Assembly (NCBI RefSeq): GCF_006345805.1
Contig: NC_043026.1
Coordinates: forward strand, 11,532,001-11,596,000
DNA length: 64,000 bases
Reading direction: 5' to 3'
Source: Octopus sinensis
Taxonomy: Eukaryota
A program made the position numbers and the translations under genes. The notes beneath the pieces are model-generated. The model had not been told where the DNA came from and did not search any database. It was given only the letters and a program-made list of their open reading frames with translations. Below, in pieces: positions 1 to 64,000 of this stretch (positions are counted from its first letter, which is position 1; each line of letters starts with the position of its first letter).

Positions 1-322
1 CTGTGTTGGTGGCATGTATCCCATAAAATGCCCCATCCGAATTGTGGCCGATGCCAGCGCCACCTCGACTGGCTTCCGTGTCGGTGACACGTAAAAAGCA
101 CCATCCGAAGCCAGTGCCGCTTCGACTGGCTTCCATAAAATGCACCAATCCGACCGTGGCTGATGCCAGCCTCGCCTGGCACCAGTGCAGGTGGCATGTA
201 AAAAGCACCCACTACACTCACGGAGTGGTTGGCGTTAGGAAGGGCATCCAGCTGTAGAAACGTTGAACCATCCAACCCATGCTAGCATGGAGAGAGGACG
301 TTAAACGATGATGGTGATGAAG
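1..322 (+). mobile_element. SINE-like family 3 (GAT-tailed) with internal tandem repeats, 5' end cut by the window
   Basis: AAGGGCATCCAGCTGTAGAAAC...CCATGCTAGCATGG...CGTTAAACGATGATG core recurs more than 10 times in the window; internal GTGGCCGATGCCAGC... repeats. Confidence 0.8.
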
Positions 323-639
323 ACAGTCAATGCTTAGTTATATAGAAAAACGATGTACTGAGGGGATACTATCATCCATAGCTGGCTGATTTAAAGAAAG
401 TACTGGCCCAAAGGAAGTATATTTCTGAGGGCCAACTCTTTTGACTATTCTTTCACGTTTTACATAAAAATAGTCATCCATTCCTTTATTAGTATACAAA
501 AAAATCAAGTCTGTACACACAATATGTTATAACAATATTAAAACAGTAGTTGCTCATGTCTGTAGTTCCCTCAAAAATAAGGCAGTGACAAGGGACACTA
601 TTCTAGGGGCAAATCAGTGTGCTAAAGGTTTATGTTACC

Positions 640-725
640 CTATCAGATCCAGGCTCAATTGATAACAATGTGAAGCAAGGAGACATACTTGCTCCTACTC
701 TTTTCTCCATCTATTTTGCTCTTGA
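640..725 (+). mobile_element. RTE-like LINE reverse transcriptase fragment
   Basis: Translates SIDNNVKQGDILAPTLFSIYFAL, resembling the GVKQG..LAPTLF RT motif. Confidence 0.6.
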
Positions 726-779
726 TGTTGGTTATGCTTTTTAACAATGTACCATTGCTATCCATCTAAGATTCTAAGA

Positions 780-845
780 GTCGAACCGTCCAACACATGC
801 TAGCATGGAGAACGGACGTTAAACGATGATGATGATGATTCTGAC
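780..845 (+). mobile_element. SINE family 3 3' tail
   Basis: CATGCTAGCATGGAGAACGGACGTTAAACGATGATGATG. Confidence 0.7.
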
Positions 846-859
846 TCGGATGATGATTT

Positions 860-1038
860 TAAAGGATTTGGTTTCTTCCCTGAGTGACTATGTTTGTGAG
901 AGATCAAATCACTATTTTGAGAGGATTATTTACCAAAGATATCACAATAAAATGGTTTCCTCCTGCATGAATATGCTCATATACGGTTATCTTAGTTCCA
1001 TGAGAAGATGATATACTGCAGATATCACATCAGCATGG
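860..1038 (-). pseudogene. Decayed C2H2 finger repeats 3' of ZNF-A
   Basis: Minus strand keeps TGTGATATCTG/AAACCATT finger-like sequence with stops. Confidence 0.6.
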
Positions 1039-2061
1039 TTACTTTCTTGTGTGAATACGATTGTGTTTAGTCAAGTTACTTCTTACGGAGAACGATTTGT
1101 CACAGATATCACAGTGATAAGGTTTCTCTCCTGTATGACTTCGTTTGTGTCTTGTTAAGTGTCCATTTCGAGTGAATAATTTACCACAGATATCACACTG
1201 ATATGGTTTCTCCCCTCTATGAAAACATTTGTGTGCAGTTAATTGACTTTTCTGAGAGAATGAATTACCACAGACATCACAGTGATGTGGCCTCTCCCCT
1301 TCATGAATACGTTTGTGCGAAGTCAATTCCCCATTCTGAGAGAACGATTTACCACAGATATTGCAATGATATGGTTTTTCTCCTGTATGAATACGCTTGT
1401 GTACACCTACATTATTTCCATGAGAGAACGATTTGCCACAGATATCGCATTGATATGGCTTCTCTCCAGTATGGACACGTTTGTGCTGAGTTAAGTGAGA
1501 ATTTCGAGAGAATGATTTACCACAGATTTCACAGTGATGTGGCTTCTCTCCTGTGTGAATAAGTTTGTGTCTGGTTAAATCACCACGTTGAGAGAATGAT
1601 TTCTCACAGACTTCGCAATGATATGGCTTCTCTCCTGTGTGAGTACGTACATGGTTAGTCACATGTTCTTTTAGGGGAAATGATTTGCCACAGATATCAC
1701 AGGAATATGGCTTTTCTCCTGTATGAATTCGTTTGTGCTGAGTTAAACGAATCTTTCGAGAAAAAGATTTACCACATATGTCACAAAAATATGGTTTAAC
1801 TCCTGTGTGAATACGTTTGTGTTGGTTTAAGGAACCTCTTCCAGAGAATGATTTACTACAGATCTCACAGTGATATGTTCTTTTTCCTGAGTGAATATGT
1901 TTGTGCCTAGTTAAGTTACAATTTTTAGAGAATGATTTACCACAAATTTCACAGTGGAGTGATGTGTTCCCTTCCTCATTATTCATGTCACTAGGCAAAT
2001 CAATACTTTCAATCTGTAATTTAGACTTAAACTTATTCTCACATAATTCATCTTCCATCAT
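1039..2061 (-). CDS. ZNF-A: C2H2 zinc-finger protein, 11 fingers, no effector domain
   Basis: 340-aa ORF with C-x2-C-x12-H-x3-H repeats and TGEKPY linkers; Met conserved in paralogs (MNNEEG) at 1986. Confidence 0.9.
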   Translation of the reverse strand: MMEDELCENKFKSKLQIESIDLPSDMNNEEGNTSLHCEICGKSFSKNCNLTRHKHIHSGKRTYHCEICSKSFSGRGSLNQHKRIHTGVKPYFCDICGKSFSRKIRLTQHKRIHTGEKPYSCDICGKSFPLKEHVTNHVRTHTGEKPYHCEVCEKSFSQRGDLTRHKLIHTGEKPHHCEICGKSFSRNSHLTQHKRVHTGEKPYQCDICGKSFSHGNNVGVHKRIHTGEKPYHCNICGKSFSQNGELTSHKRIHEGERPHHCDVCGNSFSQKSQLTAHKCFHRGEKPYQCDICGKLFTRNGHLTRHKRSHTGEKPYHCDICDKSFSVRSNLTKHNRIHTRK

Positions 2062-2474
2062 TGTTCTTTCCTCACAATTTCCAGATGTTGATATATTTTC
2101 GTCCTAATAAATATTTATACTACTGTGATCCTTGTTGATACATGATTTGGGTTGCAAACTCCTTTATAAATCCATCCAAGTTTAATTCAGATGCAAACTT
2201 ATCTTGTACATATTCCAGACAGTCAAGAAGACAATTATTGTTTTGAATTTCAGTTCAAAAAAAATATTTACCAGTAATTTGCCACAGATTTATATAAGGA
2301 GAGTTATATCTGTTCTGTATAAGATTCATTTTCAGTCTTTAAAAGATAATAAATATTGACGATGTATCAGATGTACTCAATTCTGTGATGCCAATGTCAT
2401 TTGTCATTCTGAAATAGTAAAGAAAAAACAGTATAAGATATAAAGGATACTTAAAATACATAGTTGAGATTTTG

Positions 2475-2651
2475 CTCTTTAACTTGTTTCAGTCATTTGA
2501 CTGTAGCCATGCTGGAGCCACAGCCTTTATTCGAGCAAATCGACACCAGGACTAATTCTTTGTAAGCCTAGTACTTATTCTATCGGTCTCTTTTGCCGAA
2601 CCACTATGTTACGAGGACGTAAACATACCAGCATCGGTTGTCAAGCGATGG
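2475..2651 (-). mobile_element. SINE family 1 3' half
   Basis: Reverse complement of ...CCAGCATGGC..CAGTCAAATGACTGAAACAAG tail. Confidence 0.75.
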
Positions 2652-2790
2652 TAGGTTCATCTGGGACTCTCGACAGGAAGAGATCCAGTTTTGATTTGAA
2701 AACATCTACATATACTTTGTGTAGGTCCCTCGGGCTCATTGGGAGAATATTAAAAAGCTGTGGGCCCCCTGAAACCCAGGCTATTGCAGT
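2652..2790 (-). mobile_element. Short fragment of the CR1/L2-like LINE seen at 50 kb
   Basis: GGTTCATCTGGGAC...ACAGGAAGAGATCCAG matches about 50128-50257. Confidence 0.7.
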
Positions 2791-2817
2791 AGAACAAAAT
2801 ACTGTGGAATGGCCCAA

Positions 2818-3215
2818 TATATTTATTTCTTTATTGCATACAGGGGGCTAAACAAGAACAAAGGGACTGAGTCGATTACATCGACCTCAGTGCGTAACTG
2901 GTACTTATTTAATCGACCCCGAAAGGATGAAAGGCAAAGTCGACCTCGGCGGAATTTGGACGTAACGGCAGACGAAATACCTATTTTTTTACTACCCACA
3001 AGGGGCTAAACACAGAGGGGACAAACAAGGACAGACAAAGGTATTAAGTCGATTATATCGACCGCAGTGCGTAACTGGTACTTATTTAATCGACCCCGAA
3101 AGGATGAAAGGCAAAGTCGACCTCGGCGGAATTTGAACTCAGAACGTAGCGGCAGACGAAATACCGCTAGGCATTTCGCCCGGCGTGCTAACGATTCTGC
3201 CAGCTAGCCGCCCTG
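2818..3215 (-). mobile_element. SINE family 2, head-to-tail dimer
   Basis: tRNA-like head with GAGTTCAAAT B-box; body GGTCGACTTTGCCTTTCATCCTTTCGGGGTCGAT; junction GACGAAATAC|CTATT at 2980. Confidence 0.8.
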
Positions 3216-3369
3216 AATGGCCCAATATATATATTTATCTCTTCCGATCTCTTAATCCAGAGGTGTCACCCAAAACGGTTTTCATATTACACAAAGATCT
3301 TTGACATTCCAAATGTTGACCATGTGATAAGCATTATTAAACACGAAAATATCTTTTCAAAAAATGAAA

Positions 3370-3651
3370 GGCGATCTTTCGTCTCTAGTAGACCTTTCCG
3401 TCGATTTCCGTAAAAAAAAATTTTTTTTTTTACATATGGGCTTGCGGGAACTTTTGAAGTAATGAGAGCGAAAGAGACTAAGAAAAAGCGATTGTATGAC
3501 GAGGGAAGTTCTTTTGAAGTTACCCTGCATGGGAAGCATTGATGTACATGTGTGTGTGTGAACTTCAAAAGTTCCCGCAAGCCCATATGTAAAAAAAAAA
3601 ATGTTTTTTACGGAAATCGACGGAAAGGTCTACTAGAGACGAAAGATCGCC
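3370..3651. mobile_element. MITE with long GGCGATC... TIRs and 8-bp TSD (Merlin/hAT-like)
   Basis: About 90-bp TIRs GGCGATCTTTCGTCTCTAGTAGACC.../...GAAAGATCGCC; flanks AAATGAAA on both sides. Confidence 0.8.
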
Positions 3652-3906
3652 AAATGAAAACAAAACTATGATCGGTGGAATAACCTATAAACCATAATAT
3701 GTAGAGAATAGAATTAATATCAATATTTGACGAGCAGCATCAAACGGTTTTACATTACCCATGTCCAATTACTTAACTAAAATACCTGTATTATTATATC
3801 TTACCTGTCATGCTACATAAATCTGCATTTATAGTGAAATATCTTTAATTACACCAAATACTTCCTTCTTGGCGCCAAAGCCCCCAAGTAAACTTTGACA
3901 AAAGAA

Positions 3907-3928
3907 ATTATAAAACTAGACTCGGAAA
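3907..3928 (-). promoter_or_regulatory. Conserved upstream motif of ZNF-A
   Basis: Minus TTTCCGAGTCTAGTTTTATAAT about 100 bp 5' of the donor, as in 6 paralogs. Confidence 0.5.
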
Positions 3929-4372
3929 TATAAACGATGAAATGTAATTAGTTTCTGTTAACACGCACCTAGATTTTAAAAAAATATAAGTATTATTTCT
4001 AAATACTTTATTTAAGATATAAAAACAGTCATTGCATTGTTAAATGTTCTGGTGCTGTCTTTCGATAAAGGTAGATGAAAAAAAACGAAAGAATTTATTC
4101 AGTAATTTCCGAAAAATATTTATTTCTTTAATTTTTATTCTATGTGAATCGTTTCGTTTCAAGTCGTATTGGAAATTCTAGTTCCATTTGAATGACTCCA
4201 TGAAATACATAGATTAATTGCAGTAAATATTGAGAGGAGATAGGAAACATAAACTGTAATTTTATGGAGAAATACGAACAAGTATTTTGGCCAGCAGTGG
4301 GAAAGTTATAGCTGTTTTCGTTGACTGATTGTTAAATATAACTAGTATGTAACCTTCGCTATAGTTAGTGTA

Positions 4373-4505
4373 AAGGCGCATGGGTCTGTGGTTACAGAAT
4401 TGGACTTACAGATGTAAGGTAGACCACCAGACCGAATTGTTGTGCTGTGTTCTTGAGCAAGACATTTCGTTTTAGGTTCACTCAGCTGTGGAAATGAGTT
4501 GCGAT
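4373..4505 (+). mobile_element. Degenerate tRNA-derived SINE
   Basis: GGCGCATGG...GTGGTTA head, CTTGAGCAAGACA core-like block, CACTCAGCTGTGGAAATGAGT. Confidence 0.45.
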
Positions 4506-4632
4506 GTCACTGTTGTATAGTCCCTTGGTGACATGCAAGGGATTTTTTTCTTCTGCCAGGCATCAGGCAAAAGAGCAATGCTTTTTGACTAAGTGATAAG
4601 AGGAATTGAATTGAATTTTATCATCATCCTTT

Positions 4633-4866
4633 ACCTATTTCTTTATTACCCACAAGGGACTAAACACAGAGAAGACAAACAAGGACAGACAAACGGATTA
4701 AGTCGATTATATCGACCCCAGTGCGTAACTGGTACTTAATTTATCGACCCCGAAAGGATGAAAGGCAAAGTCGACCTCGGCGGAATTTGAACTCAGAACG
4801 TAGCGGCAGACGAAATACTGCTAAGCATTTCACCCAGCGCGCTAACGATTCTGCCAGCTCGCCGCC
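4633..4866 (-). mobile_element. SINE family 2
   Basis: Full-length match to the other family 2 copies. Confidence 0.8.
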
Positions 4867-4867
4867 T

Positions 4868-5010
4868 TATCATCATCCGTTTGCCATGCTGGCATGGGTT
4901 GGACACTTTGATCAGAGCTGAAGGGCTGCACCAGGTTCCGATCTGCTTTGGCTTAGTTTCCACAGCTGGATGTCCTTCCTAGTACCAACCACTTTACAGT
5001 GTGCGCTGGA
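4868..5010 (-). mobile_element. SINE family 3 partial
   Basis: CATCATCCGTTT...GCTGGCATGGGTTGGAC...CAGCTGGATGTCCTTCCTAG. Confidence 0.65.
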
Positions 5011-5038
5011 TGCACACACGGTATTCATAATATTTATA

Positions 5039-5420
5039 AGGCGGCGAGCTGGCAGAATCGTTAGCACGCCGGGCAAAATGCTTTGCGGTATTTCGTCTGC
5101 CGTTACGATGCCAGTTCAAATTCCGCCGAAGTCGACTTTACCTTTCATCCTTTCGGGGTCGATAAATTAAGTACCAGTTACGCACTGGGATCGATGTAAT
5201 CGACATAATACCTATGTCTGTCCTTGTTTGTCCCCTGTATGTTTAGCCCCTTGTGGGCAGTAAAGAAATAGGTATTTCGTCTGTCGTTACGTTGTCAGTT
5301 CAAATTCCGCCGAGGTCAACTTTACCTTTCATCCTTTCGGGGTCGATAAATTAAGTACCAGTTACGCACTGGGGTCGATGTAATCGACTTAATACCTATG
5401 TCTGTCCTTGTTTAGCCCCT
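5039..5420 (+). mobile_element. SINE family 2, head-to-tail dimer
   Basis: Junction GAAATAGGTATTTCGTCTG at about 5270. Confidence 0.8.
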
Positions 5421-5716
5421 CGAATTTGGTCAGGCTTAACATAGGATTTTTTTGCCTACTATCTGCTTTTTTTAACTAAGTGACGAACGAAAAATACTCT
5501 GCTGACAGTTGCTGTTGACAAACAACGGCAGTAATTTTATTCAGCTGTATACACGTCATTGATTAGTTGAAATTACCGAAATAGGACTACTTTAACGTGA
5601 AATTACTTCGTAAATATAAATTTTTCTCAAAAATGCCAAGATCAAAAGATGATTTATATGACACATTCTACCAGTCTCCGAAGTTTGAAAGTGTCAGTTG
5701 CAAAAAAGTAGACCTG

Positions 5717-6270
5717 GGTACTACTAGCGAAGATTGGAGCCGGTGCGCGCACACGCGCAGTCGCGCGTCCGCGCTAGCTAGCCGTAAGTAGGCGATCCTA
5801 CGACTTGCGCGTATGCAAATGAGTTGATTGGCAAATGAGTTGATTTTACAGAATAAAATAAAATAAGTTTTTTAAAGAAAGTAAATAAATTATGTGTGTA
5901 TATGTGTGTGTATATATGTGTGTATATATATATGTGTGTATATATGTGTGTAGATATATGTGTGTATATACATGTGTGTGTATGTGAGTATATATATGTG
6001 TGTGTATATGTGAGTATATATATGTGTGTATGTATGTGTGCGTGTGTGTATGTATATATGTATGTGTGTATGTATATATATGTTTATTTTCACTAACCCC
6101 CACCACCCTTGTCTTGATCATTAATTAGATCCATTGGTTGTCTTCCAACCTACAACACAACTCATTTGCATACGCGCAAGTCGTTGTAGGATCGACTACT
6201 CACGACTAGCTAGCGCGGACGCGCGACTGCGCGTGTGCGCGCACCGGGTCCAGTTTTCGCTAGTAAGTAC
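5717..6270. mobile_element. Non-autonomous TIR element with 9-bp TSD (Mutator-like)
   Basis: About 110-bp CpG-rich TIRs; GTAGACCTG at 5708-5716 and 6271-6279; partial copy near 55420-55495. Confidence 0.7.
5892..6085. repeat. Imperfect (TA/TG)n microsatellite
   Basis: Direct inspection. Confidence 0.9.
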
Positions 6271-6684
6271 GTAGACCTGTTAGATCGTACGGCAGCAGAG
6301 AACACGTGGACGTTGTGAGTGACTTCTTCCAGAACACAGACGTTATGTCGGCAGGCGAAGCACGTAGAAGTTAGCGATCCTTTCCAGATAGACAGGTAAT
6401 AACCACCGTAATTCTTCCTCTATTTCTGTCTTTCCTTTCTTCACATCACAAACAGATAACAGTAATATTAAATGATTAATATGCACATGATATTTCACAC
6501 GATATAACAAAAAAAATCGGTGTGAGCTAAAATCATTGGCCAATAACTAGATCGATATTTTATTCTTCAGAATCACTGAAATTAAACTTTTTAAAATTCC
6601 ACTATATTTAAAAATGACTATATGTCTAAAGTTATTATACCTATATAGTTTTCTAGGTGCTTATTAAATGCATTTCGTCATTTG

Positions 6685-6705
6685 TTTCCGAGTCTGTTTT
6701 TATAA
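6685..6705 (+). promoter_or_regulatory. Conserved upstream motif of ZNF-B
   Basis: TTTCCGAGTCTGTTTTTATAA; the homologous donor at 6800 is mutated (GCAA|TTAAG). Confidence 0.45.
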
Positions 6706-7008
6706 CTTCTGTTGTAAAAGTTTACTTCGAGTTTATTGGCGCCTTGGGACAATTATCCAAGATATTTCACTAAAAGCACTGACTTGTGTAGCAGGGCAAT
6801 TAAGTTATAATAATACAGATATTTTAGCAAATTTCGCTGTACATGAGTTATGTAAAACCGTTTTAATGTTGCTATGCACATACACATTGATATATATATT
6901 CTTTTCACCACTTTCTTTGAAATCAATGATTTAGACGTAACAACACGTGTGTAGTTACTACACTTGTGTAGACTGGATATCTCCATATATAACGTTCAAC
7001 AAATACCT

Positions 7009-7228
7009 ATTTCTTTACTGCCCACAAGGGGCTAAACACAGAGGGGACAAACAAGGACAGACAGACGGATTAAGTCGATTACATCGACCCCAGTGCGTAA
7101 CTGGTACTTAATTTATCGACCCCGAAAGGATGAAAGGCAAAGTCGACCTCGGCGGAATTTGAACTCAGAACGTAACGGCAGTCGAAATACGGCGTGCTAA
7201 CGTTTCTAACGTTTCTGCCAGCTCGCCT
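7009..7228 (-). mobile_element. SINE family 2 with 14-bp TSD
   Basis: TTCAACAAATACCT at 6995-7008 and 7229-7242. Confidence 0.8.
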
Positions 7229-7677
7229 TTCAACAAATACCTTTCAGATGTACATTTTGATTTTCTTGGAATTTGATAGGTGAGCAAAAAATAACGGTGT
7301 CGATAATTCGGGGCTAATGCAGAATTGCACCTCTCTTTGAAAAATGCATTAAAAAACATTTTTTTTTTTTGGATTCCTACGTTTTAGATGTTCGAGATTA
7401 CGAATATGCGAAATAACACTTTTTTTTTTAAATTTCATCTCCTCCCCAACCCCAGTGTGAAATTTTGATTTTGTCTACTTAAAAGAGATTGTAGTGAATT
7501 GACGAACATATGCAAATATAGACGAAAATATTAAAGTGAAATAATTAGCGTTTTACTAGTTTACCTTAGATAATCGTAAATAATAATTGAATGTAAATTA
7601 AATATACATAATTTTATGAGAAACAAGGTTTAATAATTAGGCGGATCGCCTAATTTTAATGTTATAAAGTTTAATAG

Positions 7678-7738
7678 TGGAGGCGCAATGGCCCAGTGGC
7701 TAGGGCAGCGAACTCGCGGTCATAGGATTGCGGTTTCA
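7678..7738 (+). mobile_element. tRNA-like SINE head (body resumes at 8331)
   Basis: GGCGCAATGGCCCAGTGGCTAGGGCAGCGAACTCGCGGTC; same head as the 38985-39250 element. Confidence 0.6.
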
Positions 7739-7960
7739 ATCTGAAAGGTATTTGTTGAAAGACGAGCTGGCAGAAACGTTAGCACGCCGTATTTCGACTG
7801 CCGTTACGTTCTGAGTTCAAATTCCGCCGAGGTCGACTTTGCCTTTCATCCTTTCGGGGTCGATGAATTAAGTACCAGTTACGCACTGGGTCGATGTAAT
7901 CGACTTAATACCTATGTCTGTCCTTGTTTGGCCCCTTGTGGGTAGTAAAGAAATAGGTAT
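7739..7960 (+). mobile_element. SINE family 2, inverted copy of 7009-7249 including flank
   Basis: 7739-7760 is the reverse complement of 7228-7249; both copies share the same internal deletion. Confidence 0.7.
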
Positions 7961-8330
7961 TGAGAGGCGGTTGGATGGAACCTACACTCGCCTCCTTATG
8001 AGAGCTCAAAATCTCTCGTGGAGGCGCCATCCAACTAAAATGCAAATATATGGGAAATTACCACCTGTGTCATCTCTTGTGAAAGGTAGGAGAGTCCAGT
8101 TTGCTGGACATTGTTGTAGAGCTGAAAAAGAAGTAATTTCTACTCTTCTCCTCTGGAAGCCATCTACTCGTAACACCAGAGGGCGCACACTCTCCTACCC
8201 TGATGTAATCTCCAGGGATACAGGCATCCAGCAACAGGACCTCCGTAATGCTATGATGGACCGTGAAGTCTGGCGCAACATGGTAAATTCCATTGTCTCG
8301 ACCACGGTCGAACAATGATGATGATGATGA
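7961..8330 (+). mobile_element. RTE-like LINE 3' end (ORF2 C-terminus) with (GAT)n tail
   Basis: ORF 7914-8318: LDGTYTRLLMRAQNLSW...RRVQFAGHC...; GATGATGATG tail. Confidence 0.75.
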
Positions 8331-8640
8331 TGTGAGTGTTTATTGAGCGAAAACACCTAAAAGCTCCACGAGGCTCCGGCAGGGGATGGTGGTGATCCCT
8401 GCTGTACTCTTTCACCACAACTTTCTCTCACTCTTACTTCCTGTTTCTGTTGTACCTGTACTTCAAAGGGCCGGCCTTGTCACTCTCTGTGTCACGCTGA
8501 ATATCCCCGAGAACTACGTTAAGGGTACACGTGTCTGTGGAGTGCTCAGCCACTTGCACGTTAATTTCACGAGCCGGCTGTTCCATTGATTCGGATCAAC
8601 CGGAACTCTTGTCGTCGTAACCGACGGAGTGCTTCCACAA
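8331..8640 (+). mobile_element. SINE-like body continuing the 7678 head
   Basis: GTGTTTATTGAGCGAAAACACCTAAAAGCTCCAC..GCTCCGGCA is shared with the 39 kb element. Confidence 0.55.
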
Positions 8641-8904
8641 AGTTTAATAAGGGGTTCAAAGTTCACCCCTGATTGCCATGTCCTCATCCAGTACCATTGC
8701 TGCATATGAATATTTTGTTCGGTCTGAAGTTATTTTATGTTAAATTGTGCTTCTGCCTGTGCAAACCATAGCTCAGCCCTTTTCAGCCAGAATTGTGGTG
8801 ACCTTAGTGCTGTTGTGTGATCGCTTGCCATGTTTCTCGATGTGTGAAGCAAAAGTTGTTGTTCTTCTGTGGGGTAACAGGTTTTCGATTTAGTTTTGCT
8901 TGTG

Positions 8905-9366
8905 CAGGTGGCACGTAAAAAGCACCCACTACACTCATGGAGTGGTTGGCGTTAGGAAGGGCATCCAGCTGTAGAAACATTGCCAGATAAGACTGGAGCC
9001 TGGTGCAGCCCTATGGCTTCCCTGATCCCCGGTCAAACCGTCCAACCCATGCTAGCATGGAAAGCGGACGTTAAACGATGATGAAGGCGTTAGGAAGGGC
9101 ATCCAGCTGTAGAAACATTGCCAGATAAGACTGGAGCCTGGTGCAGCCCTCTGGCTTCCCTGATCCCCGGTCAAACCGTCCAACCCATGCTAGCATGGAA
9201 AGCGGACGTTAAACGATGATGAAGGCGTTAGGAAGGGCATCCAGCTGTAGAAACATTGCCAGATAAGACTGGAGCCTGGTGCAGCCCTCTGGCTTCCCTG
9301 ATCCCCGGTCAAACCGTCCAACCCATGCTAGCATGGAGAACGGACGTTAAACGATGATGATGATGA
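8905..9366 (+). mobile_element. SINE family 3 with 138-bp 3' segment in three tandem copies
   Basis: Units start at 8948, 9086 and 9224. Confidence 0.85.
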
Positions 9367-9720
9367 TACACACAAAAAAAAAACAAAAAAACACGAGGGC
9401 GACAGCTGTTGGTCAGCTCCTGCTTCATAGAAATCCTGCCTAACTGGAAGTTCATTTCACTGCAGACCAGCTCCCTGGCTAGCCTGCAACAAGGTTCCTG
9501 TCTACAGTTCGTCTCGTAAATTTTTGGATAATGCCCTGCAAGGCTTACTGTTGAAAGTTCAAGAGTGGCTCACCAAAATAAAGCTTTCTTTGAACCCATT
9601 GAAAGAATAATCTGTTTAGCATGGAAGATGAAGTCATACTAAATTAATCATATTTATGTTTTATATTTTAATATATTTAAATTTATTTACTATATTACAA
9701 TCATCATCATCATCATTATA

Positions 9721-9882
9721 GGCGCAGGAGTGGCTGTGTGGTAAGTATCTTGCTAACCAACCACATGGTTCCGGGTTCAGTCCCACTGCGTGGCATCTTG
9801 GGCAAGTGTCTTCTGCTATAGCCTCGGGCCAACCAATGCCTTGTGAGTGGATTTGGTAGACGGAAACTGAAAGAAGCCTGTC

Positions 9883-9972
<90 letters not shown>

Positions 9973-10030
9973 TTGTTCCTCTAGCATTGCTTGACAACTG
10001 ATGGTGGTGTGTTTATGTCCCCGTCACTTA
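9721..10030 (+). mobile_element. SINE family 1 (tRNA head + CORE-like domain + internal (TA)n(TG)n)
   Basis: A-box TGGCTGTGTGGTAAG, B-box GGTTCAGTCC, CORE-like CTTGGGCAAGT. Confidence 0.85.
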
Positions 10031-10251
10031 GACCCCAGTTGAACCGTCCAACCCATGCTAGCATGGTAAGCGTACGCTAAACGATGATGATGATGATACT
10101 GCTCAAAATATGAATTTCGCATCCCTCTCAGCTAGTTCACTATGCTCCTTGTATTCAACATACATGTGTGTGTGTGTGTATATATAAGTGCCACTGCACA
10201 AAATTCTCATTCTGTTGCTTTTGCCAAATATTAATAAAAATATACATATTA

Positions 10252-10597
10252 CTCTTTTACTTGTTTCAGTCATTTGACTGGCCATGCTGGAGAACCGCCT
10301 TTAATCGAGCAACTCAACCCCGGGACTTATTCTTTGCCGAACCGCTAAGTGATGGGGACATAAACACACCGGCATCGGTGTGGACAAACATACACGCACA
10401 TATATATATATATATACATACATACATATATACGACGGGCTTCTTTCAGTTTCCATCTACCAAATCCACTCACAAGGCTTTGGTCGGCCCGAGGCAATAG
10501 CAGAAGACACTTGCCCAAGAAGCCACGCAGTGGGACTGAACCCGGAAGCACGTGGTTGGTTAACAAGCTACTTACCACACAGCCACTCCTGCACCTA
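10252..10597 (-). mobile_element. SINE family 1
   Basis: Reverse-complement match to the family. Confidence 0.85.
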
Positions 10598-10869
10598 TAT
10601 ATGTTCATATTTTGTGTTCTATATTTTTGTATTTGCACCAACGTATCTGTATATATATGTATATATGTGTGTGTGTGTGTGTAGATACAAATATATACAA
10701 CAGGCTTCTACACAAATGTCATCTGTGTTGAAATTCACTTTCAAGACTGGTTCGCCTAGGATTATAATAGAAGACACATGGCCAAAGTACCACATGTTGG
10801 AATTGAACCTCAAACCACAAGTATCTTCACCACACATCCATGCCTATTCTATACATACATCTATTCTAT

Positions 10870-11238
10870 AGGCTGTGTGGTAAGTAGCTTGCTAACCAAC
10901 CACATGGTTTTGGGTTCAGTCCCACTGCGTCGCATCTTGGGCAAGTGTCTTCTGCTATAGCCCCAGGCCGACCAGTGCCTTGTGAGTGGATTTGGTAGAT
11001 AGAAACTGAAAGAAGCCTGTCGTATATATATATATATGTGTGTGTGTGTTTGTTCCTCTAGCATTGCTTGACAACTGATGCTGGTGTGTTTACGTCCTCT
11101 GTAACTTAGCGGTTCGGCAATAGAGACCGATAGAATAAGTACTGGGCTTACAAAGAATAAGCCCTGGGGTCGATTTGCTCGACTAAAAGGTGGTGCTCCA
11201 GCATGGCCGCAGTCAAATGACTGAAACAAGTAAAAGAA
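10870..11238 (+). mobile_element. SINE family 1
   Basis: Match to the family including tail. Confidence 0.85.
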
Positions 11239-11780
11239 TATAGATCTTAAAGGCAGGTGGAACACAATTCAGTTGTCCAGGTAAATGCTTATTTCTACAG
11301 CTTGTTTCTGTAAGAAATATATTAAAATTTATTCTGTTGTATTCTAAGTCTTCCCTGTATCTTATACTGTTGTTTCTCTACTATTCCAGGCATTGGCACC
11401 AAAGAATTTTATACAGCGGATACATCCTCAATAATTCTTGTTTTAAGGCTCAAGGAATATATTCAACAGAACAGATGTGACATTCCGTATATAAATCTAA
11501 TGCAAATTACAGGGAAAAATTTAATTTTTTTCTGAACACATTCACAGCAATAATTCTTCTGTTGATTGTCTGGAATGTGGACAAGATGACTTTACATTTG
11601 AATTAAATTGAGACAAAGTTAAAAAGGAGTTTGTACATCAATCTACATATTGCTAACGACCACAGTAGAAGAAATATTTAACAGGAATAAAATATAGAAA
11701 TCTAAATAAGATTAACACCTCAGTAGAGCATGAGAAAAGGATAAGAATGGCAGATGAATCAGTACTGATTTGCTAGTGTC

Positions 11781-14700
11781 GTGAATAAAAAGAAAAGCAA
11801 AATGTCACAACAGTCTAATATTTGTGAAAAATTATGCTCTAATGATCGAACATTAATAACACACAAATTCAATCATACAGGTGAGAAACCATATCATTGT
11901 GATACCTGTGGTAAATCATACTCTCAAAAACAATTACTAATTAAACACAACCGCAAGCATACAGGTGAGAAACCATATCATTGTGATACCTGTGATAAAT
12001 CATACTCTCAAAAACAATTACTAATTAAACACAACCGCAAGCACACAGGTGAGAAACCATATCATTGTGATACCTGTGATAAATCATACTCTCAAAAACA
12101 ATTACTAATTAAACACAACCGCAAGCACACAGGTGAGAAACCATATCATTGTGATACCTGTGATAAATCATACTCTCAAAAACAATTACTAATTAAACAC
12201 AACCGCAAGCACACAGGTGAGAAACCATATCATTGTGATACCTGTGATAAATCATACTCTCAAAAACAATTACTAATTAAACACAACCGCAAGCATACAG
12301 GTGAGAAACCATATCATTGTGATACCTGTGATAAATCATACTCTCAAAAACAATTACTAATTAAACACAACCGCAAGCATACAGGTGAGAAACCATATCA
12401 TTCTGACACCTGTGATAAATCATTCTCTCAAGAACAATTACTAATTAAACACAACCGCAAGCATACAGGTGAGAAGCCATATCATTGTGACACCTGTGAT
12501 AAATCATTCTCTCAAGAACAATTACTAATTAAACACAACCGCAAGCATACAGGTGAGAAGCCATATCATTGTGACACCTGTGATAAATCATTCTCTCAAG
12601 AACAATTACTAATTAAACACAACCGCAAGCATACAGGTGAGAAACCATATCATTCTGACACCTGTGATAAATCATTCTCTCAAGAACAATTACTAATTAA
12701 ACACAACCGCAAGCATACAGGTGAGAAACCATATCATTGTGACACCTGTGATAAATCATTCTCTCAAGAACAATTACTAATTAAACACAACCGCAAGCAT
12801 ACAGGTGAGAAACCATATCATTCTGACACCTGTGATAAATCATTCTCTCAAGAACAATTACTAATTAAACACAACCGCAAGCATACAGGTGAGAAACCAT
12901 ATCATTGTGACACCTGTGATAAATCATTCTCTCAAGAACAATTACTAATTAAACACAACCGTAAGCATACAGGTGAGAAACCATATCATTGTGACACCTG
13001 TGATAAATCATTCTCTCAAGAACAATTACTAATTAAACACAACCGTAAGCATACAGGTGAGAAACCATATCATTGTGACACCTGTGATAAATCATTCTCT
13101 CAAGAAGAATTACTAATTAAACACAACCGTAAGCATACAGGTGAGAAACCATATCATTGTGACACCTGTGATAAATCATTCTCACAAGAAGAATTACTAA
13201 TTAAACACAACCGTAAGCATACAGGTGAGAAACCATATCATTGTGACACCTGTGATAAATCATTCTCTCAAGAACAATTACTAATTAAACACAACCGTAA
13301 GCATACAGGTGAGAAACCATATCATTGTGACACCTGTGATAAATCATTCTCTCAAGAACAATTACTAATTAAACACAACCGTAAGCATACAGGTGAGAAA
13401 CCATATCATTGTGACACCTGTGATAAATCATTCTCTCAAGAACAATTACTAATTAAACACAACCGTAAGCATACAGGTGAGAAACCATATCATTGTGACA
13501 CCTGTGATAAATCATTCTCTCAAGAACAATTACTAATTAAACACAACCGTAAGCATACAGGTGAGAAACCATATCATTGTGACACCTGTGATAAATCATT
13601 CTCTCAAGAACAATTACTAATTAAACACAACCGTAAGCATACAGGTGAGAAACCATATCATTGTGACACCTGTGATAAATCATTCTCTCAAGAACAATTA
13701 CTAATTAAACACAACCGCAAGCATACAGGTGAGAAACCATATCATTCTGACACCTGTGATAAATCATTCTCTCAAGAACAATTACTAATTAAACACAACC
13801 GTAAGCATACAGGTGAGAAACCATATCATTGTGACACCTGTGATAAATCATTCTCTCAAGAACAATTACTAATTAAACACAACCGCAAGCATACAGGTGA
13901 GAAACCATATCATTCTGACACCTGTGATAAATCATTCTCTCAAGAAGAATTACTAATTAAACACAACCGCAAGCATACAGGTGAGAAACCATATCATTGT
14001 GACACCTGTGATAAATCATTCTCTCAAGAACAATTACTAATTAAACACAACCGCAAGCATACAGGTGAGAAACCATATCATTCTGACACCTGTGATAAAT
14101 CATTCTCTCAAGAAGAATTACTAATTAAACACAACCGTAAGCATACAGGTGAGAAACCATATCATTGTGACACCTGTGATAAATCATTCTCTCAAGAACA
14201 ATTACTAATTAAACACAACCGTAAGCATACAGGTGAGAAACCATATCATTGTGACACCTGTGATAAATCATTCTCTCAAGAACAATTACTAATTAAACAC
14301 AACCGTAAGCATACAGGTGAGAAACCATATCATTGTGACACCTGTGATAAATCATTCTCTCAAGAACAATTACTAATTAAACACAACCGTAAGCATACAG
14401 GTGAGAAACCATATCATTGTGACACCTGTGATAAATCATTCTCTCAAGAACAATTACTAATTAAACACAACCGTAAGCATACAGGTGAGAAACCATATCA
14501 TTGTGACACCTGTGATAAATCATTCTCTCAAGAACAATTACTAATTAAACACAACCGTAAGCATACAGGTGAGAAACCATATCATTGTGACACCTGTGAT
14601 AAATCATTCTCTCAAGAACAATTACTAATTAAACACAACTGCAAGCATACAGGTGAGAAACCATATCATTGTGACACCTGTGATAAATCATTCTCTCAAG

Positions 14701-17084
14701 AACAATTACTAATTAAACACAACTGCAAGCATACAGGTGAGAAACCATATGATTGTGACACCTGTGGTAAATCATTCTCTCAAGAACAATTACTAATTAA
14801 ACACAACCGCAAGCATACAGGTGAGAAACCATATTATTGTGATACCTGTGATAAATCATTCTCTCAAGAACAATTACTAATTAAACACAACCGTAAGCAT
14901 ACAGGTGAGAAACCATATCATTGTGATACCTGTGATAAATCATTCTCTCAAGAACAATTACTAATTAAACACAATCGCAAGCATACAGGTGAGAAACCAT
15001 ATCATTGTGATACCTGTGGTAAATCATTCTCTCAAAATCATTTCCTAATTCTACACAAGCGCAGGCATACAGGTGAGAAACCATATCGTTGTGACACCTG
15101 TAGTAAGTCATTCACTAGTATTCGAAGACTAATTGAACACACCTGTATTCCTACATGTGAGAAACTATATAATTGTGATACCTGTGGTAAATCATTCTCT
15201 CAAAAGCAATTACTAATTAAACACAGGCATAAACATAAAGTTGAGAAGCCATATGATTGTGACACCTGTGGCAAATCATTCTCTGGAAGCCAAGAGCTAA
15301 TTCATCACAAGCAAATTCATACAGAGGGGAAACTATATTTTTGTAGTGTCTGTGGTGAACTGTTCTCTGGAGTTCAAGAAATAGTTCAACACAGTCAAAC
15401 TCATACAGGAAAGACTGTGTATTATTGTGATATCTGTGGTAAATCGTTCCCTCTAATACAACAGCAAATTAAACACACACAGCGTCATAGAGTAAGGAAA
15501 CCGTGTCATTGTGATATATGTGATATGTCATTCTCCAGTGATAGAAGTTTAATTCGACACATAGAAAAACTTGCAAGCGGGAAAGAAAATTGCGATATCT
15601 GTGGTGATTCATTCTCTGGAATTCAAGAACTAATTCAACACAAACAAACTCATACAGCAGAGGAACTACATTGTGATATCTGTGGTGATTCGTTCTCTGG
15701 AATTCAAGAACTAATTCAACACAAACAAACTCATACAGCAGAGGAACTACATTGCGATATCTGTGGTGATTCGTTCTCTGGAATTCAAGAACTAATTCAA
15801 CACAAACAAACTCATACAGCAGAGGAACTACATTGCGATATCTGTGGTGATTCGTTCTCTGGAATTCAAGAACTGATTCAACACAAACAAACTCATACAG
15901 CAGAGGAACTACATTGTGATATCTGTGGTGATTCGTTCTCTGGAATTCAAGAACTAATTCAACACAAACAAACTCATACAGCAGAGGAACTACATTGTGA
16001 TATCTGTGGTGATTCGTTCTCTGGAATTCAAGAACTGATTCAACACAAACAAACTCATACAGCAGAGGAACTACATTGTGATATCTGTGGTGATTCGTTC
16101 TCTGGAATTCAAGAACTGATTCAACACAAACAAACTCATACAGCAGAGGAACTACATTGCGATATCTGTGGTGATTCGTTCTCTGGAATTCAAGAACTGA
16201 TTCAACACAAACAAACTCATACAGCAGAGGAACTACATTGTGATATCTGTGGTGATTCGTTCTCTGGAATTCAAGAACTAATTCAACACAAACAAACTCA
16301 TACAGCAGAGGAACTACATTGCGATATCTGTGGTGATTCGTTCTCTGGAATTCAAGAACTGATTCAACACAAACAAACTCATACAGCAGAGGAACTACAT
16401 TGTGATATCTGTGGTGATTCGTTCTCTGGAATTCAAGAACTGATTCAACACAAACAAACTCATACAGCAGAGGAACTACATTGTGATATCTGTGGTGATT
16501 CGTTCTCTGGAATTCAAGAACTGATTCAACACAAACAAACTCATACAGCAGAGGAACTACATTGTGATATCTGTGGTAAATCGTTCTTTCTAAAGCAGCG
16601 ATTAAATCAACACAAACAAACTCATACAGCAGAGGAACTACATTGTGATATCTGTGGTAAATCGTTCTTTCTAAAGCAGCGATTAAATCAACACAAACAA
16701 ACTCATACAGCAGAGGAACTACATTGTGATATCTGTGGTAAATCGTTCTTTCTAAAGCAGCGATTAAATCAACACAAACAAACTCATACAGCAGAGGAAC
16801 TACATTGTGATATCTGTGGTAAATCGTTCTTTCTAAAGCGGCGATTAAATCAACACAAACAAGCTCATACAGCAGAGAAACTATATCAGTGTGGTATCTG
16901 TGGTGAATCGTTTTTTCAAAGAGAGCATCGTATTCAACACAGACAACGTCATATTCAACACAGACCACGTCATATTCAACACAGACAACGTCATATTCAA
17001 CACAGACAACGTCATATTCAACACAGACAACGTCATATTCAACACAGACAACGTCATATACGTATGAATCCATATCGATATTGA
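11781..17084 (+). CDS. ZNF-B: giant C2H2 zinc-finger protein (about 62 finger units) with His-heptad tail
   Basis: 1767-codon open frame; the ORF-track start is GTG, first ATG at 11802; acceptor-like TTCCAG at 11389. Confidence 0.8.
11877..14984 (+). repeat. Coding minisatellite, 37 x 84 bp near-identical fingers
   Basis: ACAGGTGAGAA recurs every 84 bp; [28 protein letters not shown]. Confidence 0.95.
15590..16880 (+). repeat. Coding minisatellite, 16 x 81 bp fingers with TAEEL linker
   Basis: CATACAGC at 15651, 15732 ... 16866; 12 GIQELIQ + 4 FLK(Q/R)RLNQ units. Confidence 0.95.
16930..17056 (+). repeat. Coding 21-bp repeat x6 (IQHRQRH)
   Basis: ATTCAACACAGACAACGTCAT repeated. Confidence 0.9.
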
Positions 17085-18230
17085 TGCTATATCTGTGGTA
17101 AACCCTTCTCTAGATATCAACAACTGATTTATCACAACAGGAAACGAGAGAATTGTCATATATGATAAATCGTTCGATATCATTAAAAATTTTAAATATT
17201 TTTGTTGTTTTTGTAAAATCTCAGAAAATAATTAAAAAAATTAACATTTTTTGTCAAATTATTTTGTTATATTTGTCTATCTATCCAACTGTAAACATTT
17301 TAAATATTTCACTAATTTTTTGTTATAACTTGGCAAAAGGGTACAAATTTTGCCAAAAATAGCCAAATTTGTTCCCCCAGTCTTCTTTATCCACAATATC
17401 TGTAGTAAATCATTCTAAAAACACCAGCTAATTAAACATGCGTGTGTTCAGACAGGCAAGGAACCATATGATATCTGTGGTAAATCATTGTCTTGAAATC
17501 AATAACTAATTAAGCACATCTTTATTCATACAGGGAACGAAGTATATTATTGATATCTGTGGTAACACATTCTCTCAAAATTAATAACTATTCATACTGG
17601 TGGGAGACCATATCATTAGGATATCTATGTTAAATCATTCTCTGGAAGTGGTAACTTAACTAAACACAAACATATAGGCGCAGGAGTGGCCGTGTGGTAA
17701 GTAGCTTGTTTACCAACCACATGGTTCCGGGTTCAGTCCCACTGCGTGGCACTTTGGGCGAGTGTCTTCTACTATAGCCTTGGGCCGGCCAAAGCCTTGT
17801 GAGTGGATTTGGTAGACGGAAACTGAAAGAAGCCCGTCGTATATATGTATATATATATATATGCATGTGTTTGTCCCCCTAGCATTGCTTGACAACTGAT
17901 GCTGGTGTGTTTATGTCCCCGTTACTTAGTGGTTCGGCAAAAGAGGCCGACAAAATAAGTACTGCGCTTACAAAAGAATAAGTCCCGGGGTCGAGTTGCT
18001 CGATGAAAAGGCGGTGCTCCAGCATGGCCGCAGTCAAATGACTGAAACAAGTAAAAGAGTAAAGAGTATATACTTAACTATACAGAGAAACCATGTCACT
18101 GTATATTGTAAATCATTCTCTGAGAGCGTTCAGTTAACTAGATAGGTACTTATTCACACAGGTGAGAAATCACGTCACTGTGAAATCGATGGCAAATCAT
18201 TTCCTCAAAGTCAACACCTAACTGTCCATT
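17085..18230 (+). pseudogene. Decayed finger repeats 3' of ZNF-B, interrupted by a SINE
   Basis: ATCTGTGGTAAATCATT / AAACCAT motifs with stops and indels. Confidence 0.6.
17677..18068 (+). mobile_element. SINE family 1
   Basis: Full head-CORE-tail match; inserted after CACAAACATAT. Confidence 0.85.
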
Positions 18231-18735
18231 AACCCGGAATGCTTACAGCAGCCATATTCCTACCGCTCTGTCACGCTGGTGAGACCCATATTGGAGTACG
18301 GGATTCAAGCCTCTTCTCCTTATCTCCTCAAAGACATACATCATCTCGAAAGAGTCCAGAAGCTGGCTACCCGCATGGTTCTTGGTCTCGAGCATTTGTC
18401 TTATGAAGAAAGGCTGAAGACGCTCGACCTTTATTCTCTAGAAAAACGCCGCCGCCGTGGTGATCTCGTTCTTGCTCACAACATCATAAGCGGGAAGTGT
18501 AACCTCTCGAAAGAGCTGTTCTTCACTCCTGCTCCAGAGTGTCGGCTGCGGGGTCACTCCGAAAAGCTCTATCTGCGACGATTTCATCTCAATCGAAGGA
18601 GAGGGGCCTTCTCCGTCCGGGTTGCGGATCCGTGGAATAAGCTGCCAGACAAGATAGTGAAGATGCCGATGACTGCTCAGTTCAAAGTCTCTTGACCACA
18701 AATGGCCTGAACTCTTTGCATGAACACCACCCCGT
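18231..18735 (+). mobile_element. CR1/L2-like LINE ORF2 C-terminal fragment
   Basis: RPILEYG...LERVQKLATRMV.GLEHLSYEERL..LDLYSLEKRRRRGDL; same family at 40195-40622. Confidence 0.8.
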
Positions 18736-18909
18736 ACATATTTGTAGATGTGAAACATGTTGGGGGTTATTCCAATGAAATTACCATTTCATAGCATAAC
18801 TTAAAAAAAAAGAAATGGAGAAAACGAAACAAGCTCCTTGTGTCCTCATTCATTATTTGTATAAATATATTTGAGAACCTCGTTTAAAGTGAGAATGATA
18901 CTTCATTTG

Positions 18910-19122
18910 CTCCTTGAACTGGCCATATCCGGCTGAAAGTATTCTGTCTGTTTCATGGTCAAACTAGCTAGATCTGGTCTCTCGCACCAACCCTACAATA
19001 TTGTTTTAAAAATTACAGGTACCGCATCAAAATCTCATCGCTACAAGATAATGCATGATTAGTTCAAAACAATGTGGATAAAAAAGGATTAATTTTGGCA
19101 GAATAATTCGAACACTAAAGGG
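18910..19122. mobile_element. piggyBac-like MITE, partial
   Basis: Ends GAACACTAAAGGG; internal match to 23550-23769 (reverse) and 38470-38670. Confidence 0.6.
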
Positions 19123-19382
19123 TTTAAAGCTAGATCCATCTTCATTTTTCTTTAGAAACATATTCAGATCAAATTATTTTGTTAATAAATCTATCAGGCT
19201 TTGTAGGTGGAGAAATTTACAGATTTACGTTATTGTTTTTATTTGAAATAATTATTTTTAAAGTTTCAATACATTTGAAAAATGATTCTGTATATTAGAA
19301 GTTAATTTTTATTTAGACATAACAGCTATCTATATTTCTATGAGCTTATATACAGGCTCTAAGTACATTTTGTTATTTCGGC

Positions 19383-19402
19383 TTCCGAGTCTATTTTTAT
19401 AA
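19383..19402 (+). promoter_or_regulatory. Conserved upstream motif of ZNF-C
   Basis: TTCCGAGTCTATTTTTATAA, 102 bp before the donor. Confidence 0.5.
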
Positions 19403-19961
19403 TATCCTGTTGTGCAAGTTCATTTCAATTTCAATAGCGTCAAGAACCTGTTGGTGTAATTTCAAAATATTTCTCTAGAAACACATATTTATGTAGCAGA
19501 GCAGGTAAGATATAATAATACAGATATTTTAGTAAAATATTTGGACATGAATAATGTAAAATATTTTGATGTTGCTATACACACATTGATATTGATTCTA
19601 TTCTCAACCACTTTGTATGATTTCAATGAATAAATAATTGCAGCGTGGAAGGTGTTTATAAGCCATTTAAGAAACACACAAAAGCCGTTCGATTCACTTC
19701 AATATTTAAGTTTAATTTGTCAAAATATTTTCGTCACTTTAAGACTGCGACCTGTTCACTGACAAAAATCCATGCTGCATCTGAGAAAGTAACAGTTAGT
19801 TCGTTATATATATGTATGTATGTATGCCTGTGTGTATGTATGTGTGCATGTATGTATGTATCCATGCATGTATGTATGTATGTACGTGCGTACGCCTGTG
19901 TGTATGGATAAATGAATAAATAGATTTAGACGTAACTACACGTGTGATAACTGGGTATTTT

Positions 19962-20373
19962 GGCAATCTTTCATCTCTAGTAGACCTTTCCGTCGATTTC
20001 CGTAAAAAAATTTTTTTTTTTTACATATGGGCTTGCGGGAACTTTTGAAGTAATGAGAGACTAAGAGAAAGCGATTGTATGACGAGGGAAGTTCTTTTGA
20101 AGTTACCGTGCATGGCAAGCATTGGTGTACATGTGTGTGTGTGTGTTTGATGGGGTGTGGGAGACAGACAGTATGTTGTGTAAGTGAAGTGCTTCTGTTA
20201 GTGTGTGTGAAGAGACAGTAATGTGTGAAAGAAAGAGATAACTGACATTTTTTACTCGGTGTATGTGTATATGTATGTATATTACTTCAAAAGTTCCCGC
20301 AAGCCCATATGTAAAAAAAAAAAAATTTTTTACGGAAATCGACGGAAAGGTCTACTAGAGACGAAAGATCGCC
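19962..20373. mobile_element. GGCGATC-TIR MITE with 8-bp TSD
   Basis: Same TIRs as 3370; GGTATTTT on both flanks. Confidence 0.8.
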
Positions 20374-20821
20374 GGTATTTTAAAATAAAACGTTCAACAA
20401 GTAAATAGCTTTTGATTTTCTTGGTATTTGATGGGTGGGCGAAAAATTAGGGCCCCGGTAAATTCATAAACGTGGGGGAAACAAAATCGAGATTTGTGAA
20501 TTATCCGACTTCTCTCCAAATTTTGTCTTCACATCACACAGTCGTAATTAATCTACACTATCAGAAACAGATTTGTAGAAAATACTATGGATCTTTTCGG
20601 TTTGACCGGCAGTTTTTAAAATTAATTTCCACGTAACTAAACACTTTTAAATGTATGCAATAGGCTTCAATACAAATGTCATCTCTGTTGAAATTCACTC
20701 ACAAAACTTTGCTTGACCTGGGATTATAGTAGAAAACATATGCCTAAGGTACTACACAATGGAACTGAACCTGAGATTACATAGTTAGAAAGCAAGTGTA
20801 TTCACCACACTTCCATACCTA

Positions 20822-21135
20822 TTCATCATCATCGTTTAACGTCCATGCTGGCATGGGTTGGACGGTTCGACCGGGGTCTGGGAAGCCAGAAGGCTGCACC
20901 AGGCTCCAGTCTGATCTGGCAGAGTTTCTACAGCTGGATGCCCTTCCTAACGCCAACCACTCCGCGGGTGTAGTGGGTGCTTTTTACGTGCCACCTGCAC
21001 AGGTGCCAGGGTGGGGGGTCCGGCATCGCCCACGATCGGTTGGAGCTTTTAACGTGCCACCGGCACGGAAGCCAGCCAAGGCGGCGCTGGCAACGGCCAC
21101 GTTCGGATGGTGCTTTTTATGTGCCACCGGCACGT
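20822..21135 (-). mobile_element. SINE family 3
   Basis: CATCATCATCGTTTAACGTCC... reverse-complement match. Confidence 0.8.
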
Positions 21136-21615
21136 GTATTTATTTCTCTTGAGTATCATAATATACACCTTCAAAAGAGTGGGATACAGTCCACTTGTTT
21201 AGACGAATGTTTATTTCCATAGTTTATCACTATAAGAAATATACTAAAATTTGTACTGTTTTATCTTTAGTATCTTCTGTATCTTATGCTGTTGTTTCTC
21301 TAATATTTCAGACATTGGCACCAAAAATTGTATACATCAGATACATCATACATTTTAATTATTGTTTAAAGACCCAAGGGAAATCATATACAGGAAAGAT
21401 ATAACTCTCCTCATATAAATCTATGGCAAATGATATAAACTGGGATTGATAGCAATTATTGTTTTGTTGACTGTCTGGAATGTGAACAAGATGACGTTGC
21501 ATTTGAATAAAAACAAGGTTTACAAATCAATCCAGATATTGGCAAAAATCACAGTAGTAGAAATATTTAATAGGAATGAAATATAGAAATGTAAAGAAGA
21601 TACACATCTCTATAG

Positions 21616-22047
21616 CAGTGCTTTTCAAACTTTTTGCTGGAGCGGAACCCCAAGCAAACATTCCACTGGCTCGAGGAACCCCTGTGCAATAATTTAATAG
21701 TCTTATGCACACATATCTGCACAGGAGAATTAAAAATTACTGCCGATTTTAGTTTTGTAACTTCTTGCGGAACCCCTGCACTGTACTGGCAGAACCCTGG
21801 TTGAAAACCACTGAGTTAGACACAGTCAGTTAGACACTAGTTAGACCAGTGCTTTTCAATATTTTTGCTGGAGTGGAACCCCAAGGAAACATTCCACTGG
21901 CTCGAGGAACCCCTGTGCAATAATTTAATAGTTTTATGCACACATATCTACACAGGAGAATTAAAAATTGCTGCCGATTTTAGCAGTTTTGTAACTTCTT
22001 GCGGAACCCCTGGACTGTACTGGCGGAACCCTGATTGAAAGCCACTG
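21616..22047. mobile_element. Dimer of hAT (Charlie-like) MITEs in the ZNF-C 5' leader
   Basis: CAGTG..TTTTCAA/TTGAAA..CACTG TIRs; copies 21616-21813 and 21847-22047; outer 8-bp TSD CTCTATAG. Confidence 0.8.
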
Positions 22048-22092
22048 CTCTATAGTGTCGAGAGAAGATAAACACTAGAAGTTGAATAATGT

Positions 22093-23346
22093 ATGAAGAA
22101 GTTTAAATATAAACTACAGTTTAAAAGTATAGATTTGCATAGCAACATGAACAAAGAGAAAGGGAAAACATCACACCATTGTGATATTTGTGGGAAATTA
22201 TTCTCTGAAAGTCGTAAATTAATGTACCACAAATATATTCATACAAGAGAGAAATCATATCATTGTGATATCTGTGGCAAATCATTCTTTGGAACTGTTA
22301 GCTTAACAATACACAAACGTAGTCATACAGGAGAGAAGCCATATCGCTGTGATATATGTGACAAATGCTTCTCTACAAATAGTAGCTTAACTAGACACAA
22401 ACTTAATCATACAGGAGAGAAACCGTATCATTGTGACATTTGTGGTAAATCATTTTCTCAAGGTCATCGCCTAACTGAACACAGACGAAGTCATACAGGT
22501 GAGGAGACTTATCACTGTGATATCTGTGGCAGATCATTCTTACAAAATTCTAACTTATCTAGGCACAAACGTATTCACACAGGAGAGAAACCATATCAGT
22601 GTGATATCTGTGGTGAATCATTCTCTGAAAATGGTGGATTGATTTCTCATAAGCATATTCACACAGGAGAGAAACCATTTTGCTGTAATATTTGTGGCAA
22701 ATCATTCTCTCAGAGGGGTACCCTAACTCGTCACAAACGTATTCATACAGGAATGAAACCATATTGTGACATTTCTGGTAAACCCTTCTCTGCAGGTAGC
22801 AGCTTTATTCAACTCAAACAAGGTCATACAAGTGAGAAACATAAACCATACCAGTGTGATATCTGCGGCAAATCATTCTCTGTAAAAAGTTACTTGGTGA
22901 AACACAAACAAATTCATAGAGGAGAGATATCATATTGTTGTGATATCTGTGGTAAATCATTCCCTGGAAGTGGTAACTTAAAGACACACAAGCACATGCA
23001 TACAGGAGAGAAGCCGTATCACTGTGACATCTGTGGTAAATCATTCGCTGGAAGTAGCAACTTAATTAAACACAAACGTATTCATACAGGAGAGAAACCA
23101 TATCAGTGTGATATCTGTGGCAAATCATTCGCTCGAAGTTATCACCTAACTAAACACAAACGAAGTCATACAGGTGAGAAACCATATCATTGTGACACCT
23201 GTGGCAAATCATTCTCTGAAAGTTGGAACTTAACAATGCACATACGTATTCACACAGGTGATAAACCTTATCACTGCGATATTTGTGGCAAATCATTCCC
23301 CCAAAGTGGTCAGTTAATCAAGCACAAACTCGTTCACACAGGATAG
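22093..23346 (+). CDS. ZNF-C: C2H2 zinc-finger protein, 13 intact + 1 degenerate finger
   Basis: 417-aa ORF with a real ATG at 22093; conserved MNKEKG Met at 22147. Confidence 0.9.
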
Positions 23347-23549
23347 TAGCCAAATCACGATGATATATGTGGTCAATCATTCTCTGCAGGAAGTCACTTA
23401 ACCAGACAAATATATTCATAGTTGAGGGAAATCATTCTCTCAAAACAGTTACATAACTACACATACATTCACACAGGGGAGATTCCATATCAATGTGATA
23501 GCTTCCCTGTGATAAATCTTTCTCTAGAATGAGTAATTTAATCCCTTAA

Positions 23550-23769
23550 CCCTTTGGTGTTCAAATTTCTCTATTAAATGTAATACTTTTTCACTCAAAT
23601 TGTTTTGAATTAATCATGCATTATGTCATAGCTTTAAGGTTTCAATGATATGATTGTTTATTTTTAGAATGTCACTGTAGGTTAGGTGTGAGAGGCTGGA
23701 TATGGCCAATTTGAATATAAAACATGTAGAATATTTGGGCCGGATATGGCCGGTTTAAACACTAAAGGG
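23550..23769. mobile_element. piggyBac-like MITE, TTAA TSD
   Basis: TTAA|CCCTTTGGTGTT...AACACTAAAGGG|TTAA; empty site in the paralog near 60203-60217. Confidence 0.85.
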
Positions 23770-24302
23770 TTAATGGATCAATTATTTTGATATGGTGTTT
23801 CATTTCTCTTTAAGGGGAACATATTTTTTTATTTCCTTTTTTAATTATATACACTGTGTTAATTACAATAAAAGGTTTTTTTTTATCTTGTTTCCTTTAT
23901 TTTTTATTATAGTAATTAAAATGTACTTTTGCTCATTTGGATTTAAATGAGTTAACTCAAACATTGAAAAAATACATATAACTTTACTATCTTCGATTTT
24001 TTTATAAGATATATTGCTTTTAAATCAAAGGAATATTTTTTAAAAAATGTGATAGTTTATTTACAATGATATTTAAAACAAGGAGTTACACACAAAGTTA
24101 TCTTGCAGACATCACACATGTATCTGCTTTCTCTTTGAATCAGACAAGCAATTGATTATCTTCTCTGTCATCTTCTGAAAAGTTGTCAGAATCTGAACTA
24201 CACATGTCTAATTCATCCCCAAAGCTTTCCAGATCGTGAAATGAAAAATAGCTTTGTGATCGCTGAATATATCTAAATCTTCATCCATTTTGAGAGAAAA
24301 AA

Positions 24303-24695
24303 AGGCGCAGGAGTGGCTGTGTGGTAAGTAGCTTGCTAACCAACCACATGGTTCCAGGTTCAGTCCCACTGCGTGGCATCTTGGGCAAGTGTCTTCTGCT
24401 ATAGCTCCGGGCCGACCAATGTCTTGTGAGTGGATTTGGTAGATGGAAACTGAAAGAAGCCCGTCGTATATGTATATATATGTATGTGTATATATGTTTG
24501 TGTGTCTGTGTTTGTCCCCACAACATCACTTGACAACCGATGCTGGTGTGTCTACGTCCCCGTAACTTAGCAGTTCGGCAAAAGAGACCGATAGAATAAA
24601 TACTAGGTTTACAAAGAATAAGTCATGCGATCGATTTGCTTGACTAAAGGCAGTGCTCCAGCATGGCTGCAGTCAAATGACTGAAACAAGTAAAT
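24303..24695 (+). mobile_element. SINE family 1
   Basis: Full match. Confidence 0.85.
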
Positions 24696-24779
24696 ACGTA
24701 AATGTTATGCAAATGTATTTTCATAAATCTGGTATGATATTTTTTGTATAGTGTCAGTATCTCATAGAAAACACCTGTG

Positions 24780-25000
24780 CTGATCCCACATATAGAGCAG
24801 CTGTGCCAGTATCATGTAAAAAGCCCCCATCGCACACTGTGAAGTGGTTGGCATTAGGAAGGGCATCCAACCATAGAAACGAAGTCAATACAGACAATTG
24901 GAGCCTGGATATCTCTCCAGCTGGCCACGTCCAGAACGTAGTGGCTGACGAAATACTGCTAAGCATTTCGCCTGGCGTGCTAACGTTTCTGCCAGCTCAC
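24780..25000. mobile_element. Adjacent fragments of SINE family 3 (+) and family 2 (-)
   Basis: GGCATTAGGAAGGGCATCC then GACGAAATACTGCTAAGCATTTCGCC. Confidence 0.55.
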
Positions 25001-25168
25001 TGCCTTGTTTAAATTAAATTCTGTTAGATCCTTCCCAAGGAAACCGGTGGTTGTCATAGTGAAAGGTGACACTCTACACGTGATAAACGAGGGATTTGTC
25101 ATTAATTTTTGACATGATGGAAGTCTCCTCGTTAGAAGTATTAGATAGGTTGGTATGAGATAGATATT

Positions 25169-25581
25169 GGATCTTTTCGGTTTGAACGGTAGTTTTTTCT
25201 AGTGGTGTCATATGAAATTGTCACCCATAATTATGACCCTAGTATCGATCCATTGCATTTCAATCTGTTTTAGGGTTGGTTAGGGGAAGGGTATCTTTTT
25301 TTCTTCACAAATGTAAATAAACCCAATCTGTTTCTTAAACGAGGGACATATTCATACGGCACAGAATGTTTGTTTTTTACCTCAATAGACGTCAGTGATT
25401 GGTTGAAATTGCAGAAATTGAAGAAAAAACAACAACAAATATCTTACAAACTATAGAATTTTCTCAATAAAACCAAGAGAAAAAGATGTTTTATAAACAC
25501 ATTCTACCAGTATACGAAGTTTAAAATTTTTTAGTTACCTAGAAATTATGTTAAAAACTGCCGTTCAAACCAAAAAGATCC
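25169..25581. mobile_element. MITE with GGATCTTTTCGGTTTGAACGG TIRs
   Basis: TIR pair at 25169 and 25561-25581; partial copies near 20589, 55200-55383 and 59220-59460. Confidence 0.7.
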
Positions 25582-25848
25582 TAGATATCTTTATTGAAAT
25601 AAACAATCGTGATTCGTTCATCACTGTACTTCACTAAATATAGAGAAGGCTACATATACTAGTCTTATAGATTCAATCAATGAAATCACTGCTGGCAAAA
25701 GTACTTATTTATATTTCTCAAAAACTTTATTATATGTGCTTCGCTATATATTTCATGGTGTCATTCAACTGGGACTGTTGAATTTCCCAGCACTGGGGAA
25801 AACGAAAAGTTCTAAAACGGAAATATACAGAAATTCCATTATTATTTT

Positions 25849-26990
25849 TATCTCTTATTATAAAAGGCAGATTTTATCTGCCTCCCTTTGTCTCTTATAG
25901 AAATCTACAATATAGGATTTCTTCAATTACAATTTACCTAGCATTTTTAAGAGTAGAATCTCTTATTATAAAAGGCAGATTTTATCTGCCTCCCTTTGTC
26001 TCTTATAGAAATCTACAATATAAGATTTCTTCAATTACAATTTACCTAGCATTTTTAAGAGTAGAATACATCAGGTCGTGCCAGGTCCAGTTTTTCAAAT
26101 TTCACCCCCAATTAAGCAAAATTTCGAGAAAACTCACATTGTGGTGTGTGAGTGAAGTGCTTTTCTTAGTGTGTGCTACAGCACACACACACACAAAAAC
26201 AGAGCGAACTGCTTCACTCATGCTATCACCCTAATTTCTCCTACTTTCTCTTTGCAAGTGTACTTTACAACACTACTCAAAAAAAAAAAAACAGCAAACA
26301 GAAACAAATACATAACGATTTACTCCTCACACAATTTCTTCAATTACAGTTTACCTATGATTTTTACAAGTACTTCCATTCGGTCATGCCATACAAAATT
26401 TCTTTCAATTTCACCCCCAATTAAGACAAAATTCGAGAAAACTCAATATTTTAACATTTCACTCTTTCACTTTGAAGCCTTTACTCTGCCTATTACTCCC
26501 ACTTCCTCTTTAGACACATAGACATGCTAATATATACAACAGTGTCAATTGTTGACAGACATTGTAAGCTAACGTGTGTGTGTGTGTGTGAGACGGGTGA
26601 GCCATTCAGACTGGTCATCCATTTTGGCTAGAAGAAGATCCCTTATGGTCTTATATGCTACACCACTGGTTTTCAGTTCAAGAAGGACTATTCATTATAA
26701 TACATCAGTTCCACTCATTTACCCTGGTTCCATTTCGGACAACTTAAAAATTTCAATTCATTTTCTTTTTCAATTTACGTTTCTATACACTTTACGCAAA
26801 TATTTGATTAAACAACTAAAACACTTCACATTTCGAACATGTACGTAAACTACTTCCTTTCTTGCAAATCTAACTTTCTTTTCTGGCTTTTAACTCAAAT
26901 TTCTATACATTTTACACACTCTGTCGCTATACTTGCATAAAAAATTTCTTTCAGCTGCTAATATTTATTTCTTTTCCTTCCACGGTTTTC
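25849..26990 (+). mobile_element. Helitron-like non-autonomous element (5' end duplicated)
   Basis: TCTCTTATTATAAAAGGCAG start, about 110 bp repeated twice; resembles the TC..TATATAAA..GGCAG 5' end at 33171; 3' end unresolved. Confidence 0.45.
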
Positions 26991-27785
26991 CGTAAGTTAA
27001 CTAGACAGGAACGTATCCACACAGGTGAGAGACCTTATCAGTGTGATATCTGTGGAAAATCATTCTGTCAGAATGGGGAATTGTTCTCACACAGGCATAT
27101 TCATACAGGAGAGAAACCATATCACTGTGATATCTGTGGTAAATCATTCTCTCAGAATGGTGAATTAACTGTTCACATGTATATCCACACTGGGCAGAAA
27201 CCATACCAGTGTGATATCTGCGGTAAATCATTCTCTTGTAACCCTCGCTTAACTGTACACAAACGTATTCATACAGGAGAAAAGCCATATCATTGTGATA
27301 TTTGTGGTAAATCATTCTCACAAAATGAACATTTGACTGTACACGAACAAAGTCATACAGGAGAAAAACCATATCACTGTGATATTTGTGGGAAAGCATT
27401 CTCTGTAAATAGTAGGTTAAAAACGCACAAACTTATTCACACAGGTGAGAAACCATATAGTTGTGATATCTGTGGCAAATCATTCTCTTTAAGGGGCAAT
27501 TTAACTACACACAAGCGTATTCACACAGGAGAGAAACCATATTGTTGTGATATCTGTGGCAAATCATTTCCTCGAACCGATGGTTTGACTGTCCACAAAT
27601 ACAGTCATACAGGTGAGAGACCATATTGTTGTGATATCTGTGGTAAATCATTTTCTCGAAATCACAACCTGACCGACCACAAACAGATTCATACAGGAGA
27701 GAAACCATATCGCTGTGATATCTGTGGCAAATCATTCCTTCGAAATCGAGATTTAACTATTCACATACGTGTTCACACAGAATAG
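26991..27785 (+). pseudogene. ZNF-D: 5'-truncated orphan C2H2 array (9 fingers + partial)
   Basis: Finger homology begins mid-helix (RKLTRQERIH) at 26991; no ATG before the first fingers (ORF-track start is TTG); no conserved leader. Confidence 0.7.
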
Positions 27786-27856
27786 AGACCTTATCAGTGT
27801 GATATCTATGGTAAATACTTCTCTGTATTAAGTTCCTTAATTAATCACAAACATAT

Positions 27857-28520
<664 letters not shown>

Positions 28521-28888
28521 GCACGGAGGCCAGATAGCTGCTCTGATTGTTGCCAGAGCGGCTATCCGGCCTTTGTGCCGATGGCACGTAAAAATCACCA
28601 TCCGAGTGGTATCGTTACCAGCATCGCCTTACTGGCACCTGTGCTGGTGGCATGTGTAAAAGATTTGAGCGAGGTCGTTGCCAGTGCCGCCTGACTAGCC
28701 CCATGCTGGTGGCACGTAAAAGCACCCACTACACTCTCGGAGTGGTTGGTGTTAGGAAGGGCATCCAGCTGTAGAAACTCTGCCGGATCAAGATTGGAGC
28801 CTGGTGCAGCCATCTGGTTCGCCAGCCCTCAGTCATACGTCCAACCCATGCTAGCATGGAAAGCGGACGTTAAACGATGATGATGATC
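28521..28888 (+). mobile_element. SINE family 3
   Basis: Family core and GAT tail. Confidence 0.8.
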
Positions 28889-29254
28889 TTTAGTAAATCT
28901 TTCTCTTGAACAAGTCAGAAACCATATGAGTGTGATGTCTGGCAAATCATTCTCCTGAAGGATTCGCTTATCAAAATATGTTGGTATTCATATTCTACAG
29001 TGACTGTATCTGTGTGAAACTCCAAGTCATCAATGATAGTGTCAATAAATCGGGAATTTATCTTTTTTGGTATTTAATATATTTTTATTTGCCTTTATTG
29101 TCCAAATTCATTCTACTGCCTTCTGAGGTATTCTGTATATGTCAACATGGAGAAAGTCTTTGACAGCATCCTATAGTCTCATACAAGATGGTATCGAAAC
29201 GTTGCATGACTAGTTATGTTTAGTAAAAAAGATAAGTTATCTACCAGGATAACT

Positions 29255-29669
29255 GGTGCAGGAGTGGCTGTGTGGTAAGTAGCTTGTTTACCAACCACAT
29301 GGTTCCGGGTTCAGTCCCACTGCGTGGCACCTTGGGCAAGTGTCTTCTACTATAGCCTCGGGCCGACCAAAGCCTTGTGAGTGGATTTGGTAGACGGAAA
29401 CTGAAAGAAGCCCGTCGTATATATGTGTATATATATATATGTATATGTGTGTGTGTGCGTGTATGTTTGTGTTTGTCCCCCTAGCATTGCTTGACAACCG
29501 ATGCTGGTGTGTTTATGTCCCCGTCACTTAGCAGTTCGGCAAAAGAGACCGATAGAATAAGTACTGGGCTTACAAAGAATAAGTCCCGGGGTCGAGTTGC
29601 TCGACTAAAGGCGGTGCTCCAGCATGGCCGCAGTCAAATGACTGAAACAAGTAAAAGAGTAAAGAGTAC
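29255..29669 (+). mobile_element. SINE family 1
   Basis: Full match. Confidence 0.85.
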
Positions 29670-29679
29670 TACCTGAGTG

Positions 29680-30100
29680 TTTTTAACATCATCTCCTTTG
29701 AAATAGTCACCTTGGACAGCAATACACCTGTCGCAGCATTCCTGCCACTTTTGGAATCCTGTCTGGAAGCTGTTTTCCGCAAGCGAGTCAAGAACCTTCG
29801 GTGATTCACTCTGGATCTTGACAAAGATGTTAAAACAGCGACCTTTCAGATGCGTTTTCATCTCGGGGGAGGAGATGGAATTTCGTAGGTGCTAAATCTG
29901 GCGAAAAGGGTTTGTAGAGGCCATACAATGTTGTTCATGTGTTGCATTGTCTTCATGAAGAATCCAGATGTTAGGATTGCCTGCAGGAACGCATTCGACT
30001 GACCAATAGACATCTGATAATCCTCATACACAAGCTGATGAATTTCCTCCACATTTCTTGGGGTGCAGCTTATGGCAGGTCTTCCAGGGACATTCCCTCT
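29680..30100 (-). mobile_element. Decayed mariner-like transposase C-terminus
   Basis: ...FQKWQECCDRCIAVQGDYFKGD resembles the mariner C-terminal W..RW.KC...G.YF motif. Confidence 0.6.
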
Positions 30101-30101
30101 T

Positions 30102-30593
30102 TACTCTTTTTTACTCTTTTACTTGTTTCAGTCATTTGACTGCGGTCATGCTGGAGCACCGCCTTTAGTCAGGCAAATCGACCCCGGGACTTATTCTTTT
30201 TTGTAAGCCCAGTACTTATTCTATCGGTCTCTTTTGCCGAACCGCTAAGTGACGGGGATGTAAACACACCAGCATCAGTTGTCAAGCAATGCTAGGGGGA
30301 CAAACACAAACACACACTTGCATATATATACATATATAAACACACCAGCATCGGTTGTCAAGCAATGCTAGGGGGACAAACACAGACACACAAACACACA
30401 CACATATATATATATATACATACATATATATGACAGGCTTCTTTCAGTTTCCGTCTACCAAATCCACTCACAAGGCATTGGTCGACCCGGGGCTATAGCA
30501 GAAGACACTTGCCCAAGATGCCACGCAGTGGGACTGAACCCGGAACCATGTGGTTGGTTAGCAAGCTACTTACCACACAGCCACTCCTGCGCC
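30102..30593 (-). mobile_element. SINE family 1 with internal duplication
   Basis: Reverse-complement match. Confidence 0.85.
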
Positions 30594-30868
30594 TTCCACT
30601 TTTAATAAATGCCTCTGCCACTTGAAACATTGCATTCAATCCATTGCCTTGTCACCATATGCTTGCCAAAGCATGCTCTGTATCTCTGTAGCAGATGTCC
30701 CAAGTTTAACTCAAATCTTCACATTTGCTTTTTGTTCCAACTTCCTGTCCGTGATAAAAATCGCAGACAACAGCATACGTGCGATCACAAGAAAATGCAA
30801 ATTTCACAAATTGCGAAATAAAAACAGCATTTTCTGTTGCTTTAAATAAATGATGATGATGATGATGA

Positions 30869-31157
30869 TATATATATATATATATATGTACCGGAGTAAA
30901 CACATAAATGTGAAACAAGGTGGAAAAAAGAGTACTCAAATACCAGTGGTAGAGTAATATGCTTTATTTAAAGCAGCAGAAAATTCAACAAAACCTGTTA
31001 CTCTGAGTTTCACGTGAAACTCAGAGTAACAAGTTTTGTTGAATTTTCTGTGCTTTAAATAAAGCATATTACTCTACCACTGGTATTTGAGTACTCTTTT
31101 TTCCACCTTGTTTCACATTTATGTGTTTACTCCGGTACATATATATATATATATATA
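30869..31157. repeat. Near-perfect spacerless palindrome (about 125-bp arms plus (TA)n)
   Basis: Centre CAC|GTG at 31013/4; 1 mismatch and 1 indel between the arms. Confidence 0.9.
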
Positions 31158-31858
31158 ATGTAATAATTAAAATATATGCATACATACAAACATATATGTA
31201 CGTACCTACATCTACATGTATATATACATGCATATATAAATAAATATACGTGAGTACAGGACGTAGAAATGGGAAAAACATAAAATTATAACAAGAAAAT
31301 AAGGAAAAGTCCCCGGTCATTTTTGACATAATGGAAGTCTTGTTACAGAATCATTAGATAGGTTGATATATAATATATAATAAAATATATAATAAAATAT
31401 ATAATAAAATATATAATATATATAATAAAATATATAATGAAATTATTGTATACAGTGCTCAGGTGCACCACAACTTGTCAGAAAGTGCATATAAAGTACA
31501 TGCAGTAATGTACAAATGTCTAGAAAGTGAACAATGTATGATTCAGATACATGCTTGCGTGTGTATGGAGGGGAGAAAATCAGGTGTAGTGTTGGCGAAT
31601 CTCAGAAAGCATGGAAGTTTTGAAGGATGCAATGCTCCAACAACTAACAACTGATGCCGGCAGTTTGTTCCATGCTTCAGCAACTCTATGAAATAGATAT
31701 CTTTATTGGAATAAACATACCCATACGTGTCGCCAAGGATTAACCTAGATTAAAACTAAGTCTTGGTAACGTCCGAAAATGCAATTTCGTTGGAACAGAT
31801 CTAACAAACAATAATAAATCTCGGAGCGAGTTATAAACGGTAACTACAACACATTGTG

Positions 31859-32170
31859 ACGTATATTTGCCATTTAAATATGGCTAACCCCTGAGGGTGG
31901 ATGCTACTGTAGTTTGTAGCCCCAGGAGGGCACCTCCTCCAGCTGGCTATAGACACTTTCTGTGCCTTATCACTATTTGCAAAGGGAAGCCATCCTTCCT
32001 GTCCGTGTGTATCATGAGTTGAAGATGGGAATGATGGCTTCCCTTTGCAAACACTGATAAGGCACAGAAAGTGTGTCTAAAGCCAGCTGGAGGATGTGTC
32101 CTCCTGGGGCTACAAACTACAGTAGCATCCACCCTTAGGGGTTAGCCACGTTTAAATGGCAAATATACGT
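31859..32170. mobile_element. Foldback MITE with about 135-bp TIRs
   Basis: ACGTATATTTGCCATTTAAA.../...TTTAAATGGCAAATATACGT. Confidence 0.75.
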
Positions 32171-32386
32171 AAAGATCTAACAAAGAATTGCATTTAAATG
32201 TAATACTCTTATGGGGTCCCATCATTCGTTAAAGTGTAGACTTCAGAACTTCCTGGCAAAGATATTGTGCTTTGTAATAAGAAATACGCTGAATTTGCAG
32301 GGGAAATAGTTTCTGCAGTCTTTGTTTACCTACTTTAAATAAATGTACAATTTTCAGCTTTTAGTTACATTGTCATTTATTCATCA

Positions 32387-33171
32387 CTAGCAGCATTGCC
32401 CGGGTATGTAAGAGCCCCTAGTAGGCAACAACTAATCCCAATCTAGTCCTTTCCCTCTAGGGAACGAAGGCGCATGTGTAGGTTGCAATGTCTTCTCTTC
32501 ACTCGAATACTTTTGTGTATACGATGTTCCTAGCTGTCCCTTTGGGCGATAAAAAGGTCGATTTGCGTCCCCTAGAGTGTCAGTGGTTTGTGTTTAATAC
32601 ACAAATCGGTTTGCTATGTGTGCCACATATGATTTAATTAACCGATTTTTTCCAGTAATAAAGTATCTTATTGGAATAAAAAGGGCCATATAGCTTCTTG
32701 GAGCAGACATGATGCTCGCTGTGAATTTAAAAAAAAATTCCTGCCAATTTGTGAAAGATATTGTCGAAAATATGCCATCTTGAATTTGAACACGATTTCC
32801 CAAATGGCATGATTTTATCGATTTTTTCTGATGGTAAGGTATTGCATGGAAAACTAATGTCAGAATTAAGTTTCTTAGGGTAACATTAAGCTTCACCATG
32901 AGTTTGATGAAAATCGATTGCAAGTTGTGAAAACTACAACAGAAAATGTGTTGCATATAAAAAGCTTAGATTCTCGACCGCATGTCGAATTTATCAATTT
33001 TTTTCAGAACTGGGGGAACTTTTCAAAATTTTCGCTGCGTTAGTTTTGAATTATGACATTGGGCTATGTGTGTGCCAAGTTTCATCAGAATCGATTGAAA
33101 GCCGTGGTCAGGGTGAGGGTACAACCTGACAGACACACAGACAGACAAACTGCCGTTTATATATAGAGAGA
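32387..33171 (-). mobile_element. Non-autonomous Helitron-like element
   Basis: Minus strand A|TCTCTCTATATATAAACGGCAG... to CCCGGGC...GCTAG|T; A/T target, no TSD. Confidence 0.7.
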
Positions 33172-33187
33172 TTATACTTCACTATAT

Positions 33188-33400
33188 AGGGCGGCGAGCA
33201 GGGTGATATGCGTAGCCGTATTTCGTCTGCCGCTACGTTCTGAGTTCAAATTCCGCCGAGGTCGACTTTGCCTTTCATCCTCTCGGGCTCGATAAATAAA
33301 GTACCAGTTTCGTACTGGGTCGATGTAATCGACTTAATCCCTTTGTCTGTCCTTGTTTGTCCCCTCCATGTTTAGCCCCTTGTGGGTAGTAAAAAATATA
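33188..33400 (+). mobile_element. SINE family 2
   Basis: Family match; followed by a family 1 tail at about 33415-33530. Confidence 0.8.
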
Positions 33401-33623
33401 TATACTTCACTATAGAGACTGATAGAATAAGTACTGGGCTTACAAAGAATAAGTCCCGGGGTCGATTTGCTCACTAAAGGCGGTGCTCCAGCATGGCCGC
33501 AGTCAAATGACTGAAACAAGTAAAAGAGTATATACAGCGATGGTTACATATTTAATATGCCCTTAGTGGTTAGCCATATTGATGGCTAGTATACTTTACA
33601 TTATTGTTTTGATTTCAATTAAA

Positions 33624-33708
33624 GGCGATCCTTCAGTATAGGTACCGTAATTGGCTTTGTTTACATTTCTGAAGACAACAGAAACCCTTTTCTCCCACCC
33701 CTAACCCC

Positions 33709-33750
<42 letters not shown>

Positions 33751-33800
33751 CACTCTTGAAATGTATCAGGTACTTCCAGTACCTATACCGAAGTTAGGCC
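33624..33800. mobile_element. GGCGATC-type MITE, second subfamily
   Basis: GGCGATCCTTCAGTATAGGTAC.../GTACCTATACCGAAG; sister copy at 34322-34497. Confidence 0.6.
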
Positions 33801-33931
33801 CAATTAAAATTTAAACAATTCCAGTATGACGTTTTGCATAGTTCAAGTAAAGTGTTTGTTTTTTTTAGAAATAATACTTATGTATTTTTTCTCGGAGAAT
33901 ATAAGCAAAAATGAGTACGTTTCGCCACCTC

Positions 33932-33952
33932 TTTCCGAGTCTATTTTTATAA
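33932..33952 (+). promoter_or_regulatory. Conserved upstream motif of ZNF-E
   Basis: TTTCCGAGTCTATTTTTATAA, 98 bp before the donor. Confidence 0.5.
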
Positions 33953-34321
33953 TTTCCTTTATGAAAGGTGTTGAATGGCGTCAGAAAGTAATCTTTTTGT
34001 GTAATTCCTGAGAAATTTCACAAGAAACACAGATTTTTGTAGCATAACAGGTAAGACAAAATAATACAGATATTTTAGTGAAAGTAATATAAAATCTTTT
34101 GATGTTGCTTGTTACATATTAAATTATATTCTCCACATTTTGTCTAAAAATCAATGATCAAACAGATTTAGACGTAAATGTACAGGGTGTGACAACTAAA
34201 TATTTTAAGATCGAACCGTCATCACGTACCTCTCAGATGGTGTAGATTGCGATTTTATCGGAATTGAATGGTGTTGAAAGAAAATAAATAAGGATTGGTG
34301 ATAATTCACGCAAAATCGAGG

Positions 34322-34497
34322 GGCGATCTTTCGGTATAGGTACCGGAAGTACCGGATACATTTCAACAAAGTGTTTGTTTTTTTTTATAGATATAGGGGG
34401 TTTAGGGTTAGGGTTAGGGGTGGGAGAAAAGGGTTTCTGTTGTTATCTTCAGAAATGTAAACAAAGCCACTTACGGTACCTATACCGAAGGATCGCC
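34322..34497. mobile_element. GGCGATC-type MITE, second subfamily
   Basis: TIRs GGCGATCTTTCGGTATAGGTACC / GGTACCTATACCGAAGGATCGCC. Confidence 0.75.
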
Positions 34498-34551
34498 GGA
34501 AATTTTATTTAAAAATACTCGGTTTTTCAGAAAGTTTTTTTTTTTTCTCAC

Positions 34552-34950
34552 TCTCTTTACTCTTTTACTTGTTTCAGTCATTTGACTGCGGCCATGCTGG
34601 AGCACCGCCTTTAATCGAGCAGCTCGACCCCGGGACTTATTCTTTTTGTAAGCCCAGTACTTATTCTATCGGTCTCTTTTGCCGAACCGCTAAGTGACGG
34701 GGACATAAACACACCAGCATCGGTTGTCAAACAATGCTAGGGGGACAAACACACACTCGCATATATTTATATATATATATATATATGTATATATATACAT
34801 ATATATATACGACGGGCTTTCAGTTTCCTTCTACCAAATCCACTCACAAGGCTCTGGTCGGCCTGAGGCTATAGTAGAAGACACTTGCCCAAGATGCCAT
34901 GCAGTGGGACTGAACCCGGAAGCTACTTACCACACAGCCACTCCTGCGCC
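34552..34950 (-). mobile_element. SINE family 1
   Basis: Reverse-complement match. Confidence 0.8.
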
Positions 34951-35106
34951 CGTTTATTTTCTCTTATTCCTTACTGTTGAAGAGCATGGGCTCAAACCTA
35001 AAATACCTTCTCCCTTTCCTGTGCATCAAACTAATATACTTGCTTGTTGTTCCTACACCTGTCTTTGTCATTTGGTTTTCTGTAAATTTCAACTATATAT
35101 ATATAT

Positions 35107-35490
35107 AGGCGCAGGAGTGGCTGCGTAGTAAGTAGCTTGTTTACCAACCACATGGTTCCGGGTTCAGTCCCACTGCGTGGTATTTTGGGCAAGTGTCTTC
35201 TGCTATAGCCCCGGGCCGACCAAAGCCTTGTGAGTGGATTTGGTAGACGGAAACTGAAAGAAGCCTGTCGTATATATGTGTATGTGTGTGTGTTTGTCCC
35301 CCTAGCATTGCTTGACAACCGATGCTGGTGTGTTTATGTCCCCGTCACCTAGCGGTTCGGCAAAAGAGACTGATAGAATAAGTACTGGGCTTACAAAGAA
35401 TAAGTCCCGGGCTCGATTTGCTCGACTAAAGGCGGTGCTCCAGCATGGCCGCAGTCAAATGACTGAAACAAGTAAAAGAGTAAAGAGAGA
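35107..35490 (+). mobile_element. SINE family 1
   Basis: Full match. Confidence 0.85.
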
Positions 35491-35677
35491 GTATAGGCAG
35501 TATTTTGGTTGTTTATAAATGCCCATTTTTTTAGACATAATTTCATCCCATTTTATTTGCTTTACTTCATGTTTTCTATTATTGATGTTTCACTCATGTT
35601 GCATGACTTGCCAGCATTCTTCCCACATGTCATATTGTCACACTATGTGTAAGTGTGTGTGTTAATACAGATATATA

Positions 35678-35900
35678 AAGCTGGCAGAAACGTTAGCACG
35701 CCGGGCGAAATGCGTAGCCGTATTTCGTCTGCCGTTATGTTCTGAGTTCAAATTCCTCCGAGGTCGACTTTGCCTTTCATCCTTTCAGGGTCGATAAATT
35801 AAGTACCAGTTACGCACTGGGGTCGATGTAATCGACTCAATCCCTTTGTCTGTCCTTGTTTGTCCCCTCTATGTTTAGCCCCTTGTGGGCAGTAAAGAAA
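35678..35900 (+). mobile_element. SINE family 2
   Basis: Full match. Confidence 0.8.
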
Positions 35901-36094
35901 TATATATACAACAGGTTTCCACGCAGAAAATTGTCTTTGTGGAAATTCATTCACAAGACTTGTGTTGACCTGGGACTATAGTGGAAGACATGTCCAAGAT
36001 GCCACTCAGTGGAATTGAACTTCAGACTTCATAGTTCTTCACAACTCACCAAATCCTATTCTATACGTACATTTATTTATCTACACTATATTAA

Positions 36095-36515
36095 GGTGGC
36101 CGATGCCAGCGCCGTCTAGACTGGCTTCCGTGCCGGTGGCACATAAAAAGCGCTATCCGAATCGTGGCCGATGCCAGCACCGCCTTGACTGGCTTCCGTG
36201 CCAGTGGCACGTAAAAAGCACCATCCGAATCGTGGCCGATGCCAGTGCCGCCTCGACCGGCTTCCGTGCCGGTGGCATGTAAAATGCACCGATCTGATTA
36301 TGGCTGTTGCCAGCCTCGCCTAGCACCTGTGGAGGTGGCACGTAAGAAGCACCCACTACACTCATGAAGTGGTTGGCATTAGGAAGGGCATCCACCTGTA
36401 GAAACACTGCCAGATCAGACTGGAGCCTGGTGCAGCCTTCTAGCTTCCCAGATCCCCGGTTGAATCGTCCAACCTGTGCTAGCATGGAGAACGGACGTTA
36501 AACGATGATGATGAT
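36095..36515 (+). mobile_element. SINE family 3 with internal tandem repeats
   Basis: GTGGCCGATGCCAG...AAAAAGC..ATCCGAATC x3, then core and GAT tail. Confidence 0.8.
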
Positions 36516-37069
36516 TATAATATATATCTTGAAAAGAGGTAGACTACAGTTCAGTTGTTCAGATAAATGTTTATTTCTACAGCTTCTTTCTATATGTAAT
36601 ATACTAAAATTTCTTTTGTTGTATTCTAAGTCCTCCCTTTATCTTATTCTGTTGTTTCTTTATTATTTCAGACATTGGCACCAAAGAATTTTATACATCA
36701 GATACCTCATCAATGTTTATCATCTTTTGAAGACTAAAAAAAAGTGTTTGACAGGAAAGATATAACTCTTCTTATATAAATCTACGACCAATTACAGGTT
36801 TATATATTTTGTAAACTGAGATTGACAGCAATAATTCTTTTATTGTCTGTCTGGAATGCGAACAAGATGACTTTCCATTTGAATTAAAAAGGACTTTACG
36901 ACTTGTTCAAGATATTGACACAAAAATCATAGTAATAGAAATATTTAATAGCAATAAAATATAGAAATGTAAAGAAGATAAATATCTCTATAATGTCATG
37001 AGAAAACATAAACAATGGAAGCTGGATGTTGTGTGAATAAGTTTAAATATAAAACACAAAAGTATTGAT

Positions 37070-38278
37070 TTGCCTAGTGACATGAATAAGGAGCAAGGGA
37101 AAACATCACACCACTGTGATATCTGTGGGAAATCATTTTCTAACAGTCGTACATTAATAACACACAAATACACTCATACAGGAGAGAAGCCGTATAATTG
37201 TGATATCTGTGGTAAATCATTCTCTCATAATCATAACTTAACTAGACACAAGCGTATTCATACAGGAGAGAAACCATATCGGTGTGATATCTGTGGTAAA
37301 TCGTTTTCTGAAAATCACCACTTAACTGAACACAAACGGAGTCATACAGGAGAGAAGCCATATCACTGTGATGTCTGTGGGAAATCATTCTCTGTAAGTC
37401 GTAAATTAACAACACACATACGTATTCATACAGGAGAAAAGCCGTATCACTGTGATATCTGTGGTAGGTCATTCTCTCAAAACGGTGAATTAACGTCACA
37501 CAGACATATTCACACTGGAGAGAAACCATATCACTGTGATGTTTGTGGTAAATCATTCACTGAAAGTTGTAAGTTAACTAAACACAAACGTATTCACACA
37601 GGAGAGAAACCATATCACTGTGATATCTGTGGTAAATCATTCACTGAATCTCATCATTTAACTGGACACAAACATATTCATACAGGAGAGAAACCATATT
37701 GTTGTGATATTTGTGGTAAATCATTCTCTGGAAGCAGTAACTTAACTAGCCACAAACATGTTCATACAGGAGAGAAACCATATCATTGTGATATCTGTGG
37801 TAAATCATTCTCTCAGAGTGGAACCTTAACTAATCACAAACGTATTCACACAGGAGAGACACCATATCACTGTGATATCTGTAGCAACTCGTTCTCTAAA
37901 AGTCGTGAATTAACTATTCACATGCGTATTCACACGGGAGAGAATCCATTTCACTGTGATATCTGTGGTAAATTTTTTTCTCGAAATCAGCACCTGACTG
38001 AACATAAACGTATTCATACAGGAGAGAAACCATATTGCTGTAATATCTGTGGGAAATCATTCTTTCGAAGTGGTGATTTAACTATTCACATCCGTATTCA
38101 CACTGGAGAGAAGCCATATCAGTGTGATATCTGTGGTAAATCGTTCTCTCAAGGTCATCACCTAACTGAACACAAACGAAGTCATACAGGTGAGAAACCG
38201 TATCATTGTGACACCTGTGGCAAATCATTCTCTGAAAGTGGTAAGTTAACCAGACACAAACGTACTCACACAGGATAA
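37070..38278 (+). CDS. ZNF-E: C2H2 zinc-finger protein, 14 fingers
   Basis: The ORF-track start is TTG; likely start is ATG 37082 (MNKEQG). Confidence 0.9.
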
Positions 38279-38469
38279 TAGCGATATCACTATATAGCTG
38301 TATCTGTGGTAAATCAATCTCTAGAACAAGTCAGTTAACTATAGAGAGTTCATATATTTTCAGCAAAACATTCCGTCAAAAGATTCATTTAACAAAACAT
38401 GTACTACAGCAGGTGTATCATTGTGAACATTTAGGTTCTCAATAAATGAAGAATTTCTCTTGTATGGTA

Positions 38470-38670
38470 TTTAAACCGGCCATAAGTATTCTGCCTGTTT
38501 TATGTTCAAAATGGCCAGATCTGGTCTCTCACACCAACCCTACAATATCATTTAAAAAATTAACAGCTACCTCATCAAAATCTCAAAGCTACAAGGTAAT
38601 GCCTGATTAGTTCAAGGCAATGTGGATGAAAAAACCTTAATTTTGGTAGAATAATGTGAACAGTAAAGGG
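38470..38670. mobile_element. piggyBac-like MITE, partial
   Basis: Ends GAACAGTAAAGGG|TTAA. Confidence 0.6.
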
Positions 38671-38984
38671 TTAATTGTACTTTCTTTGCTTATATTATTC
38701 AAATTCCAGCTATTGCCTACTCTGAGTTTCTTTATTTTATTTCTGTGTGTGTGACATTAAATTATAAAGATGAACTGAACTACTGATTCTTCTACATATA
38801 GTTATATGTATATCAAGAGAATATAGATATATACACTGTGAATTTTGATGAAAAATAAATCTGTTGTCATTAAAATGTTTGAACATCTTGAGATATTTTT
38901 GTAATCAATCAAAATAGATTCTTCATTAGATGTTTGATATGCTACATGTGTCATTATTGGTGCAAATATATGGCCACACCTTTT

Positions 38985-39250
38985 TTTGTTTTGTTTGTTC
39001 CTTCTTGAGCTATGCTTGGCTCATAAGGGCCGGTTTCTTGGCGTATAGGTTCCCCACCTGGATGGGATGCCGGCCTGTCGCAGGTGAGCTGCAAGATGCA
39101 GGAGGAAAGAGTCAGAAGATGTTCGTCATAACCATCTGCCGGAGCTATGTGGAGCTTAGGTGTTTCGCTCATAAACACACACATCACCTGGTCTGAGATT
39201 CGAACCCGCGATCCCTCGACCGCGAGTCCGCTGCTCTAACCACTAGGCCA
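38985..39250 (-). mobile_element. tRNA-derived SINE
   Basis: Minus TGGCCTAGTGGTTAGAGCAGCGG...GGGTTCGAATCTC head plus a body shared with 8331. Confidence 0.7.
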
Positions 39251-39559
39251 CACCTTTGGGTACAAGCATTTATATATATAGGTCTTTGTCTATATGTTCA
39301 TGTGTGTGATTGTGCATGTGTACCTATCCATCTCCTTCACATATTCTCTCTCTCTCTTTCTCTCCCCTGCAGACACACATTCTATTTCTTCCTTTTTGTG
39401 TGCAGTGGTGAGTTTGCATGAATATATATGTATGAAACAATGTGTTTGTGTATTTATGTATAAGACATACATACTCATAAAATTTTATGCATCTGCATGA
39501 AACGCCTAAGAATCTAGGAGGATACCTCTACATTTTAGCTTGTGAAGAGACGGTATATC

Positions 39560-39830
39560 ATAATCATCGTTTAACGTCTGCTTTCCATGGTTTGACCGAG
39601 GACTGGTGAGCCAGATAGCTGCACCAGGCTCCAATCTGATCTGGCAGAGTTTCTACAGCTGGATGCCCTTCCTAACACCAACCACTCTGAGAGTGTAGTG
39701 GGTGCTTTTACGTGCCACCGGCACAAGGGCCAGTCAGGCGGTACTGGCAACGGCCATGCTCAAATGGTGTTTTTATGTGCCACCTGCACAGGAGCCAGTC
39801 TAGCGACACTGGCAACGACCTCGCTCAAAT
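39560..39830 (-). mobile_element. SINE family 3
   Basis: Reverse-complement match. Confidence 0.75.
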
Positions 39831-40194
39831 GTTGTTTTTCATGTGGAGTTGGCACATTCCTTACTCTCTTCTGTTCTAGCACGAATCACATAATATGAAC
39901 CTTTAACCATCAATGCCAACTGGCTTATTCTCCAGCCAACTACCGACCAACTTATTTTCACTAGTTATGAAACAATCACGTTTGTGAACCTTTTACTATT
40001 TCACATGCACTTTTTGCAAAAGTATAGTTATATATAAAAACTTATCTTTGACTGAATGTTATTTGTCACGCCAATGTACAACACAAAAAAGAAAAATGGA
40101 TTCATGTTGAACTCCTAACTAAAAGTCCCTCAACATTAACAAGCCGTCCTGGACCGTCAGCAGTAAAAAAAACTCCCAAAATATTACCTTAGGT

Positions 40195-40622
40195 AGTTAG
40201 TTAGTTAGTTAGTTAATTTGGCTCAAAAGCAAATAGCAAGGCCATGGAGTTAAGTACAGGGTGGTGTTCATGTAAAGAGTTCAGGCCACTTGAGGTCAAG
40301 GGAGGCTTTGAACCGAGCGGTCGTCGGCATCTTCACCATCTCGTCTGGCAGCTTGTTCCACGGATCCGCAACCCGGACGGAGAAAGCTCCTCTCCTTCGA
40401 TTGAAATGAAATCGTCGCAGGTAGAGCTTTTCGGAGTGACCCCGCAGCCGATGCTCTGGAGCAGGAGTGAAGAACAGCTCTTTCGAGAGGTTACACTTTC
40501 TGCTTATGATGTTGTGGGCGAGAATGAGATCACCACGGCGGCGGCGTTTTTCAAGAGAATAAAGGTCAAGCGTCCTCAGCCTTTCTTTGTAGGACAAATT
40601 TTTGAGACCATGAACCATGCGG
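40195..40622 (-). mobile_element. CR1/L2-like LINE 3' end with (TAAC)n tail
   Basis: MVHGLKNLSYKERLRTLDLYSLEKRRRRGDL...; paralog of 18231. Confidence 0.8.
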
Positions 40623-41170
40623 GTATGTGTTTTTCACTCTGTTTCACTACCACTGCATTTCAAAACATGATTCATCTTAATATATTACCTTCTGCCTTCC
40701 ATCCAGCATGAATGTGTGTCCAATGCAGACGTTTCTTTCATAACAGCAGTCAATAAATGTCTATGTACCAGCTTTCTGGCACGTCTGCTAACTCCAAGGA
40801 ACCTTCGTCAGACAGTTGAAGAGGAAACATTCACACCTGCTGAAGCCAAATCTCCCTGAAGGTCATTACTGGTTATTCTTGGATCCTTCATGCTATTTCT
40901 GATCAACACCTTGTCATCGTATGGTGTTGTCTTGCGCCGTCTTCCACATCTTCTTAGGCGCAGTGTTGCTTGTATACCAGTGTCTTCATTCAGCTCTCTT
41001 CACAATTGACTTTGCTACATTCATTTTTTCAGCACTCTATCTAATACTAAAACCAGCCTTTTCTCTAAGAGCTACAATATTTGCACCTTTCATGAATTTC
41101 AGGGCTAATAATGAACACACGCAGAAACACAGGAAGAACTCTGGTGTAGCACTGAAGGAAATGTTTGAGT
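40623..41170 (-). mobile_element. Decayed Tc1-like transposase N-terminal region
   Basis: GRRRKTTPYDDKVLIRNSMKDPRITSNDLQGDLASAGVNVSSSTV*RR, then a DES motif. Confidence 0.7.
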
Positions 41171-41319
41171 GAATTCACAACTGATTAGATGCTTGGTGTC
41201 GCCGTAGTGGCACCTAACAAGAAAATCTTCATTAGTCATAGATTGCGACGTATGAAAAGGTCCTACCCAGATTAATTTGCACACTACTGTGCAAATTATA
41301 TATATATATATCCATCCCA

Positions 41320-41820
41320 TAAGTTCTGTCCAAATTTTGAATAAAGAAAACAAGTGATCAAATGTTATATTTAATTGAAATTTAATCATCAATGTACTTT
41401 CCCTGATTATCTATGGCTTCCTTCCATGAGGTCGACTTTGCCTTTCATCCTTTCGGGGTCGATAAATTAAGTACCAGTTACACACTAGGGTCGATGTAAT
41501 TGACTTAATACCTTTGTCTGTCCCTGTTTGTCCCCTCTATGTTTAGCCCCTTGTAGGTAATAAAGAAATATATTTACAAGCTTTTTAATCCCTTCCATGT
41601 AAAACTGTTTTGGATTCAAAGCGAAGAACTCTGAAATGTCAGTTTTGATCACCTCCTGGCTTGCAAAAGTTATGTTCCCCAAACGATTCTGTAAACTACG
41701 AAACAAATGGTAGTCTGAAGGAGCAAGGTCGGAAGAATAATGTGGATGAAGAATTTTGTCCCAACCAAGTTCTTTGATCTTTGCAGTGTGGGGTCATGCA
41801 TTATCCTGATGAAACATCAC
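41320..41820 (-). mobile_element. Decayed mariner-like transposase C-terminus interrupted by a family 2 SINE (about 41428-41550)
   Basis: DISEFFALNPKQFYMEGIKKL motif. Confidence 0.55.
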
Positions 41821-41842
41821 TCCTTTTCGATTCACTAAATCG

Positions 41843-42030
41843 TTTAACATCTGCTTTCCATGCTAGCATGGGTTGGATGGTTTGACTGGGGTCTGGGAAG
41901 CCAGGAGGCTGCACCAGGCTGATCTGGCAGTTTCTACAGCTGGATGCCATTCCTAACACCAACCACTTCGTGAGTGTAGTGGGTGCTTTTTACGTGCCAG
42001 AGGAGGCTGGCAACGGCTTTTTATGTGCCA
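41843..42030 (-). mobile_element. SINE family 3 partial
   Basis: Reverse-complement match. Confidence 0.7.
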
Positions 42031-42929
42031 CCCTCTTCTTGTTAGGGATTCTAGTCTGTAATATTACTTTATTCAATTATACGTCTGCCCTACTCTTCCC
42101 TTTTAAATTCCTCTTTATTCATTTCTTTCTTTTTATTTATATGCCTTTTGTTTTATTGTCTCTTCCATCTCTCTTTCTCTTCCCCTCATCTTTTGTACCT
42201 AGGATACTTCCTTACTGAAGAATGTGCAATGTCTCAGTAGCAGACTTCCCAAGTTTAATGCACATTGGCTCTTTGTTCCAACTTCCTGTCCATGACAAAA
42301 TCACAGACTACAGCATACACGTAATCACAAAAATATAAATTTCACAACTTACAAAGTAAACAGTGATATCACTTAGTACAGTCTCATGAATGTCACTGCC
42401 AACTTTCACTACCCACGCAACTGTGTGCTGCCACTTGTTGGCATGTAGCAGAACTAGTCTGAGAATACTAGATACCACCTTGTAGAACTTAGTCTTTGCT
42501 CAGTAAATTCTGAGGCCCCTTGATTCCAGGTTTTGCTTCCACACCTGGAATTTCTTCTTTAATTTCATTGTAGATTCAACAACATAAAGAAGCTCCCATT
42601 GGTAATCAGTCTTAACGCTTTCATTAATATATTTTTAACCAAAATACACCCCCTATGGGTTTCAATTAAGTTCTAATATAATTGTAAATTTAGAATGATT
42701 TCATTAGGCACTTCTAAGTTTTTTATTTATTAACATATTATTGTGATTTTTGGAACACAATTTAACAAGAGGTTCTTAAACAAATCTAATCCATAATTTT
42801 TCTCTCAAGGCGACTCTAATTACAGGTGAATGCAGATAAATTAAACTAAGCATGAAATTATTTCAATTTTCTTTAAACATCAGTAAAGAAAATTAGTTAT
42901 TAGCTAATATTCAACTGGGTATAAGGTGC

Positions 42930-43110
42930 TAAGCTGGCAGAAACGTTAGCACGCCCGGTGAAATGCTTAGCAGTATTTCATCTGTCTTTATGTGTTGAGT
43001 TCAAATTCTGCTGAGGTCGACTTTGCCTTTCATCCTTTTCGGGTTGATGTATTAAGTTGTGTACTGGAGTCGATCCTATCGACTGGCCTCCTCCCTCAAA
43101 ATTTTGGGCC
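42930..43110 (+). mobile_element. Diverged SINE family 2
   Basis: GCTGGCAGAAACGTTAGCAC...GAGTTCAAAT...GGTCGACTTTGCCTTTCATCC. Confidence 0.65.
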
Positions 43111-43587
43111 TTGTGCCTGGACAGGCTGTTGAAGCGGATTTCGAATGTGCATTCTGCAAACTTTCATTATGTAGTGTGGGGTGCTTTACAAGGTACCATG
43201 ATTGAAACATTGTGTGTGGTTTGTATATACAGGGTTTCTGTCAAATTATTTCTCTATGCTGACACAGATACAATAAAAAAAAATCTAAAGAGTTAAAAGA
43301 AGTAACTCAGAGTAAGCACTAGAATGAATTTGGACAATAGTAGGAAATCAAGTTATGTTAAAAACAAAACAAAATAAATTCATCATTTATTTACACCATT
43401 ATTGACATAGTTATTGTAGTATATGAATACCTATTTATTTTGTTAAATGAATCCTTCAAAAGAATGATTTGCTAAAGATATGCTAATATAGTTTCTCCTA
43501 GTATGAATATAGCTTCTTTCTTGTATGATTTTATTTGTGTTAAGCAATCATATATTGAAAGAACAATTTACCACAGTGATGTGGTTA

Positions 43588-45015
43588 CTATCTCGTGTGA
43601 ATATATTTGTGTTTAGTCAAGCGGCTCTTTACATAGAAAGATTTGCCACAGATGTCACAATGAAATGGTTTTTCTCCAGTGTGCATGAGTTTGTGAAGAG
43701 TTACTTCACCACGTCGAAGGAATGCCTTGCCACAGATATTACAGCAATATGGTCTTTCTCCCGTATGTGTACGTTTGTGGTCAAGCAGATGTTGGTTTTG
43801 ATTGAATGATCTACCACAGATTTCACAGTGATAAGGTTTCTCCCCTGTGTGAATACGTTTGTGAACAGTTACACTGCTGCTTTCAGAGAATGACTTACCA
43901 CAAATATCACAGAAATAACGTTTCACTCCTGTGTGAACACGTTTGTGTGTCGCAAAGTTACCACTTCCAGTGAATGATTTACCGCAAACCTCACAATGAT
44001 ATGGCTTCTCTCCTGTATGAATTCGTTTGTGTTCAGTTAGGTGATATTTATCAAAATATGATTTACCACAGACATCGCAATGATATAGCTTCTCACCTGT
44101 ATGTATACGTTTGTGTTGAGTTAAGTTATGATTAAGAGAGAATGATTTACCACAGATATCGCAGAGATACGGTTTCTTTCCGGTGCAAATATTCTTGTGT
44201 GACAGAAGTTCACTATTTTCAGAGAATGATTTACCACAGATCTCACAGTGATATGGCTTCTCTTCTGTATGAATACGTTTGTGCTTAGTTAAGAAATGAT
44301 TGAAAGAAAATGAATGCCCACAAACATCACAGAGATATGGTCTCTCTCCTGTATGGATAATACGTTTGTGTTCAGTCAGGTGATGATTTTGAGAGAATGA
44401 TTTACCACAGATATCACAGTGATATGGCTTCTCTCCTGTATGACTTCGTATGTGTTTAGTTAGATGTTGATTTCGTAAGAATGATCTACCACAGATATCA
44501 CACTGATGCGGTTTTTCTCCTGAATGAATACGTTTGTGTCTAGCTAAGTAACTACTTTCAGAGAATGATTTACCACAGATATTACAATAAAATGGTTTCT
44601 CTTCTGTCTGAAAACATTTATGTTTATTTAAATAATAATTGAGAGGGTAAGATTTCCCACAAATATCACAGTGATACGGTCTCTCTCCAGTATGAATAAC
44701 ACGTTTGTGTTCTATTAGATTTTGATTTTGAGAGAATGATCTACCACAGATATCACAGTGATGTGGTTTCTCTCCTCTATGGATTATACGTTTGTGTCTT
44801 CTGAAGCTAGACTCATGAACGAATGATTTCCCACAAACATCACAGTTAAACGGCTTCTCTCCAGTATGAATGTATTTGTGTGTTACTAATGTACGATTGT
44901 CACAGAGAAATTTCCCACAGATATCACAGTGGTGTAATTTTTTCCTTTTCTCTTTATCCATGCCTCTATGCAAATCAATACTTTTCAATTGTATTTTATA
45001 TCTAAACTTATTCAC
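43588..45015 (-). CDS. ZNF-F: C2H2 zinc-finger protein, 16 finger units
   Basis: The ORF-track start is GTG; likely ATG at 44961 (MDKEK); decayed fingers continue to about 43440. Confidence 0.9.
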
Positions 45016-45544
45016 ACATCATTCAACTTCCATTGTTTATTTTCTCTCTTGACAATATAGAGATGTGTATCTTCTTTATGTTTCTATACTTCATTCCTAT
45101 TAAATATTTCTTCTATTGTGATTTTTGTCAATACATGGACTGAATTGTAAACTCCTTTTTAAATCTGTCCAAGTGTAATTCATATGCAAAGACGTCTTGT
45201 TCACATTCCAGACAATCAACAAAACAATTATTGCAATCAATCTCAGTATACAAAAAATATTTGCTTGTCGTTTGGTATAGATTTGTATAACATCTTTCTT
45301 GAGAGTTTAAGATGTAAAAAAAATTTTTTCGATGCCGATTGTTATTCTGAAATAGTAGAAAAACAACAGTATAAGATACAAGGGTTACTGAAAATACAAG
45401 AGTGGAAACTTTTGTATATTTTTTATAGAAGTAAACTGTAGAACTAAACATTAACCTGAACTGTTTCCCACTAGTTTTAAGATCTATATGATAGTGTGTT
45501 TTTATATATATATATATTTATTTACGGTGTTTATATATGTTTAT

Positions 45545-45770
45545 GGTGGCACGTAAAAAGCACCAACCGATTGTGGCCATTGCCAGCCACCCCTGGCACG
45601 CAAAAAGCACCCACTACACTCATAGAGTAGTTGGCATTAGGAAGGGCACCCAGCTGTAGAAACACTGCCAGATCAGACTGGAGCCTGGTGCAGCCTTCTG
45701 GCTTCCCAGATCAATGTCGAACCGTCCAACCCATGGAAAACGGACGTTAAACGATGATGATGATGATGAT
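45545..45770 (+). mobile_element. SINE family 3
   Basis: Family core and GAT tail. Confidence 0.75.
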
Positions 45771-45999
45771 ATTATAGGCATGAGTCTGTGGTGAAGAGGC
45801 TATGTGTGTCAGATTTAGTTCCACTGTGTGGTGCAAAAGGCAGCTGTTCCCTACATTATTAACCCTGGATGACCCAAAGCCTATGAGTGATTTTCCAGAG
45901 AGACAAGCTTGTTGTATAAATCTATATCTACATAGACACACACATATATTATATATATCTGTGTGTGTTTGGGGGTATAAATTTATATATAGATATATA

Positions 46000-46160
46000 T
46001 AAATTCTACGATGACATCCCTCATGCCGGACTTCTCTCTGATGATCTTACTACTAATGTGCTCTCTCAACGAGATTCCAAGCATTGACCTCTCCATGGCT
46101 AGGAAATATTGTAATCTCCGAAATTTAGGAATCCGCTGAAAAAAAAATGGAAAGGTCTGT
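46000..46160 (-). mobile_element. RTE-like LINE fragment
   Basis: AMERSMLGISLREHISSKIIREKSGMRDVI motif. Confidence 0.65.
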
Positions 46161-46966
46161 TTTAGGTGTGTGTGGTGGGGGTGACTGTGCGCCAGGTCCG
46201 TCGGAGAGGTGGGTGACATTTCTAAAATTTAAAATTTGATGGGAGGAGGGGTGAAATTTGAAAAAAAAGGTGTTTTTCTTGCATATTCGTAATCCCCGAT
46301 ATCTAAAATGTGGGAATCTGTAAAAAAATTTTTCATAAAAAATGCATTTTTTGAGTGGGGAGGGGCGATGTGGGGGAGGGTAAAATTTGAAAAATTTTTT
46401 TTTTGTATATTCGTCATCTCCGATATCTTAAACGTAGAAATCCGAAAAAGCTTTTTTTCAAAAATGCATTTTTCAAAGAGAGGTGCAAACTTGCATTAGC
46501 CTAGGGGGTTTGGGACATAATAGGAGGTTAGGGTACTTGATTCGACACAAAAAATCCGAGTGTTTTTTTTTTTTTTTCTTAGTGAAAATATGGAAATTCA
46601 GTCTTGATTTTTCGCCCACACATCAAATTGCAAGAATATCGTAATGTACAACATTTGAAGGGTATTTAATGAGCGTTATATCTTAAAATATCCATTTTTT
46701 CACACTTGTGTAGTTATGTGTCAATCTGTTTAATTCATTGATTTTAGACAAAAGCGGCGGAGGAAAAAAATAAAAATCTATGTCTCACAAGTAACATCAG
46801 AAGGTTTTAAATTATACACGACCAACTACTTTTTACTAAATTAACTGTATTATTATAATCTTACCTGTTACGCTACAGGAATTTGTGTTTTAAGTGAAAA
46901 AGCTCGAATTACAACAGAATATATTTCAGGACGCCATTTCAATGAAATTAATTTTCATAACAGAAA

Positions 46967-46987
46967 TTATAAAATTAGACTCGGAAA
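46967..46987 (-). promoter_or_regulatory. Conserved upstream motif of ZNF-F
   Basis: Minus TTTCCGAGTCTAATTTTATAA. Confidence 0.5.
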
Positions 46988-47260
46988 CACAAATGGCGAA
47001 ACGTACTTTATTTTTTTAAGCTCAAAGGAAAATACATAGGTATTAAATATCTGAAGCAATTGATTTGAAATACGCAAGGTATCACTGTTAAATGTATTGG
47101 AATTGTTAAAATTTTTATTCCAAATAAAAATAATAATTGAATTTTGTATATTTTCGTTTTAGTATGTTTCGTTTAACCCATTTTGTTGTTTGAAGTTGTG
47201 CTGTCAAATCTTGACCCCAGTTGAATGACACAATGGAATGACACAGCGAATTACATTTAA

Positions 47261-47471
47261 CCCTCTCGTTACTAACCCGGCTCTGGCTCTGAGTAGAAAT
47301 GTCTTATTTTCATAAGTTTTGAATTCAAATCTTCCACCAAACCTTAGTCACAATTTATGTTCCTAACACTAGCTGAATGATAACGAAGTTATTTTACTAA
47401 ATTCTTTGTTATATTTAAAATTAATTGAAAGAAACACAGAGCATCTCAACAGAAAAATGGTAACAAGAGGG
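47261..47471. mobile_element. piggyBac-like MITE (second family), with a partial second copy to about 47680
   Basis: TTAA|CCCTCTCGTTACT...GGTAACAAGAGGG|TTAA. Confidence 0.75.
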
Positions 47472-48021
47472 TTAAAATATATAATAGAGAAACAATTGGC
47501 TCTGTAGTACGGATGTCTTGTTTTCATAAGTTTGGAATTAAAATCTTCCACCAAACCTTAATCACAATTTATGTTCATAATACTAGCTAAATGATAACTA
47601 AGTTATTTTACTAAATTCTTTGGTATATTTAAAGTAATTGAAAGAAACAGTGAGCATCTCAAAATAAATACAGTAACGAAAGGACATCACACACTTGTCG
47701 TCTCCCGTCATTCATTCAAACCTGGATTGAGACACTGTGGTAATAGGAAATATGTCAACAGGGATCTGGACATCGGAGCAAGGGTCTGTCCTACTAAGGA
47801 CGTCAGACCTGGAGGTAGAAGGCGGAGCTGAGTGAACAACATTAACTCTGATGGGTGAGACTCGGGTGACGTGCAGGTGATGCAGACAGGCTGGCTGTAA
47901 CAGGAGAGGTGGGGGAAGGTTAGCGATCGAGATGGGAGCTGGATGAAGGGCGTTAAAACTGGCGGTGGGCTTCAGGGCGAGAGGGGATGGCGGCAGGCTG
48001 GTTATAAAAGGACGAGCAAGA

Positions 48022-48606
48022 TTAATACCTATTTCTTTACTATCCACAAGGGGCTAAACATAGATGGGACAAACAAGGACAGACAAACGGATTAAGTCGA
48101 TTACATCGACCCCAGTGCGTAACTGGTACTTAATTTATCGACCCCGAAAGGATGAAAGGCAAAGTCGACCTCGGCGGAATTTGAACTCAGAACGTAACGG
48201 CAGACGAAATACCTATTTCTTTACTGCCCACAAGGGGCTAAGCACAGAGGGGACAAACAAGGACAGACATAGGTATTAAGTCGATTATATCGACCCCAGT
48301 GCGTAACTGGTACTTAATTTATCGACCCCGAAAGGATGAAAGGCAAAGTCGACCTCGGCGGAATTTGAACTCACAACGTAACGGCAGACGAAATACCTAT
48401 TTCTTTACTGCCCACAAGGGGCTAAGCACAGAGGGGACAAACAAGGACAGACATAGGTATTAAGTCGATTATATCGACCCCAGTGCGTAAATCGACCCCG
48501 AAAGGATGAAAGGCAAAGTCGACCTCGGCGGAATTTGAACTCACAACGTAACGGCAGACGAAATTCGGCTACGCATTTCGCCCGGCGTGCTAACAATTCT
48601 GCCAGC
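48022..48606 (-). mobile_element. SINE family 2, head-to-tail trimer
   Basis: Junctions GACGAAATAC|CTATT at about 48212 and 48395. Confidence 0.85.
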
Positions 48607-48749
48607 AAGATTAATACCAGCCAAATCTGACGTTGGAAGAGGTGATGGAGAGATGGGGATACGAGTTAACTGCCCTAGAATGTGATGGCGTAGATGGAGA
48701 ACGAGAAGACAACGGCTGATAGGGTGTGATGAAATCGTTTAAGCATGCT

Positions 48750-49018
48750 GGCGATCTTTCGATACTAGTAACATAACTGTCACTTATAAACCACGTGGGT
48801 TTATTTACATTTCTGAAGATATATATATATATATATGTACATACATACACTGCGTGACATAGTGAGCAAGGGTCACTGGGTTGACATCTCGTGAGTGTAC
48901 CTTTAATTCAAAGGGTTACAATGCGCAGTGTATGTATGTACATATATATATATATATATATCTTCAGAAATGTAAATAAACCCACGTGGTTTATAAGAGA
49001 CAGTATCGAAAGATCGCC
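48750..49018. mobile_element. GGCGATC-type MITE, third subfamily
   Basis: GGCGATCTTTCGATAC...GTATCGAAAGATCGCC with about 100-bp inverted arms. Confidence 0.7.
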
Positions 49019-49689
49019 TGTAAACCAGCTGTGTTGCAGCATCTGCTTAGAACTGCAGATGGTCACACTGCTTTTGAGCCTCTCCTGATTTGGTATAGAG
49101 CATGAATGCTTTAACAATATTTGTGTTTACTGTATACCAAACCAAGTATCACCATCATTTATTACCAGATCAGTAAACCTGGTAATAGCTCATCATCTGA
49201 TCTCCACTTCTCGTGCACTTGTTATAATCGGGGTTCACAAACAAAGTGCCATTTTTATCTACATGTGACTCTGCACAGGTAGATAGAAAATTGATAGCCA
49301 ACAGGTTTCTTTTCTGCTGTTGGTTTATTCTGCATAACAATTAGTTTCCGCAGTGATTGCTTCAAACAAACTAAGAGGAAAAAGAAATAGAGTAATGGTT
49401 TTTGCCTTCTGGGAAAGACTATGACTAGGTGGAGTCTTCAGATAAATTTGTCAGAAAAACTGTTTTCACACTTTTGTTCCAGCCACGAAGAAAAAATCTC
49501 CAAAAATTCACAGTGGTCAGATATCACAGCAAATAATGTCAGATACTCTAACTCAATTGTTTACGGAGTGAAATCACGTTTCCATGAAAGTACTGAGATT
49601 TGCACTAAAATTCATATTTTAATATAACTAGGTTATTATAACCGTTTTGGTGCCGTTTACCGAGAAAATTTTCAGCCAGATTTGGGAAT

Positions 49690-49870
49690 TTTGCTAACAA
49701 AAACGTTAAACACCTTTCCTAATGCATCAAGAGCTAAGATGAATAAGAAGGGGCTAAGAACTGAGCCCTGGTAAACTCCTACCTGTACACCGAATTCATT
49801 GCTATACACATTACAGACTGTCATCTTACAGACAGCACCACAGTAAATGGCTTGGATGGTTCTCACCATT
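49690..49870 (-). mobile_element. Non-LTR RT fragment (RTE-like)
   Basis: SNEFGVQVGVYQGSVLSPFLFILALD. Confidence 0.65.
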
Positions 49871-49946
49871 CAATCATCCTAGCTTGTACAGCAACTGCTT
49901 GATACAAGAGAGAGGGTTGCTGTCAAGTTATTTCTTCGTGCGGATA

Positions 49947-51985
49947 TGATTGATTGATTGATTGATTGATTGATTCTAGTTTCAGCTTATGAGCTGTGGC
50001 CATGCTGGGGCACCGCCATTTGGTGTTGCTACTTGGTTTCACTTCATGGAGGCTTTCTAGCAACTGCTATTTGGTGCATGAGAGAGTTCGATGCAGCTGC
50101 CCTCATCTGCCCCTCCTGCCGTGAAGTTGGTTCATCTGGGACACCTGACAGGAAGAGATCCAGCTTCATTTTAAAGACATCTGTATCCACCCCATGCAGG
50201 TCTCTCAGGTTCTTCGGGAGGATATTGAAGAGCTGTGGGCCTCGGAAGCCCAGGCTATCACAGAATCTTGTCCTACATCTCGCGTCATCACTCATGTAAA
50301 TACCTAGGTCACGCACTGATTGTGCCTCTGGGATTGCTATTCCTCCGGGTCCTGTGTATTCATTGGGTATTGCATTTAGTTTTGCATGCTGATAGTATAG
50401 AGCTTGAAACTTTTCAGCATTGAACTGCATGCTATTCTTTTCGGCCCACTTGTATATTTCGTCCAGCTCATATTGCAGGTGCCTAGTGTCTTCAGGGTTC
50501 TGTATTGCCTGTGAAACTTTTGTATCATCTGCATAACTTGTGATCGTGGCTCTCTGCGTGGCTGAGGGCATGTCTGAGAGGGCCATTATGAACAGTAGTG
50601 GTCCCAGAACAGTGCCCTGCGGAACACCGCTCACTATTTGCGTGTTAATGGAAGTGGCCCCATTGGCCACTACCACCTAACTTCTATCTTTCAGAAAGTC
50701 ATGAAGCCATTCTCCCAGTTTTCCAACTATGTTGAGATCACGCAGTTTGTGACATATCATTCCATGATCGACTTTATCAAAGGCCTTTGCAAAGTCGAGA
50801 TATATCACTTCCACATTTGAGTGGTTGAGCAGCCGTTTCAGCACCCAGTCATAGTGTTGTAGGAGCTGAGTTAAACAGCTTCTCCCTGGTCGGAAACCAT
50901 GTTGGGTGTCGGGCAGCAAGTCATTCTCTTCAAGGAAGGTGATCAGCTTCCTTCTGACTATTCGTTCCATGACCTTGCTGATGTGTGAGGTCAGAGAGAT
51001 AGGTCTATAGTTCTTGGCTTCCGCTCTGCTACCTCCTTTATGAATGGGGCATATTTTACCTTCCTTCAGTTTTCTTGGAAGTTTGCCAGCTGCAAGGAAG
51101 CTCTGAAAGAGGAACTGCAGTGGTCTTGCTAGGACTCTCTTACATGCTTTTAGGAGGATTGCCGGGAATCCATCGGGGCCAGTAGCTGAGTCTGTTTTCA
51201 TTTCATCTATAGCCTTGATTACATCGTCTTCCTTTATATCGATGTAATCTATCGTCGCCGCCTCTGATTTTATATCTACAGTGGTAAAAAAGTCAGTTGG
51301 ATTGGTGATTTGGAGATGTCCAAGGGGTGGAGTGAAAACACTCTTGAATTGCTCATTCAGTATTTCACTTACCCTCATTGGTTTTCCTGTAAGTGTGCCA
51401 TCCTTTTCGAGGAGTGGCCCTATTCTACAGTGCACCGTAGCTGTTTCTTTGGCATACCTGTAGAAAGCTCTGGGGTTAGATTTTATGTTGTCTATAGCCC
51501 AGGCTTCTTTGTCTGCTCTTTCCTTTTCATGAGACATTTTTCGATTTCCAACAGTTTTATTTTTAGGCGGGACTTTTCACTGCTTTCAATCTGTTTGTTT
51601 AGGCGATTTGAAAATTTTGTACGCCGTCTCATTAAAATTTTCCTCTCTCTGGGGATTTTGTTCTTGTGTACAGTGGCCTTTCTCTCTGGGACACATTTGT
51701 AGCATATGGCTTGCATTACAGACATGAATTGTTGAAGTTTCACGTCGATGTCTGGCGAGGAGAGACATTTAGGCCAGTTTTGTTTGAGGATCTCTTTCTC
51801 AATTTGTTTCCAGTTTGCTTTATGGTAGTTCAAGATTCTGAGGGTTTCTTGTAGGCTGCATGTCCGTGCTCTCTTTTGGCCCGTACATGGTCAGCTCTAT
51901 CATGTTGTGATCCGAGAGTAGTGTCGGTGTCACTTTCACATTATGGATGAGATCCATGTCATTTGTGAAGCAGAGATCCAATATA
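49947..51985 (-). mobile_element. 5'-truncated, disrupted CR1/L2-like LINE (endonuclease end + RT + 3'UTR, (AATC)n tail)
   Basis: LDLCFTN...SDHN; ATGPDG; YRPISLTS; QHGFRPGRSC; YLDFAKAFDKV; SGVPQGTVLGPLLF; YADD; frameshift, in-frame TAG at 50677 and an internal deletion. Confidence 0.9.
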
Positions 51986-52319
51986 TATACAATATAAAAA
52001 AAACAAAAGAGCTAAGAAAAATAACTCAGCAACAAAGTGAATTTGGACAATAATAGGAAAAATAAAGTCATATTAAAAACAATATAAAATAAATTTGTCG
52101 TTTATTTAAACCATCATCATAGATTTGAATTTTCACATTGACATAGTTATTGTAGTATATGAATACCTATTTGTTTTGTTAAGTCAATCCTTGGAAAAAA
52201 TGATTTGCTAAAGATATGCTAATATGGTTTCTCCTTGTAAGAATAAGGCTTCTTGTATGATTTTATTTGTGTTATGTAATCATATATTGAGAGAACAATT
52301 TACCACATTGATATTATAT

Positions 52320-52963
52320 GTCGGTGGCACGTAAAAGACACCATTCGAGCATGATCGTTACCAGCATCACCTTACTGGCACCTGTGCCGGTGGCATTTGT
52401 AAAAGATTTGAGCAAGGTCATTGCCAGTACCGCCCGACTGGCCCCGTGCCAGTGGCACGTAAAAGCACCCACTACACTCTCGGAGTGGTTGGTGTTAGGA
52501 AGGGCATCCAGCTGTAGAAACTCTGTCAGATCAAGATTGAAGCCTGATGCAGCCATCTGGTTTGCCAGTCCTCAGTCAAATCGTCCAAGCCATGCTAGCA
52601 TGGAAAGCGGACATTAAATGATGATGATGAGGCCAGATCAAGATTGAAGCCTGGTGCAGCCATCTGGTTTGCCAGCCCTCAGTCATACGTCCAACCCATG
52701 CTAGCATGGAAAGCAGACGTTACATGATGATGATGATGATGAGGCCAGATCAAGATTGAAGCCTGGTGCAGCCATCTGGTTCGCCAGCCCTGTCATACAT
52801 CCAACCCATGCTGGCATGGAAAGAGGACGTTAAACTATGATGATGATGATGAGGCCAGATCAAGATTGAAGCCTGGTGCAGCCATCTGGTTCGCCAGCCC
52901 TCAGTCAAATCGTCCAACCCATGCTAGCATGGAAAGCAGACGTTAAACGATGATGATGATGAT
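52320..52963 (+). mobile_element. SINE family 3 with about 110-bp 3' end in four tandem copies
   Basis: CAGATCAAGATTGAAGCCTG...GATGATGATGA x4, abutting the ZNF-G stop. Confidence 0.85.
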
Positions 52964-52970
52964 GTGGTTA

Positions 52971-54563
52971 CTATCCCGTGTGGGTACGTTTGTGTTTAGT
53001 CAAAGTGCTCTTTACATAGAAAGATTTGCCACAGATGTCACAATGATATGGTTTCTCTCCTGTATGCATACGTTTGTGAATAATTATTTCACCATGTCGA
53101 AGGAATGATTTGCCACAGATATTACAGCAATGTGGTCTTTCTCCTGTATGTGTACGTTTGTGGTCAATTAGATGCTGATTTTGTGAGAATGAGTTGCCAC
53201 AGATGTCACAGTGATACGGTTTCTCTCCTGTGTGACTACGTTTGTGATAAGTGATGCCACTCCTAACCGCGAATGATTTACCACAAATATCACAACAATA
53301 AGGTTTCTCACCTGTGTGAATACGCAGGTGTATCTTTAAGTGACTACTTCCAGTGAATGATTTACCGCAAACCTCACAGTGATATGGTTTCTCTCCTGTA
53401 TGAATCCGTCTGTGTTCGGTTAGGTTAAGACTATCAGAGTATGATTTACCACAGATATCACACTTATATGGTTTTTCTCCTGTATGTACACGTCTGTGTT
53501 TAATTAAGCTGCCACTTACAGTGAATGATTTCCCACAAATATCACAGCAATAAGGTTTCTCTCCTGTGTGAATACGTGAGTGTCTCATGAAGCTACCACG
53601 TCCAGTAAATGATTTACCACAATCACCACAATGATATGGTTTCTCACCTGTATGAATGCGTTTGTGTTCAGTTAGGTGATAATTATCAAAGTACGATTTA
53701 CCACAGATATCACAATGATATGGCTTCTCACCTGTATGTATACGTTTATGCTTATTTAAGACATAATCAATAGAGAATGATTTACCACAGATATCACAGT
53801 GATATGGCTTTTCTTCTGTGCAAATATTCTTGTGTGAAATAAGTTCACTATTTTCAGAGAATGATTTATCACAGATGTTACAATAAAATGGCTTGTCTCC
53901 TGTGTGAATACGTTTGTGTTTAGTTAAGTGACGATTGAAAGAGAATGATTTACCACAGACATCACAGTGATATGGCTTCTCTCCTGTATGAATAACACGT
54001 TTGTGTTCAGTTAGATGTTGATTTTGAGAGAATGATCTACCACAGATATCACAGTGATATGGCTTCTCTCCTGTATGACTTCGAATATGATTAATTAGAT
54101 GCTGATTTTGAAGGAATGATTTGCCACAGATATTACAGTGATATGGTTTTTCTCCTGTATGAATACGCTTGTGTGTAGTTAAGTTACAACTTTCAAAGAA
54201 TGATTTACCACAGATATTACAACTAAATGGTTTCTGTTCCGTATGAATATATTTGTGTTTATTTAAGTAATGATTTTCAGAGAATGATTCACCACAGATA
54301 TCACAGTGATATGGTTTCTCTCCTCTATGAACAATACGTGTATGTCTGCTGAGACTAGACTTATGAAGGAATGATTTACCGCAGACATCACAGTTATGTG
54401 GTTTCTCTCCTGTATGAGTGTATTTGTGTGTTGTCAATTTATGACTTTCAGAGAAAAATTTCCCACAGATATCACAGTGGTGTGATGCTTTACTTTTCTC
54501 TTTATCCATGCCTCTATGCAAATCAATACTTTTCAATTGTATTTTATATCTAAACTTATTCAC
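52971..54563 (-). CDS. ZNF-G: C2H2 zinc-finger protein, 18 finger units; tandem paralog of F
   Basis: The ORF-track start is GTG; likely ATG at 54509; leader nearly identical to F. Confidence 0.9.
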   Translation of the reverse strand: MNKFRYKIQLKSIDLHRGMDKEKSKASHHCDICGKFFSESHKLTTHKYTHTGEKPHNCDVCGKSFLHKSSLSRHTRIVHRGEKPYHCDICGESFSENHYLNKHKYIHTEQKPFSCNICGKSFFESCNLTTHKRIHTGEKPYHCNICGKSFLQNQHLINHIRSHTGEKPYHCDICGRSFSQNQHLTEHKRVIHTGEKPYHCDVCGKSFSFNRHLTKHKRIHTGDKPFYCNICDKSFSENSELISHKNICTEEKPYHCDICGKSFSIDYVLNKHKRIHTGEKPYHCDICGKSYFDNYHLTEHKRIHTGEKPYHCGDCGKSFTGRGSFMRHSRIHTGEKPYCCDICGKSFTVSGSLIKHRRVHTGEKPYKCDICGKSYSDSLNLTEHRRIHTGEKPYHCEVCGKSFTGSSHLKIHLRIHTGEKPYCCDICGKSFAVRSGITYHKRSHTGEKPYHCDICGNSFSQNQHLIDHKRTHTGERPHCCNICGKSFLRHGEIIIHKRMHTGEKPYHCDICGKSFYVKSTLTKHKRTHTG

Positions 54564-56013
54564 ACATCATTCAACTTCCATTGTTTATTTTCTCTCTTGA
54601 CAATATAGAGATGTGTATCTTCTTTATGTTTCTATACTTCATTCCTATTAAATATTTCTTGTGAGTTTTGTCAATATATGGACTGAATTGTAAACTCCTT
54701 TTTTAATCTGTCCAAGTGTAATTCATATGCAAAGACGTCTTGTTTACATTCCAGACAGTCAACAAAAGAATTATTGCTATCAGTCTCAGTATACGAAAAA
54801 TATTTGCTTGTCGTTTGGTATAGATTTGTATAACTTCTTCCTTGAGAGTTTAAGATGTAAGAAAAACTTTTCGATGCCAATTGTTATTCTGAAATAGTAG
54901 AAAAACAACAGTATAAGATACAAGGGTTACTTAAAATAAATTATATGCAAACACCCTCCCTGCATATGAAAAAGACAGTTATTGGAATCTTTATTTATTT
55001 ATGTAATTTGTATTAATTTTTAAAATAAAAATGCCTACATTAAGAAAAGCACTTTCAACATTAAAAAAAATGTAAATTCTTAATGATATGCAATAAAAGA
55101 AAACTATGCATGAACCTCAGATGTTATACATGAAAGGTGAACACCATAAAATAAGCATTAATCCGGAGATATTGAATTCACCTCAAGAGACGTCATTGAT
55201 TGGTTGAAATTGCCGAAATGCAAGAAATTAAAGAACAAATAGCTTATAAACTACAGAATTTTCTCAATAAAGCCAAAAGAAAAAGATGTTTTATAAACAC
55301 ATTCTACCAGTATACGAAGTTTAAAAGTGATTAGTTGCAAAGAATTTATTTTTAAAATGTGCAGGTCAAAGCGAAAAGATCCAATAATTTTTTAAACAAA
55401 GTAAATAAAACACAAAGTAAGGATCGACTAGTCACGACTAGCTAGTGCGGATTCGAGTGTACGCGAACCGGGACCACTCTTCTGAAGTAGTACCTTATTT
55501 TCCATATTCTTAATCTCCATATTATTCCACGTAGATTGAAAAAAAAAATTTGGAAGTAAGTTAAAATTAAAAAATTTGTGGTGGGGAGGGGGGGGATTAA
55601 ACATTTTGAAAACATGGTCTTTGGTATTATTCGGAATCTCCGTCATCGAAAACATAGGAATCTGCTTCAAAGAGAAAAAGGTGGGTAAAAGGCGGTTTTT
55701 CCGTACAGGTGTACTTGTAAACATTAACCAAAATTTTTGTTGAAGGGAGTAAAGAAGTTTCGATTTGTTTCCTCATAACTTTATGAAAACTGGATATATT
55801 TTTTTTAACAAAGTTTTCTACAAATCTGTGTCTGATAGTAAAAAATGACGATTACAGAATTTGATGTGAAAACAAAATTTGGGATGGGGGTCACAAACCT
55901 CGATTTTGTTTCTTCATACGTTTTCCAGAAGTATGTTAATTATCACCACCCTTATTTTTCGTCCACATACCAAATTCCAAGAATACCGTAATGTACAATA
56001 TTTCAAAGGTTTT

Positions 56014-57223
56014 TATGTATACGTTTATGTTTATTTAGAACATAATCGATAGAGAATGATTTACCACTGATATGGCTTCTCTTCTGTGCAAATATTCTTG
56101 TGTGAAATAAGTTCACTATTTTCAGAGAATGATTTATCACAGATGTTACAATAAAATGGCTTGTCTCCTGTATGAATACGTCTGTGTTTAGTTAAGTGAC
56201 GATTGAAAGAGAATGATTTACCACAGATATCACAATGATATGGTCTCTCTCCTGTATGGATAATACGTTTGTGTTCAGTTAGATGTTGATTCTGAGAGAA
56301 TGATCTACCACAGATATCACAGTGATATGGCTTCTCTCCTGTATGACTTCGAATATGATTAATTAGATGATGATTTTGAAGTAATGATCTACCACAGATA
56401 TTACAGTGATATGGTTTTTCTCCTGTATGAATACGCTTGTGTGTAGTGAAGTTACAACTTTCAAAGAATGATTTACCACAGATATTACAACTAAATGGTT
56501 TCTGTTCTGTATGAATATATTTGTGTTTATTTAAGTAATGATTTTCAGAGAATGATTCACCACAGATATCACAATGATATGGCTTCTCTCCTGTATGAAT
56601 AACACGTTTGTGTTCAGTCAGGTGCTGATTTCGAGAAAAAGATTTGCCACAGATATCACAGTGAAATGGATTCTCCCCCATGTGAATTCGCATGTGAATA
56701 GTTAATTCACGACTCTTAGAGAATGAGTTGCTACAGATATCACAGTGATATGGTGTCTCTCCTGTGTGAATACGTTTGTGATTAGTTATGGTTCCACTCT
56801 GAGAGAATGATCTACCACAGATATCACAGTGATATGGTGTCTCTCCTGTGTGAATACGTTTGTGATTAGTTAAGGTTCCACTCTGAGAGAATGATCTACC
56901 ACAGATATCACAGTGATATGGTGTCTCTCCTGTGTGAATACGTTTGTGATTAGTTAAGGTTCCACTCTGAGAGAATGATCTACCACAGATATCACAGTGA
57001 TATGGTGTATCTCCTGTGTGAATACGTTTGTGATTAGTTAAGGTTCCACTCTGAGAGAATGATTCACCACAGACATCACAGTTATGTGGTTTCTCACCTC
57101 TATGAACAATACGTGTATGTCTGCTGAGACTAGACTTATGAAGGAATGATTTACCACAGACATCACAGTCATGTGGTTTCTCTCCTGTATGACTTCGAAT
57201 ATGATTAATTAGATGCTGATTTT
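56014..57223 (-). pseudogene. ZNF-H: orphan mosaic C2H2 array (13 fingers) inside the G intron
   Basis: Open frame 57221-56061 begins mid-helix after a TAA; an 11-nt deletion gives the stop at 56061; no leader. Confidence 0.75.
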
Positions 57224-57232
57224 ATTTTAAAA

Positions 57233-58215
57233 CTAGCAGTATCGCCCGGCGTTGCTCGGGTTTGTAAGGGAAATAACTATATAAGCATTTTTAGAGAGTT
57301 ATAGCCAAAAAATGGAAAAAAAGAAAATGGTAAATTTTTTTTTAAATCGTTGACTCATCGTAGACATTTTTAGAGAGTTACTTCCCATATATAATAGCGA
57401 AAAAATGCCTTAAAATGGAAAAAAATGATGGTAAATAATTTTTTTAAATCGTTGACTCATCGTAGACATTTTTAGAGAGTTACTTCCCATGTATAATAGC
57501 GAAAGAATGCAATAAAATGGAAAAAAATGATGGTAATTTTTTTTAAAATCGTAGACTCATCGTAGACGTGCGCTAATATCCAGAAGGGCTCGAGATGAAT
57601 CACGACTATAAGATACCCGGTTTTGGTTAAACTGCACCGCAAAATGTGGGAGTAGTTAGGAATCTAAATAGTAGGAGACAGACACACAACTTCACTTTTA
57701 TATATAAACTAGCAGTATCGCCCGGCGTTGCGCGGGTTTGTAAGGGAAATAACTATATAAGCATTTTTAGAGAGTTACTTCCCTTATAGATGCCAATTCG
57801 GGCTTTCTTGGCCATTTCTGTTTTGGTGTCTTCAAGCCATGAAGTCGTTGTTCTAAAAGAACGCTGGTCTCCTTGACAACGCTTTACGACGTTGATTTCC
57901 TTACACTCCCTTCCCCACAGCTTCACGAGGGAGGGAAGAAGGGGGAGAAGCAAACAGGTGCAGGTGTGACCATGGACGCCAACTCCACCGCCATCGACAC
58001 ACGAAAAATTATGCATTAAAATGGAATAAAAAATTATGTTAAATTATTTTAAAAATCGTAGACTCATCGTAGACGCGCGCTAATACCCAGAAGGGCTCGA
58101 TATGAATCAAGACTATAAGATACCCGAATTTGGTTAAACTGCACCGCAAAATGTGGGAGTAGTTATGAATCTAAATCGTAGGAGACAGACACAACCTTAC
58201 TTTTATATATAAAGA
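57233..58215 (-). mobile_element. Two head-to-tail Helitron-like elements (57233-57708, 57709-58215)
   Basis: Minus A|TCTTTATATATAAAAG start; CCCGAGCAACGCCGGG hairpin followed by GCTAG ends at 57233 and 57709. Confidence 0.75.
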
Positions 58216-58492
58216 TATCCATTGTTCATCCTTGTGCAGTTCTGTCTCAATCTGTTTAATTCATTGATTTTAGACAAAGCGGTGGAGGATAGAAAATGCA
58301 ATCGATGTCTCACAAGCAACATCAAAAGGTTTTAAATTATACACGACCAACTACTTTTACTAAATTAACTGTATTATTACAATCTTACCTGTTATGCTAC
58401 AGAAATCTGGATTTTAGTGAAACAGCTTCAATTACAACAAAGAAAGTAATTATACGACGCCATTTCACCGAAGTAGATTTTCACAACAGAAA

Positions 58493-58513
58493 TTATAAAA
58501 ATAGACTCGGAAA
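58493..58513 (-). promoter_or_regulatory. Conserved upstream motif of ZNF-G
   Basis: Minus TTTCCGAGTCTATTTTTATAA. Confidence 0.5.
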
Positions 58514-58831
58514 CACAAATGACGAAATACACTTTGTTTTATTTTTTAAGCTCCAAGGAAAGATACATAGGAATTATGTCTCAAACAATTAACTTGAAAT
58601 ATGCAAAGTGTCGTTGTTAAATGTATTGGAATTGTTAAAATTTTATTTCAAATAAAAAGAATAATGATTCAGTAAATTTCTGTAACTTCAATGGCTAATA
58701 ATAGATTTAGTACTGCGACGGAAGTTACAATATAATTTTATTTTGAATGTTTCTGGAGAAGAATAATGTATCAATCTTGATTTAAATGAATTCAAACAAT
58801 AAATGACGTATCATTCTCACTTTTACGTTTT

Positions 58832-59194
58832 GGCAACCTTTCGTCTCTAGTTGATTTCCGTAAAAAATTTTTTTTTTTTACATATGGGCTTGCGGGAACT
58901 TTTGAAGTAATATACATACATATACATATACACCGAGTAAAAAATTTCAGTTATCTCTTTCTTTCACACATTACTCTCTCTGTCTCTTCACACACACTAA
59001 CAGAAGCACTTCACTTACACAACATACTGTCTGTCTCCCACACCCCATCAAACACACACACACATGTACATCAATGCTTCACATGCACGGTAACTTCAAA
59101 AGAACTTCCCTCGTCATACAATCGCTTTCTCTTAGTCTCTTTCGCTCTCATTACTTCAAAAGTTCCCGCAAGCCCATAGAGACGAAAGATTGCC
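58832..59194. mobile_element. GGCGATC-TIR MITE
   Basis: Same family as 3370/19962, with deletions in the TIRs. Confidence 0.75.
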
Positions 59195-59520
59195 GTTTTT
59201 TTTTATCGTTTCGCTTTGGCCGACAGATTTTTAAAATAATTTCTTTGTAACTAAAACATTTTAAACTTCGTATACTGGTAGAATGTGTTTATAAAACATC
59301 TTTTTCTCTTGGCTTTCTTGAGAAAATTCTGTAGTTTGTAAGATATTTGTTGTTTATTTTCTTGCATTTCGGCAATTTCAACCAATCATTGATGTCTATT
59401 GAGGTGAAAACGATTTCTGCCGTAGTGTGTCAACAACATTTTCTGGCGGTGTCATATGAAAATAGTGTTCAGTAACTTTGTGTGTAACTCCTTGTTTTAA
59501 AAATTATCATTCTAAATAAA

Positions 59521-59921
59521 CTCTTTACTCTTTTACTTGTTTCAGTCATTTGACTGCGGCCATGCTGGAGCACCGCCTTTAGTCGAGCAAATCGACCCCG
59601 GGACTTATTCTTTGTAAGCCCAGTAATTATTCTATCGGTCTCTTTTGCCGAACCGCTAAGTGATGGGGACGTAAACACACCAGCATCGGTTGTCAGGCAA
59701 TGCTAGGGGGACAAACACAGACACACACACACATATATATATATATATACATATATACGACAGGCTTCTTTCAGTTTCCGTCTACCAAATCCACTCACAA
59801 GGCATTGGTTGGTCCGGGGCTATAGCAGAAGACACTTGCCCAAGATGCCACACAGTGGGACTGAACCCGGAACCATGTGGTTGGTTAGCAAGATACTTAC
59901 CACACAGCCACTCCTGCGCCT
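59521..59921 (-). mobile_element. SINE family 1
   Basis: Full match; absent from the paralogous C flank near 24055. Confidence 0.85.
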
Positions 59922-60397
59922 ATGAACTATCTCATTTTTTAAAAATTTTCCTTTGATTTAAAAGCAATACATCTTATAAAAACCGAAGATAGTAAAGTTA
60001 TAAGTATTTTTTCAATGTTTGAGTTAACTCATTTAAATCCAAATGAGCAAAAGTACATTTTAATTACTATAATAAAAAATAAAGGAAACAAGATAAAAAA
60101 AAACCTTTTATTGTAATTAACAGTGTATATAATTAAAAAAGGAAATAAAAAAATATGTTCTGAAATGAAACACCATATCAAAATAATTGATCCATTAAGG
60201 GATTAAATTACTCATTCTAGAGAAAGATTTATCACAGAGAAGCTATCACACTGATATGGAATCCCTCCTGTGTGAATGTATGTGTAGTTATGTAACTGTT
60301 TTGAGAGAATGATTTCCCTCAACTATGAATATATTTGTCTGGTTAAGTGACTTCCCGCAGAGAATGATTGACCACATATATCATCGTGATTTGGCTA

Positions 60398-61986
60398 CTA
60401 TCCTGTGTGAACGAGTTTGTGCTTGATTAACTGACCACTTTGGGGGAATGATTTGCCACAAATATCGCAGTGATAAGGTTTATCACCTGTGTGAATACGT
60501 ATGTGCATTGTTAAGTTCCAACTTTCAGAGAATGATTTGCCACAGGTGTCACAATGATATGGTTTCTCACCTGTATGACTTCGTTTGTGTTTAGTTAGGT
60601 GATAACTTTGAGCGAATGATTTGCCACAGATATCACAATGATATGGCTTTTCTCCTGTGTGTATACGTTTGTGTTTATTTAAGTTATAGTTATGAGAGAA
60701 TGGTTTACCACAGATATCACACTGATATGGTTTCTCTCCTGTATGAACACGTATGTGCTTAATTAAGCTGCTATTTGCAGAGAATGATTTTCCACAAATA
60801 TCACAACAATATGATTGCTCTCCTGTATGAATTTGTTTGTGTTTAATGAAGTAACTATTAACAGAGAATGATTTGCCACAGATATCACAGTGATATCCTT
60901 TCCTTCCTGTATGAATACGTCTGTGTTCAGTTAGATGATGATTTTGAGGGAATGACTTACCACAGATATCACACTGATATGGTTTCTCTCCTGTATGAAT
61001 ACGTTTGTGTTTAATTAAGTTGCTACTTCCAGCGAATGATTTACCACAGATGTCACAGTGATACGGCTTCTCTCCTGTATGCATGTGCTTGTGTGTCTTT
61101 AAGTTACCACTTCCAGAGAATGATCTGCCACAGATATCACACTGATATGGTTTCTCTCCTGTGTGAATACGTTTGTGTTTCACCAAGGAACTTTTTACAG
61201 AGAATGATTTGCCGCAGATATCACACTGATATGGTTTATGTTTCTCACTTGTATGACCTTGTTTGAGTTGAATAAAGCTGCTACCTGCAGAGAAGGGTTT
61301 ACCAGAAATGTCACAATATGGTTTCATTCCTGTATGAATACGTTTGTGACGAGTTAGGGTACCCTCTGAGAGAATGATTTGCCACAAATATTACAGCAAA
61401 ATGGTTTCTCTCCTGTGTGAATATGCTTATGAGAAATCAATCCACCGTTTTGAGAGAATGATCTGCCACAGATATCACACTGATATGGTTTCTCTCCTGT
61501 GTGAATACGTTTGTGCCTAGATAAGTTATTACTTCGTAAGAACGATCTGCCACAGATATCACAATGACATGATTTCTCTCCTGTGTGACTTCGTTTGTGT
61601 TCAGTTAGGTGATGACCTTGAGAAAATGATTTACCACAAATGTCACACTGATACGGTTTCTCTCCTGTATGATTAAGTTTGTGTTTTGTTAAGTTACCAC
61701 TTGCAGAGAAGGATTTACCACAAATATCACAGTGATATGGCTTCTCTCCTGTATGACTACGCTTGTGTATTCTTAAGCTACTATTTTTAAAGAATGATTT
61801 GCCACAGATATCACAATGATATGATTTCTCGCTTGTATGAATATATTTGTGTTTCATTAATTTATGACTTTCAGAGAAGAATTTCCCACAAACATCACAA
61901 TGGTGTGATGTTTTCCCTTTCTCTTTGTTCATGTTACTATGCAAACCAATTCTTTTAAACCGTGTTTTATATTTAAACTTATTCAC
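60398..61986 (-). pseudogene. ZNF-I: inverted paralog of ZNF-C, 18 finger units, 1-nt frameshift (or assembly error)
   Basis: ORFs 61354-61986 and 60398-61387; GGG at 61362-4 (minus) versus GGGG at 22715-8 in C. Confidence 0.8.
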
Positions 61987-62520
61987 ACATTATTCATCTT
62001 GCATTCTTTTTCTTTTCTCATGACAATATACAGATATTTATCTTCTTTACATTTCTATATTTCATTCCTTTTAAATATTTCTACTTCAGTGATTTTTGTC
62101 AATATCTGGATTGAGTTGTAAACTCTGTTTTAATTCAAATGCAATGTCACATTCTAGTCAACAAAAGAATTATTTCTATCAATCTCAGCATACAAAATAT
62201 ACAAGCTTGTAATTTGACATAGATTCATATAAGGAAATTTATATCTTTCCTGTCTAACATTTTCTTTTAGATTTTAAAATATGATAGATATTGCTGATGT
62301 ATACCATATATACAATTCTTTGGCGCCAATGTCTGAAATAGTAGAGAAACGACAGTGTAAGACACAGAGATCACTTGGAATACAACAGAATAAATTTTAG
62401 TACATTTTTAGAGATTTTTAGATCGTAGTTTGGAGAATAGTGAAGAATAAGCTCGTTTGTTTATCTTGTTATTAATTAAATCTGGGCAAAACTACAGATG
62501 CGTGCCTGCCAAATGCGTTA

Positions 62521-63150
62521 CTTATTTCTTATTCAGAATTTTCAGGGATTATTTTAGATGGTGCAGATTAGGGTCATATCGGAATTAGTAGTGAAAAATC
62601 TTTTCGGAAGCGTGTAGAGGAGTTTCAATTTGCTTCCTCGACATTCTGAAAGCTGGATATCTTTTGCATCAAATTTTCTACTAATCTCTTCCTGACAGTG
62701 TAGATGACGATAATATGGGAGTTTGATGTGAAAACAAAATTTGGGGTGAAGTCGGATAATTCACAAACCAACATTGATTTCTCGTACGTTTTCAAGAGGT
62801 ACGTGAATTATCGCCACTCTTATTTTTCGTCCACACATCATATTCTTTCCGAAAAATACTTATTTCTTATTCAGAATTTTCAGGGATATATTTTAGATGA
62901 TGCAGATTGGGGTCATATCGGAATTAGTAGTGAAATGTCTTTTCGGAAGCGTGTAGAGGAGTTTCAATTTGCTTCCTCGACATTCTGAAAGCTGGATATC
63001 TTTTGCATCAAATTTTCTACTAATCTGTTCTTGAGAGTGTAGGAGTTTGATGTGAAAACAAAATTTGGGGCGAAGTCGGATAATTCACAAACCAACATTG
63101 CTTCCTCGTACGTGAATTATCGCCACTCTTATTTTTCGTCCACACATCAT
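62521..63150. repeat. About 338-bp tandem duplication
   Basis: CTTATTTCTTATTCAGAATTTTCAGGGAT at 62521 and 62859. Confidence 0.8.
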
Positions 63151-63170
63151 ATTCCGAGAAAATCATAATG

Positions 63171-63592
63171 GGCAATCTTTCGTCTCAAGTAGACCTTTCC
63201 GTCGATTTCCGTAAAAGAATTTTTTTTTTTTTTTACATATGGGCTTGCGGGAACTTTTGAAGTAATGAGAGCGAAAGAGACTAAGAGAAAACGATTGTAT
63301 GACGAGGGAAGTTCTTTTGAAGTTACCTCTGTCTCTTCACACACACTAACAGAAGCACTTCACTTACACAACATACTGTCTGTCTCCCACACCCCATCAA
63401 ACACACACACACACACATGTACATCAATGCACCCATGCACGGTAACTTCGAAAGAACTTCCCTCGTCATACAATCGCTTTCTCTTAGTCTCTTTCGCTCT
63501 CATTACTTCAAAAGTTCCCGCAAGCCCATAAGTAAAAAAAAAAAAAATTTACGGAAATCGACGGAAAGGTCTACTAGAGACGAAAGATTGCC
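63171..63592. mobile_element. GGCGATC-TIR MITE
   Basis: Same TIRs as 3370. Confidence 0.8.
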
Positions 63593-63884
63593 TATCGTTT
63601 TTATTTTAAATAATCCATTTTGCCCCTACGTATAAATCTGTCTAAATCTGTTTAATCAATGACTTCAGACAAAGCTGTGGAGAATGAAAGAACATCGATG
63701 TCTGACAAGTAACACCAAAAGGTTTTATATTACTCATGTCCAACTACTTTTACTAAAATATTTGTATTATTACATCTTACCTGTGATTCTACGTAAATCT
63801 GTGTTGATAGTGAAACATCTTCAATTACAACAATTATTCCTTTAATTACGCCACTCAGCAAAGTGTATAGTTTCGCAAAAGAAA

Positions 63885-63906
63885 TTCTAAAAAACCGACT
63901 CGGAAA
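63885..63906 (-). promoter_or_regulatory. Conserved upstream motif of ZNF-I (TATA-like part altered)
   Basis: Minus TTTCCGAGTCGGTTTTTTAGAA. Confidence 0.4.
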
Positions 63907-64000
63907 CGCAAATGACGAAATGTATTTTGTTTCTGCTTTTTAAGCTCCAAGGAAAGATATATAGGAATTATGTCTCAAACAATTAACTTGAAATTGAAAT

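Follow-up and report, generated by a model that had tools for sequence, protein, structure and literature searches.

Does a zinc finger gene in which nearly the same finger is repeated dozens of times encode a reader of one repeated DNA triplet, kept uniform by selection, or is its uniformity a by-product of how recently the repeats were amplified? This question is raised by a C2H2 ORF in the 64-kb window (i.e., the whole stretch of DNA analyzed here), which contains three in-frame tandem arrays with periods of 84 bp, 81 bp (12 + 4 units), and 21 bp (Table 1). An earlier note had described 37 near-identical 84-bp units at 11877-14984 and had inferred that so monotonic an array would recognize a simple triplet repeat. 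Our analysis makes it reasonably probable that the arrays arose by recent in-frame repeat amplification under weak constraint in a young member of a ZNF cluster, and not through selected monotone specificity.

Table 1. Coordinates of the features of the focal gene and its flanks, as positions of the window
Feature	Position	Strand	Description
Damaged 5' leader	11560-11801	+	Homologous to leader sequences of six ZNF paralogues found in the window
Focal ORF	11802-17084	+	First ATG to TGA; single ORF of 1,760 codons
Degenerate first finger	11802-11891	+	Cys1 gone, compared with HHCDICGK... of the paralogues
Array A	11892-14999	+	37 x 84 bp = 3108 bp in finger register; one C2H2 finger per unit
Cys1>Ser zone of array A	12396-14159	+	Holds all six Ser units
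Units 38-44	15000-15587	+	Seven diverged, non-repeated fingers between arrays A and B
Array B	15588-16559	+	12 x 81 bp; unit of 27 aa
Array B'	16560-16883	+	4 x 81 bp
Last finger	16884-17084	+	Includes the 21-bp array; stop at 17082-17084
Decayed continuation	17085-17686	+	Directly 3' of the focal stop
SINE	17672-18071		Cuts into the decayed finger remnants

The 84-bp array was recovered in full, with the interval given before comprising the same 3108 bp shifted by 15 nt, and Tandem Repeats Finder reported the tract at 11870-15284 as 40.7 copies with 96% matches. The consensus unit of array A is 28 aa long, and each of units 1-37 shows 0-4 mismatches to the consensus over its 84 positions. There are 17 distinct unit sequences among the 37 (12 units share one nucleotide sequence); 13 sites vary, and pairs of units differ by 3.1% on average. 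Only one of the six reading frames, namely the coding frame, is open across the array. All of the units encode the helix S-Q-[E/K]-[Q/E]-L-L-I-K-H, and the constancy of Q at -1, L at +3, and K at +6 that had been claimed is true of 37/37 units. The further claim that variation is limited to +1 and +2 holds within the recognition helix, where units 1-6 have K at +1 and the others E, and four units have E at +2, but it fails outside the helix. More specifically, six units (7, 10, 12, 23, 25, and 27) carry Cys1>Ser (TGT>TCT, with the TCT codons at 12402, 12654, 12822, 13746, 13914, and 14082), units 1-6 carry F>Y, there is D/G variation after the Cys pair, units 33-34 have each gained a Cys (R>C), and units 35-36 carry H>D and H>Y.

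The focal ORF as a whole comprises 62 finger-like units, 53 of which have four zinc ligands at canonical spacing (C-X2-C-X12-H-X3-H), including 31 of the 37 units in array A. Three A units together scored 56 bits against the Pfam profile PF00096 and 78 bits against PF13465, three B units together scored 61.7 bits against PF13912, and the nearest solved structures by sequence were ZFP568, Aart, and PRDM9. A Ser unit reached 22.0 bits, under the Pfam cut-off of 25.2. Spacing, profile, and the TGEKP(Y/F) linker are thus those of classical (Krüppel-type) C2H2 fingers, with the exception of the array B linker. The linkers in array A are canonical TGEKPY in 37/37 units; a splice-donor-like AG/GTGAG motif that is present in every A linker proved not to be special, with 12 occurrences in the linkers of the neighbors too.

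Array A is not the only amplified part of this ORF. In array B, units 2-12 are identical as protein and unit 1 differs in starting with N instead of H; all three sites that vary recurrently are synonymous. Its linker, the 6-residue acidic TAEELH, is non-canonical and one residue shorter than TGEKPY. In addition, the H-x3-H end of the last finger has been amplified as the 21-bp array (HIQHRQR x6, 16929-17054). The seven fingers between arrays A and B are apparently older relatives of those that were amplified, since unit 40 retains an A-type helix (QKQLLIK) and unit 41 is similar to a B unit; the second His is absent from units 39 and 44.

How far does this uniformity exceed the local norm? The window contains at least 9 finger-only ZNF ORFs on both strands, lying among SINEs and an RT element, and six of these paralogous ORFs share a leader with the focal gene. 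The finger arrays of the neighbors gave 67-80% matches (i.e., 20-33% mismatches) in Tandem Repeats Finder. Whereas the neighbors have 8-18 diverse fingers with an adjacent amino-acid identity of 52-67%, the 62 units of the focal gene reach 91-93%, and no near-identical finger runs were found in the neighboring ZNF genes of the window. The uniformity of array A is far beyond chance and above the local norm. Rfam and tRNA scans of the window returned no matches.

The comparison was extended to 379 large poly-ZNF proteins, in which the longest run of near-identical fingers (consecutive fingers at least 90% identical) was 5, as against 12 (strict) to 31 (relaxed) in the focal gene. This agrees with the earlier suggestion that homogeneity, and not finger count, is what is unusual here. 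We then used the whole protein, a collapsed 435-aa version, and the non-repeated middle part (against a representative library) as homology queries. Because scores accumulate across fingers, giant ZNFs of vertebrates and insects dominated the matches, with a best identity of at most 54%; these searches with the focal protein gave no cephalopod match and no relative of the array. Finger-free queries (the tail, the paralogue leaders, and the RT N-terminus) returned nothing at E<=1, and exact-sequence look-ups of the focal ORF, six neighbor ORFs, the RT ORF, and a reverse-strand ORF over the tail yielded no identical record. The literature searched contained no report of a natural monotone array comparable to this one.

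The arrangement of the unit variants suggests how such an array may have formed. The similarity of adjacent A units exceeds that in every one of 10,000 shuffles, and 8 pairs of sites fail the four-gamete test. The array also grades into diverged edges, with units 35-37 lying 2-3 sites off the consensus and units 38-41, just past the array, 10-23 positions off. Taken together, the variant blocks, diverged edges, and failed four-gamete tests suggest that unequal exchange and gene conversion acted repeatedly. The 3.1% difference among A units, set against the 20-33% among the fingers of the neighbors, points to recent amplification. Moreover, Ser units alternate with intact ones in dimers of 168 bp (unit-type strings fgfg and fkflfm), which implies that the dead finger itself was re-amplified. 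As a consequence, the intact fingers are split into runs of 6, 2, 1, 10, 1, 1, and 10.

The same variants speak to the concern that mis-assembly of a shorter array, or polishing that homogenizes units, has exaggerated the number of copies, their uniformity, or both. At 3.1 kb and ~97% identity, arrays are error-prone to assemble, and neither protein searches nor exact look-ups found a matching assembly, read set, or annotated protein for the locus. However, collapse or polishing would blur the 13 variable sites, which instead fall into ordered blocks and dimers with recombinant combinations, and the edge gradient is the one expected for a genuine array. In addition, three arrays of different period are each in frame, and the 5.3 kb of the ORF contain no Ns, frameshift, or stop. 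We consider an artefact of this kind highly unlikely.

A different form of exchange is evident between arrays B and B'. Their frameworks are identical at 52/52 nt, whereas all 13 differences lie within nt 19-47 of the unit, the 29 nt of the helix-coding part; differences spread evenly would be so confined with a probability of ~2e-6. This clustering suggests conversion tracts, although no donor for the B' helix (at <=6 mismatches) was found elsewhere in the window. A homogenized framework with a swapped helix would also suit a hypervariable module like that of PRDM9, in which the array would form the DNA-reading exon of a larger gene that also has effector exons further upstream and whose alleles differ in finger content with functional effect. 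Indeed, PRDM9 is among the nearest solved structures, and its finger exon is likewise an 84-bp coding minisatellite (PMC3890296; PMC2779102). Yet array A does the opposite of PRDM9, as the earlier note had rightly seen, with 0/13 variable sites within the -1/+3/+6 codons. Furthermore, the N-terminus of the focal ORF is 30 aa long, lacks any domain or Pfam match, and is preceded by an in-frame stop, and the paralogues in the window are all plain finger-only ORFs with the same short leader. Such a module is scarcely credible at this locus.

Does the invariance of the contact residues then reveal selection? It does not, since the chance that 13 variable sites all miss the 9 of 84 nucleotides in contact codons is (75/84)^13 = 0.23, which makes the invariant codons uninformative and removes the ground for reading them as a sign of selected monotone specificity. 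The open frame is similarly uninformative on constraint: with a 4-6% chance of a stop per mutational event and ~18 events, the probability of seeing no stop is ~0.4, and periods that are multiples of three, with no stop in the unit's own frame, keep the ORF open automatically. Array A holds 8 nonsynonymous and 6 synonymous variants and array B holds 1 and 3, respectively (9 and 9 pooled), fewer nonsynonymous changes than the 72-80% expected under neutrality (one-sided P 0.005-0.045, set by the transition/transversion ratio), where the counts are small and event counting in a recombining array is approximate. This mild deficit makes some constraint possible.

The flanks of the array record the more recent history of the gene. 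Compared with the six paralogues, the focal leader lacks 37 bp between 11759 and 11760, an in-frame TGA lies at 11766-11768, and GTG (11781-11783) stands in place of the Met codon that is conserved in 6/6 paralogues. The next ATG, with A at -3, sits 7 codons past the lost start, and the first finger that follows has no Pfam match. Straight after the focal stop comes the in-frame finger remnant CYICGKPFSRYQQLIYHNRKRENCHI with its terminal stop, and beyond ~230 bp of AT-rich sequence there are further finger remnants (17395-17686) with at least 5 stops or frameshifts. The focal gene therefore bears signs of decay, seen in the leader deletion, in ATG>GTG, in a first finger that is dead, and in the decayed remnants beyond the stop. 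On the other hand, the 5.3 kb that remain intact, including 588 bp of old fingers, contrast with these stop-riddled remnants and indicate that the ORF was protected for some time. The gene probably still functioned until fairly recently.

What might these fingers bind? According to the canonical recognition code, K at +6 favors G as the 5' base and Q at -1 favors A as the 3' base, and Leu at +3 reads the middle base poorly or ambiguously. The triplet predicted for array A from this code would be G-(T/C)-A, poorly defined. The window holds 13 (GAT)n sites of 12-18 bp each and no triplet repeat fitting G-(T/C)-A. The speculative proposal of a (TGA)n/(GAT)n target was rejected as a specific candidate on the misfit to the code, given that no frame of (GAT)n or (ATC)n matches G-(T/C)-A, and on the shortness of the tracts.

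These observations also bear on whether selection keeps the fingers uniform for length-dependent multivalent binding of a 3-bp-periodic satellite or microsatellite, or of repeat RNA, with dead fingers as spacers and copy number tuning affinity. Several features would fit, namely the deficit of nonsynonymous variants, B units that are identical in protein save for one residue with synonymous recurrent sites, a frame that stayed intact where the downstream remnants decayed, and a near-identical run far above any of the 379 comparison proteins. In addition, engineered monotone arrays bind triplet repeats (PMC5013590), and octopus ZNFs are predicted to target repeats (PMC10547256). However, six ligand-dead units were amplified, the leader and start codon are damaged, the window offers only short (GAT)n tracts, and Leu at +3, a poor base reader, is found in 0/102 neighboring fingers. 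The extended linkers that long engineered arrays need are absent; canonical linkers throughout disfavor contiguous reading of 111 bp by 37 fingers, which we judge unlikely. Moreover, amplification of the 21-bp non-finger segment shows generic repeat instability. We regard selection for uniform binding as unlikely, and its fuller version, a natural monotone polydactyl protein homogenized by selection and multivalent on 3-bp-periodic DNA or RNA, with copy-number alleles as a tunable series and dead fingers as spacers, as quite unlikely.

Given this evidence, we postulate that the focal gene is a young member of a lineage-specific C2H2 cluster whose finger exon acts as a minisatellite. Three segments would have been amplified, namely an 84-bp finger to 37 copies, an 81-bp finger to 12 + 4, and 21 bp of the last helix to 6. 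The process would have combined short-tract gene conversion with either replication slippage or out-of-register recombination through unequal exchange between sister chromatids or alleles. The uniform Q/L/K contacts would be a by-product of the recency of this amplification. Several observations suggest relaxed constraint. These are the six Cys1-less units, with a dead unit re-amplified as dimers; the gained Cys in two units and the ligand loss in units 39 and 44 and the first finger; the leader deletion, ATG>GTG, and decayed remnants past the stop; and the +3 Leu missing from neighboring fingers and the non-canonical B linkers. The ligand-dead fingers and the signs of gene decay thus favor relaxed constraint, and we infer that constraint on the gene is now weak at best. 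Some features run counter to relaxed constraint, namely the nonsynonymous deficit, the near-identical B proteins, the intact ORF, and the substitute ATG. If translation begins at the ATG at 11802, the product would be 1,760 residues long, and its short stretches of intact fingers could bind DNA with a poorly defined preference for a G-(T/C)-A period.

Finger exons that behave as minisatellites are already known, and the best-studied case, PRDM9, is shaped by diversifying selection. The present locus appears to display the same recombination machinery without helix diversification, with unchecked amplification to 37, 12 + 4, and six 21-bp copies, a scale that is unusual. It may serve as a clean natural example for the birth and death of poly-ZNF architectures in fast-expanding clusters, its unit variants can be used to measure how fast unequal exchange and gene conversion proceed within a gene, and it bears on how often gene annotation and short-read assemblies overlook such arrays. 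If the protein is made and binds triplet repeats, the locus would provide the first monotone repeat-reading finger chain of natural origin, a counterpart of engineered chains; on present evidence, this is unlikely.

Among known systems, PRDM9 shares with the focal gene 84-bp tandem units in one exon, very high nucleotide identity between units, and evolution by unequal exchange and gene conversion. Nucleotide-identical finger runs also occur in PRDM9, with five in Peromyscus leucopus (PMC2779102; PMC3890296). However, its variation is concentrated at -1/+3/+6 under positive selection, where array A never varies, and it has roughly 8-20 fingers plus KRAB/SSXRD/SET, whereas the focal ORF has 37 + 16 amplified units, some of them ligand-dead, and no effector domain. 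Helix-focused differences of the PRDM9 kind are seen in the focal gene in the B/B' pair only. Mouse MMSAT4, finger-coding KRAB-ZNF DNA that has been catalogued as a satellite and recombines within ZNF clusters (PMC5363842), is likewise repetitive finger-coding DNA evolving by recombination, but its consensus spans three distinct fingers dispersed over hundreds of genes, in contrast to the monotone amplification of one finger in one ORF here.

Octopus genomes are described as containing dense clusters of finger-only ZNF genes amid SINEs and RT elements (PMC9795677; PMC12513265), and the tandem finger-only paralogues of the window, with their common leader, resemble these lineage-specific octopod C2H2 clusters. 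The cluster neighbors have diverse fingers, whereas the focal gene is near-uniform. Long natural poly-ZNFs (Xfin-type and ZNF850-like), which provided the top database matches, also have tens of tandem C2H2 fingers, but these are diverse, and the proteins are no more than 54% identical to the focal one. The closest parallel in helix usage is engineered: ZFxHunt/ZF-KOX1 chains with a repeated helix read CAG repeats, with longer chains favoring longer repeats, and require extended linkers after every second finger (PMC5013590). Array A resembles them in placing one recognition helix (Q/L/K, 37/37) in consecutive fingers, and differs from them in its exclusive use of TGEKPY linkers, its unsuited +3 Leu, and its six dead fingers.

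Tandem Repeats Finder placed an 84-bp array at 11870-15284 (40.7 copies, 96% matches), and cutting it in finger register gave the 37 units of array A. The earlier note had described the same array; its interval, 11877-14984, covers the same 3108 bp with a 15-nt shift. Each unit departs from the consensus, which encodes 28 residues, at 0-4 of its 84 bases, and the units that come after array A depart from it at 10-23 bases. The units comprise 17 distinct sequences, vary at 13 sites and differ pairwise by 3.1% on average, and 12 units share the same nucleotide sequence. In the same window, the finger arrays of neighbouring ZNF genes reached only 67-80% matches, adjacent fingers shared 52-67% protein identity, and no near-identical finger runs were found in these genes. 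The homogeneity of array A is real and far from chance.

All 37 units carry Q, L, and K at recognition-helix positions -1, +3, and +6, in agreement with the earlier note. Its account of variation at +1 and +2 also stands (+1 is E except in units 1-6, which have K, and four units have E at +2), but other changes had been overlooked: TCT (Ser) replaces the first zinc-binding Cys in units 7, 10, 12, 23, 25, and 27, a core Phe becomes Tyr in units 1-6, R becomes C in units 33-34, and H becomes D and Y in units 35-36. The Ser unit scores 22.0 bits against Pfam zf-C2H2, below the cut-off of 25.2. Ser and intact units are interleaved as 168-bp dimers (unit types abbbccdefgfghhijhhhhhfkflfmhhhhhnnopq), which indicates that the ligand-dead finger itself was re-amplified several times and leaves the intact A fingers in runs of 6, 2, 1, 10, 1, 1, and 10. 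At nt 71-79 of every unit, the ACA GGT GAG codons of the linker yield a splice-donor-like AG|GTGAG; since this motif also occurs 12 times in neighbouring ZNF linkers, it is not specific to the focal gene. Cryptic in-frame splicing inside array A is conceivable.

Of the 62 finger-like units in the focal ORF, which encodes the array, 53 retain all their ligands. Both the A and B unit types group with classical C2H2 fingers in Pfam and PDB comparisons, the closest solved structures being ZFP568, Aart, and PRDM9. Downstream of array A, unit 40 keeps an A-type helix and unit 41 is similar to a B unit. The linker of array B, TAEELH, is shortened and acidic, and the three recurrent variable sites of this array are all synonymous. 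The framework bases of arrays B and B' agree throughout (52 of 52), and the 13 differences between the two arrays fall within nt 19-47 (29 nt), the helix-coding part. The framework is homogenised and the helix swapped, a pattern missing from array A.

Features of the focal ORF and its 3' flank (window positions)
Feature	Position	Strand	Description
Focal ORF	11781 (GTG) or 11802 (first ATG) to 17084	+	about 1,760 codons
Array A	11892-14999	+	37 units, 3108 bp
Seven diverged fingers	15000-15587	+	directly after array A
Array B	15588-16559	+	12 x 81 bp
Array B'	16560-16883	+	4 x 81 bp
21-bp coding array	16929-17054	+	HIQHRQR x6, derived from the last finger's H-x3-H end
Decayed finger remnants	17085-18224		interrupted by SINE 17672-18071; finger-like sequence resumes to about 18224

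We propose that the arrays were built by recurrent unequal exchange or replication slippage in combination with short-tract gene conversion, as is established for minisatellites and for finger arrays such as that of PRDM9 (PMC2779102, PMC3890296). This mechanism is suggested by the presence of three in-frame arrays of different period in one gene, the 21-bp array being shorter than a finger, so that the locus amplifies segments other than whole fingers. It is also consistent with homogeneous array cores against diverged edges, with variants lying in blocks and dimers (likeness of neighbouring units exceeded all 10,000 shuffles), and with eight site pairs that fail the four-gamete test, as well as the B/B' mosaic. 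Since 84, 81, and 21 are divisible by three and the sole open frame of the A unit is its own coding frame, the ORF stays open without any selection.

Alignment of 5' regions revealed a leader common to the focal gene and six ZNF paralogues of the window. The focal leader has a 37-bp deletion relative to the paralogues, and the Met codon kept in all six is GTG in the focal gene, with an in-frame TGA just upstream and the next ATG (A at -3) 7 codons downstream. In several paralogues (44960-45080, 54510-54630, and paralogous leaders), the leader ORF begins at GTG after an in-frame TGA (MEVE-stop), and the N-terminal leader of the family therefore seems poorly conserved; the gene at 1039-2061 has an upstream ATG and reads through where other paralogues have TGA. 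The true family start is probably the Met immediately before the first finger. At the 3' end, the focal stop codon occupies the expected beginning of the next finger and is followed by an in-frame finger remnant, ~230 bp of AT-rich sequence, more remnants with at least 5 stops or frameshifts, and then a SINE. The segment 17469-18197 shares 73% identity with 27632-28352, which comprises the 3' end of ZNF ORF 27081-27785 and a SINE; this suggests that the SINE insertion is older than a segmental duplication.

On constraint in the focal gene, the open frame within the arrays is uninformative, as about 18 independent mutational events with a 4-6% stop chance each give a probability of ~0.4 of no stop, and so are the invariant contact codons ((75/84)^13 = 0.23). 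Against constraint speak the amplification of dead fingers, the damage to leader and start codon, three more broken fingers (the first, with Cys1 lost, and units 39 and 44, each without a His), the non-canonical B linkers, and a +3 Leu that none of 102 neighbouring fingers has. In favour of some constraint, unit variants are 9 nonsynonymous to 9 synonymous, a nonsynonymous deficit against a neutral expectation of 72-80% (P 0.005-0.045); B units encode identical protein except that unit 1 starts with N rather than H; and 588 bp of old non-repeated fingers lack any lesion, whereas many lesions mark the remnants just downstream. We read the focal gene as functional until fairly recently and at best weakly constrained now.

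Under the established recognition code, K at +6 favours a 5' G and Q at -1 a 3' A, and Leu at +3 confers a weak T/C preference. If translated, the A fingers would have a predicted periodic preference for G-(T/C)-A. The (TGA)n target previously proposed for the array, equated with (GAT)n SINE/RTE tails, is unsupported: neither (GAT)n nor (ATC)n matches this form in any frame, and the triplet microsatellites of the window are limited to 13 (GAT)n tracts, each 12-18 bp long. To read CAG repeats, engineered monotone chains require an extended linker after every second finger (PMC5013590), whereas all array A linkers are canonical; contiguous 111-bp reading is therefore unlikely, and DNA could be engaged by short sub-runs only.

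ZNF ORFs made up of fingers only are clustered in the window, at least nine of them over the two strands, with multi-copy SINEs and a broken reverse-transcriptase element between them. The SINEs number nine or more dispersed copies (80-93% identity), and SINE 3' parts with (GAT)n ends are tandemly repeated at 8948-9360 and 52527-52964 (138 bp x3, 110 bp x4). On the minus strand, adjacent ORFs of 286 and 210 aa at 50044-51537 each match reverse transcriptase PF00078 and together make up one retrotransposon RT broken mid-way, flanked by two ZNF genes. Also on the minus strand, at 60398-61986, lies a paralogue of the ZNF gene 22093-23346 that a frameshift near ...CGKSFSQR divides into overlapping ORFs of 210 and 329 aa; the paralogue is a pseudogene, or else the sequence contains an error.

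Unit variants could have been changed by short-read polishing, but the order they show speaks against a gross artefact. Protein homology searches with focal and finger-free queries returned no cephalopod protein among the matches, and exact-sequence database look-ups (focal, neighbouring ZNF, and RT ORFs) found no independent copy of the locus. The focal gene is of a known kind, a minisatellite that codes for fingers inside a fast-evolving ZNF cluster; its known relatives are PRDM9, mouse MMSAT4 (PMC5363842), and octopod ZNF clusters (PMC9795677). Unlike PRDM9, array A lacks the defining contact-residue variation and the focal ORF has no effector domain. The scale of the focal array is unusual. 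Among 379 large poly-ZNF proteins, a non-random sample of search matches, no more than 5 consecutive fingers formed a run with at least 90% identity, whereas the corresponding run in the focal gene comprises 12 fingers under the strict ligand pattern and up to 31 with Ser units allowed; arrays of this sort are disfavoured by annotation as well as by short-read assembly.

Follow-up and report, generated by a model that had tools for sequence, protein, structure and literature searches.

The zinc-finger cluster

The window analysed here, which is the whole 64,000-nucleotide (64-kb) stretch of Octopus sinensis DNA to which all positions refer, is occupied by a cluster of C2H2 poly-zinc-finger genes (open reading frames A to I, Table 1); it is AT-rich (38% G+C) and contains no Ns. 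Public gene models were taken from the O. sinensis assembly GCA_006345805.1, chromosome CM016888.1, in which the locus of model P0125 corresponds to window positions 35342-64000 with 100% identity. Rfam and tRNA scans of the whole window returned no matches, and neither did an exact-sequence look-up of the window ORFs A, C, E, F, G and H.

A leader of about 400 nt is common to every full gene (A, E, F, G and I); it opens with a conserved branch/pyrimidine tract and splice acceptor (...CTTATACTGTTGTTTTTCTACTATTTCAG). Throughout the window, the acceptor motif occurs at 62333, 54889, 45347 and 2409 on the minus strand, at 36664 on the plus strand and in two further plus-strand matches that are assigned to no gene; that of gene G (TATTTCAG) spans 54896-54889. 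A complete gene of this cluster was taken to comprise such an acceptor (...CTACTATTTCAG), the leader of about 400 nt, an ATG (opening a protein of the form M-N/D-K-E...), the fingers, and a stop soon after the last of them. The open frames are complete in both G and E, the two relatives of the array (H) described below.

Gene F is an older paralogue of G and has, between its second and third fingers, one more finger (F3, ...EHKRVIH) that is missing from G. The leaders of F and G are 94.6% identical, as against a synonymous distance (dS) of 0.37 between their fingers, and the inverted paralogues C and I consist of 100%-identical blocks interspersed with blocks of 87-94%. Judged from these alignments, patchy gene conversion is active and common in the cluster, and the C/I pair shows that exchange between opposite strands is among the events taking place there.

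Table 1. Window positions of the genes of the cluster, the segments of H and the neighbouring features
Feature	Position	Strand	Details
Gene A	ORF 1039-2061	minus	
Gene B	ORF 11781-17084	plus	
Gene C	ORF 22093-23346	plus	
Gene D	ORF about 27000-28420	plus	
Gene E	ORF 37070-38278, CDS 37082-38278	plus	Public 398-aa model agrees with E as read here
Fingers E9-E11 of gene E	37781-38032	plus	Relative or donor of the E-type tract of H
Gene F	ORF 43588-45015	minus	Public 457-aa model agrees with F as read here
LINE-type reverse transcriptase	50044-51537		About 5 kb from H
Gene G	ORF 52971-54563, ATG 54509	minus	Relative or donor of the G-type segments of H
Host dispersed repeat, 3' side of insertion	55954-56015	minus	Contiguous upstream of F and in other copies
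H	ORF 56014-57223; donor homology 56016-57223	minus	
G9 tail with deletion site and new stop	56016-56072	minus	48/52 to G9 (56067-56016)
H8-H13, collinear G3-G8 copy	56073-56579	minus	490/507 to G 53805-54311; painting 56582-56068, 498/515
H7, hybrid finger	56580-56666	minus	N-half E11; C-half G6-type or F3-like remnant
H6, E10 copy	56667-56750	minus	79/84 to E 37865-37948
H3-H5, three tandem 84-nt units	56751-57002	minus	Painting 83/84 per unit; Tandem Repeats Finder period 84
H2, hybrid finger, E9 from about 57064	57003-57086	minus	78/84 to E9
Painting segment: four E9-type units of period 84, E10, E11 to its middle	57064-56619	minus	83/84 per repeated unit; 201/210 in the final stretch
H1, G2 copy with 5-residue His spacing and RGEKP linker	57087-57173	minus	84/87 to G 54312-54398
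Painting segment: G1/G2 linker, G2, start of G3	57192-57065	minus	122/128
Candidate splice acceptor ACAG|GA in first linker of H	AG 57186-57185, exon start 57184	minus	Putative, read from the sequence
H0, 5' remnant of G5 recognition helix (NQHLINHIRSH), cut mid-finger	57193-57223	minus	31/31 to G 54079-54109; 47/48 as partial helix in per-finger scan
Two head-to-tail copies of ~490-nt element, no assigned class	57233-58202	minus	Directly 5' of H
Host dispersed repeat, 5' side of insertion	58203-58665	minus	Second half of the same repeat
Gene I	ORF 60398-61986	minus	

Mosaic composition of the H array

Read on the minus strand, the frame of H opens past a TAA at 57224-57222, which directly precedes H0, and runs for 386 codons (57221-56064; about 387 by the first-pass annotation) to a TAA at 56063-56061. 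It encodes a Krueppel-type C2H2 array, defined as tandem 28-29-residue units of the form C-X2-C-X12-H-X3-4-H joined by TGEKP-like linkers: 13 complete units are present with all of their zinc ligands (the last ligand of H13 is Cys, as it is in G8 and in the F counterpart), and Pfam zf-H2C2_2 matches 13 stretches of the array (E = 3e-109).

The composition of H was determined by comparing each of its 84/87-nt units, ungapped, with every position in the window, and by painting the array with a copying model (Viterbi) in which H itself was masked; the resulting segmentation was unchanged at three switch penalties. The order runs from a remnant of the G5 recognition helix through G2, a G2/G3-E9 hybrid, three tandem E9 units, E10, an E11/G6-type hybrid and G3-G8 to an 11-nt deletion and a remnant of G9, and the scan and the painting both bear out the finger order and numbering that had been assigned by eye (G5 helix, G2, E9 four times, E10, E11/G6, G3-G8). 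The segments are 94-100% identical to the named donor fingers, whereas fingers from A, D, F and the remainder of E and G reach no more than 76-90% with their closest counterpart in another gene; an identity of at least 94% between genes is reached only by the C/I paralogue pair and by H. The very high identity to both donors that had been claimed at first sight is thereby given a background, and E does lie on the opposite (plus) strand at the approximate distance then stated (about 19 kb, measured here as 17.7-19 kb).

All of the switches between donors are confined to intervals of 8-15 nt of shared identity, and every one is in finger register. A conversion mosaic is recognised by alternating segments far above background, breakpoints in shared homology and intact relatives, all of which are found here; the mosaic is genuine, and its breakpoints have been located.

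At the 5' end of the array, the G5-to-G2 junction sits in a 15-nt linker stretch that is common to both fingers. The start of H2 is a patchy junction: of the informative sites in its N-terminus, three are G2-type and two are G3-type (GAA, Glu). Among the three tandem units that follow, H3 and H4 are identical to each other (each 82/84 to E9), and H5 (81/84 to E9) has one private change (Leu>Ile). The repeated unit is composed of E9 nt 19-84 and E10 nt 1-18, with a common AAA>AGA change (Lys>Arg); a G6-type N-terminus for the repeated E9 units was considered and dropped, because the first 18 nt of E10 and one shared point change provide the simpler account. Finger H6 differs from E10 by four synonymous changes and one non-synonymous change.

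The hybrid finger H7 matches E11 (E 37949-37996) at 46/48 positions in its N-half (56619-56666) and G6 (G 53973-54011) at 39/39 positions in its C-half (56580-56618; the painted segment 56618-56583 scores 36/36), so that both halves of the previously reported 'E11/G6 hybrid' are recovered. The C-half, however, occupies exactly the place of F3 in gene F (between fingers 2 and 3). On this comparison, an ancestral F3-like extra finger may have left this half as its remnant, in which case it would not be a piece of G6 with a return to G3 behind it. When H is read against the architecture of F, the G5|G2 junction at the 5' end is the only break in the collinearity of its G-type parts.

The remainder of the array corresponds to G3-G8 at 80-83/84 positions per finger (82/87 for H11 against G6), with nine synonymous and eight non-synonymous differences. 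It is followed by the G9 finger that had been described as frameshifted; the shift can now be assigned to 11 nt that are present in G (CTGTGATATCT, G 53799-53789) and missing from H between 56068 and 56067. The terminal TAA of H is a new stop reached after this deletion, the rest of G9 is out of frame, and homology to G9 stops right past its last His codon. Prior to the deletion, the frame of H would have ended ...KHKRIHKNL*.

It is very improbable that H is an assembly artefact, whether a chimeric join or a divergent allele of G from the other haplotype that was wrongly placed in tandem. The region is filled with repeats, the copy number of three near-identical 84-nt units is easily misjudged, duplicated BUSCOs amount to 5.2% in the O. 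sinensis assembly (PMC10700109), and a functional allele would account for the coding-type differences described below. However, the outer junctions lie where H and its flanks have no common homology, the inner crossovers fall within identities of 8-15 nt, which are too short for overlap-driven misjoins, and private substitutions are found throughout H (29 per 810 nt) with no gaps or Ns; these observations together point to a real, separate locus.

The insertion site

The H block sits 1.45 kb upstream of the ATG of G, within a dispersed repeat that it divides in two, with H itself 1.1 kb upstream of the conserved splice acceptor of that gene (54889). The same repeat is unbroken upstream of F (46607-46668 and 46676-47137, 84-85% identity) and elsewhere, and the 2187 nt that interrupt it upstream of G are therefore an insertion, made up of two head-to-tail copies of a ~490-nt element and H. 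No further copies of this element were found in the window. Microhomology of 2-4 nt is seen at the outer junctions of H, and the host has lost 7 bases. The arrival of the whole 2187-nt block as a single insertion was considered, but a host-like 13-mer (TTTTAAAATAAAA) located between the ~490-nt element and H suggests two adjacent events.

By the definition given above, H is not a complete gene: it has no acceptor, leader or ATG upstream, and its first in-frame ATG is at codon 177. This absence of leader and acceptor, combined with the insertion into a repeat, indicates that H was never a complete gene at this site and that it arrived as finger-only DNA.

A processed pseudogene (retrocopy), which would be a copy of a mature mRNA with a 3' poly(A) and flanking target-site duplications, was considered and rejected, since H has no poly(A) or 3' UTR and ends, on its 3' side, within the finger array. 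Only AAAAA is found 3' of H, which fits the host repeat too; a 5-6-nt AT-rich repeat is present at the two ends, and the 5' truncation fits a retrocopy without being specific to one. With neither a poly(A) nor an mRNA 3' end, H is no classical retrocopy. Helitrons, for their part, are recognised by a 5' TC, a 3' CTRR behind a GC-rich hairpin, insertion at A/T without target duplication, and cargo carried inside the element. Each of the two ~490-nt copies ends in a weak hairpin and CTAG (...CCCGnGCAACGCCGGGCGATACTGCTAG) with T behind it, the one trait that might hint at Helitron capture of H, and a TTTATATATAA-like 11-13-mer comes after each copy. None of the other defining traits was found: the element has no 5' TC terminus, H lies outside the element's 3' end, and the TTTATATATAA-like repeats flank the copies.

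Substitution pattern and coding constraint

Compared with its relatives, H has 29 differences over 810 aligned nt (24 transitions and five transversions), which are distributed 3/6/20 over the three codon positions. Seventeen of these are synonymous and 12 non-synonymous, corresponding to a dN/dS of 0.16 at a dS of 0.12 (about 0.10-0.16 against the donors). The frameshifted G9 tail contributes four differences, all of which are synonymous in the old G9 frame, and its inclusion changes the distribution to 4/6/23. Third positions thus account for 23/33 (~70%), as against ~44% expected had H been neutral since copying while its donors were constrained (P = 0.002), where the counts include changes on the donor branches as well as on that of H, which makes the test an indirect one. 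The bias is stronger than that found between functional paralogues (36/75 for G versus F and 16/45 for C versus I). For the H branch alone (G3-G8, with F as the polariser), third positions take 5/7 of the clear changes and 6/8 when an ambiguous one is added (small counts, with p about 0.045).

A neutral pseudogene would be expected to spread its differences evenly over codon positions, to approach a dN/dS of 1 and to accumulate stops and indels. In contrast, the 386 codons of H are free of internal stops, H has a single indel, and its dN/dS is 0.16. The excess of third-position and synonymous differences argues that the H lineage encoded protein during most of the time since it parted from G and E, and the lineage thus appears, from this signature of purifying selection, to have been kept under coding constraint.

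This pattern bears directly upon the idea that H was dead on arrival, as repair filler or as a template-switching reverse-transcription product that was copied piecemeal from G and E and never translated. Such an origin would agree with the many in-register switches over 8-15-nt identities and the non-collinear order (G5 to G2), with the microhomology at both outer junctions and the small target deletion, with the proximity of a LINE-type reverse transcriptase (5 kb off) and with the lack of a start codon. It is nevertheless rather improbable, because the third-position and synonymous excess rejects neutrality since copying (P about 0.002-0.02, under several assumptions), because 386 open codons and a single indel are retained despite a dS of about 0.12, and because H has neither a poly(A) nor the 3' end of an mRNA.

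The divergence of H from its donors is about a third of the synonymous distance between G and F, and a synonymous divergence of about 0.10-0.16 implies that the mosaic is not brand new; given the conversion in the cluster (exemplified by the contrast between the F/G leaders and fingers), all such dates are soft, and clock-like reasoning is unsafe. The first-pass description of H as a 'snapshot' of finger-level recombination is retained in part: H is an in-register recombinant of G-type and E-type sequence, its donors are on opposite strands and the C/I pair provides a precedent, but the divergence and the third-position bias do not support a snapshot. The 11-nt deletion and the amplification of E9 are, for their part, recent. 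Every one of the youngest changes in H is non-synonymous (Glu>Asp in the linker of H2 and Leu>Ile in H5), and two replacements on the H branch fall in the conserved hydrophobic core (Leu>Phe in H9 and Phe>Leu in H10). The youngest events (the deletion, the near-identical E9 copies and the core replacements) look like relaxation.

Four sites within 21 nt of the G6 C-half are derived with respect to the state common to F7 and H11, and are the same as in the C-half of H7, which shows that a short tract was exchanged between G and H after their separation. Exchange after divergence is shown by a second perfectly identical tract as well, in the E-type part of H, where the E9 part of H3 and H4 is 61/61 to E9 while E10 differs at 5/84. 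Both observations, in a cluster where patchy conversion is active, might be taken to mean that H is a silent donor cassette (a reservoir) that passes finger variants to the expressed G and E genes by gene conversion, the clustered G6 changes and their 39/39 match to the C-half of H7 being the mark of one such transfer. That role is distinctly improbable: transfer from G to H and from E to H fits both tracts equally well, a silent cassette should be neutral and H is not, and there is no mechanism or selective argument that is particular to it.

Possible use of H as a spliced exon

Having no start of its own, H could be translated in place only through splicing from an upstream exon into the candidate ACAG|GA acceptor in its first linker. 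An exon beginning there would drop the truncated helix and start exactly at finger H1, and the phase of the candidate matches that of donors written into linkers as ACA G|GTGAG, one of which is found in gene I at about 60571; the candidate has no pyrimidine tract.

Splicing out of a finger linker is predicted elsewhere in the cluster by a public model (P0125, 'zinc finger protein 708-like', Octopus sinensis), which is built of exact pieces of G, has its CDS start at 54509, uses a linker donor and a linker acceptor of this kind, and joins a donor (CAG|GTGAGA) in the TGEKP linker of G9 (53732) to the conserved acceptor of F (45347/45346), ending at 45342. The leader and first fingers of G, used as a protein query, match octopus proteins only. 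A second public model, of 1004 aa, belongs to the upstream neighbour of H; its start is outside the window, and its CDS ends at 56061, which is exactly the H stop codon. Adjacent finger ORFs may have been over-merged computationally in this model, and its end coordinate is also consistent with the use of H as a spliced terminal exon. Judging from these sequence features, it is tentatively proposed, at somewhat less than even confidence, that H is, or very recently was, a spliced terminal exon at this site.

By extension, the cluster might in part be a splice-cassette system, in which linker donors (ACA G|GTGAG) and either leader (TATTTCAG) or linker (ACAG|GA) acceptors would join consecutive arrays, and in which H would serve as an alternative terminal exon that has no start, is maintained by selection, owes its specificity to the shuffling of fingers from two other genes and could trade tracts with G and E; so broad a scheme is, at present, a doubtful one. 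The location of H 1.1 kb upstream of the G acceptor could be compatible with an intronic position, but its original designation as an 'intronic orphan' of G does not hold as it was stated, since no exon of G upstream of H is known, the 1004-aa neighbour model ends at the stop of H, and H has been inserted into a repeat and is not a decayed in-place copy.

Origin and fate of the array

The explanation that is favoured here, with confidence only a little short of even, is that H is a recombinant array which was generated by in-register non-allelic exchange between G-type and E-type paralogues and by tandem amplification, which has been maintained as coding sequence, and which is usable at this site only as a spliced downstream exon. 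According to this scheme, the G lineage would have H as its third member, and about 2.5 E-type fingers (from E9 to the middle of E11) would have been grafted into H in register by non-allelic homologous exchange among the 84-bp finger repeats of paralogues, through either gene conversion or template switching. One grafted finger would then have been amplified in tandem by unequal exchange or slippage, for which simple unequal exchange at the TGTGATATCTGT that is identical in E9 and E10 would suffice. The strand of the donor would be immaterial for gene conversion, template switching, unequal exchange or slippage, and the array would have been translated through most of its history. Against a functional H stand its 5' end, which is cut mid-finger beside a repeat, and its 3' frameshifting deletion, both of which are typical of pseudogene fragments.

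This fragment anatomy and the coding-type substitutions would be accounted for together if H were a recent, partial and non-functional copy of a functional mosaic paralogue located outside the 64-kb window, with the shuffling having occurred in the parent and the copy having been pasted in by break repair or by a mobile-element event. Its ends ignore gene structure, its flanks have no homology to G or E, its junctions with the repeat show microhomology, a tandem element is adjacent to it, its 11-nt deletion is recent, and the C2H2 expansions of octopus genomes are very large (PMC12513265). Such an origin is somewhat less likely than the favoured one, to which it is a close rival. No parent has been seen, although the protein searches (H; H + I; representative library) could not have found one, as they were swamped by long, generic poly-zinc-finger proteins (best identity at most 59%) and thus neither find nor exclude it; among the matches listed, none was longer than about 1.75 times the query, and the 1004-aa model would thus have been hidden from the first protein search with H. 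The octopus proteins that were compared included no O. vulgaris orthologue of G, E or H. In addition, a distance of only 1.5 kb to the closest relative, G, speaks for a local origin, and the 3' cut falls exactly past a complete finger.

Expanded zinc-finger families need new DNA-binding specificities fast, and a recombinant array, both of its relatives, base-resolved breakpoints, the insertion site and a signature of coding retention are all displayed here in a single 64-kb window. If transcripts confirm the use of H, the locus would represent an octopus C2H2 example of a new multi-finger protein created by grafting between paralogues, not by point mutation, as well as of a start-less array recruited via splicing. 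If H is instead a dead copy, it would be an ordinary by-product of processes that have been described in vertebrate zinc-finger clusters.

Comparison with known systems

The 'drifting and shifting' of arrays in mouse KRAB-ZFP clusters, where finger units are duplicated, deleted and rearranged in neighbouring genes and pseudogenes, includes the tandem duplication of single fingers up to four times, the reuse of blocks of 2-7 fingers, and related fingerprints on the opposite strand (Kauzlaric et al. 2017, PMC5363842). Each of those features of finger rearrangement is displayed by H. Unlike the mouse arrays, however, H resides in a cephalopod cluster without a KRAB domain and is a mosaic without a start of its own, and in its case the donors, the base-resolved breakpoints and the insertion site are all available in one window.

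The PRDM9 array undergoes concerted evolution by in-register non-allelic gene conversion and by intra-exon duplication of 84-bp units (Oliver et al. 2009, PMC2779102), through which identical neighbouring fingers and new arrays arise, as they do in H. The exchange takes place within one array in PRDM9, whereas H joins two different genes, and the differences in PRDM9 are concentrated at DNA-contact residues under positive selection, whereas the differences in H are mostly synonymous. Short conversion tracts of the type detected by GENECONV, together with frequent gain and loss of fingers, have also been described for lineage-specific poly-zinc-finger paralogues (Emerson and Thomas 2009, PMC2604467). 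Those tracts resemble that of H in passing between paralogous poly-zinc-finger genes; they replace sequence within aligned full genes, whereas the tract in H adds fingers and its product is a start-less fragment.

Among cephalopods, the octopus C2H2 expansions consist of clustered, recently duplicated and repeat-embedded genes (Holzinger et al. 2025, PMC12513265; Wells et al. 2023, PMC10547256), to which H belongs by superfamily and lineage. In term searches, gene conversion and pseudogenes are not mentioned in either of these two reports, nor are recombination, exons or unequal exchange in the former (PMC12513265). The process of finger shuffling is thus one that is already known from vertebrate zinc-finger clusters, and H is an unusually well-resolved case of it.

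Leaders and splice sites of the finger genes

In five of the zinc-finger genes of the cluster (A, F, G and I on the minus strand and E on the plus strand), the leader, about 400 nt long, begins at a branch/pyrimidine tract and acceptor that are conserved among them, TATTTCAG, and therefore an intron precedes the large finger exon. Leader identity between F and G is 94.6%, whereas that of the fingers is only about 80-85% (dS 0.37). For the plus-strand finger array D, a recognisable leader or acceptor was not found; its duplicated last-finger region flanks a dispersed-repeat copy of approximately 366 nt.

The public protein model P0125 is built of exact pieces of gene G. Its first join connects the start of G to the linker of finger G7 through a GC-AG 'intron' that lies within the finger array, while its second leads from a donor in the G9 linker (CAG|GTGAGA, at 53732) to the leader acceptor of F, just past which the model ends in E-TAA. 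The model reflects a conjoined transcript of G and F or, alternatively, an artefact of annotation. Potential donor linkers of the GGTGAG type are present in many fingers, with about 40 in gene B (on the plus strand) alone. That gene consists of several minisatellite-like blocks in which almost identical 84-nt fingers recur by the dozens, and in many of these units the first zinc-binding Cys is replaced by Ser. A long open reading frame antisense to it, at 15469-17073, is a by-product of the finger repeats.

Features of the cluster and its repeats (positions within the window)
Feature	Position	Strand	Remarks
Conserved branch/pyrimidine tract and acceptor	54889-54896, 45347-45354, 62333-62340, 2409-2416	-	TATTTCAG
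Same	36664	+	
Public model P0125	54509 to 45342	-	100 aa, three joined pieces
Gene B	11781-17084	+	1767-codon open frame
Array D, duplicated last-finger region	27687-27856 vs 28223-28392	+	170 nt, 97% identity
Unclassified ~490-nt element	57233-58202	-	Two tandem copies
RVT_1 ORF pair	50044-51537	-	Pfam; RVT_1 profile positions 1-106 and 115-196
Host-repeat copy with ~227-nt GC-rich insertion	7008-7234		
C/I paralogue pair	22051-24060 (+) vs 62030-59922 (-)		Inverted, about 37 kb apart

Repeats and insertion sites

Both copies of the ~490-nt element beside H (the start-less mosaic array of G-type and E-type fingers upstream of G) terminate in a short GC-rich palindrome followed by CTAG; copy 1 carries an internal 102-nt tandem repeat (57309-57567), and copy 2 a unique GC-rich segment (about 57790-57990). 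No further copy was found elsewhere within the 64-kb window, and searches against Pfam and Rfam and for tRNAs gave no match. The ~227-nt GC-rich insertion in a further host-repeat copy is SINE-like in appearance and seems to have a target duplication, TTCAACAAATACC. Its insertion point lies only a few bases from the site at which H is inserted in the host-repeat copy upstream of G, and entry of the two at near-equivalent sites suggests that this repeat has an insertion-prone spot. The LINE-type element between F and G consists of two adjacent reading frames, with one frame break, that match the RVT_1 reverse-transcriptase domain when taken together.

The inverted paralogues C and I

A 1-nt gap in the alignment with C, at about 61350-61390 (minus strand), divides gene I into two reading frames that overlap; by our reading the gap falls in a run of Gs, and the rest of the C/I block around it is 100% identical. 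It represents a genuine frameshift or else a homopolymer error from long-read sequencing. Relative to C, gene I has four additional fingers (60654-60989). Identity between the two genes is a patchwork, in which blocks of 87-94% are interleaved with blocks of 100%, and at the 3' end the final fingers and about 200 nt of flank are 99-100% identical. This patchwork looks like the product of recent, patchy gene conversion across opposite strands.
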